A stretch of DNA of 64,000 bases from NCBI GenBank assembly GCA_030704615.1, contig CM060732.1, forward strand, positions 55,614,001-55,678,000, in the 5' to 3' direction. Shown here one piece after another: positions 1-64,000 of this stretch. Each line of letters opens with the position of its first letter. Positions within the stretch are counted from its first letter, which is position 1. The notes below the pieces were generated by a model. The model saw nothing but the letters and a program-made list of their open reading frames with translations, was not told the DNA's origin and did no database searches. Source of the DNA: Takakia lepidozioides (lineage: Eukaryota; Plantae; Bryophyta). Made by a program: the position numbers and the translations under genes.

Positions 1-798
1 TATAATTTTTGCAAGGTAAATAGTGAAAGGGTAAGGGAAAAAAAAACTCTTCTTCATGCCTAAGTACTCGAAGGCCTTCACTCATTGACTCAAGCGTCCC
101 TTGTACAAGCGTCCTCCTTTTAGGGTACCATCTCCAATGGCGTACCATTATCCTACAAACATATTAGGGAATCGGGATGTAGCAAGGGCACACAATCCTG
201 CGTACATATCGTCTCCGAGGGGGTACCATTATCCTGCATACCATACAAGGGCTTCATTGCAGCAGGTACAAGTACCATTGCCCCTGTGTACCATAGAAAG
301 GGCATCATTGCAGCAATTAGATTGTAATTTCTCGATAAAGGCACTAGAAGAGGTTTTCGTTTTTATTGGCCTTCACTATAACCCTTAAGGTTACATATGT
401 GTGTATGATACCAAGGGTGTCAATCTCCTTACCATAAAAAGGCTTCACTCGGTGCACAAATGCACCACTTTCCTGGTGCATAAAAGGGCTTCAATGGCTG
501 AGTTTGTAGAGGAATTCGAGGGTTTGGTAGACTCTCATCCATGATGTTGATGAGAGAATTGCTCTTGATTAGGATGACACTTTATATGGAAGTTGCGTGG
601 AGGGGAATTCATATAGATATGTCATCCTATCAGCCCTAGACCTTAACAGTATATGTTACATTACATGGTCGTTCATTATTATCTTTGGTGTCATGAATAG
701 ATCGTGGTCATCCCTCATATTATTCACAACATATGCTACAGTCGGCCTCATACTACACCAAAAAATAGACCATAAACTGAAAGTGTAGATAATTTATC

Positions 799-983
799 TG
801 TCGCGCGCATACATATCGCTACACAACTACATCGCTGTCTAAAACCACACAACATATGTGCACACCAAACACTAGTCTATCACTAGTCCACCACTAGTGC
901 ACCACTAGGCTGCCACTAGACAACCACTAGCCACCACTAGTGCAGCCACTAGTCCACCACTAGGCTGCCACTAGTCCATCACA
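799..983 (-). repeat. Short LTR-like unit 'A' (TG...CA), second copy, with internal CCACTAG microrepeats
   Basis: Near-identical to 1284-1446; minus strand starts TGTGATGGACTAG and ends GCGCGACA. Confidence 0.65.
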
Positions 984-984
984 A

Positions 985-1160
985 TGATAAGGAAAGAAAT
1001 AATGCAAACATACAAGCTCTCTCAAACTCACACACTCGCACATGAACAAATCACTCATATATTAAGTCGATGGGGAATCCACACTACGGCGCCATAGCGA
1101 GACGCGGTGAGGCTCAACTCGAGAAAGATGAGCCCACCGCGATCTGTCGTGAAGATAACA
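985..1160 (-). repeat. LTR-like terminus 'B' (TGTTATCTTC...), partial copy
   Basis: Reverse complement of 9797-~9992; both copies begin at the same TG. Confidence 0.6.
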
Positions 1161-1283
1161 ACATCAGGTGCCCAAACATGTATTGGCCCCTGGATTGACA
1201 CTTGGATCAATCCCAAATGTCAATATATAAAAGCTAGCTATTTCCTAGCTAACTTCACACTTGTAGTAAAATAACTTGACAGT

Positions 1284-1446
1284 TGTCGTACGTATACATA
1301 TCGCTACACAACTACATCGTTGTCCAAAACCACACAACATATGTGCACACCAAACACTAATCTATCACTAGTCCACCACTAGTGCACCACTAGGCTGCCA
1401 CTAGACAACCACTAGCCACCACTAGTGCAGCCACTAGTCCATCACA
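1284..1446 (-). repeat. 3' LTR of DNMT-gypsy copy 1 (about 163 bp)
   Basis: Begins TGTG right after the polypurine tract; ends ACGACA where similarity to the 799-983 copy stops. Confidence 0.7.
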
Positions 1447-1458
1447 ATCGCCCCCCTA
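1447..1458 (-). promoter_or_regulatory. Polypurine tract
   Basis: TAGGGGGGCGAT immediately 5' of the LTR TG on the minus strand. Confidence 0.75.
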
Positions 1459-1563
1459 GCTGGCGCTTAGGTCCCTCTAAGTCCAGGTAGCCACAAGATG
1501 TAATAGTGGCCATAGCCTCACTAAGTCCTCCACCACTGTCCCTACTACACTCAAACTCAATAG

Positions 1564-1819
1564 ATCAAGAGGCCGGGTACAAGAGTTGCCCCATCGTTAG
1601 TCGCCGTCTTGCAACCTGGTATCCCAAGCAATATGGATATAACCAATCTCCATCAGGAACCCTCTCAAGAGGTGGTGTCAAGCATCCCATGTGTCAACCT
1701 CTTGAGCATCGATCACACACCAGCATAGTGCCGGCACCACGAGCATGCCCACATAGCATGCAACGCAACCCTGCAGGTACCACTGCAAGGGTGGGATCTA
1801 TCATCCCATCCACATGTGG
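1564..1819 (-). pseudogene. Integrase C-terminal PHD finger (degenerate; absent from the ORF track)
   Basis: Manual translation RCMLCGHARGAGTMLVCDRCSRG*HMGCLTPPLERVPDGDWLYPYC = C4HC3 pattern, with a TGA stop at the Trp position (1694-1696) and one Cys>Tyr. Confidence 0.85.
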
Positions 1820-2200
1820 AATGCAGCCCCCTCACTAGCCTTGTCAGGCAATGGAACCAACTCAATCCACTTGGAGAAGTGCTCCACCATCACCAACACA
1901 TATCTGTGGTGGCGCATCGTCAATGGCAACGGCCCTGCGAAGTCAAGACTCCACCTGTAGCCCAATCCCATGATAGGTAATGGATGCAACTGTGGTGTAG
2001 CGGCGTTGAATGAAGCACGCACCCTGTCACACACCATACACCTAGCCACGAACTATTGCACCTCTGTGTGCATACCACGCCACCAATACTGCCCCTGCAG
2101 TAAACTATGAGTGCGTCGCACTCCAAAATGCCCCAACTCCTCATGGGCATGCCGCACTAACCATGCACGCTGTGTTGGGTGAGGCACGATCCTCACCCGA
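1820..2200 (-). pseudogene. Integrase zinc finger and start of catalytic core (rest of core deleted)
   Basis: HAHEELGHFG...WWRGM...CMVC, WSLDFAGP, VEHFSKWIE. Confidence 0.9.
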
Positions 2201-2559
2201 CCATCCTCCCACACTCGAAGCAGATGTATCTCCTCCCACTTGAACCTCTTGGCTTGTTGCAGGATCCGATCCCTCTCCTTGGCAGTCACACTAGTTGTCG
2301 TGTCTCCAATGCGGAGGTAGTCCAACACAACCGAATCCTCATGTATATCTCTGGCACCACCTGGCTCATCACTAGCCTCAGGGTCCTCAGATACCCCGTC
2401 TATAGTCATCCCTGTTGTATGTCCAACCTGACCTCCCGATGCCAAGATACACAAAAAGGCAGATGCATGCCATCCCGACACCATCTCTTTGTCTGTCTCA
2501 CCATGCCACCGAGCTCCAGTGTCATCCTGCTGGCTCGTGCATGGATTGCGACTCAATCC

Positions 2560-3540
2560 ATCTGCATTCCTATTGACCAAACCCGGTCGATGCACAACCT
2601 AAAAGTCATACTCTTGGAGTATAAGTGTCCACCATGCAAGCTTCCCCGTAAGCTTGTCTGACTTCATCAACCACTTTAGTGGCTGTTGATCCGTGACAAG
2701 ACTGAAGAGATTGTCGTATAGATAGTACCTGAAGTGTGTCACGGCCCACACTGCAGTTAAGCACTCCCCCTTATATGAGCTAAACTTAGACTCTGCAGCG
2801 TTGTTCGAGCGGCTAGCATAAGCCACTACGAACTCTCTTCCCTCATCATCTACCTGTGTGAGCACCGTTCCAAGCCCCAGCATGCTCCAATCTGTATGCA
2901 CCTAAAAGGGACGCCCCCTGATAGGTCGTCTCAAGATCGGCGCCGAGGTCAACCTCGCCTTGAGCTCCTGAAAAGCTCGCTCTTGCTCATATTTCCACTG
3001 CCACTCCTGGTCTACCTTGGTTAGCTTGGTTAGAGCCTTTGCAATAGCACTAAATCCCTTGACAAACCGTTTATAGTAGTTTGCCAACCCCATGAAAGCT
3101 CAAACTCGGCTCACATCCGTGGGACGTGGAATCTGTGTGATGGCCTCTATCTTAGTCTGCTGCACCCCCAATCCTCCAGGATATATCATGTGGCCCAGAT
3201 ACTCAATCTGGTTGTGGAAGAACTTGCACTTCCCCGGATGTAATTTCAATCCGTGCGCTCTCAAGCGCTCAAACACCACCTGAAGGTGTCTCTCATGCTC
3301 CTCCACCGTAGCACTAAAGATGATGATGTCATCTATGTAGCACCGAGCAAAGTCTACCCCTGCTAGAATCCTGTCAATGACTCTCTGGAACTCTGCAGGG
3401 GCGTTCTTAAGCCCGAATGGTAAGAATCGCCACTGATATAGGCAATCCTTCCCGTGCTCATTGATCCCCCAGAATGTCGTCTTCTGCTTGTCCGCCTCCT
3501 TGATCGGCAACTGGTGATATCCAGACCACAAGTCCAGAGT
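2560..3540 (-). pseudogene. Gypsy RT (C-terminal part) and RNase H
   Basis: LDLWSGYHQ, PFGLKNAP, YIDD, YLGH, GLANYY, HTDWS, GECLTAVWAV, TDQQPL; several stops. Confidence 0.92.
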
Positions 3541-4345
3541 GTTGTTGCCGGTGTCTGCAATTCGTGGATATCAGCAGGCCTTGCCAGCAGACATCTCTTT
3601 GCTGGGGGCGCAGGATTTGGAGAGGGTTGGCTCCATTGATTTGGTAGTGGCAGGTTGGCCCTGCCAAGGGCATTCATCAGCCGGGCATGGCAATGGATTG
3701 CGAGACTCGAGGTCGGGTCTGTTTTGGGAGATGGTGTGGGTTTTGCGTCACTTACAGCTTCATCAAGTTGTATCTCCAGCATACATCTAGGAGAATGTGC
3801 CACTGATGGGCAATTCTCGGGCCAGGGTGATGGCCAGTATGCATCGAGTCCGGTCGTGGCTTGGGTCAGCTGCTGGATGCAGCTGCAGTGGGGTCACGGG
3901 CTCATCGTCCACGATTATGGTGGACTAACTTGATGCCACCCGCACTGCTCAAGCGTGCATTTGATGGGGTGCAGCGGCCAGCACACCTCACAGTGGATAG
4001 CATTTTGGACACAGGGAGGCAGTCTCAGCGTGTGAGACACGATGACCGTTTGTCTTTGGCAGTGGTCAACAAGGTGGGTTAACCACGAGCAGCACTACCT
4101 ACACTGCTCAGCTTCCCAGGATCGCATGCTTTCCGGGATGGTGGACCTAGCCTCCTGTGGGATGCTCAACTGCAACAGTTAGTGGAACCTAATGCCGACG
4201 AGCGAGAGCGGGCTATGGGTTTTTCCACTGGGACCACGGCGGTGCCTTCTCTTTCTGAGGCATCACGTCGTCAGGTGTTGGGGCAAGCGATGGATCTCAA
4301 TTGCTTGACCTGGATTATCCGCTTAGCTATGGCTGAGCAACGCCA
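3539..4345 (+). pseudogene. DNMT3-like C5-cytosine methyltransferase, motifs IV-X (inside the inverted segment)
   Basis: DLVVAGWPCQGHS, SGLFWEM, YI*ENV, AHRPRLWWTNL, ERERAMGF, RRQVLGQAM; stops and a frameshift. Confidence 0.9.
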
Positions 4346-4542
4346 CGGGGTGTAGACATCCATGGCATACGTGGGATGTGCTTGAGGTTCAGAGGGAGTT
4401 GGCAGCCAAGGCGGCTGTGATGGATGAGGTTGGGGATTCTTCTCGGGTTGAGGAGGTCCTCAAGGATGAGATGATGGGGCAGGATGAGGCCTTGTCATCA
4501 ACTGAGCAGGCAGGGAGTACTGCTCATGAGGTTGCGGCATAG

Positions 4543-5035
4543 CAACCACGGGACGCGTCTCCTACCTCTAAGTTTGCTGGACTTAAGGTTGCAGTTACAG
4601 AGGACAATTGGGAGCCTGACATTGGACCCATTGTCACTGGAGGAGAGAGACGACGTATATGGCGATTCCTGAGGGCTTACAGAAATTGCTTTGCCTTCAG
4701 TTTGAAGGATTTGGGAGCACTGAAGGGTCAGGAGATTCGTATTGAGTTGGCCATGAACACGCCAATCTTTCGGAGACCCTATAGATACAGTGACATGGAG
4801 AGGTCTTTGATTCAGATGAGGACTCGAGAGCTCTGGGAGGCTGGTTTGGTGGAGCTCTCTGGTGGAGAGTATACTTCAGCCACGGTGATGTCAGCCAAAA
4901 ATGATGTCTATGGCAATTGGACGGAGAGACGTATGTACGGTGATTACCGGCCTATAAATCGTCAGACCAAGTCTGATAAGTATGCCATGCCCACACCGGA
5001 GGAGATCTTTGATGCCATTGGGCATGCCAAGGTGT
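4543..5035 (+). pseudogene. Linker and RT N-terminus (inside the inverted segment), in frame after TAG 4540-4542
   Basis: PIFRRPYRYS...RMYGDYRPIN...DKYAMPTPEEIFDAIGHAKV; joins TLDLWSGY on the minus strand at ~3540. Confidence 0.88.
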
Positions 5036-5941
5036 ACTCGTATAACTGCCTGTAGAACAACAGCCAACCCGGTGCTGATCCCACCAAACAAGTCCAGAAG
5101 GCAAATGCCTTCATCCGGACACTGCCACACAATCGATGTGGTGTCCAATGGTGACAACTGAGGTGGTCTTGGTGCAATCCCTACACTGTCCTCCTCTCCT
5201 GACGGTACAAAAGCCTCTACCCAGGCTTGTTGCACACGACAATCAGCAACCCGCTGCAAATCCTTGCTCGAACCCCACAATGGAGTGTGAGCAACCATGG
5301 TAGGCAACTCCGTCATACCATACATGTCATCCTACTCTCCCGGAGGTGACACATCCTCTGAATGAGTGTTGCCATCCAACAACTCTCCAGGCCAAGTCAC
5401 TACAGCTGTGAATGCTGCCAGTGTTGGCATTTTGCCTCGCTGGGCAACCGCAACTCCTCCTATGAACGTCACAGGGAGCTGCACATGCCGGCCCTCCCTT
5501 GACTGTCATCCAGGCCTATAAGAAGCTGACTCCTCCCAAAAATCCAGGGTGAAGCCCATGGGGTATAACACTGCCCCACCAACAAGGACATCGTACGAGA
5601 CCGCGTCTGTCACAATGGCCTTGGCTCTCATCACTGAGGCATCTATAGGATGATTCGGCTGTAGTCTGATAGTCAACTCACGCCGTGTCATGCCCTGATC
5701 CTGCTCTAATCCTCCAAGAGATGTTTGTATCTGGAAAGGGCACAGCTCCATATCCACCTCCGTGAGGCCCAAGCCTGCAATAGCAACTTTGCCCAGCATC
5801 AATGGCTGAGCTCCCGAGTCCAACAAGACCCGCAGTGGCCGGTATCTCTTGCCTGCCGGTCCACTCAAACAGAAAATGTCATCCTGGTTGTCTAACATGA
5901 CAACTCCAGGTGTCACCATGGCGCGCTCAATGGCTGGCCTA
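5036..5941 (-). pseudogene. Aspartic protease fused in frame to DNMT motif I
   Basis: ORFs 5506-5919 (VLLDSGAQP, YDVLVG) and 4891-5325 (ICLLDLFGGISTG) share one frame, separated only by point stops. Confidence 0.88.
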
Positions 5942-5968
5942 ATAGGCTTCTGGCAGGGGTGAAATGAT

Positions 5969-6330
5969 GAGAGAGAGAGAGAGAGAAGACTCTGTCCAAG
6001 CCGGCGTAACTAAGAGTCACTTCACATTTCGGCTACTACCCCCTGTCAGGGGTGGGCCCTATAATAAAACTGGTGTCCTGGTTGGACACCGAGTAACTAG
6101 AGGTGTGAGTGCATTATGTGCCGGTGAGGTATGGTTGCGGGCGGCGGGGGGGGGGTGTGAGATGATGATTATAAGGGAGAAGAGAAGATGGGGCTGTGGG
6201 AAGGATTTAAGTTTTTGTAGTGCTTTAGAACGTGCTGGGTAACGGCTAGGGGGGAGCCTGAAGGTAGTAATGATTTGTGTGGGTGTGCGGGCGGCGGGAG
6301 GGAACGAGGTCAACACACTTCTGCAACGGG
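5969..6330 (-). mobile_element. 3' end of RLE-type non-LTR retrotransposon with (TC)n tail
   Basis: Homologous to 31108-31393 and 45626-45928; GGTGTCC/GGACACC hairpin; GA run. Confidence 0.8.
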
Positions 6331-6693
6331 ATACTAGCATAACTAACAAGGAGTTGTGCTTTGCGAAACTTTCTTACATGCTACGGTCTGATGTTTGTTC
6401 TATGCATTATTGGAACAAAGAGAGGATGTAGGTTGAAAATCTGTATTTCCTTAATATGCTTATGATATAAATTGAGTGTTGAGATTGTATGTGTTCAAGT
6501 ACAACATTCCAAGTACAGTGTCTCCATTGAAGTGTAGTAGACAAACAGCTTCAATGTCTGGACGATGCAATTATTTCACAGTAACACACACAAAAGTGTA
6601 TTCGTAGCAGTCATCAAATATGTAGTGCAATCTCTTTCATTCTCGGTTTCATTGAAAGATGTTGGCAAAAAAAATTGCCAAATTGAAATAGAT

Positions 6694-6878
6694 AAATCCC
6701 ACGGTTATAGGCCCCTCGGGTATAGGCACCATTTCTTTTGTAACTTGCTATGTGGGTCCAAGGTGATGTGGCGGGGGTACGCGCTGATGTGGCACTGTTG
6801 TATGTGGGGTCACGTCACGTCAGCAAAGTGTGGGCATGGGCTCACACGTTCACATGCTACGCTCACGCCGTAGGGTCG
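6694..6878. mobile_element. Terminus of a DNA-transposon-like repeat, same family as 47297-48784
   Basis: AAATCCCAC.GTTATAGG...TACGCTCACGC.GTAG.GTCG shared with 48617-48784. Confidence 0.55.
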
Positions 6879-6884
6879 CTGATA

Positions 6885-8220
6885 CGGTCCATGGTGATCA
6901 ATGGCTAAACATATGCATACTGTTGTCATGGTAGCCACAAGGCATGTTATTGGGGTTGTTAAGTTGGTTGCCTTGTAAATGGTATGTGATGAGGTGTCAA
7001 AGTTGACAATCAATCGTGGATTTCAGTTCATGCACCTTATGTTATATAGGGAAAATTGGGTGCGCACTTCTCTCTAGAGAGCATTGTGGAGGGGGGTGGA
7101 TCTGAAAATCTCACAAGAAAGATCATGGAAGCCCTCGTGATAGGTGGAGGCATGCCACAAGAGTGCATTAAAGAGAAACTTTTGAGCTTTTGGGGCTGAT
7201 GGAGTAAATGTCTTCTAAGGGGTCAGAAATGGACATGTCAGATCCATGATGTGCATGGCTCCCCCACTCTTTGGGGATACATTGCACGGCCGAATGCACT
7301 AACCTTGCGGTGCAACTTCTGTAAAACTTGGTCGTTGTAAGACCCGCATACATTTCTCAATTGTAAGATGTGGGGCAAAAACATGGTGTGGGATGCACGT
7401 AGAATAATGCACTACATACGCGCCGAAAACAAGATATACGTTAAATCACGCCAATATTTCTAGGTCACATCTAACTGGGAGATAACGCTATGTGCGAGAG
7501 GCATAACCAATCGGTGGGATAGAGAACAGTTTTGCTGGAATTTGGGAGGGCATTGGAGTGAGAGAAAGGAGAGGTTCTTCCGGCTACCAGAGGTTCCATG
7601 GATAGTTGACAATTTACTACAAACTTTGTACACCTATTGACCAAAGAGGCATGTGGAGTTTACAAAATTTGCTATGATCGTGGAAACGAAGATGAACAAG
7701 TTATTGAGAAATGTCAATACACATTAGATTTTTATGTTGAGCCCAACCAAGCATGTGAGAGCAGAATACTGTACCTTGCTCATGAAGATGGTCATAGACA
7801 GTGCTTGCAACAACAGTCAATCAAATGTCAACTATGAGTTTCTTTGTGACTTGCAAATTATGCTTGGTCTTGCTTGTATTTTGTCTTTGATAGGAGCTGT
7901 TCCAGCGTTGATTAAGTTTCCACAGATGCGAGATGTGGTTGTATGTGATGTAGTGGCAGCTGTCAATGTGATATTTTTACTATGTACAATGATCAAAACT
8001 CTGCCTATAAGTTAGACATGTTTTGGGCATTTTGATGTTTATTGGAGTATAACCATGACAACATACACATGCGTTGGGTCATCAATTTGAACATGGGGGT
8101 TCACCATCTTGCTTTTAAGGTTAATTGACAACACATTTGGGCTATGCACCGCAAGTTATTGGGGAAACACGATTTCTGACACAAGATATCCTTGCAAAAG
8201 TGGATCAGCTTGTCAAATCC
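6885..8220 (+). pseudogene. Degenerate hAT-like transposase
   Basis: Fragments CDEVS.VDNQSWISVH, FGADGVNVF, IHCTAECTNLAVQ, PKRHVEF, FLCDLQIMLGLACIL; many frameshifts. Confidence 0.65.
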
Positions 8221-9535
8221 TCGTCAAATCTGTAGGTGTACCTTTTCTCCTTCTTGAATTTTCTTTCAAACATTTGGATATTGATTAGTTTGTGGTTTTT
8301 GCTTAGCTATATTGAGAACTTGATCTTATGATTTGATATTGACTATGGGGGTTTGGATTGGGCTGTGTAGAGCTGTTGAGGCTCTTACGTGAGCTTGAAT
8401 GATGTTAATTTCCAGCCCATGGCATCATGCCTTGGGAATTGTCTACCCACAATACTAGCTTCAGCCAGAATGTTATTAAAGGTCGATAAATTGCTATCCG
8501 AAGATCGTGGTGGTAGGGGAAAGCAACATTCATTTGTCCAGTTCAACTCTAGACGAGCAACAAGACATAAACTGACTATGAAGAACAACGCTGCTGTGGC
8601 AATGGCTCGGATTTTTGACCTAATTCCTTGACTAGGATTTGGCAAAAATGATATTACAAATGAATAAACAAGCCTCACATTGCAATGGGCTCTTGCTTTG
8701 GCAAAACATAAGAGGAAGGGAATACTAGGGAGCATGACCAAGAACAACACACCAATTGGAGCCTTGACACGGTGTAAGGTCCTTTTTGCCCACATTTTCT
8801 CCGTTGACTTCAACATGATGCAAAGTCTCTTTCTACAAGACAAGCTACAAACTGCGAGTGGCTTTGTCCATTGAAGCAACAATTTTGACAAGTTGCCAAG
8901 AGTTTATACTCGGAGCTTTTTTAGACCAATCATACTCTTGACACGGTGTAAGGTCAGTTGAGCACAATTTCTCCATTGAGTTCAACATGTGCAAAGTCAC
9001 TGCCCTGAAGGGACAGAGCCAATAACAAGTCAATTAGCAACCCCATTATATGTAAGATTTGAGGACCACTGTCCCCTCTTGAAAAAATAACAACAAATAG
9101 TGAATAATAATTGCATAAATTTTAAAATCTCATTTTTTTTAAAAATGTCAAAAACTCATTATATAAATATGCTCTTAAATAACCAAATTATTCAATCGTT
9201 TTATGTTCCCTCACATGATTAACCTCTCAATGTCCATCTTTGACTTAAAGAAATCTCTAAGCAACTGTGTTGGAGTTTACAAGATTGGGGTATGAGCTAT
9301 GTGTTTTCATTCAGTCACCTTTCGTTTACAAGAGAAAACGAAATAAAAATAAAAATCCAAATTGTAGTAGTGATTCTAAGGGCAAAACTGGTTGCCTGCA
9401 TGCAAGCGATGGATGGGGACATCCGATAGGATAGAAACCCAGCCGGGTGGCTTTATTTTTTATTTTTTTAAGGGAAACACCTGGTACGACAGCTCACAAA
9501 TCAGGCCCCTTAATTATTGTGTGAGGTAAAATAAC

Positions 9536-9796
9536 CAGTGTTGGGCGGTTATTTGATTTCTTTCGTAACCTCCGGTTCCGGTTTCTACAAAATCTTAGGA
9601 TCAAAGATCCTCCGGTTCCGGTTTTTTTCAGATATTTTTAATGGAAAGAACCACCGGTTCCGGTAAATTGTAAGAACCACAAAGAACCGGCGGTTTTCAT
9701 CAAATAACCAGTGGGTCTTTGGCGGATCTTTGACGGTTTTCATGTTGGTTATCTCAAAACTATGTAACCGGCAATAATGATCTTTTGCCGGTTCTT
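9536..9796. mobile_element. MITE/hAT-like end with CCGGTT subterminal repeats, interrupted at 9797
   Basis: CAGTGTTGG start; repeated AACCGG/CCGGTTCCGGTT motifs. Confidence 0.45.
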
Positions 9797-12700
9797 TGTT
9801 ATCTTCACGGCAGATCGCGGTGGGCTCATCTTTCTCAAGTTGAGCCTCATTGCGTCTCACTATGGCGCCGTAGTGTGGATTCCCCATGGCGTGGGGTGCA
9901 CTTGGCTCGACTTAATATACGAGTGATTTGTTCATGTGCGAGTGTGTGAGTTTGAGAGAGCTTGTATGCTTGCATTATTCCTTTCCTTATCACTCGACAA
10001 AGATCAGCTCGAGTCTGTGAGTGTCAGGTTCGAGTTAGTTGTAGCACTTGTGTTTTCAGATCATGAGAAGCGGTTTAGCCTAGAGTGTAGGGAGCCGTGC
10101 ATGAGCCTATCCAAAGCGGATAGAGTGCAAAGGCGAACAGGTTGCAGGTTTGCCATGGGTAGCCTATGTTGAAGATCGGCGTTGCATAGCTCAACGCTAT
10201 GACAACCAAGTTTGGGCTTCTAGTGTGAAGTGAAGGAGATGCTGGCCACGAGTGAGCGAACTGGTGGTCGTCTTCTTCAGCTGCAGGCCGAGTTAGGGAG
10301 CTGCTGAAATGTGGGCTGCGCATGGGAAGTTTAACATGTTGCAGGTTAGAGATGATATGATCAGCTTCAGGTATCTGCCCGAAACGAGTTGTTGCATGTA
10401 CATGAGGAGCAGCCGAATGGCGGAGCTGCGAGGGGATACATCGCAGCCTGTTGGGAGCTGCAGCTCCAAGCTCATGAAGAGGTATGAGTGAAGAGAGGGG
10501 GCTGGTCCCTCTTGTGTGCAAATTAGTGCATTTGTGAAGTATGTGCTTGAGTTGGAAGTTTCAATCTGAAACTCTAGCACGGCGAGGGCTCTTGGAGTGG
10601 CAAGAGTGGGGCTGGAAGGGTAGTAGTGAGGCGTCTTAGAGCCAGGGAATGTGCAGTAGAACTGCAGGTACACCAAATTTATAAAAGTGTGTATTTTCAG
10701 ATTCACTTTTGTGAGTTTCGTGGAGAAATAGAGCTTGTTGGGCAGCATATAGCTTGCTTGTTGAGTTGGGGGCACTTCTAGTGGGCCGTGAGAGCTCAGG
10801 ATTGCAGGACGACGGGGCTGATGGCTCCGCAGAAGCCATAGCTTAGCGGCAGCAGGTGCAGGAGCAAACCCCAGCTTGGGGAGAGCTCGGGAACGCCTCG
10901 GGAACGCATGGGAACTTGTTGGAAGTTCCAGGGAACGCAAGGAATAGTGGCCGTGATGGACCGTTGGGGCGGTATCACGATATACCACGAGCCCAGATCG
11001 TGATGGTTGATCGTGACCGTTGACCGTGACCGTTGGAAGCCGTTGTGCGGACACAACGGGTTGGCACGGTGACCAGATCGTGAGGATGGCGGGCCATGAA
11101 GGCTCGTGGGAGTGGTACCACGGGGTATCACTGGGCAGCCCGTGGCCAACGAGCGCCTAGGGCGGGCCATGAGGAGTAGTGGTGGTTGGAGCCACGGAAG
11201 GCCGCGAACAGTTAGAGTGAAAATAAAAAAATAAAAAAATATAATCTTCTTTCACTCGTGGGACCTTGATGGGGAGGCTGGGCTCTGAAGGACAACGGTT
11301 TTGAGCTAGCTGATCCGGCAGAAAAGTCGGAATTGCCTCCCTGTTATATTTTAACAAAGGGGATTACTTCCCTGCAGGTAATCTTTTCGGGTTTTCAGCC
11401 CAGTTCTTAACTATGGGGAGACCAGCCTGCAGGTAATTCCTTTGGACAGAATGTTGTTGGGGCCTATATGTACCTCTATTTGCTCCATTTTTTAACCTTC
11501 AGTGAACGGCGTGGTTTCCTGAGGTGGTTCCAGAGGAATGGCTGGTGGACGTAAGGAGGCACTGGCGGACCCTGTGGAGGCTTGCATGGGACCTTGGAGG
11601 CCAAGTTTCATGAGCTCGTGGAGGGCGGTTTGAGGAGTGTCTACAGGATGCTCTCATGGTCATGCAAGTGAGAGAAGAGAGGAAAAAAGAGGGTGTTGGG
11701 ATGAGAGCGTGCTGGGGATAGGCATTGCTTTAGTTTCCCTTCCTCGTAGCTTTCCACCTTCTCTGTAGGCCGAGACCTTTCCGTAGGTGGAGGCAAGAGT
11801 CAGTCCGGGTTTGGGCTGGGTTGCAGGAGCGACACTGTGGAGTTGTTTTTGGTGTGGGGGAGTTGTTGTTTTCATTCTTGTGTTTGGATCCCCTCCACAC
11901 CTGCATGCTTGATTGTGCGCCATGCTAGTTTTGTGTGGGCGCTTGATTTTATAGGTGGTGAACTCAGGCTTGATCGCCGATCCCACCCTAGAGCATGCTA
12001 TCGATGGCGAGGCTGGGGTGATGACCAGTCAGACCATCTTTGTTTCTCTTGTGGTGAGGTTGGAGGTGATGACCAGCCAACCATAGGAGTGCCTGCGGTG
12101 GATGCAGGTGCAGGTGCAGGCTATGTTAGGAACCTAGTATTCCAAACCATAAGCCGCATCAGGTTTTCTACCCGGTTACCTTGTGGAGTGGGGGTTAGAG
12201 ACATGTTCATGACCGGTTGAGTGTCAGTTTGTCAACACGGAGGTGCCACTAGTTGCTAGGGAAAGTGCCGGTACGAGCACTAGCGATACTAGCGGGTATA
12301 CGAGACGAGGTGTGCGGTTTATGCCACCTCCACCTCCTGTGTCTTCTACGGAAGGTTCTGATTCAGATTGTGAATCAGGAAGACTCACACCGGCGGTGCA
12401 AGTTGTTTCCTTGCCATTGTTGTGGGACACGATGAAGGAGATGTATGGAGCCACCAAGGGGCCACGAAGGTACTCTAGGGCGGTGGGCACTATTGAGTTG
12501 GATGATTTTATCCAAGAGTTTGATAGTTGGTGTGACAATCCACAACTGTTTACGCCTTTCATGGCATGGAAGGGGTTGTTTCAGCACCTTGAGGGGCCGC
12601 CCATGGACAATTACCATGAGTTTAGGCGGGGGCACGATGTTGAGATCAAGGAGTGGAGGATGTACTGGTCACCCGACTATGTCTCTATCACTAGAGGCAC

Positions 12701-14354
12701 AAGGGCAGTAGCCACACCAGCAGCTGCACCAGCAGCAGCAGCCACAACAACAGCTTCCACGAGTAGTAGTGGGACCAGTGGTACAATAACTACGACGGCC
12801 ACCCAAGCTACTGCTGCACCAGCACCAGTGGCGGTGCCTGCCTTCAACCCTGTTGTGGAGTTCTTCGAAGAGTTGAGAAGAAACTACCAAGGGGTGAGGA
12901 CAGAGAAGTTGAGGAGCTTGCAAGAGTTCCAGAGGAAACCTACTGAGAGCTTGAGGGAGGCTTTCACTCGCATGAGGCGTTTGATAAATGTAACCCAAGG
13001 GGTTACGAAGGCTCAGGCAGTCCAGTTCTGGTACGGGATATTGGACAAAGAGCTGAGGAGAAGGGTGTGGGATGCAACTCTTCTACAAGCGGCCCAACCC
13101 ACCTTAGCAAATGTGTTTTTGCTGGCGGAGCGGATAGAGCTCAACATGGTGGAGGAACGAGTGGTCATGGTGGGATTTGCTAAGGAGGCACCACGGGGTA
13201 GTGGTGCTCCTAGCCAGCCACTACCTCAACGTGCTCAAGGCAGCAAGGGAGCTCAGGTGAAGCCTAGGGAAGGGCAGAGAGGACCTCAGATGCAGGGGTC
13301 TCTCCCTTCATTTGCTAGCCAACAGCGGGCGGATGTGGTATGCTGGACATGTGGAGGACCCCATGTCAAGAAGGATTGCCCAGAGGGAGGCAATGGTTTG
13401 GCACCGGCACAGCCTGCACAGTTGCAATGTGGGCATTGTGGCAAGTACGGGCATGGAGAATCCCAGTGCTATGGTTTGCACCCTGAGTTGTGCCCAGGCC
13501 AGTTCCAAGGGAACAATGGTGGCCGGGGGCGAGGTGAAGCAGCCCAGAGAGGACGAGGTGGCCAGACACGAGGTGTAGGCCAATGACAAGCTCAACATGG
13601 CCAAGGACGCAGAGGTCAGGGTGGTGACCAAGGCATGGCCAACCGGCTTCAGCAGCTAGAGCAGAGGCTCGCTGCCATGACCACAGCTCAGGTGGTACTG
13701 GCTCCAAGGCCGGATGGTCCACCTCCTGCTCCTGAGGGAGGAGACATGAGAGGCATAGGATTAATGTGCGGGGCAACACTACCACTAGTGAGGGGTGCCA
13801 CTACCACTACCACTATGTGCGGGGCAGCACTACCACTAGTGCAAGTGGAGTCAGCTGCGGCAGTGACTCGAAGAGCAGCACGAGTTCCTGAGCCACGGGG
13901 TGCGGAGGTGGAGTTGGATCCACAACGTGGGGAGGCAAGCCGTCAGACCAGGCTTCCTCAGTCATTCACATTGGCGGAGACAGTGTCGACGCCGTCCATG
14001 GCACCTAGTTCTCGCCCGACTGTTACCAAGGCAGAGGTTACTATGCCATTGGGGAGAGCTATACGAGCAGCACCACTACCTAGTGTTGCCAAGGCTATGG
14101 CAGCTAGTGTGCTGCTGGGGGCGGCCACAGCTGTATGCCAAACTCCATTGTTCTCGGCTACCATGATTACGACGCCGGGGGTAAGACCAGCTGAGGTGTT
14201 CAGGCTGGCATCGACACTCTGTGAGAGTGGGGAGGTTACTTCATCTTCTGCGGAGATAGTGGGAGGTGTAGTGCCGGAGGGATCCTCGGATGTGAGGGTC
14301 AAGACTGCCACGGCGGCGCCATGGCAAGCTGTAGCTGCCAGGTTGATGGAGCTG
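9797..14354 (+). mobile_element. DNMT-gypsy family copy 2: LTR-like terminus B, long leader and gag; 3' part lost
   Basis: gag and leader highly similar to 54167-56036; last residues ARLMEL continue into the protease in copy 3; linkage of terminus B to this gag is by adjacency only. Confidence 0.75.
12243..14354 (+). pseudogene. Gag with two zinc knuckles (one internal TGA at 13584)
   Basis: LDDFIQEFDSWC, CWTCGGPHVKKDC, CGHCGKYGHGESQC; ORFs 12243 and 13635 are in the same frame. Confidence 0.85.
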
Positions 14355-17300
14355 CGGGCTGCCTGGATCTGGCTCTGGGGGGACAAGGAGTGTGGGAAGT
14401 AGTGCAACTGGAGCTGGGAATATTGTGAATATCGTGGGGCCAGTAGCAGGGAGTGCTCAAGGGCCACCACTTGGTGGAAGATCCACCACAACAACAACAG
14501 GTCCTGAAGGACCAGCACCAGCAAGGGTGCCAGCACTTGTCAGTGGGCAGAAGGTAGGGCCACAGATGGCGTTACAACCAACACGGGCAAAACCACCTTT
14601 TCCAGTATATTCAGGAAAAGGGGATCCCGATGTACACATTAGCCAATTTGAGCACATGTGTATAGTGAACAATGAGAATGGCGATGATGCCAAGATGAGA
14701 TTGTTTCCTGGTTCACTTATCAAGAAAGCAAGTGAATGGTATGCAAGATTCCCCGATAATCATTTTCTAACCTGGAATGGCTTGAATACAACATTCCGAA
14801 ATAGGTTCAGGACAAGTAAAACTGAGGATGAAGTGTATGGAAGTTTACAACAGTTAAAGCAAAAGAAGCATGAAACTGTTGAGGAGTATATGGAAAAGAT
14901 GGAATTGATGATGAAAAAGCTGGCTGCTGTACCAGCACCAGGTTTACAGAAGACTTGGTTTGTGAGTTGACTAAGACCAGAGTTGCAGAAGAAAGTGGAT
15001 ATGTTACCTATAATACAGTGGAGGAGGCATTTGAAACTGCAAACAAAATTGAGCAATTGGGAATGCTCAGGAGAGAGAAAAGGGATGATGAGGACTCTGA
15101 GGATGAGTCAGATGAAGAAGAAGAGCAAGAACTGAAAAGGAAGAGTAAGAGAAAGGAGAAGTTGAAGAGGGATAACTATGAGAAAAGATTAGAAGAAATC
15201 TTGAAGAAGTATGCCGCAGAGGCTGTAACACATTGGAGGAAGGGTGTTTGGTGTGCAAAGTGCCAGAATGAAGGCCATACCACCACTGAATGCCACATGA
15301 AGGAGAAACACTGTACTATCTGTAAAATGGATAACCATTCTACTGAGAATTGTTACTACAACAGAAGGACAGCTGCAAGAGAACCTAGGCAAGTAAGGGT
15401 GCATCAAGTGCAGCCCCAGCCAAGAAGAAACAATGATCAGGAGCACTATGGTAGGCCTGGTGGTTATAACAATAGCATGGAAGGGAGAGGTAATTCAAGA
15501 GGGAATTACCAAAGAAATTCCAAAGGCAACTATCAGGGTAATCCAAGGGGGAATTACCAGCCCGGGAATCAGGATTACAGAAATAATCCAAGAGCAGACC
15601 AAGGGCGAGGACCCAATGGTGAAGAACTGTGTTACTATTGTAATCAGCCAGGACATCGCAAAGCAGCCTGTTCATTCTGGATTAGACACCAGAATGAGAT
15701 GAGAGCTCCTGTGAATGATGGCCCAGTGGTGGCAGCTCACATGGGTAGGCCATGTGTTGTACCAGAAGTAAGTACAATGATAGTAACAAGAAGCAAAGCT
15801 AAACAAATACCTCCAGTAGTTGAGGAAGATGCTGATAATGAAGGTGGCAGTGATATGCCTGAAGATGATGAGGCTTGGAGAGATGAGAAGGAACTACACA
15901 AGGAAGTGGCAGATACCATAAGAGAAATGCAGAAGAGTACTAATATTCCTGTGGCAGATTCCTCTGATTCTGATGGAGAAGAAGAAGTGAGTGAGGATGA
16001 AAGAAAGAAAGAAGCTGCAGACATGCAAAGTAATGAAGGGACTTTGGCTGAAGTAATATGTCATATCAAAGCGGAGATTACCATTGGACAGCTATTGGCT
16101 GTGGCACCTTATTGTAGACACAGGCTGTATCAAGCAATCAATCGAATTGCCCAGGAGACAGGAAACACAGACCTGAACAGCAAGGTGACCAGTTATAATG
16201 TGAAGCCGGAAGGGCGAGAAACAGTCATGGACTTTGATGATTCTATGCCAGTAATCCAATTGAGAATTGGAAGCACAGAACTAACTGATGTACTAATAGA
16301 TGGAGGCTCTGGAGTAAATATCATGACAGACCAATTAAGACAGAAGCTTGGTCTAAGTAACATGAAACCAGCCCCATTTACAGTAACAATGGCAGATCAA
16401 AGGAGTGTACAGCCATTGGGATTAATAAGATGAGTTAAGATACAGATACAGAAGATGATCTTTATGATCACAGTAACTGTGTTGAAGATGGATGAAGTCA
16501 TGGAGGCTTACTCCTTATTATTGGGACGTCCGTGGCTGAAACAGGCCAGGGTATTCCATGACTGGAATTCTCAGTTACTAACCGTGCATAATGGGATGCA
16601 TGAGATACAAATTACCACAAAGAAATCTAGTAGATTACCTGCTACGAGAAGACCTCGAGGGGTCAGAGAGTATGACTGGAGAGGAGGACTGGATGAGGAG
16701 CAGGAAGCTACCCTGTTTGCGGCACACCCAGAATGGGAGCAGGTTGCAGAGATGCGGCTGGAAGGCCTAAGTTGTTTAAGAAGTATCTGCTGTGGTGTAG
16801 TGTCAGCAACACCAATTGAAGAGGAAACCAGCAGTTACTCATCACATTTCTATGAAGAAAGAGAAGGAGAAATGAAAATCCTAGAGGAACCAGCCACTGT
16901 GAGTTTACAGGATGAAGTGGTGACTGGTTGGACAATCACAGTTGATGAGCAGGTGAGGGAAGTGAATGTGGGAACTAAAGAGGAACCGAGGATGGTGAAG
17001 GTAGGAGCTGAATTGGAGCCAGAATTCTTTGAAGAAGCTAAGAGTTTGTTCATCAAATACAGAGATGTATTTGCTTGGAGCTATGAGGATCTAAAAGGGA
17101 TACCACCTGAAATCTATCAGCATAAGATTGAACTGGAACCAGGATCAGTACCAATCAAGCAGACAAGGTACAGAATGAATCCCAACTATGCACAGAAGGT
17201 TGGAGAAGAGATCAAGAAGTTGGCTGCGGCTAAGTTTATATACCCAATAGAGTATACAACTTGGTTGTCACCCATTGTGATAGTTCCCAAGAAGAATGGT

Positions 17301-20300
17301 AAACTAAGAGTTTGTGTGAACTACAAGAAGCTGAATGCTTGTACGAAGAAAGATCCTTTCCCTTTGCCATTCACAGAAGCAGTATTGGACACTGTGGCAG
17401 GCCATGAGATGTACTCATTCATGGATGGCTTCAGTGGTTATAATCAAGTGCAAGTGGCAGAAGAAGACCAAGGAAAGACAGCTTTCATCACAGACTAGGG
17501 TGCTTATGCATACAAAGTCATGCCCTTTGGACTTTGCAATGCACCAGCAACCTTTCAGAGAGTGATAAGTGAACCTTTTCATGAGTATCTGGATGATTTC
17601 ATGCAGGTGTTCTTGGATGATTTCAGTGTGTACAGCTCTAAGAATGAGCACTTGAATAAATTGGAGTTATGTCTGGCCAGATGTAGGATGAGAAGTCTGG
17701 GCCTGAATCCAGAGAAGTGTACTTTCTGTGTGAACTCAGGGGTGCTTCTGGGACACATTGTGTGTAAGAGTGGACTTCTTGTGGATCCCAGGAAAACAGA
17801 GGCCATTAAAGTCTCTCCACCACCAGTGAATGTTAAGAGTCTAAGGAGATTCCTTGGACAAACCAGCTATTACAGAAGATTTGTCAGGCGGTATGCACAG
17901 ATAGCAGCACCATTGAGCAAGCTTCTGAAGAAAGATGCAGTGTTTGCATGGACACCTGAATGTCAACAGGCTTTTGAGGAACTTACATTGTCAGTAACAA
18001 CTACACCTGTGCTGATTAATCCTCACTGGCAGGAAATATTTCATGTTCACTGTGATGCTTCTGGAGAAGCACTAGGAGCAGTGTTAGCCCAAAATATTAC
18101 AGGAATGATAGATTCACCTGTGTACTATGCTAGCCGATTGATGAATAATGCCGAAAGAAATTATAGCACAACGGAAAGAGAAACATTGGCAATGATCTAT
18201 GCAATGAAGAAATTCAGGCATTACCTATTGGACAAGAAGTTTATGTTCTATGTGGATCACCAGGCTCTGATATACCTGGTAAACAAACCTCTGATAAGCG
18301 GAAGAATAGCAAGATGGTTGATAATCTTGCACGAGTTTGAGTTCGAGGTTGTTTACAAGCCTGGGAGGCTGCATCTTGTGGCGGATCACTTGTCACGGTT
18401 CTCAACAGGACAACCAGCCACGGGAGTAGATGATGAATTACCAGATGCGAGTCTATTTGCAGTGGAGATGCAATGAAGTACAGATGACTGGTTAGATTGG
18501 CAGTGGCCAATCAGATACTACCTTGTTCATGGTCAGTGCCCACCAAGTTATGGAAAGGAGCAAAGAAAAAGAATTGCTATCAAGGCTCTACCTTACACTA
18601 TGGTAGGGAGCAGAATGTATAAGCTAGGACCAGATGGAGTGCTGAAGCGATGCTTATACCACCATAAAGTTAATAAAAGTTTTGGAGGAAGTTCATAAAG
18701 GAGTGGCAGGAGGTCATTTTGGAGAAGAGACTACCAGCAGGAAGATACTACATGCAGGTTATTGGTGGCCTAATTTGTTCAAAGATGTACACAAGTATTG
18801 TCAGAGTTGTGATGAATGTCAGAGGCTAGGACCTTTGCAGAGATCTGGGAAGATGGCTTTGCATCCTACAATGCCTACGGAACCATTTCAGAAATGGGGA
18901 CTAGACTTTGTTGGACCAATTAACCCACCAGCCAATAATACACAGAACAGGTACATAATTACAGCCACTGATTATACTACGAAGTGGGTGGAAGCTAAAG
19001 CTTTGAGGGACAACACAACCAAGTCCACAGCAAGGTTCCTGTATGAGAACATACTTACACGATTTGGCTGTCCCTTGGAATTTATCAGTGATCAGGGAAG
19101 TCACTTCATTAATGAGACCATTGAATTATTGACTAAAGAGTTCATGATTGTGCATATGAAGAGTACAACAGATTACCCACAGGGTAATGGACAGGCAGAG
19201 GCTACCAACAAAATACTACGTACTATCTTGGCTAAGATAGTCAATGCAAACAGAACGGATTGGGATACAAAGCTGCTGACAGCTTTGTGGTCATACAGGA
19301 CTTCATATAAAGTCATCACTAAGTATACACCATTCCAATTAGTTTATGGTATGGAAGCTTTACTTCCAGTGGAATTCCTGTTACCTACCATGAGAACGGA
19401 ATGGGGAAAGAGAATGGAATTGCAAGATTCAATTAAGGTCAGGAAACATGAATTATACCATGTGGAAGAAGTACGTGCTGATGCAGCTGATAACATGACC
19501 AGAATTCAGATGAAGAGAAAGGAACAGTTTGATGAAGGCAAGATAAAGACTTTTAAGACGGGAGATTTGGTTCTCTGGTTGCAGAAGAAGGGAAAGATTA
19601 AAGCTTCTAAGCTTAAATCACCATGGAAATGACCTTATGTCATACAAAAGATATATGATAACAACACCGCCATGTTACAATGCAAAAGCAGTCACGGGCT
19701 GCGCCAGTGATACCAACGGAGTATGGAGTAAGCCGAGCATATATGACCAGGGCGGGCAGAACAAGCGCGACACAGCCTATCACAGCCCATCAAGGCATGA
19801 CACAGCCTATCACAGCCCAGCACGGCGGGACACAGCCTATCACAGCCCAGCACGACGCGACACAGCCTATCACAGCCCATCACGGCGGGACACAGCCTAT
19901 CACAGCCCATCAAGGCGCGATACAGCCTATTACAGCCCAGCACGACGCCACACAGCCTATCACAGCCCAGCACGGCGCAATACAGCCTATCACAACCTAC
20001 CATAGCGTGTCACAGCCTATCACAGCTTACCACAGTGCAACACAACCTATCACAGCGTACCACAGTATGACACAGCCTGTCACAGCTCAACACAGCATAC
20101 TAGGGTTACACAATCCATAGAATCAGTGACAGGTGGACGTAGGATAACTTCAGGGAAATGGCCGGCGGAAGAAAGGACGGAAGCCAGTTTAGAAAGGGAC
20201 ACGTGGAAGTCAGGGCGCGACACATAGCTGAGAAGGAAGTGCAAGAACATGTGTCATCAAGAAAGAGGACAAGAATGGCCGTCAAAGTACCTACTTAGCA

Positions 20301-20532
20301 CGTCAATTCCGATGAATGGCGGGCCCATTAATGAATACGGAAAAAGGGCAACGGAACAAACGGCAAGTACAGAAAAGCGAAATTCTAGTCACATGTGTTA
20401 TCCTAGTGGACAGTCTAGCAGGGAAAGTCCACTAAAGAAAATTAAATCTAAAATCCAGTCACAGCGGTTACAGCCAATCGAAAGCCAGAAAAAAGATCAA
20501 GAAATTGGAGGGAATTTAAGCGCAAGAGTCGC
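14355..20532 (+). mobile_element. Truncated copy of non-chromoviral gypsy family B (gag-PR-RT-RH-IN)
   Basis: YSGKGDP gag, CCHC knuckles, LIDGGSG, FLDD, CDASG, WGLDFVGP; closely similar to 36530-42810 minus; point stops. Confidence 0.92.
19771..20090 (+). repeat. 30-bp tandem repeat (CACAGCCTATCACAGCCCAGCACGGCGCGA-like) in the gypsy B 3' region
   Basis: About 10 units visible; equivalent array at 36940-37290. Confidence 0.9.
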
Positions 20533-23500
20533 TTCTTGAAGAGAATTGGCCCTGGGTTGGCTTGTTTTCCCATTGGCCGTCCTTTCACTTCTCCCTCCTT
20601 GTAGACCTCCTTTTCCTAATACGCTTGTGGGATGATTTAATAATTTCACTGTCTCATTGTCTAGATATATGCTAGTTTCTATTCTCAGGTTTATTTTGGT
20701 TTAGGGTTTATTTGCTCATTCTCCAAATATGTCTTGTAAGCAAAGTGCTTATCTAACGGGAGCCCCTTTGATGGACTGGTTTTTCAGGTCATGGTTGGTG
20801 ACATGGCACCTCAATTTGTTCATTGTGTGTCCCCTGGGCCAAATTGGCTTCTATGGCCACTAAGATAGCTACTGGTAATTACCTTCAATTAAAATTATTC
20901 TATAACATGGTTCCAACATCCCTTTGGTACTTATGGACAAGTACTTACTGGTGTCTTTTGTACATGACAAAGGGCCTAGGAAGTAAATTTGACTCATAGA
21001 ATATGATTTTGAAAGGCGGATGGGAAATTGAGCTGCTATGCAAATAGCAAGTTTTTGCATGCTCATTTCCTCTCCTGTAGCATATCTCTTGGTTATTGTC
21101 AGTTATCTAATATTTTGTTGTTGTGTTGAAGAATATATTTAGGTTGATATATGTTGTGCTTGGTGTCATAGGTAGTGACAGTAGTGACTTGCAAAGCTTT
21201 TTGGTGTACAACCTAGTCCAGCAATGTATTGCCTACATTGCTTTCCTATGTCTATGCCCAGGCCCAGAATAGTAAATACATCAACTTACAATGTTGTCAT
21301 CAACTCATATCCACCAGATGAAAGTGAAAGATGAAACCACTTCGTCATTTCAAAACTCGTGTATGCTCATAGTAGCTTCATCAAAAGTTTTCCAGAACCG
21401 AGATTCCGGTACCCAAGACAAATTGTCAAAAAACTAGAGCCAGAGTGCCTCCCACAGGCCAGCTGCCTAGAGTGAAAGAAAGACAGAATGAAGGTTTTAA
21501 ACTTTGTAAGAGATCAAAGATTAACTATCTATCACAAATTTGAGTTTGGGTTGGTGTTGGTTGAGCTTTTCGTCTTCGTTGTCATGCATCGACTATGAAA
21601 GTACCCTCATTGAATGACCTCCTGAAACAAAAAGAAAAGAACTTGGCATCATCCAGATTTTGTATCCAGTGGAGCGGAGCGTGCCATTTGCAAATCTTAG
21701 AGGCATAAATTGGCCCAGCATAACTCAACAGTTACAACAAACCTATGAGACGGGATAGAATACACATTGGGCTCTTGACCGTACTATTATTGTCGATTAT
21801 CTGTGTATATTACATTAACCCTCTTAGTCTTCTCACATTGAGTATTAAAGGTATCCAAAAAGCAGCTCAAATGCCTAATGCAATGCTAATAACCTACGCT
21901 AAAGACACCCTTGAACTAATTAACCTATGGAGGGAGCATGAACTGTACCTTCGGCCAAATGTCCAAATGAGCGTGGTCTCTCTGACTCAAAAGCTTCTTC
22001 TCCTGCGTAACCTCCCATACCAACAATTAGCTTTAGCCAAAAGAACACAAAGATGATGCACTACTCAACACTGCAATCAGATTCAATAAGCTTGTCAAGG
22101 GATCCTGACTGCAGTTTTACCTCCTGAAGTTCACGTTCACCACGCTTGATCATTCTCTTCATGGAGCTCTAGTGTATATTCTCTAATTTTCCTATTGGCT
22201 GGGCTTCCATATCACCCATACACCACACCCTCAGCTAAGCAGTTCCAAAGCAAAAACCAGAAGTTCAGCTGAGATGGTTAATAGTTGTGACACTCATAAC
22301 TTTCTTAAATTCATAGTGAGCAGGAAACCTAGGTTTGACATTTAAGTCTGCATCATACAATCTTATCAATGTCCGATCCAAATCACTGTCCGTCTGCATC
22401 ATGTCCCTTCCAAATCTTCACATATTCATTAACAACTTCTTGTACAATGGGCATATATATGTGAATAGAAGATTCATGTTGCCACGAATCGTATCCAACA
22501 ATCCATCATTGAACATCGCCTGGAAGCAATTTTTGTAGTAGAACATTACTCTCTCCTATAGATGCCGCCAAAAGTGTTCAATCCTCTAATGTGGGGATCC
22601 CACCACACAAAATATTAAAAATATGCACAAAATCAAATATAAATAAGTTTTCAATGATTGATAGAGATGAACAAAGAACAGTTGACATGCAAGATAGAAT
22701 TGTCTACAACACTAACATGATTATGTGTAGAAGACCCAGTCAGCTAGTTTTTGCAGTTCAATTGAATTGCCCTTCCAATTCAATTGAATTGCGCATTTTT
22801 AGGGGGGTGATAAAGTGAATTGCGATGCATTTCACATCAAAGCCTTTTTGGGATTCCCTACATCTGTTCCATTTTTTTACAAACCCACATGCTCATGTGT
22901 TCGTGTACATGCTGCATGGTGAATCAAGTAAGAATTTGCATGATGATTCTTGTAATGATGTAATTGACTTGTGCTCAGACAAAGCCTGTGCAATGTTGGG
23001 AGTCACATGCAAGCCTAGGTACCGTCCCTAGACAACCGTTTAGGCATTTTTGCACCTAATAATAAATTCAATCAATCAGCAAATTAGGCACGTTTTGAAA
23101 ACCATTTCTCACATTAGGCATCTTCATGCTATAATTTTTTAGAATTAGGCTCATGACAAGAGAAAACATTTATTTTCTTAAGAATAAAATTACAAAATAG
23201 ACACCCCAATGCCCATGGGCCCTTCCAGGCTCCAGCTACCTTTCATTTCCTTTGAAACCCTAATATGATGACATTGTGGAGTCCATGCAAGGGCCTTTTC
23301 GAAGTTACATGGAGCTCTCGCAAATAGATTGCGATTTGTAGGAAGTTATTTCTGCACGCATATATTTGTATTGATTTTTGTTCAATGAAATTTTGATCTT
23401 ATACAAACAACAGGAGAAGAGACTTGCAAGTTTTTTGCTGGAATTTTCTGAGTTGAGGAGAATTCTTTCAAGGAGTCCAAGACAGATTTGTAGTGTGAGA

Positions 23501-23834
23501 AGGTAAACCTAGAAAAACCTTACACCTACCGAACTCGCTGTAGTCTCGGGGCAGGCGGAGGTCGGACTCAGTATGGTACAAAGGAAACATAAGAAACGGC
23601 ACGGAAGCAAGTGGATGGAGCCTACCGGGACTAATACTGTGTGAGCAATCCACAATGGAGCAGAGGCAACACCTTGTTGGAATTGAGAGGGAAGGGGAAG
23701 AAGCTCCTTGATGTGCTTTCAAGATGTCGAGGACGAGGGGAATGCAAGGTGCTGGAGTGGAGCAGATGTCACGAGTTAACTCTCGTGTGCTGATTTCTCT
23801 ATGAAATAAAGGAAGCTATGCTTCTCGGTAGCTT

Positions 23835-23990
23835 TTACCCCCCTCCCTCTGTTAAACTGCACATTCCAAGACTCTCTCTGAACTTCTCCAATTTGATCCG
23901 TCCCAACGGCTTTGTGAAAATATCAGCCACTTGTTCGCAAGTTGGCACATGAATTAGATCTATCTCCTTGCTTTCAACCTTCTCTCGCGT
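23835..23990 (-). pseudogene. Ty1/copia RNase H C-terminal fragment plus PPT
   Basis: REKVESKEIDLIHVPTCEQVADIFTKPL followed by GAGGGGGGGTAA. Confidence 0.8.
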
Positions 23991-24211
23991 ATGAAGTGGT
24001 GGTGCACTTGGATATGCTTCGTGTAACCCAATGCATCCAAGTACAGGTACATAAATGCTAGTGTGATCCGAGCTTGTGACATCCACACAGGGGGAGAAAC
24101 TGTGTGGTGGTTTGTTGGATGTTTCAAGTTTTCTTTGAAGTATGTTTGTGCCAGTGTGTGTAACTCTAATTTTACGTCTGTCCATATGCAGGGAGGTACT
24201 GCTGTCAGACC

Positions 24212-26457
24212 TTGACCATGACCACTGCTTTTGAAAGGAGACCCAGAAAAGGAGTCAACAAGAACTCTGCTGGCACTTGTGGGAATGCGATGACATTATG
24301 TAAGGTGGGAAAACTGAAAGAGGCACTTCAAATTTTGAACCAGCAAGGCATTTCAGCAGATGCCAATACTTACATCTGTCTCTTGCAGGAGTGTATCAAA
24401 ATTAAAGACCTAGAAACAGGAAAGGAGGTGCATGCCCATATAATCCAAAGTGGATTCAAGCCAGGCGTCTTTCTTCTGAACACGCTTATCAACATGCATG
24501 CCAAGTGTGGGAGCGTGGTGGATGCACGTCAAGTGTTTGACCTAATGCCTGAACGAGATGTCTATACTTGGACTATGATGATAGCAGGATATGCCCGCAT
24601 GGGCATGGTAAGGAAGCTTTTGAGATCTATGAACAAATGATACAAGAAGGAGTGACACGCAACAGGGTTACATTCATCTGCATTCTCAAGGCTTGTGCCA
24701 GCCTCAGAGCCTTGGGAAAGGGCAAAGAGATCCATGCTGAGATCACCAAAGCTGGAATTGGGCCATATATTAATCTGAATATCCCTTGTTAACATATATG
24801 CAAAATGTGGGAGTATGAAGGATGCACATCAAGTGTTCCACAAGATGACTGAAAGAGATATGTTCTCATGGAATGCTATGATTTCAGGATATGCTCAACA
24901 TGGGTGTGGTAGGGAGGCTGTGGAGATTTATGAGCAAATGATGTGCGAAGGAGTGAGCCCTGACAAAGTCACATTTATCTGTGTTCTCAATGCATGTACT
25001 AGCCTGGTAGCCCTGGAAAAGGGCAAAGTGGTCCATGCTGACATCGTCAAAGCTGGATTTGGGCCTGACATTATTCTGGAGACTGCTCTTGTTAGCATGT
25101 ATGCAAAATTTGGCCAGATGAAGGATGCGCACCAGGTATTTGATAATATGGTCAAACGAGATGTGGTCTCATGGAATGCGATGATTACAGGATATGCTCA
25201 GCATGGATGTAGTAGTAGGGAGGCTTTTGAGATTTATGAGCAAATGATTCTGGAAGGCGTGAAGGCCACAAGGGTCACATTCATCTCCCTCCTCAATTCA
25301 TGTGCCAGTCTAGGCAGCCTGGGAAAGGGCAAAGAAAGGGCAAAGAGGTTCATTCTGAGATTATCAAAGGTGGCATTGTGGCAGCCATCATTCTGGAGAC
25401 CACCCTTGTCGATATGTACACCAAATGCAGAAGCATGAAGGATGCCCATCAAGTGTTTGATAAGATGGCCGAACAAGATGTGGTCTCATGGAGTGCAATG
25501 ATAGCAGGATATGCTCAGGATGGCTCTGGGTGGGAGGCTATCGAGATGTACAAGCAAATGATACAGGAAGGGGTGACACCAAATAAGGTCACATTCATTA
25601 GTGTTCTCAATGTGTGTGCTGGCCTGGCAGCCCTGGGAAAGGGCAAAGAGATCCATGCTAACATGAGCAAAAGTGGAATTGTGCCAGATGTTATTTTGCA
25701 GAATACCCTTGTAGACATGTTTGCGAAATGTGGGAGCGTGAAGGATGCGTGTCAAGTGTTTGAGAATGTCTAAGAGAGATGTGATCTCATGGACTGCGAT
25801 GATTGTAGGATATGGCCAGCATGGGTATGGTAAGGAGGCCATTCAACTGTTTGAACAAATGCAACAGGAAGGGTTGAAGCCAAACACCATCACATTTATA
25901 TCTCTTCTCTCTGCCTGTAGCCGTATGGGCCTAGTGGATGAAGGCCGTCACTACTTTAATTCCATGAGTGAAGATTATGGCCTGACTCCTACTGTGGAGC
26001 ATTTTGGCTGCGTGGTGGACCTTCTTGGCCGTGCAGGGCGATTGAATGAGGCAGAGGATTTTATTGACAAAATGCCAATTGAACCAGATGCTGGCGTGTG
26101 GGGGGCCTTTCTTGGTGCCTGCAGAACTCATGGCGATCTGGAGCGAGCAGAACGTGCGGCAAAATGCCTTCTCAATTCAGATCCACAGCACACTCCCACT
26201 TATATGCTGCTATCAAACATCTTTGCTGTGGCAGGAAGGTGGAAAGAGCAAGCAGAAGTGAGAAAAATGATGGTAGAGAGAGGTGTCAGAAAGGAGCCAG
26301 CACGCAGCTGCATTGAGGTGGACAACCAGGTGCATACATTTGTTGTAGAAGACAAATTGCATCCACAGATTGATGAGATTCATGCTGAGCTGAACAGATT
26401 GTCTGGCCAAATGAAGGAGGCTGGGTATGTTCCTGACATGCGCTTTGTATTACATGG
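24212..26457 (+). pseudogene. PLS-class PPR protein with E1/E2/E+ and truncated DYW (organellar RNA-editing factor type); about 4 frameshifts
   Basis: Repeated LV.MYAKCG..DA..VF..M..RDV.SW.AMI.GY; HFGCVVDLLGRAG; KEPARSCIEV; HPQIDEIH; GYVPDMRFVLH, then similarity ends. Confidence 0.9.
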
Positions 26458-27587
26458 TTATTTTCCCCCTCAAGCCCCAACGGCTGTGGCTTGGGTTTCC
26501 TTCAGAATGTATATATATCGGTATATAATAAGGGACTTCCTTTCTACATATAGTAAAATAAGTTGTAAAAGCAGGTCTTTTACATATTGCTAAAGCCAAA
26601 GTGACCATTTGGCCACTTCTAATCTTGCATTTACTGAGGGTGAGAGTGGTAAGTGCTCTGATAGTTGTAAATTGTAACGTATGAAGGAGCTCAGTGGTGG
26701 CAATATGAGATAGTTCCATGTTTTCTTTTCAGAATATTAATATTGTGTCTCTGGGCTGTGAAGTCAGATTCTGGCTCCCACGACCAAAAACGTAGTCTTT
26801 GCACCTCTGTTCACAAACTTTCAAACTGTCAAGACTGAGCCTAAAGCCCTGGCCCTGTCCCATTGACATCTTATAGTTTCTCTTCTGCTTTAGTTTAATT
26901 TTTGTTACCTGTTTCTGTCCAATAAAACTCTTTGTGCTGTTGTGGATCTACTCTCTTTATCTCTCTCTCTGGTCCAGCTTGTAACTTTAGTTTCTGTTCC
27001 TGCAGGTTCGGAAGCATTTGCTGATGCATATTCCTCCAGAACAAGCTCTGATCGGTATTTGGATTATGGGGCAAACAACATACATGAGCTCTTGAATGGT
27101 CACTGGCTTTGACAATACCCTCAAGAGCATAGCACCCTTGAGCTCTTGATCAGTTCAAGGTCAGATGAACCGCATGCCTAACCAGATATCTTAACATGAT
27201 TGACCCTATTTCTTGGAATCAAGACCATCCTCTTAAACTAGCAAAGTCCTTTTATTGTTTCCCGTGCATCTGTGTTACTTCTAACATGCTAAGCAAAATC
27301 ACTACTAGAGGCCAATAGGCATATGACATCCTGACGAGGCAATCCCGTACTGGGCCTTGATGACTAGTGGTTGATGACAAGGAGTTGTTGTGCTGGTTTA
27401 AAATCATGGACACTCTGATTCCAGGTGGAGGAAGAGAGCAGAAGGTTGCAACAGCAGAAATCAGCCTCACAAAACCGTGACTTAGTGGGAGAAATCCAAG
27501 ACCCAAACCAAGAGCCCCAAATCAGGTTTGGTAACTCTAGCTTGCTTGTCTTGCACATGGTCATATTAGACACATGCGAATCTCTTT

Positions 27588-27938
27588 GTGACAGAAACAA
27601 GACAAAGCAATAGGTTGCCGATAGCAATGCAGCAGAAAATTTTCCTTACACTTGCTAGAGAAGACGATAAATGGGGATTAAAGGGAAAAGTGATCGATAT
27701 CGCACGAGCACCTTGGGAAACACGCCATGAGAGTGAAATCTGGCTTTCTCATCCTGCTTTACTAGTTATATTAGTACCAATCAGTAAAGTATGCTATGCG
27801 AGCTATGTTTTCAGAGAAGGATGTTCAAACTATGAGTACAGTCACACTATTATAGAAGAGGTAGAATACTGGATCCCCAAGGATTTGTTACAAGTTGGGT
27901 ATACAGAAAAGGACAAGTGGTATAGTTGTGCCCACTAA
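27588..27938 (+). other. Distant homolog of the gypsy-B upstream ORF0
   Basis: Shares LP..I..D..WGL...VI.I...WL...WIPKD.L with 52727-53368. Confidence 0.6.
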
Positions 27939-30379
27939 AGACTTGGTGATCAGTCAGACCATTCAAAAAAGCTCCTTACTATTAGCTCTTTATTTACAAT
28001 CATATTAAGGTCACGGAAATTTTCTGGTTCACCTTCCAACTATTGGTACTTGTTTTTCGTTTGATTGCTCCCAGAGTCCCAAGTTCTAAGTCTCTCTTGA
28101 TGTATGAGGTCTGGAGCTCTGGACCCTTTGATTGCACACCTAGTTATTCTCATGTCCTTCTGTTTCTGCTCCTTTTCTAGAGTATCATGGGACCCCAACA
28201 GCCCCCACACAAACTGCACTCTGGAAGAATCCATTCGATTTTTTTTCTGCGAGGTGTGCAAAGTATGTTGATCGATTCTTTTGTGTGGCAATGGTTTTAC
28301 TATTTGTCTGTTGAAATCTGAAGGCCTTTGTGAAGGTTCTGCCAGGGTCGCAGAAGTCTCTTGTACAACAGTCCATTCAGGCCACCAAACAGCTTAAACC
28401 ACTGAGAATGGTAAATTTGTTGGATTGGAACCTTCTTCTGGTCTCGGCTTAAAAAAGTCCTCCATTTTCATACCATGCATGATGCTATCTGCAGATTTAT
28501 CTTTCATGAAAGTAAATTTCCTTTCATTTTCTTTTTCCTCTTAGAGGACAATTAGAACATCTTGCTTTCATGTGATTTGGTTGTCTTGATGTTCTACTTT
28601 GTTCCCCGGCCCCATGTGGACATTTACAATTGGAATAGTACTCCAACCACAGCCACATTTGTCACATCTCTCCAGGTAGAAGGATAGACCATCAAGTACT
28701 GTCATTGCCGTGAGTGGAAACCCACAACTTTCTCTTTGAGATCCATACTCTACTATGCCCTGAGGGATTCCTCATAGCCTTCCACAAGTGCCTGACAGCT
28801 TACATGCATGAGGCACTTCGTCTTCAGGTGATGTTTGGTATCTTTGAATATTATTTTTGTTGTTGTACTATGCCCCATTGGTCCTTGGGGCCCCAAAGTT
28901 TCTTTCTTTCGGTCCCTTGGGCCCTTTGGGCTTCCTCTGGACGTCTTTTCAACAGGGAATAGACTCTGCCTTTGTGTAATGGGACTTACATTGATACGAA
29001 CAAATTGTTTAGGCTTTGCAGATTTCCCCCAGAAATCTGTTCACACAAGCATCAATCTGTTGCCCAGCAGTTAAATTGCAAGAGGGTTGGTGCTTCAGGC
29101 TCAGCCTCGAGATTTTACAAGTTAGTGAACAGAGGTGCAGTGACTATGTTCTTGATGGTCTTGGAGAGGGTTGCTCTCTGTTGAGAATACCCTGGACATA
29201 AAATTTTAGTCTAATGATGAGGGTAGGTAGGCCCTTAAGGCCCTTAAGGTCATTTTTTATTTATTTATTTGGGTATAGTCGTGATCGTCGACGATCCAAC
29301 CTCTGCTCTGATTTCTTGTAGCGGAACGAGTTGATGTAGCGAGCTGCCACAAGATTGGGGGATCCGAGCAAAATAGTTAAGGCAGTAGGCATGATGTCAT
29401 CACACCTACAGTTCCGCATCTTGACGGCGAGGAGAGATTTGGCTTTTGTAAGCGCAAACTAGACAACTCCTAGACACTCACATAGGTGGGATAGAAACAA
29501 CTTCTCCATGTTGTGTGTTCTGTTGCATCAAAGATCGTTTTCCGAACCGCCGTTTAACGGGAGAATCTTCGACACCCCACCCCACCCCACCCCTACATTC
29601 CATGCAGTGAATGCAATGGTTTAAAAGACCATGCTCTCGGATATGGCTGAGCTGTATGTGTGTGCCAATGAGGTAATATGGCATATAGAATGTACCAAGG
29701 TTGGGTCCAGAGGGGTAGTTGTAGGGTTGAGTGGACCAAAAATGGCAAACGTTGCATTCATGGAAGTCCATGACCAAATTTTAAGTTGACGATATTTCCC
29801 CAAATAATTCAAATGATGATAGACAATGGTATATTCAACATTTTTAGTAAAGGGTCTTACCCCAAACATCAAAGATAATTTTTACGATAAATTTTAGTCT
29901 TTAATTTGAATAAGATTTGATATATCAAAAATTAGAATTTACATCGATTTGTCTATATACAACCAAGCAATTGTATATTATATTTTTGTATCATTTGTAG
30001 TAAAATATGACACCTCAAAATCAAAATCAAAGTACACCATGGACTTGGTAAAATAAACCACATTTTTGGGACATATATTAGTCCATATGAGCCAAATAGA
30101 GAGGGATTTTGCCACTTCAAATCCATATCTATGATGTGGACCAAAATGACCACCTTATCTCCAAATTTCAATGGAATTGACCAATGGCACATATGACTTC
30201 TTGAGTCCATTGTAATTCCATTCATTGCGGAAACAAGTCCACTGTATGGTCTTCAAAAGTCCATAACTTTGTCATTTCTTATCGGATTCATGATTGGAAT
30301 AAATTGATGACCATCATCAATTGCAGTAATCTAAAACTATGCTGATAACGTCCATTTTGGTCCAGTCATTCCTGCATTC

Positions 30380-31105
30380 ACCCATAGTGTAATGTATTGC
30401 TTTGCGGGCTAGCACATTTCAAAAATGCACATCACTCATATCCAAAGGCAGTGCAAGGACTCCGGCTCCCACTTTCACAAGTTTGTTTCGACCATTCGGG
30501 CAAAAAGAGGCAAGGAACCACAAGTTCTGGTTCTACGCTGACGGTTGTGGGAGATCCGTGAATGGATAGTGCAAGCTTCCGTGGTCATGAAGCCTCCTCC
30601 ACCAAGCATTTGGTCAGTATAGGTGGGCACAAATCTCACTACTCAGGAGATTGCAATGCTAGAGGATGCAAGGTTTTCCCTTGCAAGACGACCCACTGTC
30701 CCTGTAGGTGCTTCGAATTCAGATAGTTCTCAAATGCCTCCTTTTGGAGCTTATAATTTGCATCCCACTAAACGGAATGAGAAGGTGGTTCGACGTTCCC
30801 CTCTAACTGCAGAACACTTTGACAAGGTTAAATCTGCAAGAATGCTTCAAGCTCGAGTTGCAGGTACGATGGATGTTCCAAATCCGGGATATGGTCGGGT
30901 GTACACAATAATGACATCGACATCTGCGTTGTAGGATAAGGCCTATGACATTAAAGTGTCGAATTTTTCCAATTGCACATGTCAACGGAAAAAAAGACAA
31001 ATTCGTCCTATGCAAGCATTTATATTACATATTTTGAAGAAGATGGTCTGTGATCCTAAACGAGACTTCAAACTTCACCATGCCACTATGAGTTACAACG
31101 AGGTC
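30380..31105 (+). pseudogene. SWIM zinc-finger-containing transposase-like remnant (Mutator-like)
   Basis: YDIKVSNFSNCTC...CKHLYYI across a frameshift. Confidence 0.5.
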
Positions 31106-31393
31106 AATAGAGAGAAGAGAGAAGACTCTGGCCGAGGCCGGCTTAACTAAGAGCCACTTCGCCTTGCAGCTATTGCCCCTTTTCAGGGGTGGGCCCTATG
31201 TAAAACTAACCGGTGTCCAGGGGACACCGAGTAACCAGTCTGGGGGGTGGAGGGGGGGGTATCCGGTAGAGACGGTACCGTGTGGTACCCATAGGTGCCC
31301 GCCGGGGATCCATATATATGTGTCTAGGGGGCAAGAGCAGGGTTTGATTCGAGCTGTCGTTTGTTGGTGATGATAGTGGTGAGAGAACGGAGG

Positions 31394-32635
31394 TGTCGCG
31401 CGGCTTTTACTCACCCATCCCTTCGCTATCCGAGGCGGAAACTCCAAGATAGAAGAGTTGGAAATCTCTAAGTACTCAGCCCGCGCAGAACAATCAGTCA
31501 TGACCTACAGCTAGTGTATCATGGGGGTGTTTCCTATTTGTTTCCCTTTTCGCATTCATCTTAGCTACCTTACCATTGATGATTACGTATTAGTTTCCTT
31601 CACTCCTCCATTCAATCCACAGCTTCACTCAGATCTCTCTACACAGTGTGATTGTATCGTATAAATATCAGATTATGATTTATCAGGTATCAGGCCGAAG
31701 CCATTGTATCTCTATTCTCCTCTACAATATCCCTACGGCTTTGCATCTAACAAGCATCTACTAATCCTCCTTCATCGTGCTCTCCGATCTCCGCTTCCGC
31801 CTGACTCCCAAGTCCTCCCCGAATAAATGATCTCCTCATAATCCCCGTTCTCCCTTTATCCTCCTATCCGCGGTTCTAACCGTTTCCCTCTCTAACCGTC
31901 GTATGTGAACTAACATGTTCCCTTCTCTGGTGTTGTTCCCCACAGTCGTTCCCTGTCCTATCTTCGTCCCTATTATCGTGACAGCTGTGTCAAGCGGTGA
32001 CTGGCTGTGTTGTTGTTTTGGCTGTGTCGGGCTGTGACTGGCTGTGTGGCTATGCCGGGCTGTGGGGGTGTTGACTGGCTGTGTGGGCTGTGTAGGCTGC
32101 TGTGTGACGACTGTGACGGGAAGTGTGGGCTGGGTGGGCTAGGTGTGGGACGAATATGACGGGATGTGGTGTGGGTGGGTGTGAAGGATTGTGACGGGCG
32201 GTTTCTGTGTTGGTTTGTGATGTAACGGAAGGTGTGGGGCTGTTTGTGTGGGCTTGTGGCTGAGGTTGTTTCGGGTAGTGGTCGTGGGATTATGTTTGGT
32301 GTTGTGTGTCGGGTGTGTCGGGATGGTGTGTGGGGATCGGGGAGTGTGTTGGTGGTAGGCATGTTGCGTGTGTCGGCTGTGTGGGTATGCCGGGCTTGGG
32401 GGTGGACTGGTGTGTGGGCTGTGTCTGCTGTGTGTGACGACTGTGACTGGCTGTGTGGGTGGTGTGTTGTGGGCTGTGACGACTATGACGGGCTGTGTGG
32501 GTTGTGTATAACCCCCTTCTACAGTGCTCTTGCTGTCACCCCTAAGGTTCCTGTTTGTCTCAGTCTTGTGTGCAAAAATTAGGGTACCCTTACAGATCCC
32601 GTATAAGTGTCTAAGTCCCCTACAGTCCTCTAACA
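31394..32635 (-). repeat. 3' LTR of gypsy B
   Basis: TGTTAGAGG...GCGCGACA, preceded by PPT AGGGGGAAGGGGTAA (32636-32650). Confidence 0.92.
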
Positions 32636-33036
32636 TTACCCCTTCCCCCTCAAAAAGCCGTTGTCCTCACGGTTTACTGTTTCGAAGTAGCAAACCTTGT
32701 GAGTGATCACTTTGTTGACGTTGAGAGTTTCGTGGTGGCTTGTGTGTGTGTGTACGAGCCCGAGGTCTGTCTCTGGTTTGATGGAGATGGTTGATTACTA
32801 CCTGGATAAGTGGGCCTTCTGGAGGCTGATATCGAGGTAATCTTTCCGGCAGAGGAGATCCCCTTTGTTTCTTCGCTTCCATCTGAATGGTATAGTCTTT
32901 CCCATGTCAAAAGAATTTTGTGAAGAACCAGTTTGTATCAGAATCGTCATCGCCTCTTAGGTGTTTTAATTTTCGAATTTTTGTGGAATCATCTGGGGCA
33001 TACAATGCTGTCCTACCATGTCTGGAAGTTTGCATT

Positions 33037-36000
33037 TTACAACCTGGTGCAAACGTTGAACAGCAAAAATTGGTGTAGACACTGAGCTCCTTGTCTGTCC
33101 AAATGAGTGGGGTACCAATTACTGGTTGCGCCGTGGCAAAGTATTTCCATGCGATATGTCCTTATAGAAAATGTCATCAAGTCGAATTTCTGTGTTGACA
33201 AATTGGTTGCAGGCTGCTGCTTGAAACCATGAACGAATTTGAGAATCCTTCTGTATTCATAACTTTTGGGTTCATATAGGTACATATGAGGTGGCACCGA
33301 AGGTAATACCCAATGTCTCCACTGGAGTAACTTTGAAAGCGTGCTTGCATCTTTGTTGCTCAATGTGGTAACGTATCAGAAAAAACCAGCAGCGTAGTAT
33401 AGCCCGCACCCCATGACAATACTTGCTACTCCTTGGTCCTTGCTCTGGTATAAATGAGTCCATGTACAACCTGGAAAGCAAACCAATTCCCTTCAACATT
33501 GTACCTGCCTCGTGCCAGTATTGTGCAAAGTGATGATCTTCAATATGTCGATTGTTTGGAAGAACTTTAGTCCTGGTTGCCACTGGCAGCCAAATACGCA
33601 TGATTTGGTAGTAATGTGCGAATGACTGCGGAGGACTAAATTCTTTCCAAGCCAAATCCAACATGAATGGAATTTGGTTGAAGGGCATAATCATAGCCCT
33701 ACTGTACTCCCTGGCAGCTGGAGTTTTAGGTGGGTTAAAAGCTGCATTGCCCCATACCTCCGGCTGTGGTGGCTGTGGTGTGGTTGTAGTAACCACAGGT
33801 TCAGTTACTGGTACACTGACCTGTTGTGGTGGTGGTGGTAGTGGTTCCTGTACCATTGGCATTCTTGCACCTCCTGTGAAGACTGAAAAGCCAGAGTTCT
33901 GGCTTTCAAATAAGAAGCCATTAGCTGTTCCCGAGGGATATAGACTCTTTGGTCGATGTTTGAAGTGAGGTCTTCCACTTGAGTCTGGAGTCCGTCTACA
34001 TCCTCTTGTAACTCTGCTATCCTACTATAGACATTGTCTATAGTAGTTGTGGCAATGTTCTGCACCTGCAGTCTAAGCTCATTCATCTCGCTTTGGGTGA
34101 GCTTCCGTGGGGCTTTGCCTTCTACTGGCCCTTGTGCTAGCCAGACCTGCATAAGGCTGTTATCCACCAAGCTGCTTGTGGTTCCCCTGAGAGTTTGCTC
34201 CTCTCTTAGCTTATACAATTCCAACTGCTGTTGTAAATCCTTCATGCGCTTCGCCTGTGGCTCAACCAATTGCGCATAGGCAACAAGTAGATTATTGGCT
34301 TCTTTCGAAGCCTTGTTACTGATTGAGATTTCATTTCTATTGGCCACGATGTTTTGTTGCAACTCCACGATGTATTTCTCATTCTCAGCTTCCATCTGCC
34401 TGTATTGCTTGAGAGTATCTTCATTGCGACAGATTGTATTCTTCATATCGACAATGAGCTTCATGTGCTCCGCATTCTCTTCTTCTGCCTTCGTACATTT
34501 TTCCGCTTGACTGTTTATTTCTTTTGTTGATTGGTCAAGCATAGTTGTAATTGTAGCGCATTGTATTGCCATCCTGTTATGCACTGTTTGCAACTCCGTA
34601 TGTAGTGCATTCAGTTCTTGCAACTTGCTTTCATGCTGCACCTGCATTTGGTATAGCTGTTGCTTATGTGCTTCGTGCAACTGGTCTTGCGCGAGGCCTG
34701 CCTCAATCAATTGTTGCTTGGCTAATTGCAAAGCCATTTCTGTATTGGCCAAGTCCTGCTTCATCTTGAGAGTGACCTCTTCATCGACCTTGTTTGCACA
34801 CTCAGTGGCAAGTCGAGCCTCAAACTCCTTCCTGAGTTCTTCTTTCAAGGCTGTCAATTGGGTAATTGGAACATGGGTTTTGACATAAGTCCCCAACAAA
34901 TTAAGTGTCCTGCCTATGGAACTCATCAGCATTTCCTGTTGAGGGTCATCATGGTGAGGTTGCTGCTGTTCCTCCCGATCTTCAACAGTATGATGTCTCA
35001 CTAACCATTCAGACCATTGTCCCACCGGATTTTCTTCCTGAACTACTTCATTCATGACCGGTGCTACAGTGTCATGGCCTTCTGCCTGTGGTACCTCCAA
35101 CACAGGTGTGTGCATTATATGCACCTCAGGATTTCCTTTGGGCAACTGTTGCACCTCTGGGATTTCTGTCTCCTTTACCAGACCAGAATATTCATAGAGA
35201 AGGTCCCCTTTCTCTATTTCTGCCACTATCTGCTCTGTAGTTGGAATCTCTATCCCTTCACTTTCCAAATCAATTATTTCGGTTTGAGCTGCATGGATAA
35301 CTTGTGACCTTGTGACAAGTCGTTCAAGTGGCTGTGTTGGTTGTGATGCAGAAGTAACTTCTTCCTCCCTCTCTGAAGGTCCTGCTTCCAGTAATAACAT
35401 TCTTTTGTGCTGCTGTGCCCCTTCCTGGTTATGAGCTTGGGAAACATTATCATGCGGAATCCGTGAAGCCAGTGGATCCGCCACTACAGTCTTTCCCCTT
35501 CTCTGCCTCTTAGTCTCTGGTTGTGCTGCTAGTCCACCCTCACTGTGTGAAGAGCCTTGCTCTTCCATTGCATTGCAGTTGTTTCTGGCTCAAACACTCC
35601 CATTTCCTTCCTTTCTTGTGCATTAAGTATGCCCGAACTAAGGATTATTTGAGCAATGATTGGGCCAGACACTATGATAGGAGATTTTGCGGTAGTACTT
35701 TGTAATCTTTTCATCTCCTCTACCAGTGCGTTGTACATTATGTCCGCCCATAGTACCTCTTGTCCCTTCAAGCCTTTGAGGATTTCCTCTGTGAAGGATT
35801 TGCTCAAATATTGTTGGTTCTGTTTCAGGGCAATCAGAACGTTCAATACTTGGCTTATGTCTTTTAACCCTGGGTACACAGCTTTGGTACAAGCATAACC
35901 CTGAGTTTTAAAGAAACTCCCTTCTTGGAATAAATCCCCTATTTGCAGTCTTTCCCTGTGTTCTTCCACATACACATGACCTGCTGGCAATGAAACAATT

Positions 36001-36230
36001 GCTGGAGGTATAGGGGAGTAATCATTAATTCAACTCCCTTCACCGTTGTTGTTCCTGTCTTTGGCTCAAAGTTCTGCAAAAATTGTAACATGTACTGTCT
36101 ATGGTGTAGTGTCCAATCCTTGCTTTGCAATCCTTCCAATCTCAGCTCCTTCAGTATCTTTGTCGCCTGTGGGGTAGCCATCGTTTGTTTCTGCAGAATG
36201 GTGGTGCTCTTCACCCTGATTTCCTCCATT
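33037..36230 (-). CDS. Long extra 3' ORF of gypsy B (frameshifted pieces; central coiled coil)
   Basis: Overlapping ORFs 35939-36541, 35529-35990, 33805-35568, 33272-33862, 33037-33363 on the element sense strand between IN and PPT; E/Q/K/L-rich heptads. Confidence 0.65.
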
Positions 36231-37052
36231 CCTCTCACTCTCTTCATCTTAGACTCACCGAACTGCTTTGGCTGTAACAACTGCAGGAGTGCCTGTAGTG
36301 CACAAAGCAGAAACGTATGGTTGCCGCAGAAAGCTATGGGTAACCTCTTGTAAGCCTGCGGGGCTTGCAAGCATTGTTCAAGAGAAAAGCTCTGCTCTTT
36401 CGTTTCGTGTCTCTGCCACTGCGTAAGTAATATTGCGAGCGTAATGTCTGTTAGTTCCTCCATAGTTTCCAAGTTATAGCATTTATGGCCTGTCCTGTCG
36501 AGACGCCCGTTACTCTGAACGACGCCGCCTCTTGCGCTCAATTTCCCTCCATTTTCTTGATCATTTTTCTGGTTTTCTATTGGCTGTGGCCGCTGTGACT
36601 GGATTTTAACTTTTATCTTCTTTAGTGGACTTCCCTGTTGGATAGTCCACTAGGATCACACATGCGACATGAATTCGGCTTTTCTGTACTTGCCGTTCGT
36701 TCTGTTTCCCTTTTTCCGTAATCATTAATGGGTCCGCCTTTCATCCCTTTTGACGGCCGTTCTTGTCCTCTTTCTTTTTGACACCTGTCCTTGCACTTCA
36801 TTCTCTGCTGTTGTCGCACCCTGACCTCCACGTGTCTATTTTTAAATTAATTTCCGTTTCTTCTTCCTTCAGCCATTTTACTGAAGTTTTTATGTGTCCA
36901 CTTGTCACTGATTCTATGGATCGTGTAACTTTAGTAGGCTGTCTTGAGCTGTGATAGGCTGTGTTGCACTGTGGTAAGCTGTGATAGGCTGTGACACGCT
37001 GCGGTAGGTTGTGATAGGCTGTGTCACGCCTTGCTGGGTTGTGGTTGCTGTG

Positions 37053-40000
37053 TCACGTCGTGACGCTGTGATAGGCTGTGTCACGTCGTGACGGGCTGTG
37101 GTAAGCTGTGTTGCGCCTTGCTGGGCTGTGGTTGGCTGTGTCACGTCGTGATGGGCTGTGATAGGCTGTGTCACCCGTGATGGGCTGTGATAGGCTGTGG
37201 TGCGCCTTGCTGGGCTGTGGTTGCTGTGTCACGTCGTGATGTGTGTGATAGGCTGTGTCACGCCTTGATGGGCTGTGATAGGCTGTGTCACGTTTGTTTT
37301 GCCCACCCCGGTCATATATACTGGGCCTAGCGACAAGTGTTCCATACTCCGTTCGTAACACTGGTGCAGCCCGTGACTGCTCTTGCGGTTCAACATGCAA
37401 ATCATGTTGCAGGGGTTTGTCATGGATACCACTGTACCCCTTCAACTTATTTGCATTGACTCTTCCCAGCATTTCCTTGTTAATGGTTTGTAACATGGCT
37501 GTGTTGTTATCATACATCTTTTGTATGACATAAGGTCCTTTCCATGGTGATTTAAGCTTAGAAGCTTGAATCTTTCCTTTCTTCTGCAACCATAAAACCA
37601 AATCCCCCGTCTTAAAAGTCTTTAATTTGCCTTTATCAAACTGTTCCTTTCGCTTCATCTGAATTCTGGTCATATTATCAGCTGCATCAGCACGTACTTC
37701 TTCCACATGGTATAATTCATGTTTCCTGACCTTGATGGAGTCTTGCAATTCCATTCTTTTTCCCCACTCTGTTCTCATGGTAGGTAACAGGAATTCCACT
37801 GGAAGTAAGGCTTCCATACCATAAACTAATTGGAATGGTGTATACTTAGTGGTGACTTTATATGAAGTCCTGTATGACCACAAAGCTGTCAGCAGCTTTG
37901 TATCCCAATCCGTTCTGTTTGCATTGACTATCTTAGCCAAGATAGTACATAGTATTTTGTTGGTAGCCTCTGCCTGTCCATTACCCTGTGGGTAATATGT
38001 TGTACTCTTTCTATGCACAATCATAAACTCTTTAGTCAATAACTCAATGGTCTCATTCATGAAGTGACTTCCTTGATCACTGATAAATTCTAAGGGACAT
38101 CCAAATCGTGTAAGTATGTTCTCGTACAGGAACCTTGCTGTGGACTTGGCTGTGTTGTCCCTCAAAGCTTTAGCTTCCACCCACTTTGTAGTATAATCAG
38201 TGGCTGTAATTATGTACCTGTTTCGTGTATTCTTGGATGGTGGATTAATTGGTCCAACAAAGTCTAGTCCCCATTTCTGAAATGGTTCCGTAGGCATTGT
38301 AGGATGCAAGGCCATTCTTCCAGATCTCTGCAAAGGTCCTAGCCTCTGACATTCATCACACTTCTGACAATACTCATGTACATCTTTGAACAACGTAGGC
38401 CACCAGTATCCTGCGAGTAGTATCTTTCTACTGGTAGTCTCTTCTCCAAATGACCTCCAGCCACTCCTTTATGAACTTCCTCCAAGACTTTATTTACTTC
38501 ATGGTGGTACAAGCATCGTTTTAGTACTCCATCAGGTCCTAACTTATACATTCTGCTTCCTACCATAGTATAAGGTAAAGCTCTGATAGCAATTCTTTTC
38601 CTTTGCTCCTTACCATAACTAGGTGGGCACTGACCATGAGCAAGGTAGTATCTGATTGGCCATTGCCAATCTAACCATTCATCTGCACTTCCTTGCACCT
38701 CCATTACAAATAAACTCGCATCAGGTAACTGATCGTCCACTCCTGTGGCGGCCTCTCCTGTTGTTAGTCGTGACAAATGATCTGCCACAAGATGCAAACG
38801 GCCAGGCTTGTAAATAACCTCGAACTCAAACTCATGCAAGATTATTAACCACCTCGCTATCCTTCCACTTATCAAAGGTTTGTTCACCAGATATATCAGA
38901 GCCTGGTGATCCACATAAAACATAAACTTTCTTCCCAATAGGTAATGCCTGAATTTCTTCACTGCATAGATCATTGCCAATGCTTCTCTTTCCGTTGTGC
39001 TATAGTTCCTCTCAGCACTGTTCATCAACCGGCTAGCATAGTACACAGGTGAATCTATATTCCCTGTAACATTCTGGGCTAACACCGCTCCCAATGCTTC
39101 TCCTGATGCATCGCAGTGAACATGAAATACTACATGCCAGTGAGGGTTAATCAGCACAGGTGTAGTTGTTACTGACAGTGTAAGTTCCTCAAACGCCTGT
39201 TGACATTCAGCTGTCCATGCAAACACTGCATCTTTCTTCAGAAGCTTGCTCAATGGTGCTGCTATTTGTGCATACCTTTTGACAAATCTTCTGTAATAAC
39301 TGGTTTGCCCAAGGAATCTCCTTAAACTCTTAACATTCACTGGTGGTGGAGAGACTTTAATGGACTCTGTCTTCCTGGGATCCACAAGAAGTCCCTTCTT
39401 ACACACTATGTGTCCCAGAAGCACCCCTGAGTTCACACAGAAAGTACACTTCTCTGGATTCAAGCCCAGACCTCTCATCCTGCATCTGGCCAGGCATAAC
39501 TCCAATTTATGCAAGTGCTCATTCTTAGAGCTGTACACACTGAAATCATCCAAAAACACCTGCATGAAATCATCCAGATACTCTTGAAAAGATTCACTTA
39601 TCACTCTCTGAAAGGTCGCTGGTGCATTACAAAGTCCAAAGGGCATGACTTTGTATGCATAAGCCCCCCAGTCTGTGATGAAAGCTGTTTTCCCTTGGTC
39701 TTCTTCTGCCACTTGCACTTGATTATAACCACTGAAGCCATCCATGAATGAGTACATCTCATGGCCTGCCACAGTGTCTAATACTGCTTCTGTGAATGGC
39801 AAAGGGAAAGGATCTTTCTTCGTACAAGCATTCAGCTTCTTATAGTTCACACATACTCTTAGTTTGCCATTCTTCTTGGGAACTATAACAATGGGTGACA
39901 ACCAAGTTGTATACTCTATTGGGTATATAAACTTAGCCTCAGCCAACTTCTTTATCTCTTCTCCAACCTTCTGTGCGTAGTTGGGATTCATTCTATACCT

Positions 40001-43000
40001 CGCCTGCTTGATTGGCACTGACCCTGGTTCCAGTTCAATTTTATGCTGACAGACTTCAGGTGGTATCCCTTTTAGATCCTCATAGCTCCAAGCAAATACA
40101 TCTCTGTATTTGATGAACAAGCTTTTAGCTTCTTCGAAGAATTCCGGCTCCAAATCAGCTCCTACTTTCACCATCCTTGGTTCCTCCGGAGTTCCCACAT
40201 TTACTTCTCTCACCTGCTCATCAGCTGTGATTGTCCAACCAGTCACCACTTCATCCTGTAAGCTCACAGTGGCTGGTTCTTCTAGGATTTCTATTTCTCC
40301 TTCTCTTTCTTCATAGAAATGTGATGGGTAAATGCTGGTTTCTTCTTCCGTTGGTGTTGCTGTCACTACACCACAGCAGATACCTCTCAAACAACTTAGG
40401 CTTTCCAGCCGCATCTCTGCAACTTGCTCCCACTCTGGGTGTGCAGCAAATAGGGTAGCTTCCTGCTCCTCATCCAGTCCTCCCTCCAGTCATACTCTCT
40501 GACTCCTCGAGGTCTTCTTGTAGCAGGTAATCTACTAGATTTCTTTGTGGTAATTTGTATCTCGTGCATCCCATTATGCACAGTTAGTAACTGAGAATTC
40601 CAGTCATGGAATACCCTGGCCTGTTTCAGCCACGGACGTCCCAATAATAAGGAATAAGCCTCCATGACTTCATCCATTTTTAATACAGTTACTGTGATCA
40701 AAAGATCATTTTCTGTATCTGTATCTTAACTCCTCTTATTAATCCCAATGGCTGTACACTTCTTTGATCTGCCATTGTTACTGTAAATGGGGCTGGTTTC
40801 ATGTTACTTAGACCAAGCTTCTTCCTTAATTGGTCTGTCATGATATTTACTCCAGAACCACCATCTATCAGTACATCAGTTAGTTCTGTGCTTCCAATTC
40901 TCAATTGGATTACTGGCATAGAATCATCAAAGTCCATGACTGGTTCTCGCCCTTCCGGCTTCACATTATAACTGGTCACCTTGCTGTTCAGGTCTGTGTT
41001 TCCTGTTTCTTGGGCAATTCGATTGATTGCCTGATACAGCCTGTGCCTACAATAAGGTGCCACAGCTAATAGCTGTCCAATGGTAATTTCTGCTTTGGTC
41101 TGACATATTACTTCAGCCAAAGTCTCTTCATTACTTTGCATGTCTGCATCTTTTTTTCTCCTTTCTTCCTCACTCTCCTCTTTTTCTCCATCCGAATCAG
41201 AGGAATCTGCCACAGGAATATCAGTACTCTTTTGCATTTCCCTTATAGTATCTGCCACTTCCTTGTGCAGTTCCTTCTCATCCTTCCAAGTCTCTTCCTC
41301 TTCAGGCATATCATTGCCACTTCCAGTCTCATCTTCTTCCTCTTCTACTGGAGGTATTAGTTTAGCTTTACTTCTTGTTACTATCATTGTACTTACTTCT
41401 GGTACAACACATGGCCTAACCATGTGAGCTGCCACCACTGGGCCCTCATTCACAGGAGCTCTCATCTCATTCTGGTGTCTTATCCAGAATGAACAGGCTG
41501 CCTTGCGATGTCCTGGCTGATTACAATAGTAACATAGCTCTTCACCATTGGGTCCTCGCCCTTGGTCTGGTCTTGGATTATTTCTATAATCCTGATTCCC
41601 GGGCTGGTAATTCCCCTCGGATTACCCTGATAGTTGCCTCTGGAATTTCCTTGGTAATTCCCTCTTGAATTACCTCTTCCTTCCATGCCATTGTTATAAC
41701 CACCAGACCTACCATAGTGGTCCTGATCATTGCTTCTTCTTGGCTGGGGTTGCACCTGATGCACCCTCACTTGCCTAGGTTCTCTGGCAGCTGTCCTTCT
41801 GTTGTAGTAACAATTCTCAGTAGAATGGTTATCCATTTTACAGATAGTACAGTGTTTTCTCCTTCATGTGGCATTCTGTAGTGGTATGGCCTTCATTCTG
41901 GCACTTTGCACACCATACACCCTTCCTCCAATGTGTTGCAGCCTCTGTGGCATACTTCTTCAAGATTTCTTCCAATCTTTTCTCATAGTTATCCCTCTTC
42001 AACTTTTCCTTTCTCTTACTCTTTCTTTTTAGTTCTTGCTCTTCTTCTTCATCTGACTCATCTTCAGAGTCCTCATCTTCCTTTTTCTCTCTCCTGAGCA
42101 TTCCCAATTGCTCAATTCTGTTCGCAGTTTCAAATGCCTCCTCCACTGTATTATGGGGTAACATATCCACTTTCTTCTGCAACTCTGGTCTTAGTCCACT
42201 CACAAACCAAGTCTTCTGTAAACCGGGTGCTGGTACTGCAGCCAGCTTTTTCATCATCAATTCCATCTTCTCCATATACTCTTCAACAGTTTCATGCTTC
42301 TTCTGCTTCAGCTGTTGTAAACTTCCATACACTTCATCCTCAGTTTTACTTGTCCTGAACCTATTTCGAAATGCTGTATTCAAGCCATTCCAGGTTAGGA
42401 AATGATTATCAGGGAATCTTGCATACCATTCACTTGCTTTCTTGATAAGTGAACAAGGAAACAGTCTCATCTTGGCATCATCGCCATTCTCATTGTTCAC
42501 TATACACATGTGCTCAAATTGGCTAATGTGTACATCGGGATCCCCTTTTCCTGAATATATTGGAAAGGGTGGTTTTGCCCGTGTTGGTTGTAACGCCATC
42601 TGTGGCCCTACCTTCTGCCCACTGACAGGTGCTGGCACCCTTGCTGGTGCTGGTCCTTCTGGACCTGTTGTTTTTGTGGTGGATCTTCCACCAAGTGGTG
42701 GCCCTTGAGCACTCCCTGCTTCTGGCCCCACGATATTCACAGTATTCCCAGCTTCAGTTGCACTACTTCCCACACTCCCTGTCCCCCCAGAGCCAGATCC
42801 AGGCAGCCCGCCTGATCCCCCTGAGCCGACACCTTCGTTGGCCTGTGATCCAAGTGCTCCACTTGATCCAGGTCCAACGGGTTGGGATGTCCTGGTTGTA
42901 GTCTCAACCTCAGCTGTTGGGTCTACTTCTTCATATTCTTCCTCTTCCAATTTCTTCTCTCTGTTTTCATCATTCAAGTTCTGCCCTTGGGTTTCTTCTT

Positions 43001-43430
43001 CACTCATGTAACTCAACTGTAATGGTGTTGGAGAGTCTGAACTCTCCGTTGGCTCTGCCACATCCTCATCTCCTTCTTCATCTTCTGCTTCAGAAACTGG
43101 AGTTCCTGCTTTTGGTGTTCCATGCCAACTTTTATCAAAGATTTCTGTCAAATCTTTTATCCAAGGATGTACCTCAGATCTTTCACCTCTTGATTGATCT
43201 TCTTCCTGTACCAATTCCCTTAATCTTTCTTGCAAAGAAACAGAAGGAGTGGCATCCAACTCTAGTTCTTCCGGTATAGGTGATGCACTTTTTGATCTTG
43301 ATGGTGTGAGAGGTCCAGATGATTCCCCTATGTCTATTCCTCTCTCCCAAAGATATGGATAATTAGCTTTCAGATAGCTTTCCCTTTTTAATGAATATCT
43401 TTGTCGTCTAGCTTCTCTTTCATCACTCAT
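37053..43430 (-). CDS. gag-pol of full-length gypsy B, broken mainly by single-base indels
   Basis: Gag, CCHC knuckles, LIDGGSG, FLDD, RNaseH, HHCC/DDE integrase, GPY motif; no chromodomain. Confidence 0.92.
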
Positions 43431-43451
43431 GTCCCATGTCTTTCATTTCTT

Positions 43452-44020
43452 TTAATGTGGCAATAACCAAAACTCTCTTCTGTAATATCTCTCGTATATG
43501 CCTGGATTTCTTTCAAGCTTCAATGCACCCTTGGCTATACTTGAAGTCTCCGTTACCATATAACCATATGGCAAACAAGTCTGAAAAGCTGTTCTTGGTG
43601 TGAGTTTGATCCACAAAATATCCTTTGGAATCCAATTCTTTACCAGTACAAGCTCTTCATGCATATGAGTATAAACATTCACCTTTCTTTCTTCCCAGCC
43701 TTCAAACTCTACTCGTTTAATGGATAGCAATGCTATCACATAAACCAATGTTGGTAACCAACGTGCTCTTCCTCTACAGGCTACTGATAAATCTTTATCA
43801 CTCCTTTCTCCAGACCCCATTCTGGATCAGCATCATGCACTCGTTTAAGAATATTTTCTTTACATCCGTCTGGCAATTCCAAGAACCTTTGAAAGAACTG
43901 TTTGGACAATCTTTCTTCCTTCGTTTCACAGGGAATTTGATTCACTTCAAATTCTTTAATGGTCCAACCACCATGATCCCACCAGATGCCTGTCACATCT
44001 GGTTGTTCATGTCCCAGTTC
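43452..44020 (-). CDS. Upstream ORF0 between PBS and gag (one frameshift at ~43785)
   Basis: Intact in the copy at 52727-53368; C-terminal half differs between copies only at synonymous sites. Confidence 0.7.
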
Positions 44021-44036
44021 CCCAGTATGGTCGCCA
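44021..44036 (-). promoter_or_regulatory. Primer-binding site TGGCGACCATACTGGG
   Basis: 2 nt after the LTR CA; identical at 53297-53312; cognate tRNA not determined. Confidence 0.85.
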
Positions 44037-44038
44037 AA

Positions 44039-45161
44039 TGTCGCGCGGCTTTTACTCACCCATCCCTTCGCTATCCGAGGCGGAAACTCCAAGATAGAAG
44101 AGTTGGAAATCTCTAAGTACTCAGCCCGCGCAGAACAATCAGTCATGACCTACAGCTAGTGTATCATGGGGGTGTTTCCTATTTGTTTCCCTTTTCGCAT
44201 TCATCTTAGCTACCTTACCATTGATGATTACGTATTAGTTTCCTTCACTCCTCCATTCAATCCACAGCTTCACTCAGATCTCTCTACACAGTGTGATTGT
44301 ATCGTATAAATATCAGATTATGATTTATCAGGTATCAGGCCGAAGCCATTGTATCTCTATTCTCCTCTACAATATCCCTACGGCTTTGCATCTAACAAGC
44401 ATCTACTAATCCTCCTTCATCGTGCTCTCCGATCTCCGCTTCCGCCTGACTCCCAAGTCCTCCCCGAATAAATGATCTCCTCATAATCCCCGTTCTTCCC
44501 TTTATCCTCCTATCCGCGGTTCTAACCGTTTCCCTCTCTAACCGTCGTATGTGAACTAACATGTTCCCTTCTCTGGTGTTGTTCCCCACAGTCGTTCCCT
44601 GTCCTACTCTTCGTTCCCTATTATCGTGACAGCTGTGTCAAGCGGTGACTGGCTGTGTTTGGCTGTGTCGGGCTGTGACTGGCTGTGTGGCTATGCCGGG
44701 CTGTGACTGGCTGTGTGGGCTGTGTCTGCTGTGACGACTGTGACGGGCTGTGTGGGCTGTGTGGGCTGTGACGACTATGACGGGCTGTGTGGGCTGTGAC
44801 GGCTGTGACGGGCTGTGTTGGCTGTAACGGCTGTGTGGGCTGTGTGGGCTGTGACGGCTGTGTGGGCTGTGTGGGCTGTGTCGGCTGTGTCGGGCTGTGT
44901 GGGCTGTGTCGGCTGTGTCGGCTGTGTGTGTGGTATGCCGGGCTGTGACTGGCTGTGTGGCTGTGTCTGCTGTGACGACTGTGACTGGCTGTGTGGGCTG
45001 TGTGGGCTGTGACGACTATGACGGGCTGTGTGGGTTGTGTAACCCCCTTCTACAGTGCTCTGCTGTCACCCTAAGGTTCCTGTTTGTCTCAGTCTGTGCA
45101 AAAATTAAGGGTACCCTACAGATCCCGTATAAGTGTCTAAGTCCCCTACAGTCCTCTAACA
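44039..45161 (-). repeat. 5' LTR of gypsy B with (GGCTGTGTG/GACG) minisatellite
   Basis: Near-identical to 31394-32635 outside the minisatellite. Confidence 0.92.
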
Positions 45162-45625
45162 GGAGGGCCGTGAGGTGTATGGCTTTGAAGCATTTATGGA
45201 TGGAAATGATAGAGAGATTAAAGTTATTGTGAAGTTCAGAGATGCTGGCATTGTGGATGCCCCCTCTGGTGCCGGCAGTGATGATAATGAGGGGAAATGT
45301 GCCCCATCCCCTCCGGTGGATAGCAAGAATGAGTGACGGATATTTTTGGCGTTTTTCGAGGATGGAGGAGCAGGGGAAGCGGTCATGGCATAATGTGAAT
45401 TCTAAGAAGTGTATGGTAATGGCGGGGAACGGGGTAGAGGTGGTGGGGCATTGATGGGGAGCCCCTGGACTCTGAGGATATCCGGACAGAGGCGGGAATG
45501 GCATGTACATGATGTGGGACAGATACATGGGAGTAGCCACGTAGGTACCGTGTGGTCTGGGGGCCAACCTTGGTAGGTGCCCGCATTGATGAGTGAGAAC
45601 CAACGAGTTTCATTACGTCGTTGTA

Positions 45626-45879
45626 TCATCACCAACAAACGTAAGCTTGAATCTAACCCTACAACAATATTCTAGTCACCCCTGGGGGAACCGCCCCTCC
45701 CCTCCCCCTCCCCCTCCCCCCTTGCCACCCACAACCATACCTCACCGGCACATAACGCACTCACACCTCTGGTTATTCGGTGTCCAACCAGGACACCTAT
45801 TTTATTATAAGGCCCACCCCCGTCATGGGGCAGTAGCCGAAAAGTGAAGTGGCTCTTAGTTACGCCGGCTTGGCCGGAG

Positions 45880-45928
<49 letters not shown>
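45626..45928 (+). mobile_element. 5'-truncated copy of the RLE-LINE inserted antisense into its own family member; long (TC)n tail
   Basis: 12-bp imperfect TSD TACGTCGTTGTA (45614-45625) / TATGTCGTGGTA (45929-45940). Confidence 0.8.
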
Positions 45929-45931
<3 letters not shown>

Positions 45932-47296
45932 GTCGTGGTAGGAGTTTGTGGATGTGCCATACAGCGTGGTTGTGTCGAGTACAAAGCCCGTGAATGACTG
46001 GGTGGGGGCATTTGCTAAGAAGGTGGAGCCAGGTATCATGTGTGGCATGGATGTGGGAGCACATAGGGCAGTTTGGTGAGGGGTATATGGCAGGCCAGAA
46101 GGTGTGTTTGCGTTGGTGGCCCATGTACTGGGCTTATTGGAATTTAAGGGTCTGTCGTATTTGAGCGTCTGATGCAGCTTTGGTGTGTCAGAAGTGGCTG
46201 GAGAGTTTGTGGTGGAGTACATTGGAGAGGGTCCATTTGTGGGAGATAGTATGAGTGGGGCTGGGGCCGGGGTCGCTAAAGTCCATGCTTTGAGATTAGT
46301 GGGTAGTCGGGCGGTGGGGTTGCGTGTTGGTGGATGGAACGGAGTAACATGGATATCGGAAAGTAGACGATTGAGATGAGCGGGGAAGTCGAAGGGTATG
46401 GGGGGGCATGAGGCAGCTTGGACAAGCAGAATTAGAGTTAAAGTAGTTTCCTTGTGGCGGAGGTATTTTGGGAATGGTAGGTTGTTTGCGCAGCGAAGAT
46501 GGTTGGGTTCAATAGTGGCTAATGGTATCACTTCTGGAGGAAAGTTGTAGAAGAGGATGTTGGTGGTCAGGTGAACTTTGTTGTGTAAGAATGAGAATAG
46601 TGGAGGCGGAGGGGGAGAAGTGGGCGGCGAGGCGCGCCCATAGAAGAGCCTCACGTGTGAGGGGCCCGGGAGGTGGGTGCGCAAGGCCACCGCCGGACCA
46701 AGAGTGTTGGGTAGCGGGGCCCAATGCTTCGAATACACAGTTTCGGGGGTGCGGGCTGGCGTAAGAAGAAAGCTCAAGGGGGCATGTAAGTGGGCTGGAG
46801 TAGTATAAGTGGATCAGCTAGAATGTAGAGATGAGGAATTTGAGGATGTCGGAGGGTATAGTGCTATGGGTATATGCTTGAGCTAGTTTATCGGGGGTGT
46901 GGGGTTTTTTTGTGGGGGTATCGCGTAAATATCGGTCACAAACCAGCAGACCTCAGTGGCGAAGTCTTGTTTAGGGGGCCATAACAGGATGGTATGAGGA
47001 GGCGTCATATCTATCCCAGAGCCAGATGAACCTAACATTAGAGATAGAGTCGGTAAAGTGACCGTTACGTGTGTAGATTTGGGATGTCAGGCGTCTAGGG
47101 CATATAATGGGGGAGATTTGGTTAATATCTTTGTCAGGGTTGCATTCAGAGGCGTGTATATGAATATGTGGAGCGTTCAAGGGGTACGGATGTAGCGAAC
47201 ATCTATTGCTTGGGTTTGAGAGACATGATGTTTATGGGTGTGTGCTAAGTAATTGGTGTTAGTTGTTTTGTAGAAGGTGATAAGGGGGAATGCTTG

Positions 47297-48784
47297 CACG
47301 TGAGCCTGTGAACGCGTGAGGAGCCCAGCCAGGCTCACGCCACGTCAGCAAGGTTTCCCACGTGCAGGACCTAATTCCGTGGATGTCACCTATTTCCGCG
47401 GAACTGTAGGCGACTACCATGCCCCAGATTTTCCAACTTTATTTTCCGAGAAATCTCTTCCCTCATCCAAATCTTGGTCGGATGAGAAATCACGGGTGGT
47501 TTGTGGATGGTTTTTGTCCATGGGCACAGGATATTTCAGAGAGTAAAATGTCCTGTTGCGTAATGAACACGGAGGAGAATGAGTTTGTTCTAACGAAGTT
47601 CCTTCCCCCCAATTCACATCCACTTTTCAGTGATAGACGTTCTCCAGACAAAACACCAGGAAATCCCTGAAACGTCTTTGCGGTTTATGAAAAAACATGG
47701 TATAGAACAGGTTGGCAAGACTTGCAATGCAAGACACGAAACGAAGAACAATAGGGCCAGCAACCATACAAAAAACAAAAAACAGTCCTGAAAAAAAGAT
47801 GTTTCCATTTCTCAAATCAAGGTTGCGTCAATGGAAGGTTGCGTCAATGCAAGGTTGATTTGCATCAACCTCCCAAGAAAAAAAAAAAAAACTTCAAAAA
47901 ATGATGTTTTCATTTCTCAAATCAAGCTTGCGTCAACGCAAGGTTGATTTGCATCACCACCCTAGGAAGGGAAAAAAAATAAAAAAAATAAAAATCTTTA
48001 AAAAAAATGCTTTCATTTCTCAAATCAAGGTTGCATCAACGCAAGGTTGATTTGCATCACCCCCCATGAATTGAAAATATTTTAAAAAAAGGAAAAATAA
48101 AAAAAGATGTTTTCATTTCTCAAATCAATGTTGTGTCAATGCTGATTTGCATCAAACCCCACGAGAGAATTTTAAGGGGAAAAAAAAAAAAAAAAAAAAA
48201 ACCTTAAAAAAAAGATGCTTTCATTTCTCAAATCAAGGTTGCGTCAACGCAAGGTTGATTTGCATCAACCCCCTAGGCAGAAAAATAAATAAATAAATAA
48301 AAATTATGCTTTCATTTCTCAAATCAATGTTGCGTCAACGCAAGATTGATTTGCATCACCCCCCAGGGAGAAAAACAATAATTTTTTTTTTAAAATAAAA
48401 AAAAATCATATGTCTGTCGGTGTATATCACATCATCAATCACGTTGTGCTTACGTCTACCATTTGTTGCATTCGTTCCTCAAACTCATTTGTTCATTTGC
48501 GAACACATCAAGTCACATTCACAAATGAACATTCTCGGAAATCAACCTCGTGTTAACACAAGGTTGATCTCTGTGGACGCCCTAAACCCTAAACCTATCT
48601 CACCTCCAGATGGTGAAATCCCACAGTTATAGGCTCAACGGTTATAGGCCCACCATCTTTGTGGTGATGTGACACGACCTTGGGTGGGCTCACGCCACAT
48701 CAGCACCAACGCCACGTCAGCGCTGTGAGCGTAGGCTCGCGCCACATCACCATTGTGTGAACGTACGCTCACGCGGTAGCGTCG
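47297..48784. mobile_element. Non-autonomous DNA-transposon-like insertion with an internal hairpin tandem array
   Basis: Interrupts the LINE ORF; degenerate inverted ends; right end shared with 6694-6878. Confidence 0.6.
47800..48368. repeat. Six ~100-bp units: conserved ~55-bp palindromic core plus A-rich spacer
   Basis: TTTCATTTCTCAAATCAAGGTTGCGTCAACGCAAGGTTGATTTGCATCA at ~47803, 47907, 48009, 48109, 48217, 48308. Confidence 0.9.
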
Positions 48785-50212
48785 TTAATTGATAAGGAGA
48801 CTGCGGTTGTGAGTAGGGCCGCAGTCGTCATGGGTTCCAAAGAGGTCAACTTCGATCTGTCATGTGTTATTAGTTGCAAGAAAACCTACCCATTTACATA
48901 GGTAATATGCGTCAACACAGGTGGCGTCGTGTATGTCAAGGGAGGTTTGAGTCTTGATGCCGAGAATAACTTCAATGACGAAGGCATCGGGGTGGTTGGG
49001 GTTGGCTAGGCAGGGGGAAAGAGGGGGGGTAGGGGGATTTAGAGGGTGGGGGAAAATTTGCTCATGGCAATTATCGGGGATGCGGGGATGCGGGGATGCG
49101 GGGGGGGGGGGGGAGAAGCAGGGGGGTGAGAATCGGGGAGAGGGTGCTCCAGAGTGTTATGGGAGGTCATAAGCTACTGTAGTATTGAGGGGGCTGGGGC
49201 CGTTCTGAATTCTGGGAAGTGGTCTTGCTTGTTATGGGGGAAGAGTAGGCATGGTAGGTCACAGTCGAGGGTACACGAGGCTATCTGGTGACAAAATAGA
49301 AATCGGAGATGAAATAGGTATCTGCGTGTTTTGATGGTAGCACGGGAGTGTTTCAGGGTAAATTGGTTAGGGGTGAGCAGCCGGTTCCCTGTGGCAGTGG
49401 TAAGCTGGGTGAGAGTAGAAATATGACGTGCCTTAATGTAGGCAAGGACAAGTTTCTTTTCACGGGGGTGACTAGTTTCAAATTGTGAGAAGAATGGGCT
49501 GCTGAGCCACAAGTGAGATATGGAGTTGGGGTATCCGGAGAGGTCGGTTTGAATGCTGATTTTCAATTGGCGTAGGATGAATAGCGTGCGGGCGGTGGGG
49601 GAGTGGAGGCAGGATTGGGGGTGGAGAGTAGGGAGGGAATACAAGCCATTATATTTAAACGCGAAGTGTTTAAGGAGTCCTCGGAAGATTAGTCTGAGGC
49701 AGCCTGGGTCGTTAAAAACCTCTATAAGTTGTGAGCCGAGGGTGCGGGCGTATGAGATGATCAGGGGGCTAGAACCAATCCGAAAACTGTCATGTGGGAG
49801 TTGGGTAAGAACGTTAGGGGTGCTGGTGGGTAGGCCACAAATGCATTTGGCGAGTTGGATAATATTGGTATCGAGTATTTTGATATCCGATATAGAGAAG
49901 GGGACCGCGTGAAATGCGTATTGGATTTGAGGGTTGAGAACTCTTTGGATGATAGTTAGTTTAGGGCGGATGGAGATCCGGGCGTTGAGTAGAGTTAAAC
50001 TCTTATGGGTTAGTTTGGAAAGAGTGATGCTCCTTTGTATATGCCAGGTTAGTGATGGGACCGATTGTATGGATAAATAAGTGTATGATTCATCCGGACC
50101 TTAAAAAAAAAAGATTTTTGTTGATAGTGCAGATGGAGCATGCAATGGGATACTTTCGTGGATTTTGTGAGCTTACTGCCGTGGGTAGCGACAGTGACCA
50201 CACATTTATTGA

Positions 50213-51512
50213 CACTACTACGTTTAGGGGGGGTTTGCGACGCCAAGACCCCGGGCGCGCCGGATGCGCCGACCCCCCTGCGACTGCAGCGTCGCACAGA
50301 CGCTCGGACGACGTTGTGGCATCTTGTGATGCCATGCCGTCGCCGGAAAGGGGCCTGACCCCATTCCCCTGCCAACGCACTGGGGGGTTGCGACGCCCTG
50401 GCGTCGCAACAATTTACTGCGACGCCGGGGAATCGCAACGAGGCATCGCAGCCCAGCGACGCTTTTGCGACGGCCGGGTGCTCCTGTGACAGCGGGGAAT
50501 CGCAATGCTATCGCAAAAAAAAAAAAAAAAAAAAACCCCGTTTTTTTTTTTTTTTTTTTTTTTGTTTGCGATTCTCCGCCGTCGCAGGAGCGCTCGGCCG
50601 TCGCTGGGGCTGCGGCGCTGCGATTCCCCGGCGTCCTGGGGGCGTCGCGGAAAATTGAATCCGGGAGTAGATTGTAGAGCACAATGGGCTTGGCATCCTC
50701 AGACTATAGCCATTGTCCAATAATAAGTTGCAATGCAGCTTTGCAAAACTTAAGCCATTGATAGATATTTGTTCTTGAAGAACTCTGGGGACAAGTCTCG
50801 GTGCAAGTTCCAGCTGTGAGAGCTCCTATAGAGTACGCATAATCTGCAACACAATGATATGATTGAGATAGTGGTAGTCACTAGGAGCTAACTCTTGATA
50901 TGTATATATATACTTGGACTGCTTTTGTGATACATAGATGTATTATAGATTTGTTGGTTAGTGTGCACTGTCTTAGAAATGTTATAATGTGGAGGTCCTA
51001 GGTTCAAATATGCATTGCCTAATATATGTAGAACAATGCATGAACTGCCATTGGACAAAACCGGAGTCAATGGTCAACGCCGAGTCAATGGTCAACTAGT
51101 TTTTGAAATTCAAAATTCAAATTCAAATTTTCCCACCTAAATTCAAATGTACCCCTCTACTGTGACGTCTGGGGGTCGCATTTACGACCCCCGGACGTCC
51201 CTAATGCGACGTCGCAGATTTATTTTTATTTTTATTTTTATTTTTTTATTTTTTTATTTTTCCGGCGATGCCTGGACATCGCAAGTCGCGCCGGCGCCGC
51301 GGCCGAGGGGTTTGTGATTCCCCGACGACGTTAATTAGCGACGTTCCGGGAGCGACGTCGCTGCGATGTCTCTTCGACTACGACGTCTCTGTGATTTCCC
51401 GACGTCGCAAAATGCCCCCGACGCGCCCCGGGCGTCGTAGAGTATTTCCGTCGCTAATCGCGGTGGTTGGAGGTCGCTGGGGCATCGCTAACCCCCCCTA
51501 AACGTAGTAGTG
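50213..51512. mobile_element. Non-autonomous CACTA element (1.3 kb)
   Basis: TIR CACTACTACGTTTAGGGGGGGTT at both ends, 3-bp TSD TGA, GCGACG subterminal repeats. Confidence 0.95.
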
Positions 51513-52168
51513 TGAGTCTTAGTTCTATACCAAACCATTGATTAAAGCGAGATAATTTGTCAACCTGTCGGTTGAGGTGCTGAGATGTATGTGCTAAAAT
51601 AGCAAGGTCGTCAGCATATGCTGCCGTTGAGATTTCATTGGAGGAGGTTTTATAGTGATAGCCTAAGTTACCTCGGGCAAACCATCGTAAGAGAGGTTCT
51701 AGAAAGATGATGAATAGGTAGGGGCTCAGAGTGTTCCTTTCGATGGTACCAGGAAGGATGGGAATAGGGGGGGTGGAGCCATAGCAGGAGCCTGTGTATT
51801 TAGTGGTGCTATTGGTGTAAATGTTCCCGATGAGTTGGATGACATCTACAGGGTAGCCCATGTCCGCCATGATGGCATGTAGACGTGGGTGGTCCATCGA
51901 GCCAAAGGCGTTTTTGAAGTCAATGTAGAGGAGGTAGATATCTTGTTTGGTAAGTTTGGCGTCTTCTAGGGCAGATAAGACATATTGGATTTGTCTGGTG
52001 GTGCTACGCGTTGCGCGGAAGCCTTCCCAGGGGTCGCTTAAAATACGGTGTTGTTCGCCATAGGAAAATAGCATCGTGGTGAGGGTGCTAGTGAATAGTT
52101 TGTAGATAGTGTTAGCGAGGGCAATGGATCTGTAATTACTGAGGTCGGTGGGTTCGCCTTTTTAAAAT

Positions 52169-54166
52169 GGTTGTAGTCTCAACCTCAGCTGTTGGGTCTA
52201 CTTCTTCATACTCTTCCTCTTCCAATTTCTTCTCTCTATTTTCATCCTCCAAGTTCTGCCCTTGGGTTTCTTCTTCACTCATGTAACTCAACTGCAATGG
52301 TGTTGGAGAGTCTGAACTCTCCGTTGGCTCTGCCACATCCTCTCCTCCTTCTTCACCTTCCGCTTCAGAAACTGGAGTTCCTTCTTTTGGTGTTCCATGC
52401 CAACTCTTATCAAAGATTTCTGTCAAATCTTTTATCCAGGGATGTACCTCAGATCTTTCACCTCGTGATTGATCTTCTTCCCGTACCAATTCCCTTAATC
52501 TTTCTTGCAAAGAAAAAGAAGGAGTGACATCCATCTCTAGTTCTCCCGGTATGGGTGATGTACTTTCTGATCTTAATGGTGTGAGAGGTCCAGATGATTC
52601 CCCTATGTCTATTCCTCTCTCCCAAAGATATAGATAATTAGCTTTCAGATAGCTTTCTCTTTTTGCTGAATATCTCTGGCGTCTAGCTTCTCTTCAATCA
52701 CTCATGTCCCATGTCTTTCATTTCTTTTAATGTGGCAATAACCAAAACTCTCTTCTGTAATATCTCTCATATATGCCTGGGTTTCTTTCAAGCTTCAATG
52801 CACCCTTGGCTATACTAGAAGTCTCCGTTACCATATAACCATATGGCAAACAAGTCTGGAAAGCTGTTCTTGGTGTGAGTTTGATCCACAAAATATCCTT
52901 TGGAATCCAATTCTTTACCAGTACAAGCTCTTCATGCATATGAGTATAAACATTCACCTTTCTTTCCTCCCAGCCTTCAAACTCTACTCGCTTAATGGAT
53001 AGCAAAGCTATCACATAAACCAGTGTTGGTAACCAACGTGCTCTTCCTCTACAGGCCACCTGATAAATCTTTATCACTCTTTTCTCCAGACCCCATTCAG
53101 GGTCAGCATCATGCACTCTCTTAAGAATGTTTTCTTTACAACCGTCTGGCAATTCCAAGAACCTCTGAAAGAATCGTTTGGACAATCTTTCCTTCTCAGT
53201 TTCACAAGGAATTTGATTCACATCAAATTCTTTAATTCTCCAACCACCATGATCCCACCAGATGCCTGTCATATCTGGTTGTTCATGACCCAGTTCCCCA
53301 GTATGGTCGCCAAATGTCGCGCGGCTTTTACTCACCCATCCCTTCGCTATCCGAGGCGGGAACTCCAAGATAGAAGAGTTGGAAATCTCTAAGCACTCAG
53401 CCCGCTCAGTTGGTATTTAAGTATCAGTTTGCTTCAGCAATCTATCGGATTCCATCAACTCATCCATTCATTCCACAGCTTCACTCAGATCTCTCTACAC
53501 AGTGTGAGTATGAAGTATGTATCAGATTAATATCTATCAAGTATCAGGCTGAAGCCATGGAGTCTCTAATCTGCTCTACATTACAACTCTACTGCTTGCA
53601 TTCATCAAGCATCAACAGATCATTCTCCTCCTTCTTCGTGCTCTCCCTCTTTCTGCTCAGAGATGCGCTCTCCGCTTCATTTCCCCCCCAGTGATGTCTG
53701 AAGTCCCCCCAGAAGTGATCATTTTCCAGTCCACGCTCCTGGCTTTATCTTCCTACCCGTTGTTCTAACCGTTTCCCTCACTAACCGTCATCCGTGAACT
53801 AACATGTTCTATTCGTAGATGTTGTTCCCCACAGTCGTTCCCTGTCCTGTTATCCGTTCCCTATGGTCGTGACAGCTGTGTCAAGCTGTGACTGGCTGTT
53901 TGAAACTGTGACTGGATGTGCGACTGTGTTGGGCTGTGTCGGGCTGTGTCGAGCTATGACTGGCTGTGACGGGCTGTGTGGGCTGTGACGGCTGTGTCGG
54001 ACTGTGTCGGACTGTGACGGGCTGTGTTGGCTGTGACGGCTGAGTATCCCCCCCTAAAGTGCGCTGCTGTCACCCCTAAGGCTCCTGTTGGTCTCACTCT
54101 GTGCAAAAATTAAGGGTACCCCACAGATCCCGTAAAAGTGCCTAAGTCCCAGACAGTCCTCTAACA
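52169..54166 (-). mobile_element. Gypsy B 5' fragment: LTR (53315-54166), PBS, ORF0, start of gag
   Basis: Homologous to 42890-45161; abuts the DNMT-gypsy leader at 54167. Confidence 0.9.
52727..53368 (-). CDS. ORF0 of gypsy B, intact frame, unknown function (start codon uncertain)
   Basis: 213-codon frame conserved with 43452-44146. Confidence 0.7.
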   Translation of the reverse strand: MEFPPRIAKGWVSKSRATFGDHTGELGHEQPDMTGIWWDHGGWRIKEFDVNQIPCETEKERLSKRFFQRFLELPDGCKENILKRVHDADPEWGLEKRVIKIYQVACRGRARWLPTLVYVIALLSIKRVEFEGWEERKVNVYTHMHEELVLVKNWIPKDILWIKLTPRTAFQTCLPYGYMVTETSSIAKGALKLERNPGIYERYYRREFWLLPH

Positions 54167-57030
54167 CATACATGCATGCTTGACTGTGCGCCATGCTAGT
54201 TTTGTGTGGGCGCTTGTTTTTATAAGTGATTGGTCCGGATTTGATCACCGGCCAATCCTAGAGCATGTTGTCCATGGTGAGGCTGGGGTGATGACCAGCC
54301 AGACCATCATTGTTTCTCATGTGGTGAGGTTGGAGGTGATTACCAACCAACCATAGGAGTGCTTGCGGTGGATGCAGGTACATGTGTAGGCTATGTTATG
54401 AACTTAGTATTCCAAACCATAAGCCGCAACAGGTTCTCTACCCGGTTACCTTGTGGAGAGGGGGTTAGGGACATGTTCATGACCGGTTGAGTGTCAACAC
54501 GGAGGTGCCACTAGTTGCTAGGGACAGTGCCGGTTCAAGCACTAGCGATACTAGTGGGTACACGAGACGAGGTGTGCGGTTTAGGCCACCTTTACCTCCT
54601 GTGTCTTCTACGGAAGGTTCTGATTCGGATTGTGAATCAGGAGGACTCATACCGGCGGTGTTTCCTTGCCATTGTTGTGGGACACAATGGATGAGATGTA
54701 TGGAGCTACCAAGGGGCCACGAAGGTACTCTGGGGCGGTGGGCACCATCGAGTTGGGATGATTTTATCCAAGAGTTTGATAGTTGGTGTGATTTACAGCA
54801 AATGCGCAATCCACAACTATTTACGCCTTTCATGGCATGGAAGGGGCTGTTTCAGCACCTTGAGGGGCCGCCTATGGATGATTACCATGAGTTCAGGCGG
54901 GGGCATGAGGTTGAGATTGAGGAGTGGAGGATGTACTGGTCACCCGACTATGTCTCCATCACTAGGGGCACTAGAGCCATGAGGGCAGTGGCTACACCTG
55001 CCGCTGCACCGGTAGCTTCAACAAGCAGCAGTGGGACTAGTAGGACTGGTGGTACCGTAGCTACGACGTCCACCCAAGCCACTACCGCACCAGCACCAGC
55101 ACCCGTGCCTGCCTTCAACCCTGTTGTGGAGTTCTTCGAAGAGTTGAGAGGAAACTACCAAGGGGTGAGGACAGAGAAGTTGCGGAGCTTGCAAGAGTTC
55201 CAACGGAAGCCGATCGAGAGCTTGAGGGAGGCTTTCACTCACATGAGGCGCTTGATAAATGTAACCCAAGGGGTTACGGAAGCTCAGGCAATCCAATTTT
55301 GGTATGGGATATTGGACAAGGAGCTGAGGAGAAGGGTGCAGGATGCAACTCTCCTACAAGCGGCCCAACCCACCTTAGCAAATGTGTTTTTGCTGGCAGA
55401 GCGGATAAAGCTCAACATGGTGGAGGAACGAGTGGTCATGGTGGGATTTGCTAAGGAGACACCACGGGGTAGTGGTGCTCCTAGCCAACCACTACCTCAA
55501 CGTGCTCGAGGCAACAAGGGGGCTCAGGTGAAGCTTAGGGAAGGGCAGAGAGGACCTCAGATGCATGGGTCTCTCCCTTCATTTGCTGGCCAACAACGGG
55601 CGGATGTGATGTGCTGGATATGTGGAGGACCCCATGTCAAGAAGGATTGCCCAGAGGGAGGCAAAGGGTTGGCACATACACAACCTGCACAGTTGCAGTG
55701 TGGGCATTGTGGCAAGCACGGGCATGGAGAGGCCCAGTGTTATGGTTTGCATCCTGAGTTGCGCCCAGACCAGTTCCAAGGGAACAATGGTGGCCGGGGG
55801 CGAGGTGGAGCAGCCCAGAGAGGACGAGGTGGCCAGTCACGAGGTGCAGGCCAAGGGCAAGCTCAACATGGCCAAGGACGCGGAGGTCAGGGTGTTGACA
55901 AAGGCATGGCCAACCGGCTTCAGCAGCTAGAGCAGAAGCTCACTGCCATGGCTACAGCTCAGGTGGTACCGGCTCTAAGGCCGGATGATCCACCTCTTGC
56001 TCCTGAGGGAGGAGATATGGGAGGCATGGAATTCATCACTACAACAGATTGCGGCTCTTATGACTCCCATGGGTGCGCAGTCATGACAGATTTGTGGCAG
56101 AAATGCCATTTGCAGTCGTAAAATGCTTTTGAAGTCATAATGCAGGTCTGGAGAAGGCGTATATGCGACTGCATGGCTTCGGACTCTACGCAACACAGGT
56201 CAAACATGTTTGACCACGAATATTGGCATGGCAGATATGACTACCAGTCACGGTCATGGCTACACTGGAATGACGTGTGCATATTGCAAGACAGACATAT
56301 GACTTCATGACTCTCACTCTAATGCATTATGCCAGATCATCACATGGATGAATCACTACATGACTACACGTGTCGACACATGCTTTTCTGGTTATATATA
56401 TAATATATGAGTATTTATATCTTAAAAAAACAGAGACTCTTACCAACTAGGATGAATTAAAAAAAACCCAAAAAAAACAAAGATTTAAAAAAAATCACAT
56501 CGGCTGGTAAGTGCACAGTGTGTCGCCCTTGTGGTTTGGGGTTCAAACCCGCTGCCCTTATCCCGTGTGTGGGATTGTTCGAGACGGTATGTCTTGACGT
56601 TGATCGTCCTGTAGGTCATATGGCCCATAAATGAAGGCGGGTGAATTTTCCCCCTCCTCAAGGGCTTGTGGTTTCCTTTAAGAAAAAAAAAAAAAAAAAA
56701 AAAAATCAAAAAGGGGCTTTTAGGGTTTACAAAAAGGTTAAAAAACTTAAAAAGTTGCCCATCACGGTAGCGTGAACAGACTTAGAGCGAGCGGGAGGGA
56801 GGGAGAGAGAGAGAGGGTTGGGACTTAGAGCGAGCGAGCGGGAGAGAGGGCAAACATGCATGGGAGGCCCGCAGTTGGATCAACCTTCGCATCTGGAGCA
56901 AGCAACCCTAGAAACGCTAGGGTATGTGTGCGAGGAGGTTTCGGCTGGGAGCCCGCCGTTCTTGGGAGAGTCAGCTTCGTCTTAGCAGGCCGTGTTTCAA
57001 TCTCTACCCGCTCGGCCCTGATTTTACAGC

Positions 57031-59420
57031 ACGGAGCAGAGCTGGCATGACTTTCTAAAAGATCCTTCACGATGGTGGGACTACCGCAATCGCAAGGTGT
57101 GGCTTTTTCTTAATGTACGATGTGAAGAAGTTTGTCCATCCTGCAAATGTGGGTTGGCTCTCCTGTTAGTACCATGATTTGGTATTCTTCCTGATGTTTA
57201 CAAGGTTCTTGGGAGAGTTAGCTTGGTCTTAGTAGGCCGTGTTTCAATCTCTGCCCACTCAGCTGCACCGTGATGGTTCTCACTGACCAATCCGACATTA
57301 CCTAACTACAGACACAAGCAGCACACACTAGAGGTCATCTTGGGTTCATGTTCAGTCAAATCCTCCATGGGTCATGACACAAGATCGAGGACAATGTGGT
57401 GAGGGCACCTTCTTCTTCGACCTATTTCAGCCTATTTTGCCCTCTCATCAGACTCGGCCTTGAATTTGAATCATGGAGCAGAGCTGGCATGAGTTTTTTT
57501 AAGATCCTTCACGAGGGTGCGACCGCAATCGCAAGGTGTGGTTTTTTTTTAATGTACGATGTGCAGAATTTTGTCCATCCTGCAAATGTGGGTTGTTGGC
57601 TCCTGTTAGTACCATGATTTGATATTCTTCCTGATGTTTACAAGGTTCTTGGGAGAGTCAGCTTGGTCTTAGCAGACCGTGTTTCAAAGTCTGCCTGCTC
57701 AGCTGCACCGTGGTGCAGGTTCTCACTGACCAATCCGACATTACCTGACTACAGACACAAGCATCACACACAAGGTCAAATCCTCCATGGGTCATGACAC
57801 AAGGTCAAGGACAGTGTGGTGAGGGCACCTTCTTCTTCGACCTATTTCAGCATGTTTTGCCCTCTCATCAGACGCCCTGAGATGCATATTGAATTTTGTA
57901 AGTTAGCTCATTGCTCGTTGATAAGTAGGGTTGGGGGTGTTTGCTGGAACAATTCTAGGCTGTCATTGTCAGCTGCTAGCAGGAAGGCAAGGATGTATGC
58001 ATAGATAGCTGAAGGATTTTGTGCAGAGGCATAGATAGCTGAAGGAGCAGGGATAGAGTGTGGGCCCAAATTTGTCCAAGAGGGCCGGATTTCAAGCTCC
58101 ATTATTTCAGTGTCATCCATTCAGCCAGGGATTTCCTGGTGACATTGCCAAGGCTTTACTCGCAACATGATGCTTGTAAAGCTTCCTTAGCTTGAATGCT
58201 GATTATGCTTGAATTATTAGGTTTGTAAAGCCAGTTTTGAAATTTTCATGGTAATCAGCTCTCTTGAAAATCTGTAGGTTGCAAGCCATTTACAGCGGGT
58301 CGTGGGTGGACTGGAAGACAGCCATTGAAAGTCCTGGTGCAAGTTAATACCAGTGGAGAGCAGAATAAGCTTCATATTCCCTTTTGGTGCTAGTTATGTT
58401 CATGTATGGTACTGTTGAACACCAACAATCTTTTGGTGAGATTCTGTCTTGGTGCACATGTCTGATAAAGAAAGACGGTAATGTTTGTTCTGAAACCTGA
58501 AGGCGTGAAATGATTCAACACAACAAGAGCATTACGCGTGTCACAGTACAAGCTGTAAGAAAGCAAGAGATACATAGTTATACAGTCAAACAGACAACTA
58601 TCAGTTTCTGTGGAATCTCTTGCCAATGGCAGGATGGGTTGGGAATAGCCAAGTCAGGAGGTGAATGCTTGTCAAATTACCACATGTCCTTTTGAACACT
58701 GCCCCTGCCCTGGTGGACATGTACGCCAATTGTGGGTGCATTGAGGATGCAAAGGGAGTGTTCAACACTGTGGCTGAACGAGATGTGGTGTCGTGGAGTG
58801 CGATGCTTGCTGGGTATGCACAGCTGGGGTGCGGGATGGAGGCTCCAACCTTTGAGAAAATGATGGGGGAAGGGGTGAAGGCCGCCGACATAACGTTTGT
58901 GTGCGTTTGCAGCCCTGGAAAAGGGCAAAGAGATCCCTGGTGACATCATCAAATCTGCAATTGTACCAGATGTCATCCTGAACATGGCTCTGGTGGCCAT
59001 GTATGCTAAATGTGGGAGCATTGAGGATGCCAAAGGAGTGTTCAACACTATGGCTGAACTAGATGTGGTGTCGTGGAATGCGATGCTTGAAGGGTGTGCA
59101 GAGCAGGAGCGCGGGATGGGGCTTTGGACACCTGAAAGCAAATGATGGAGAAAAGGATGAAGGTACCTTCTTCAACATATTTCACCTTGTTTTCCCTGCT
59201 AGTGTTTGCTTTGACAATTCTAGGCTGTCATTGTCAGCTGCTAGCAGCAAGGCGAGGATGTATGCATGATTTGTGCAGAGGCATGGATAGCTGAAGGAGC
59301 AGGGATTTCGTGTGGGTCCCGATGCATCCAAGAAGGCCAGATTTCAAGCACAAGATTACCTGTGATTCCCTGTGGATCAATAGCTACAAGAAACCTGCAT
59401 GGGTAGATGGTCAACTGGGA
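57031..59420 (+). pseudogene. Fragments of OSB-type PDF motif exons
   Basis: TEQSWHDFLKDPSRWWDYRNRK|GT (57031-57096, duplicated at ~57475); HPRRPDFKHKITCDSLWI...PAWV (59320-59410). Confidence 0.7.
58690..59150 (+). pseudogene. PLS-PPR motif fragments
   Basis: ALVDMYANCGCIEDAKGVFNTVAERDVVSWSAML; ALVAMYAKCGSIEDA...SWNAML. Confidence 0.85.
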
Positions 59421-62384
59421 GCAGCGGCACAAGTGATAAAATCAGGCACTGCTAATGAAGGCATCTTCTTCAACACATTTCACCCTGTTTTTCCCTCTTA
59501 TCAGAATCGGCCCTAAATTTACATGTTCAATTCTGCAAGTTAGCTGGTTGAGTGAATCTAGTTTGGAGTGACTTTGACATGATACTGCCAATGTGACAAC
59601 AGGAAAGTGTCAAAAAATAGGTAACAGAGATGAAGAGAAGCTGTGGAATGAATACTTATCTGAGCCCAGTCACTGATGGGTCAACCGGGGCAGAAAGGTG
59701 AATGCCTGCTACATTTCAGAGAGTAGCGGACGCAATTCAGCATAGGAACTAGTGTGCTACGCTGAGTTGGGTGTTTCCTAGAACAAATGTAGGCTGTCAT
59801 TGTCAGCTGCTAGCAGCAAGGCAAGGATAAATGCTTGATTTGTGCAGAGGCATGGATAGCTGAAGGAATAGAGATAGAGTGTGGGTGACGCAGGGTGCTG
59901 GGCAATGGGCAAGATGTCTTTGTATAAACGTGAGTGACATTTTTATCATCCTGGGTTTCATTTTTAGTGCATGTTTCTTTGTGAAGTATCTGACGACTTC
60001 GCCAATACACACCAACCTTTTTGCTTTGGTTTGTTTAGGACATGGGATAGAAGTTACCATAAACAACACTGGCATTGGTTTTTCATATATGGTATTAGAT
60101 AATTCTCTTAATTGTTTCCGCCTTGGCACGTTGCTCAGTGACCTTCCCTGGACGCCTTGGAGTATAGCGAGTGAGTGTCTCACAATGCAATATTGGTTGG
60201 TGCATCTTATGCAAGAACTTGGAAAACAAACAAATGTCCTTGTTGTAGTAATTCTTAAAGCCATGCAAGCCGTTTTTGATGGGTTGCAGATTGATGGAAT
60301 ACATGAGTAGTTAGAAGATTATGGGTGAACACTTTTCAAAGTGTTATAGTTAGACAAAATAATTCACATGAGAACATGCGACTATTTAATGTATTTTTAG
60401 ATTGCAACAAAAATAATAATGATAAATAGATTGATGGTATGCAATCTCTTGGTTTTGCTCAGCTTGTTGCAGTTATGTCTTGCTGCCTTGTTCTCTTTGT
60501 ATTACATATTATATTTCATTGTTGTAATAGACATGTACATGACTGCTATCATAGTCATAATAATGACTACAACACCTCAGTTGGTCTTACCCCCGGCGTC
60601 GCAATCATGGTAGCCGAGAACAATGGAGCCTGACACACAAATGTAGCCGCTCCTAGCAGCACACTAGCTGCCGTAGCCTTGGCAATACTAGGTAGTGGTG
60701 CTACCCGTGTAGCTCTCCCCAATGGCATAGTAACCTCCGCCTCGGTAACAGTCGGGCGAGAACTAGGTGCCATGGATGGCGTCGACATTGTCTCCGCCAA
60801 TGTGAACGACTGAGGAAGCCTAGCCTGACAGCTTGCCTCCCCACACTGTGGATCCAACTCCACCCATCAGCAGATTGACATGTGTCATGATGGGTTTTGG
60901 GGTGTATTGCTATTTTTTACATATTTGTATTTCTGCCACGTGGTGTAGTACTATTGGAGAGTGGCAGCTACACTCTATGAGAGTGTGGAGGTTACTTCGT
61001 CTACTGCGGAGATAGTGGGAGGTGTAGTGCCGGAGGGATCCTCGGATTTGAGGGTCAAGACTGCCACGGCGGCGCCATGGCAAGCTGCAGCTGCCAGGTT
61101 GATGGAGCTGCCAGCTAGGCCAACCATTGAGCGCGCCATGGTGACATCTGGAGTTGTCATGTTAGACAACCAGGATGGCATTTTCTGTTTGAGTGGACCG
61201 GCAGGCAAGAGGTACCGGCCATTGCGGGTCTTATTGGACTCGGGAGCTCAGCCATTGATGCTAGGCAGAGCTGTTATTGCAGGCTTGGGCCTCACGGAGG
61301 CGGATATGGAGCCTTGTCCTTTCCAGATATAGACGTCTCTGGGAGGATCGGAGCAGGCTCGGGGCATGACACGGCGTGAGTTGGCTATCAGACTACGGCC
61401 GGATCACCCTACAGATGGCTCAGTGATGCGAGCCAAGGCCATTGTGACAGACGCGGTCTCATACGATGTCCTGGTTGGTGGGGCAGTGTTGTACCCCATG
61501 GGCTTCACCCTGGATTTTTGGGAGGAGTCAGCTTCCTATAGGCCTGCATGGCAATCAGGGGAGGGCCGGCAGCTCCCTGTGACGTTCATAGGAGGAGTTG
61601 CGGTTGCCCAGCGAGGCAAGATGCCGACACTAGCAGCATTCACAGCGGCAGTGAGTTGGCCTAAAGAGTTGCTTGAGGGCAACCACGTGTAAAAACTGAA
61701 ACGCGCCACGTGTTGCAACCGGATTAGCACACTCGTAGTCATAGTTTGCAGCCATGGAGAGCTAAACACTCTGCCACGTGTCATTTCCTGCATCGAGCAC
61801 GTGCCACTCTTGCACAGCCGCTGACATGGACTACACTGTCCGTTCAGTCATTCAGTAAAGCTAGCGTGTATGACTACCCCCACAGCTGCTCTGGCGCAAC
61901 GTGACAGCCAGCCTGGAGAGTCATATCTGCCATGTCACAACTGACTAGGTCTTTACGTCTGCAGAGTCAGAAGGTCGTAAATGGCTTCCATGACTGCATT
62001 TGCAGTCATAACACAGAGACGTAAAAGCCGCAATTTGTTGAAGTGCATGTGTGGAGCAGCACTACCACTAGTGCAGGTGGAGTCTGCTGCAGCCGTGACT
62101 CGAGGAGCAGCACGAGTTCCTGAGCCATACGCTCATTCAGAGGATGTGCCACCTCCGGGAGAGCAGGATGACATGTATGGTATGGCGGAGTTACCTACCA
62201 TGGTTGCTCAGACTCCATTGTGGGGCACGAGCAAGGATTTGCAGCGGGATGCTGATAGACGGGTGCAACAAGCCTGGGTGGAGGCTTTGGTACTATTAAG
62301 AGAGGAGGAGAGTGCGGGGATTGCACCAGGACCACCTCAGTTATCTCCATTGGACACCACACCTATTGTGTGGCAGTATTCGGA

Positions 62385-63350
62385 TGAAGGCATTTGTCTT
62401 CTCGACTTGTTTGGCGGGATCAGCACCGGATTGGCTGCTGTGATACAGGCAAGTGTACGGGTTCGGCGTTACCTATATGTGGAGAGGGATGAGACTGCAC
62501 GACGCGTTTCACTTCACCATGTTGGTCAGTTGGTGCAGCGGTACCCTGAGTTGTTGTCGGTGTCTGCAATTCGTGGATATCAGCAGGCCTTGCCAGCAGA
62601 CAATTCGTTGCTGGGGGCGCAGGATTTGGAGCGGGTTGGCTCCACTGATCTGGTAGTGGCAGGTTGGCCTTGCCAAGGGCATTCATCAGCCGGGCATGGC
62701 AATGGATTGCGAGACTTGAGGTCGGTCTGTTTTAGGAGATGATGCGGGTTTTGCGTCACTTGCAGCTTCATCAAGCTGTATCTCCAACATACATCTTGGA
62801 GAATGTGCCATTGATGGGCGATTCTCGGGCCAGGGTGATGGCCAGTGTGCATCAAGTCCGGTCGTGGCTTGGGTCAGCAGTGTTGCTAGATGCAGCTACA
62901 GTGGGGTCATGGGCTCATCGTCCACGGCTATGGTGGACTAACCTGATGCCACCTGCACTGCTCAAGCGTGCATTTGATGGGGTGCAGCGGCCAGCACATC
63001 TCACAGTGGATAGCATTCTGGACACAGGGAGGCAGTCTCAGTGTGTGAGACACGATGACCGTTCGCCTTTGGCAGTGGTCAACAAGGTGGGTCAACCACG
63101 AGCAACATTACCTACACTGTTCAGCTTCCCAGGATCGCATGCTTTCCGGGATAGTGGACCTGGCCTCCTGTGGGATGCTCAGTTGCAGCAGTTAGTGGAG
63201 CCTAATGCTGACGAGCGTGAGCGGGCAATGGGTTTTACCACTGGTACCACGGCGGTGTCGTCTCTTTCTGAGGCATCACGTCATCAAGTGTTGGGGCAAG
63301 CAATGGATCTCAATTGCTTGACCTGGATTATCAGCTTGGCTATGGCTGAG
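62385..63350 (+). pseudogene. Complete-length DNMT3-like C5-cytosine methyltransferase domain (one frameshift near 62727)
   Basis: I LLDLFGGISTG; II YLYVERD; IV DLVVAGWPCQGHS; VI YILENV; VIII AHRPRLWWTNL; IX ERERAMGF; X RHQVLGQAM. Confidence 0.92.
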
Positions 63351-64000
63351 CAACGCAGAGTGCGGAGTACACTTCCCTCGATGGTCTCTCTGCCTACCGA
63401 GACGGTACAGGCAGTGAGTGGGGGCGAGCATGTGAGGACCACGGGGTGCAGACATCCATGGCACACGTGGGAGGTGCTCGAGGTTCAGAGGGAGTTGGCA
63501 GCCAAGGTGGCGATGAAAGATGAGGTTGGGGATTTTTCTCGGGTGGAGGAAGTCCTTGAGGATAAGATGATGGGGCAAGATGAGGCCTTGTCACTGACTG
63601 AGCAGGTAGGGAGTACTGCTCAAGAGGTTGCAACATAGCAACCACTGGACGCGTCCTCTACCTCTAAGCCCACTGGACTTAAGGTTGCAGTTACGGAGGA
63701 CAATTGGGAGCCTGACATTGGACCCATTGTCACCGGAGGAGAGAGACGACGTATGCGGCGGTTCATGAGGGCTTACAGGAATTGCTTTGCCTTCAATTTG
63801 AAGGACTTGGGAGCACTGAAGGGTCAAGAGATCCGTATTGAATTGGCCACTGACACGCCAATCTTTCGGAGACCCTATAGATACAGTGACATGGAGAGGT
63901 CTTTGATTCAGATGAGGACTCAAGATCTCTGGGAGGCAGGTTTGGTTGAGCTCTCTGGTGAAGAGTATGCTTCAGCCACAGTGATGCCAGCCAAGAAGGA

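Follow-up and report, generated by a model that had tools for sequence, protein, structure and literature searches.

The window, a stretch of 64,000 nucleotides of the Takakia lepidozioides genome, contains two copies, here called gamma and alpha/beta, of a Ty3/Gypsy retrotransposon family with the layout Gag-PR-DNMT3-like-RT-RH-INT-PHD. Both copies are dead, decayed members of the family, and the following parts of them can be recognised.

54167..56030, plus strand: gamma, end of the 5' leader and gag (zinc-knuckle region), 89% identical to 11896-13760; tblastn with the Marchantia protein P0006
60571..60864, minus strand: gamma, part of the gag C-terminal region in inverted orientation, 91% identical to 13907-14200
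60962..61683, plus strand: gamma, end of gag, then aspartic protease (LLDSG) interrupted by a stop at 61330
61684..62128, plus strand: gamma, inserted sequence and a displaced gag piece (62047-62127)
62386..63338, plus strand: gamma, DNMT3-like C5-methyltransferase domain (family profile and fold), frameshifted near 62725
63636..63644, plus strand: gamma, in-frame stop TAG CAA CCA at the boundary of Gag-PR-DNMT and RT, in a readthrough-type context
63639..64000, plus strand: gamma, start of RT, truncated by the window edge
9796..10005, plus strand: alpha/beta, 3' remainder of the 5' repeat A1, then a 12-nt stretch complementary (11/12) to a site inside A
12432..14354, plus strand: alpha/beta, gag, carrying a stop at 13584 and interrupted at 14354 by another Gypsy element
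5032..5946, minus strand: alpha/beta, protease, linker and DNMT motif I (P0006 residues 595|596)
3541..5040, plus strand: alpha/beta, inverted block of DNMT motifs IV-X, conserved stop (4540-4548) and RT N-terminus; in normal order in other copies
1550..3543, minus strand: alpha/beta, remaining RT, RNase H, an integrase lacking some of its sequence, and PHD finger, interrupted by stops
799..1457, minus strand: 3' end with polypurine tract and B1-A2-B2

The initial annotation had placed a C5-methyltransferase domain with canonical motifs between protease and RT, and this is where it lies: the gamma domain has the canonical motif order with protease upstream and RT downstream, and the alpha/beta domain consists of two pieces at 5032-5112 (minus strand) and 3541-4345 (plus strand). 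The catalytic PCQ, described as kept in both copies, is found in each as GWPCQ. The domain had also been described as in frame, which is true of neither copy: the gamma frameshift falls directly past motif IV, and alpha/beta has an internal inversion (in the assembly), stops and a 5-nt gap. Likewise, the span 54487..64000 cannot be taken as one element, since about 4.5 kb of it (56031-60570) is foreign. The gamma gag is frameshifted near 54765 and interrupted at 56030 by unrelated sequence, and its protease and methyltransferase are set apart by 445 nt that were inserted or displaced. In alpha/beta, the piece at 5032..5946 resumes one residue past the break at 14354, and contigs of three runs join the pieces in normal order.

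The methyltransferase domain is non-permuted and DNMT3-like, its closest solved relatives by both profile and fold being DNMT3 enzymes, as had been proposed. The family profile ranks DNMT3A (5e-20) and DNMT3B (5e-17) over DRM (3.5e-9) and HhaI (3e-5), and the predicted structure of the relative P0002 (pLDDT 75) has DNMT3A as its best fold match (E 3.8e-16). Phage methyltransferases match the domain at 24-31% identity, with E values down to 1e-15. Recognition by the Pfam profile PF00145 failed for the decayed window pieces, which score 18.2 bits against a cut-off of 22, with no match at all on the C-terminal piece, and succeeded for 9 of 10 longer relatives. The DNMT tree comprises 78 rows after dereplication of 142, without host DNMT3. 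Of 78 DNMT domains, 77 retain the catalytic Cys and 76 the ENV Glu, and the two Arg residues of motif VIII are retained in 74 and 75, respectively. Such near-invariance among domains that are only 33-50% identical to each other is expected of a working enzyme, and makes it very unlikely that the domain is kept for a non-catalytic or RNA role, such as nucleic-acid binding in the particle or binding of the GACA-NN-TGTC junction of the terminal repeats. Such a role would fit the variation of motif IV, which reads E-C or D-C, not P-C, in 17 of the 78 domains, and the related domain from Klebsormidium, which gave no methylation in yeast, a result called inconclusive by its authors (PMC5890265).

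The domain is under purifying selection in both the window copies and intact relatives. Over 273 codons the window copies differ by 32 synonymous and 26 non-synonymous changes (dN/dS 0.25, binomial p 1e-6), which agrees with the synonymous bias originally noted, and dN/dS among the relatives L030, L031 and L081 is 0.073, 0.089 and 0.12; none of these values is near 1, the ratio that had been named as evidence against the claim. The observed/expected CG ratio is 0.41-0.54 in the DNMT element versus 0.18-0.22 in a methyltransferase-free Gypsy element of the same window; CG depletion as a footprint of self-methylation is therefore not seen, the DNMT element being the less depleted of the two.

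In both copies, an in-frame TAG-CAA-CCA parts Gag-PR-DNMT from RT, at 63636 in gamma and at 4540 in alpha/beta. Of 23 loci chosen from one clade, 21 have a stop at the corresponding position, and in 20 CAA comes next. Loci L030 and L081 have two long open stretches in the same frame with one TAG between them (TAG CAG TTA and TAG CAA TCA), and keep this arrangement although dS exceeds 1. Judged by these loci, the stop at 63636/4540 is a conserved feature of the family and not a product of decay. This stop is absent from the initial annotation, which had a gag>PR>DNMT frame leading on to RT; the methyltransferase does end the Gag-PR frame, but in this lineage the conserved stop precedes RT. Since L030 and L081 carry a single TAG before RT, the methyltransferase would be produced at the Gag level in the stop-bearing lineage.

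UAG-CAR-YYA is a leaky readthrough context of tobamoviruses and SIRE1 elements. The same context is present in the window copies, L029, L030, L031 and L081, whereas one Sphagnum-type clade reads CAA CCC ATG after the stop, so that reinitiation is possible there. A second clade (most of L038-L080) and the proteins P0112, P0155 and P0157 have no stop, the methyltransferase of these three proteins being in the same ORF as RT; expression at the Gag level would thus not be universal across the relatives.

Two homolog searches recovered 56 and 60 relatives, and close relatives of the window family are found in Calypogeia, Marchantia and Sphagnum. No protein labelled Klebsormidium was among the homologs returned by the protein searches, of which a third, directed at Klebsormidium, yielded 2 proteins, and IMG/VR contained no relatives. 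The one match in GTDB genomes, L081, is located in a cyanobacterial metagenome bin, where we take its contig for contamination by a plant or alga. RT follows the methyltransferase in 55 of 80 loci, a set collected through the DNMT domain, among which methyltransferase-free sisters could not appear and several loci represent one insertion assembled twice. The summed contig depth over DNMT is about that over RT (runs X1, X3 and X5), and the RT and DNMT trees are congruent, the RT tree being a quick version with SH-aLRT only (57 rows, 46 after dereplication, without reference RTs). In run X12, which is given no weight here because its RNA nature is a guess, RT was covered and three DNMT bins were not. 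The broken and oddly rearranged state of both window copies could suggest that a host DNMT3 was captured a single time, or that the assembly is at fault, and that the domain plays no part in transposition. This is extremely improbable, being contradicted by the number of relatives, their liverwort, moss and chlorophyte sources, the congruent trees, the purifying selection and the normal order of the pieces in contigs of three runs; one-off capture, named at the outset as the alternative to a methyltransferase-bearing family, is also ruled out by the comparable depth and the loci where RT follows DNMT.

In the chlorophyte relatives the methyltransferase domain is placed after RNase H, adjoining the integrase, and a PHD finger closes the polyprotein of bryophyte-type and chlorophyte-type elements alike. 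No chromodomain match was found at the polyprotein C terminus, which ends past the PHD finger. These positions, and the lack of excess CG loss in the element itself, would be compatible with a methyltransferase that targets host chromatin or the insertion site, for example guided with the integrase PHD finger, or that disturbs host silencing. Such a target is nevertheless unlikely, as the methyltransferase of this lineage is encoded before the stop, together with Gag, a position that fits a particle cargo more readily than an integrase partner.

The terminal repeats of the family are split, and the elements read A-coding-B-A-B or A-coding-B. At the 3' end in the window, the polypurine tract (1457-1451) is followed by B1 (about 1448-1284), A2 (1281-984) and B2 (982-799), which ends in GACA; coverage by run contigs falls beyond about 780, on the outer side of this end. 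The internal B1/A2 junction, GACA-AC-TGTC at 1287-1278, is of the GACA-NN-TGTC type that matches the element ends. The split repeats at 799-1448 had been overlooked initially. An ordinary LTR with a chance tandem partial LTR was also considered for this 3' end, and was dropped after the same split layout was found across the ends of relatives. The A-coding-B-A-B arrangement is seen in the window (799-1448, 9796-9993), L036/37, L044, L047, L052 and L055; counting the window, 9 distinct 3' ends are of the A-coding-B type versus 10 of the B-A-B type. The 24 5' ends of relatives (22 distinct flanks) begin with TGT(C/T)ATG and none has B upstream, so that two full direct LTRs were not found at the ends and the repeats are permuted.

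The termini of relatives read TG...CA and a polypurine tract is present. Exact 4-bp target duplications flank 5 of the 7 distinct insertions of relatives with both ends (the window 5' end is lost), the exceptions being L044, with none, and L019, with 3 of 4 positions. The integrase has the HHCC and DDE motifs, with DDE intact in L030. Neither a recombinase nor an endonuclease was matched in the element proteins, which have an rve integrase instead, and no antisense ORF long enough for a recombinase was seen in 6 elements. With the rve integrase and the 4-bp duplications, the DIRS/PAT traits of a tyrosine recombinase and no target duplication are absent. Putative self-priming complementarity is complete (12/12) in 3 of 7 loci, with the site roughly 30 nt downstream of a TATA-like box; it reaches 11/12 in another locus and in the window, and 9-10/12 in L036, L037 and L052.

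The TG...CA ends, the 4-bp duplications and the junction matching the ends, together with the split repeats, suggest integration of a circular cDNA that is opened inside the LTR. Splitting of the ends without a circle, by integrase cutting linear cDNA or tandem multimers at internal junctions or by template switches on B-A-B RNA, as proposed for split-repeat DIRS, is somewhat unlikely. The A-coding-B copies also follow from linear cDNA cut at both junctions. Furthermore, if a circle could be cut at one or the other junction, an A-B-A-coding-B class would be expected as well, and this is seen in 0 of 24 5' ends; its absence counts against the circle model and is not explained by random circle opening. 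On the other hand, the join of B2 to A2 is exact, overlapping by 0-1 nt, and its position is the one dictated by the priming site and polypurine tract, as in end-joined cDNA.

The reading that we favour, and regard as moderately probable, is that these decayed Ty3/Gypsy copies derive from an element whose Gag-PR frame ends in a DNMT3-like methyltransferase, which is probably packaged into the particle and probably methylates new cDNA of the element itself, before insertion of what is probably a circular form. Transcription would start inside repeat A and the RNA would prime itself, Gag-PR-DNMT would be abundant, and RT-RH-INT-PHD would be made via stop-codon readthrough. Reverse transcription would yield BA-coding-BA, the ends of which would be joined into a circle, and the DDE integrase would open this circle at the internal GACA-NN-TGTC site. 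A two-repeat circle would give A-coding-B-A-B, while a one-repeat circle or later B-B recombination would give A-coding-B. Methyl marks could disguise or protect the cDNA, or set its chromatin state on insertion. More tentatively, and somewhat short of probable, an ancient Gypsy lineage ranging from chlorophytes to liverworts and mosses may combine a working Gag-level particle methyltransferase with self-priming and a circle opened by a DDE integrase at an attachment site inside the LTR, the methyltransferase marking the circle and perhaps choosing the junction to be cut. If so, self-priming, circle formation and DDE opening inside the LTR would make up a replication mode that is not known from LTR elements.

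The initial annotation knew methyltransferase-bearing retrotransposons from dinoflagellates and a charophyte and not as established in land plants; the kind is indeed known from Klebsormidium, and land-plant members are seen here. KnitGypsy-Dnmt3 of Klebsormidium nitens (de Mendoza et al. 2018, PMC5890265) shares with the window family, compared by description only, the Gypsy domain set, the non-permuted Dnmt3-like domain, purifying selection and the DIRS-like A-coding-B-A-B repeats. It differs in being reported from the K. nitens lineage only, with its methyltransferase in a Pol ORF shared with RT, whereas the window family occurs in land plants and has a conserved stop before RT; the target duplications, internal junction and self-priming reported here are not described for it in the available text of PMC5890265. 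The same paper describes the retrotransposon-borne C5-methyltransferases of Symbiodinium, SymbioDIRS-Dnmt3 and SymbioLINE-Dnmt. The repeats of SymbioDIRS-Dnmt3 are likewise of the A-coding-B-A-B type, and in yeast it shows de novo CG methylation, but the Symbiodinium elements use a tyrosine recombinase or are LINEs, unlike the window family with its DDE integrase, TG...CA ends and 4-bp duplications.

Tcn1, Tf1/Sushi and Chlamyvir resemble the window family in their Ty3/Gypsy order, the lack of a tRNA primer site, putative self-priming and their presence in algae or non-seed plants (Neumann et al. 2019, PMC6317226). Unlike chromoviruses, however, the window family has an integrase that ends in a PHD finger without a chromodomain; the main text of PMC6317226 has no occurrence of 'PHD' and two of 'methyl', one of them on histone lysine. 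A precedent for a DDE integrase opening circular cDNA is that of foamy virus, which cleaves palindromic 2-LTR circle junctions of a CA-NN-TG-like form (Delelis et al. 2005, PMC1180852). The foamy virus site is the LTR-LTR join and ordinary ends are restored, whereas the site of the window family is inside the LTR, giving a permuted insert. DNMT3s borne by retrotransposons of this kind are assigned to 'streptophytes' in PMC12344493, citing the 2018 work, and the supplementary trees of that paper may include copies from bryophytes; the available text of PMC10952607 does not mention such elements. The name 'KnitGypsy' was found in a single paper by full-text search, and the literature searched, outside which most subscription papers and Repbase lie, yielded nothing on family members in bryophytes or chlorophytes, on the stop or on an internal attachment site.

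The element kind itself is thus known from Klebsormidium, and what is new here is its land-plant and chlorophyte range, the conserved stop and the split ends with 4-bp duplications. The occurrence in liverworts, peat mosses and chlorophytes, with two domain positions and congruent trees, speaks for a function that is old and has been maintained, and not for a Klebsormidium oddity. The permuted ends and true target duplications point to circular cDNA integration by a DDE integrase, and such ends would hide these elements from finders seeking paired LTRs; some bryophyte genes annotated as 'DNA methyltransferase' are in fact these elements. How a retrotransposon benefits from a silencing enzyme has been a question since 2018, then only in algae that are hard to manipulate. 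The presence of close relatives in Marchantia, a model for genetics in which methylation mutants are available, makes the question testable.

The window DNA is rich in transposons, and a Gypsy-borne cytosine methyltransferase, as described in the initial annotation, is indeed present. The first copy lies in copy gamma (54167-64000):

62386-63338, plus strand: methyltransferase domain with motifs LDLFGG, GWPCQ, LENV, AHRPRLWWTNL, ERERAMGF and LGQAM in canonical order

The motif order was thus correctly described, but the domain is not in frame with its neighbours: there is a frameshift near 62725, a stop in the protease at 61330, and 445 nt of other sequence between protease and methyltransferase. 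The second copy, in copy alpha/beta (799-14354), is 92.6% identical to the first across 808 nt, contains stops and has an inverted block (3541-5040). Its gag (12432-14354) stops at residue 595 of the Marchantia protein P0006 and the protease at 5946 begins at residue 596, so the pieces are probably one element cut apart by a second inversion. Short inversions and displaced pieces are dense in both copies (3541-5040, 5947-14354, 60571-60864, 62047-62127), and may be real rearrangements or assembly chimeras. Contigs of the host sequencing runs X1, X3 and X5 connect 3541 with 5032/5033 on opposite strands, and loose contig ends at 3541 and 5941 run on into the expected neighbours; therefore the normal family order is gag-PR-DNMT-RT, and the inversions are confined to the window copies or to the assembly. 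In the host runs DNMT, RT and integrase have similar summed contig depth, about a thousandfold over the flank, although depth here does not equal copy number.

Resemblance to DNMT3, proposed from the motifs, was upheld by both profile and fold. The window pieces remain under the cut-off of Pfam PF00145, which 9 of 10 longer relatives pass. Against solved structures, a profile from 20 relatives matched DNMT3A (5e-20) and DNMT3B (5e-17) ahead of DRM (3.5e-9) and HhaI (3e-5). The structure model, made for the relative P0002 and not for the window protein (pLDDT 74.9, pTM 0.79), has a predicted fold with DNMT3A as top match (E 3.8e-16), and 36/36 rows among the matches listed are DNMT3. Key residues were counted in 78 dereplicated domains: 77 retain the catalytic Cys, 76 retain the ENV Glu, and the two motif VIII arginines are kept in 74 and 75. 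In 17, E or D replaces the Pro before the catalytic Cys. Phage methyltransferases match the domain at 24-31% and the DNMT tree was built without host DNMT3 sequences, so any source proposed for the gene would be tentative.

Purifying selection, in line with the synonymous differences seen earlier, was confirmed. Over 273 codons the methyltransferase differs between the window copies by 32 synonymous and 26 non-synonymous substitutions (dN/dS 0.25, p 1e-6), similar to gag (0.30), protease (0.36) and RT (0.34). The ratio is 0.07-0.12 among the loci L030, L031 and L081, and 0.09-0.50 in closer, decayed pairs.

The family is not a one-off capture. A search found 56 relatives (labelled Marchantia, 18; Calypogeia, 2; Sphagnum, 3), and RT lies downstream of DNMT in 55 of 80 metagenome loci, with no downstream RT found in the others. 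A second search gave 60 long proteins, the majority ordered RT-RH-DNMT-INT-PHD; two of the 60 carry the label Haematococcus and one the label Chrzof1, which we take to be Chromochloris. Among the best 150 cluster representatives, RT or RNase H precedes DNMT in 65, and DNMT follows protease or precedes RT in 14. Trees were built from RT-RH (46 rows) and from DNMT (78 rows); in each, the RT-RH-DNMT type forms a single group (SH-aLRT 99) and the window copies fall with Marchantia, Calypogeia and Sphagnum-type sequences. The closest named relatives are from Calypogeia (75%) and Marchantia (72%); together with a PPR gene of the PLS type in the window, they indicate a land plant as host, probably a bryophyte.

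Several gene models in Marchantia and Sphagnum (P0004, P0005, P0006, P0047 and others), some bearing the source name DNA (cytosine-5)-methyltransferase, represent the Gag-PR-DNMT frame of such elements and not host genes. GTDB includes an intact member with a single stop, TAG CAA TCA (L081:1-6206), within the metagenome-assembled genome of a cyanobacterium, where it is most likely contaminating eukaryotic sequence.

De Mendoza et al. 2018 (PMC5890265) report a Gypsy element with Dnmt3 and DIRS-like repeats in Klebsormidium and regard it as acquired in that lineage. By its published description this element, KnitGypsy-Dnmt3, works like the window family, which is probably of the same lineage.

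An in-frame stop separates Gag-PR-DNMT from RT. Both window copies have TAG CAA CCA in the RT frame, about 300 nt past the methyltransferase domain, a context that fits the UAG-CAR-YYA readthrough signal. L030 and L081 consist of one frame with two long open stretches and a single TAG between (TAG CAG TTA and TAG CAA TCA), which they share despite nearly saturated synonymous divergence. In one clade 21 of 23 loci have the stop at the homologous position (15 TAG, 6 TAA), and CAA follows it in 20; this set of loci was hand-chosen and contains some insertions assembled twice. Many database proteins terminate 75-160 residues past motif X. The stop is absent from a second clade and from several single-ORF relatives. 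Given a conserved stop in a readthrough-like context, the methyltransferase would be made together with Gag, and RT-RH-INT-PHD only through readthrough.

The terminal repeat has two parts, A and B, found in the window copy as follows:

about 1448-1284: B1, 3' of the polypurine tract
1281-984: A2
982-799: B2
9796-9993: partial A upstream of gag

The window repeats are mutually 95-97% identical. The layout A-coding-B-A-B is common to the window and L036/37, L044, L047, L052 and L055; B-A-B 3' ends also occur in L010, L045/46, L068 and L075, and 9 distinct 3' ends terminate after B1. B terminates in GACA and A begins with TGTC, the internal junction being GACA-NN-TGTC in the window and most loci. 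The 5' ends of 24 copies, with 22 distinct flanks, were examined: every one begins at the TG of A, and none has B upstream. Exact 4-bp target duplications accompany 5 of 7 distinct two-ended insertions (CATA, GGTC, CCAA, CCAC, TACA); of the other two, one has a 3/4 duplication and one has none. The integrase carries HHCC and DDE, and a search of the elements for a recombinase found none. At L011:6332-6445 and L014:6342-6455 (minus strand), the B end of one copy sits reversed within the leader of another copy of the same family.

The B2-A2 join is exact, at points fixed by the priming site and polypurine tract. The 12 nt following A are complementary to a site within A, at 12/12 positions in three loci, where this site follows a TATA-like box by about 30 nt, at 11/12 in L002 and the window, and more weakly in three loci. 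The simplest reading of these sequences is that reverse transcription would yield BA-coding-BA, the cDNA ends would then be joined into a circle, and integrase would open it at the internal GACA-NN-TGTC site. Foamy virus integrase cleaves palindromic circle junctions (PMC1180852). In two-repeat forms the 3' junction is never the opened one, for which the circle model gives no account. Full-text literature searches turned up no account of bryophyte or chlorophyte members, of the stop or of the internal attachment site, though supplements of PMC5890265 and PMC12344493 may contain relevant data.

Other features of the window are:

14355-20530, plus strand: second, methyltransferase-free Gypsy family
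33275-43442, minus strand: the same family
52136-53416, minus strand: the same family
24170-26593 and 58700-59120, plus strand: PLS-type PPR gene with E and E+ motifs
49174-52161, minus strand: LINE-type RT fragment (PF00078, E 1e-18) and downstream ORF pieces

The two long copies of the second Gypsy family are 94% identical, both with 30-nt tandem repeats behind the integrase, and one sits within gag of the DNMT element. Extra ORFs follow the copy at 33275-43442 (33805-35589, 594 aa, coiled-coil-like; 35529-36649), and the family's leader (42893-44133, 52168-53409, 31394-32168) contains an antisense ORF of about 230 aa (52727-53416) that recurs two to three times; none of these ORFs has a Pfam match. 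The PPR gene is in several frames and is cut where the DYW-like region begins, and more PPR fragments lie within the span given in the initial annotation (54487-64000).

Regarding the function of the enzyme, PMC5890265 reports CG methylation activity in yeast for dinoflagellate DIRS enzymes, and inactivity of the Klebsormidium enzyme in the same assay, a result termed inconclusive by the authors. CG depletion is milder in the DNMT element (observed/expected 0.41-0.54) than in the adjacent methyltransferase-free Gypsy (0.18-0.22). This and the inactivity of the Klebsormidium enzyme both count against methylation of cDNA. Because the domain is on the Gag side, its chemistry is conserved and the dinoflagellate enzymes are active, the best guess is nevertheless that the methyltransferase may methylate the element's own cDNA.

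Follow-up and report, generated by a model that had tools for sequence, protein, structure and literature searches.

A conserved UAG-CAR-YYA junction between DNA methyltransferase and reverse transcriptase in a land-plant Ty3/gypsy clade points to TMV-type stop-codon readthrough

Retroelements need structural protein in far greater amounts than enzyme, and the strategies known for this are frameshifting, readthrough, splicing and degradation. In murine leukaemia virus, a gammaretrovirus, the UAG between gag and pol is read through; a downstream pseudoknot is needed for this and the protease is encoded after the stop. Avian sarcoma/leukosis virus has its protease in the upstream, abundant frame, and the recoding site, a -1 frameshift, is located between protease (PR) and reverse transcriptase (RT).

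In plants, type I readthrough is classical for tobamoviruses, in which the stop stands in the context UAG CAA UUA (consensus UAG-CAR-YYA); the CAR YYA is reported to be essential for UAG readthrough of tobacco mosaic virus (TMV) in plants, and for type I contexts 11-32% readthrough was determined in planta (PMC2754532). For SIRE1, a Ty1/copia element of soybean, stop-codon suppression between pol and an env-like ORF is described (Havecker and Voytas, 2003, as cited in PMC2829016). In Tca2 of Candida albicans, which is organized as gag-UGA-pol, the junction sequence alone did not direct readthrough in yeast (PMC2194720). Gypsy elements carrying a DNMT3 are known as KnitGypsy-Dnmt3 from Klebsormidium nitens (PMC5890265) and as 'Gypsy-DNMT3' from streptophytes (bioRxiv 10.64898/2026.05.21.726589). 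In the literature searched, no mention of a stop or of readthrough in DNMT3-carrying Gypsy elements was found, and a literature look-up of Mp4g09160, SRR327418, SRR11802611 and GCA_017884025 yielded nothing.

The window analysed here, a stretch of 64,000 nucleotides from the moss Takakia lepidozioides, contains two copies of a retroelement in which an in-frame TAG CAA CCA is located on the plus strand between a DNA methyltransferase (DNMT) domain and the RT, at 4540-4548 in copy 1 and at 63636-63644 in copy 2. Based on the comparison with related elements we regard it as highly probable that this junction TAG represents a TMV-type programmed readthrough site in a Ty3/gypsy clade with a DNMT3-like domain between protease and RT.

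In copy 2 the putatively leaky TAG (63636-63638, +) is the sole in-frame stop between the anchor motifs GQAMDL of the DNMT and FRRPY of the RT, the latter 76 codons downstream. It terminates the open frame 62739-63635, which comprises the C-terminal half of a C5-DNA-methyltransferase domain with its ENV and GQAMD motifs. The following CAA CCA (63639-63644, +) matches the CAR-YYA type I readthrough context, and the frame runs on to the end of the window as the N-terminal part of ORF2 (pre-RT and RT, 63639-64000, +; 71% identity to Marchantia ORF2 residues 14-114). In copy 1 the corresponding stop, likewise proposed to be leaky, stands at 4540-4542 (+) and the hexanucleotide at 4543-4548 (+); 170 in-frame RT codons are open after the TAG (4543-5052). 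The first-pass annotation had reported a TAG at the same codon of both copies, followed by CAACCA and by the RT in the same frame, within flanking codons that differ, the other stops it compared being private to one copy, and the sequence confirms this: upstream codons are GCG GCA in one copy and GCA ACA in the other, downstream codons CGG and CTG, and the other lesions (a frameshift near 62740 in copy 2; an 83-nt deletion and inversions in copy 1) are copy-specific. As both copies are 90-92% identical over the junction stretch, a common 9-mer is expected by descent. TAGCARYYA occurs six times in the window against 4.2 expected occurrences, a number reached by 24 of 100 shuffles. Within the window the shared motif is therefore no more than chance or shared descent would give, and its significance comes only from the in-frame position at an ORF junction and from conservation throughout the family. 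Two similar, decayed copies prove little on their own, so the question was settled with relatives.

The window copies were mapped by tblastn against an intact Marchantia relative, whose ORF1 and ORF2 residue numbers are used throughout, and the broken copies entered the comparison unrepaired. Copy 1 belongs to the minus strand and consists of four pieces in the right order, the first and third of which are inverted in place. The first (12432-14354, +; weak Retrotrans_gag match and tblastn) encodes the Gag part with two CCHC knuckles, ORF1 residues 1-595, and is interrupted at about 14355, where an unrelated Ty3/gypsy element is inserted. It stops where the second piece starts (5946-5032, -; tblastn), which covers the protease and the N-terminal half of the DNMT (residues 596-905), so that Gag is parted from the protease exactly at residues 595/596. 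The third piece (3539-5040, +) contains the C-terminal half of the DNMT in a broken frame (3539-4539, tblastn), the TAG and the N-terminal part of ORF2 (4543-5040; 73% identity to ORF2 residues 14-160). The fourth (3543-1628, -) resumes with the RT from its LDLxSGYHQ motif onward, RNase H and integrase (1819-3543; RVT_1 E=1.9e-28, Integrase_H2C2; 74% identity to ORF2 residues 160-738) and terminates with the PHD-finger end of ORF2 (1628-1822, -; 65% identity to residues 976-1040). ORF2 residues 739-975, a part of the integrase, are deleted.

Copy 2 lies on the plus strand. A Gag-like N-terminal part of ORF1 at 54697-55959 (49% identity to residues 7-415), located in the open frame 54487-56121, probably belongs to it; intervening sequence of about 5 kb separates this part from the remainder. 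A small inverted piece (60571-60864) lies near the same Gag/protease point as the break in copy 1; the inversions of both copies could be due to rearrangement or to an assembly artefact. The protease region follows at 60955-61683 (residues 546-791, tblastn; 91% identity to the protease segment of copy 1) and the DNMT domain at 61981-63635 (weak PF00145 match; 59-67% identity to residues 789-1243). The latter has motifs I and IV in 61981-62739 and motifs VI to X in 62739-63635, which are different frames, hence the frameshift near 62740. In Pfam searches the DNMT C-terminal half and the RT N-terminal pieces of the window gave no matches; their domains were therefore identified by motifs and by comparison with intact relatives. 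A public read-set assembly contains a third member of the family (L001, 89% identical), which also has TAGCAACCA and a frameshift of its own. Damage is thus found in each of the three copies that represent the window's own family. Both window copies are decayed, rearranged and non-functional relics in which the TAG site is a fossil, and the readthrough mechanism applies to the family, not to these two copies today.

The state of these copies recalls a caveat of the first-pass annotation, namely that the TAG might be a CAG>TAG change inherited from a dead master copy. On this reading the change, CAG>TAG or a similar one, would be inactivating and the CAA CCA coincidental. Three decayed copies of about 90% identity and a motif which alone is not enriched in the window are what such an origin would leave behind.

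Further elements of the window comprise a PLS-class pentatricopeptide-repeat (PPR) gene with E and E+ motifs, of the RNA-editing factor type, in two adjacent frames at 24815-26590 (+). Its best database relatives (Ginkgo, Cryptomeria, Sphagnum, Diphasiastrum) are only 50-61% identical. Diverged PPR-like repeats are found at 58678-59163. An ordinary Ty3/gypsy element (Gag with CCHC, PR, RT, RNase H, IN) at 14347-19629 (+), interrupted by a few stops, is inserted in the Gag fragment of the DNMT element; directly after it, at about 19550-20120, the translation contains a tandem repeat of roughly 10 residues. A second large element of Ty3/gypsy type occupies 33800-43430 (-), with Gag/Ty3 capsid at 41841-43430, RT-RNase H at 38342-40414 and integrase at 37056-38393; a 587-aa ORF in its downstream part (33808-35568) had no Pfam match.

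A protein search with the C-terminal half of the DNMT detected 159 relatives of 45-89% identity in Calypogeia, Marchantia, Riccia, Sphagnum and many metagenome ORFs. Many of them terminate at the alignment position of the window TAG, despite a linker that varies in sequence and length. Junction DNA was taken from 80 metagenome loci and from the named genomes, and 47 distinct copies from outside the window, belonging to Marchantia, Riccia, Calypogeia, Sphagnum and metagenomes, had the junction covered. The stop is kept in 46 of these (37 TAG, nine TAA, no TGA). The junction reads TAG CAA TCA in Calypogeia fissa, TAG CAA CCA in Riccia sorocarpa, TAG CAA CCC in Sphagnum jensenii and TAG CAA CAA on chromosome 4 of Marchantia polymorpha, and other metagenome lineages have TAG CAA CTA, TAG CAG TTA, TAG CAA TCA or TAA CAA CCA. 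The only sense codon is a TAC (Tyr) followed by CAA CCC in a decayed Sphagnum-type copy (L027, around 6834-6850); tyrosine has been reported as the amino acid that plants incorporate when UAG or UAA stands in the TMV context (PMC2754532). Inspection of about 60 private stops showed CAR-YYA after a single one, as many as expected for a 1-in-512 motif. This chance fit is a premature in-frame TAA with CAG TCA at position 7748 of a Riccia copy (L083).

A second protein search with an intact ORF1 as query yielded many full-length ORF1 proteins of 1228-1451 aa, which start with Met and end just past the DNMT. Five loci are fully intact, with an ORF1 of 1278-1451 aa, the TAG and an in-frame ORF2 of 1043-1047 aa that is terminated by TGA in all five. 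L047 and L085 combine ORF1s of 1369 and 1330 aa with TAG CAG TTA and ORF2s of 1047 aa each; in L086 (1433 aa) and L087 (1451 aa) the junctions TAG CAA TCA and TAG CAA CCA precede ORF2s of 1043 aa, and in L088 from Marchantia an ORF1 of 1278 aa, TAG CAA CAA and an ORF2 of 1045 aa are found. Two more distant proteins known only as ORF1 (loci L089, L090) were fetched later as a prediction test. Both loci have TAG CAA TCA with an ORF2 that is in frame and open to the contig end. Thus the seven intact or open elements, which represent different lineages, all carry TAG, and a sense codon was not seen in young or intact copies.

The Marchantia element is located on M. polymorpha chromosome 4 (AP019869.1, 10227128-10242964), where only ORF1 is annotated as a gene (Mp_4g09160). 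Its 278-nt direct repeats are 10.4 kb apart and 99% identical, for which reason the element is probably young; a second, 113-nt pair surrounds the 3' repeat, and ORF1 starts about 2.9 kb past the 5' repeat. This apparently young, intact element has the TAG and the in-frame ORF2 as well. Within the 9.3-kb contig of L047 no terminal repeats were found.

The division into Gag-PR-DNMT before and RT-RNase H-integrase (IN)-PHD after the stop, as it had been read from the window at first pass, is confirmed by Pfam analyses of the intact relatives, with CCHC knuckle, aspartic protease and DNA methylase in ORF1 and RT, RNase H, integrase and PHD finger in ORF2. PF00145 is located between PR and RT in these relatives, and the best solved-structure matches of the element's DNMT are DNMT3A, 3B and 3C (E about 1e-7). 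The intact relatives together with the window pieces show the Ty3/gypsy domain order Gag(CCHC)-PR-RT-RNase H-IN, and in the RT tree the window family is placed with gypsy-type RTs. The integrase ends in a PHD finger where chromoviruses have a chromodomain (L047 residues 990-1034, L088 residues 996-1040, window 1628-1822, -), a feature suggestive of integration guided by chromatin or of a partnership with the DNMT.

For the analysis of the stop context, 12 lineage representatives were anchored at the stop without gaps. Counted over these lineages, the stop is T12 A12 G11, the next codon C12 A12 R12 and the one after it Y12 Y11 A11, whereas positions within 30 nt upstream and 36 nt downstream are conserved in only 4-10 of the 12, except for a few second-codon positions of the Ser/Pro/Ala-rich linker. 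UAG-CAR-YYA is thus a near-invariant island within a hypervariable linker. Ten of the 12 representatives fit CAR-YYA exactly, as do L089 and L090. The departures are CAA CCC in the Sphagnum-type subfamily, the largest with 30 copies, all decayed, and CAA CAA in the intact Marchantia copy. The codon after Gln is Pro (CCA), Ser (TCA) or Leu (CTA/TTA), so pyrimidines are exchanged for pyrimidines and the third base stays A. An amino acid that changes within a constant YYA is the opposite of constraint at the protein level and exactly the CAR-YYA rule. Downstream of the stop, RNAalifold (13 lineages, -6 to +125 nt, pseudoknots being beyond the tool) detected no convincing conserved RNA structure, the consensus having an energy of -0.55 kcal/mol and only seven scattered long-range pairs. 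This absence agrees with a type I signal and argues against one of the murine leukaemia virus type.

The reading frame is conserved across the junction. The distance from GQAMDL to FRRPY assumes 10 different lengths of 501-720 nt, all of them multiples of three, and each interval contains a single in-frame stop 70-78 codons upstream of FRRPY. An independent initiation of ORF2 would not need such a constant frame 0. This bears on the reading that ORF1 and ORF2 are two separate cistrons, in which the UAG would be a true terminator and RT-RNase H-IN-PHD would be produced by reinitiation, internal initiation or from a second RNA (internal-promoter or subgenomic). Sphagnum-type copies, in which an ATG stands two codons past the stop, would suit this arrangement, and so would the precedent of Tca2, with an internal promoter at the junction of gag and pol and no readthrough from the context alone (PMC2194720). 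However, across the lineage alignment no conserved ATG follows the stop, the window family having CTG, CGG or TGG at the site of the Sphagnum-type ATG, and the first Met of ORF2 lies inside the RT region (codon 117 in L047 and L085, codon 120 in L089). The codons before this Met are under strong purifying selection: between L047 and L085 dN/dS is 0.047 for ORF2 codons 1-116 (dS about 1.5), indistinguishable from 0.041 for the remainder of ORF2. Moreover, the conserved element is a known readthrough context and not a start context. We therefore consider separate cistrons improbable. As part of the readthrough reading it is very likely that ORF2 would be translated from the stop onward, in frame and without a start of its own. 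The case of Tca2, an in-frame stop without context-driven readthrough, is the reason why our confidence in programmed readthrough is kept at high and not raised further.

For ORF1, dN/dS values of 0.10-0.25 were obtained over three segments, hence both ORFs are under purifying selection between lineages with saturated synonymous sites. Conservation and selection extend over the stop with its context, the frame and both ORFs. On these grounds the suggestion of the first-pass annotation that UAG-CARYYA at the junction is a candidate for programmed readthrough is well supported.

Gene models of Marchantia (P0140, P0144, P0151) and Riccia (P0024, locus L083) pass from DNMT to RT by skipping the junction, as if a short intron containing the stop were spliced out. 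The stretch left out differs from model to model, as happens when a predictor evades a stop; it is in frame, with conserved phase, and is partly conserved as protein, and the lineage alignment shows no conserved GT..AG pair around the stop. Splicing as the means of joining both ORFs is thus very unlikely, and the bridging introns are probably annotation artefacts, by which the elements are mis-modelled as genes.

All stop-type elements are united in a single clade of the RT trees (SH-aLRT 99), with one change of state. The clade has two deep subclades, and the window family groups with liverwort and moss elements. Both trees exclude rows of less than 140 residues, e.g., Riccia L083, and the second also excludes four fused rows with long branches. 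Given a single origin of the stop, the lineages are replicates of its maintenance and not of this origin. Relatives outside the clade (proteins P0146, P0148, P0152 and P0153; loci L062-L079), located by BLAST anchoring of the fused proteins, have one continuous ORF of about 2300 aa for PR-DNMT-RT-RH-IN-PHD. Among the fused relatives, the one closest to the stop-type query by RT identity (L091, protein P0139) has TGG CAG at residues 456-457, at the position aligned to TAG CAR, an alignment which is only approximate in the variable linker; TGG is one transition away from a stop. Proteins P0154-P0162 (36-39% identical) have the RT near the N-terminus and still match the DNMT query region; the methylase of these elements may sit elsewhere, in a different architecture.

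Two decayed copies of the fused outgroup have a private CAG>TAG near the projected junction, and an inactivating substitution of this kind is what the dead-master origin assumes. These stops are not shared and are not followed by CAR-YYA, and they show how a chance stop looks. The junction stop, by contrast, is kept in the seven intact or open elements, persists between lineages with saturated synonymous sites whose two ORFs are both under purifying selection, has a context that is conserved more than the surrounding coding sequence and is found in liverworts and mosses alike. The clade is old enough to span both groups. The caveat is contradicted by the purifying selection on both ORFs and the age of the clade, and descent of the TAG from a dead master is exceedingly improbable.

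In these presumed LTR retrotransposons of the Ty3/gypsy type, from bryophytes and other land plants, programmed readthrough would operate as follows. Most ribosomes would end at the UAG and release Gag(CCHC)-protease-DNMT. A minority would read the UAG with a near-cognate tRNA, aided by the adjacent CAR-YYA, and continue in frame through RT-RNase H-integrase-PHD, giving a minor full-length Gag-PR-DNMT-RT-RH-IN-PHD product. The stop would thereby set the ratio of structural to enzymatic protein, like the recoding sites between gag and pol. That readthrough occurs, with which efficiency and with which effect on DNMT dosage, we infer from the conservation of the junction. Since the stop sits downstream of protease and methylase, the methylase would be made at the level of Gag, and RT and integrase, if this is true, at a few per cent to tens of per cent thereof; sister elements make everything from one ORF.

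A plant-virus-type readthrough signal would thus be kept in a whole clade of presumed land-plant LTR retrotransposons, at an unusual site past the protease and past a captured DNA methyltransferase. This bears on the role of transposon-borne DNMTs, e.g., in self-methylation of cDNA or in the manipulation of host silencing. As a tentative idea, which we hold with more doubt than belief, the shift of the recoding site past the captured methyltransferase may be adaptive: DNMT made with the Gag-PR precursor would be packaged in or near the virus-like particle and methylate the element's own new cDNA or the neighbourhood of the insertion, the PHD finger would read chromatin, and the strategy would predate the split of liverworts and mosses or have spread between them. 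The copy on chromosome 4 of M. polymorpha makes direct testing possible in a model plant.

Compared with the described systems, the junction resembles TMV type I readthrough in sharing an in-frame UAG followed by CAR-YYA in plant cells, an abundant short product before the stop and a polymerase-bearing extension after it (here as predicted products), and independence of a downstream RNA structure, none having been found in the elements analysed. It differs in its carrier, a presumed nuclear LTR retrotransposon known here from sequence and not an RNA virus, and in lineages with CAA CCC or CAA CAA. With murine leukaemia virus it would share the use of in-frame UAG readthrough by a retroelement for setting the structural-to-enzymatic ratio; however, no conserved structure was detected here, the signal is a hexanucleotide, and protease and DNMT precede the stop. 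A protease upstream of the recoding site, in the abundant frame, is also the arrangement of avian sarcoma/leukosis virus, in which recoding is a -1 frameshift and a methylase is lacking. Tca2, an LTR retrotransposon that also has an in-frame stop between an upstream and a downstream ORF, serves as a caution and not as a model. SIRE1, as far as the citing source describes it, is similar in arrangement, as a plant LTR retrotransposon with a single in-frame stop before a downstream ORF; it belongs to another superfamily, and its junction is pol/env-like instead of PR-DNMT/RT. KnitGypsy-Dnmt3 is likewise a Ty3/gypsy element with a DNMT3-like domain inside the coding region, which is described, however, within a Pol polyprotein ORF and with no stop or readthrough mentioned. 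The junction thus presents a known signal in a new carrier and at a new position, between PR-DNMT and RT.
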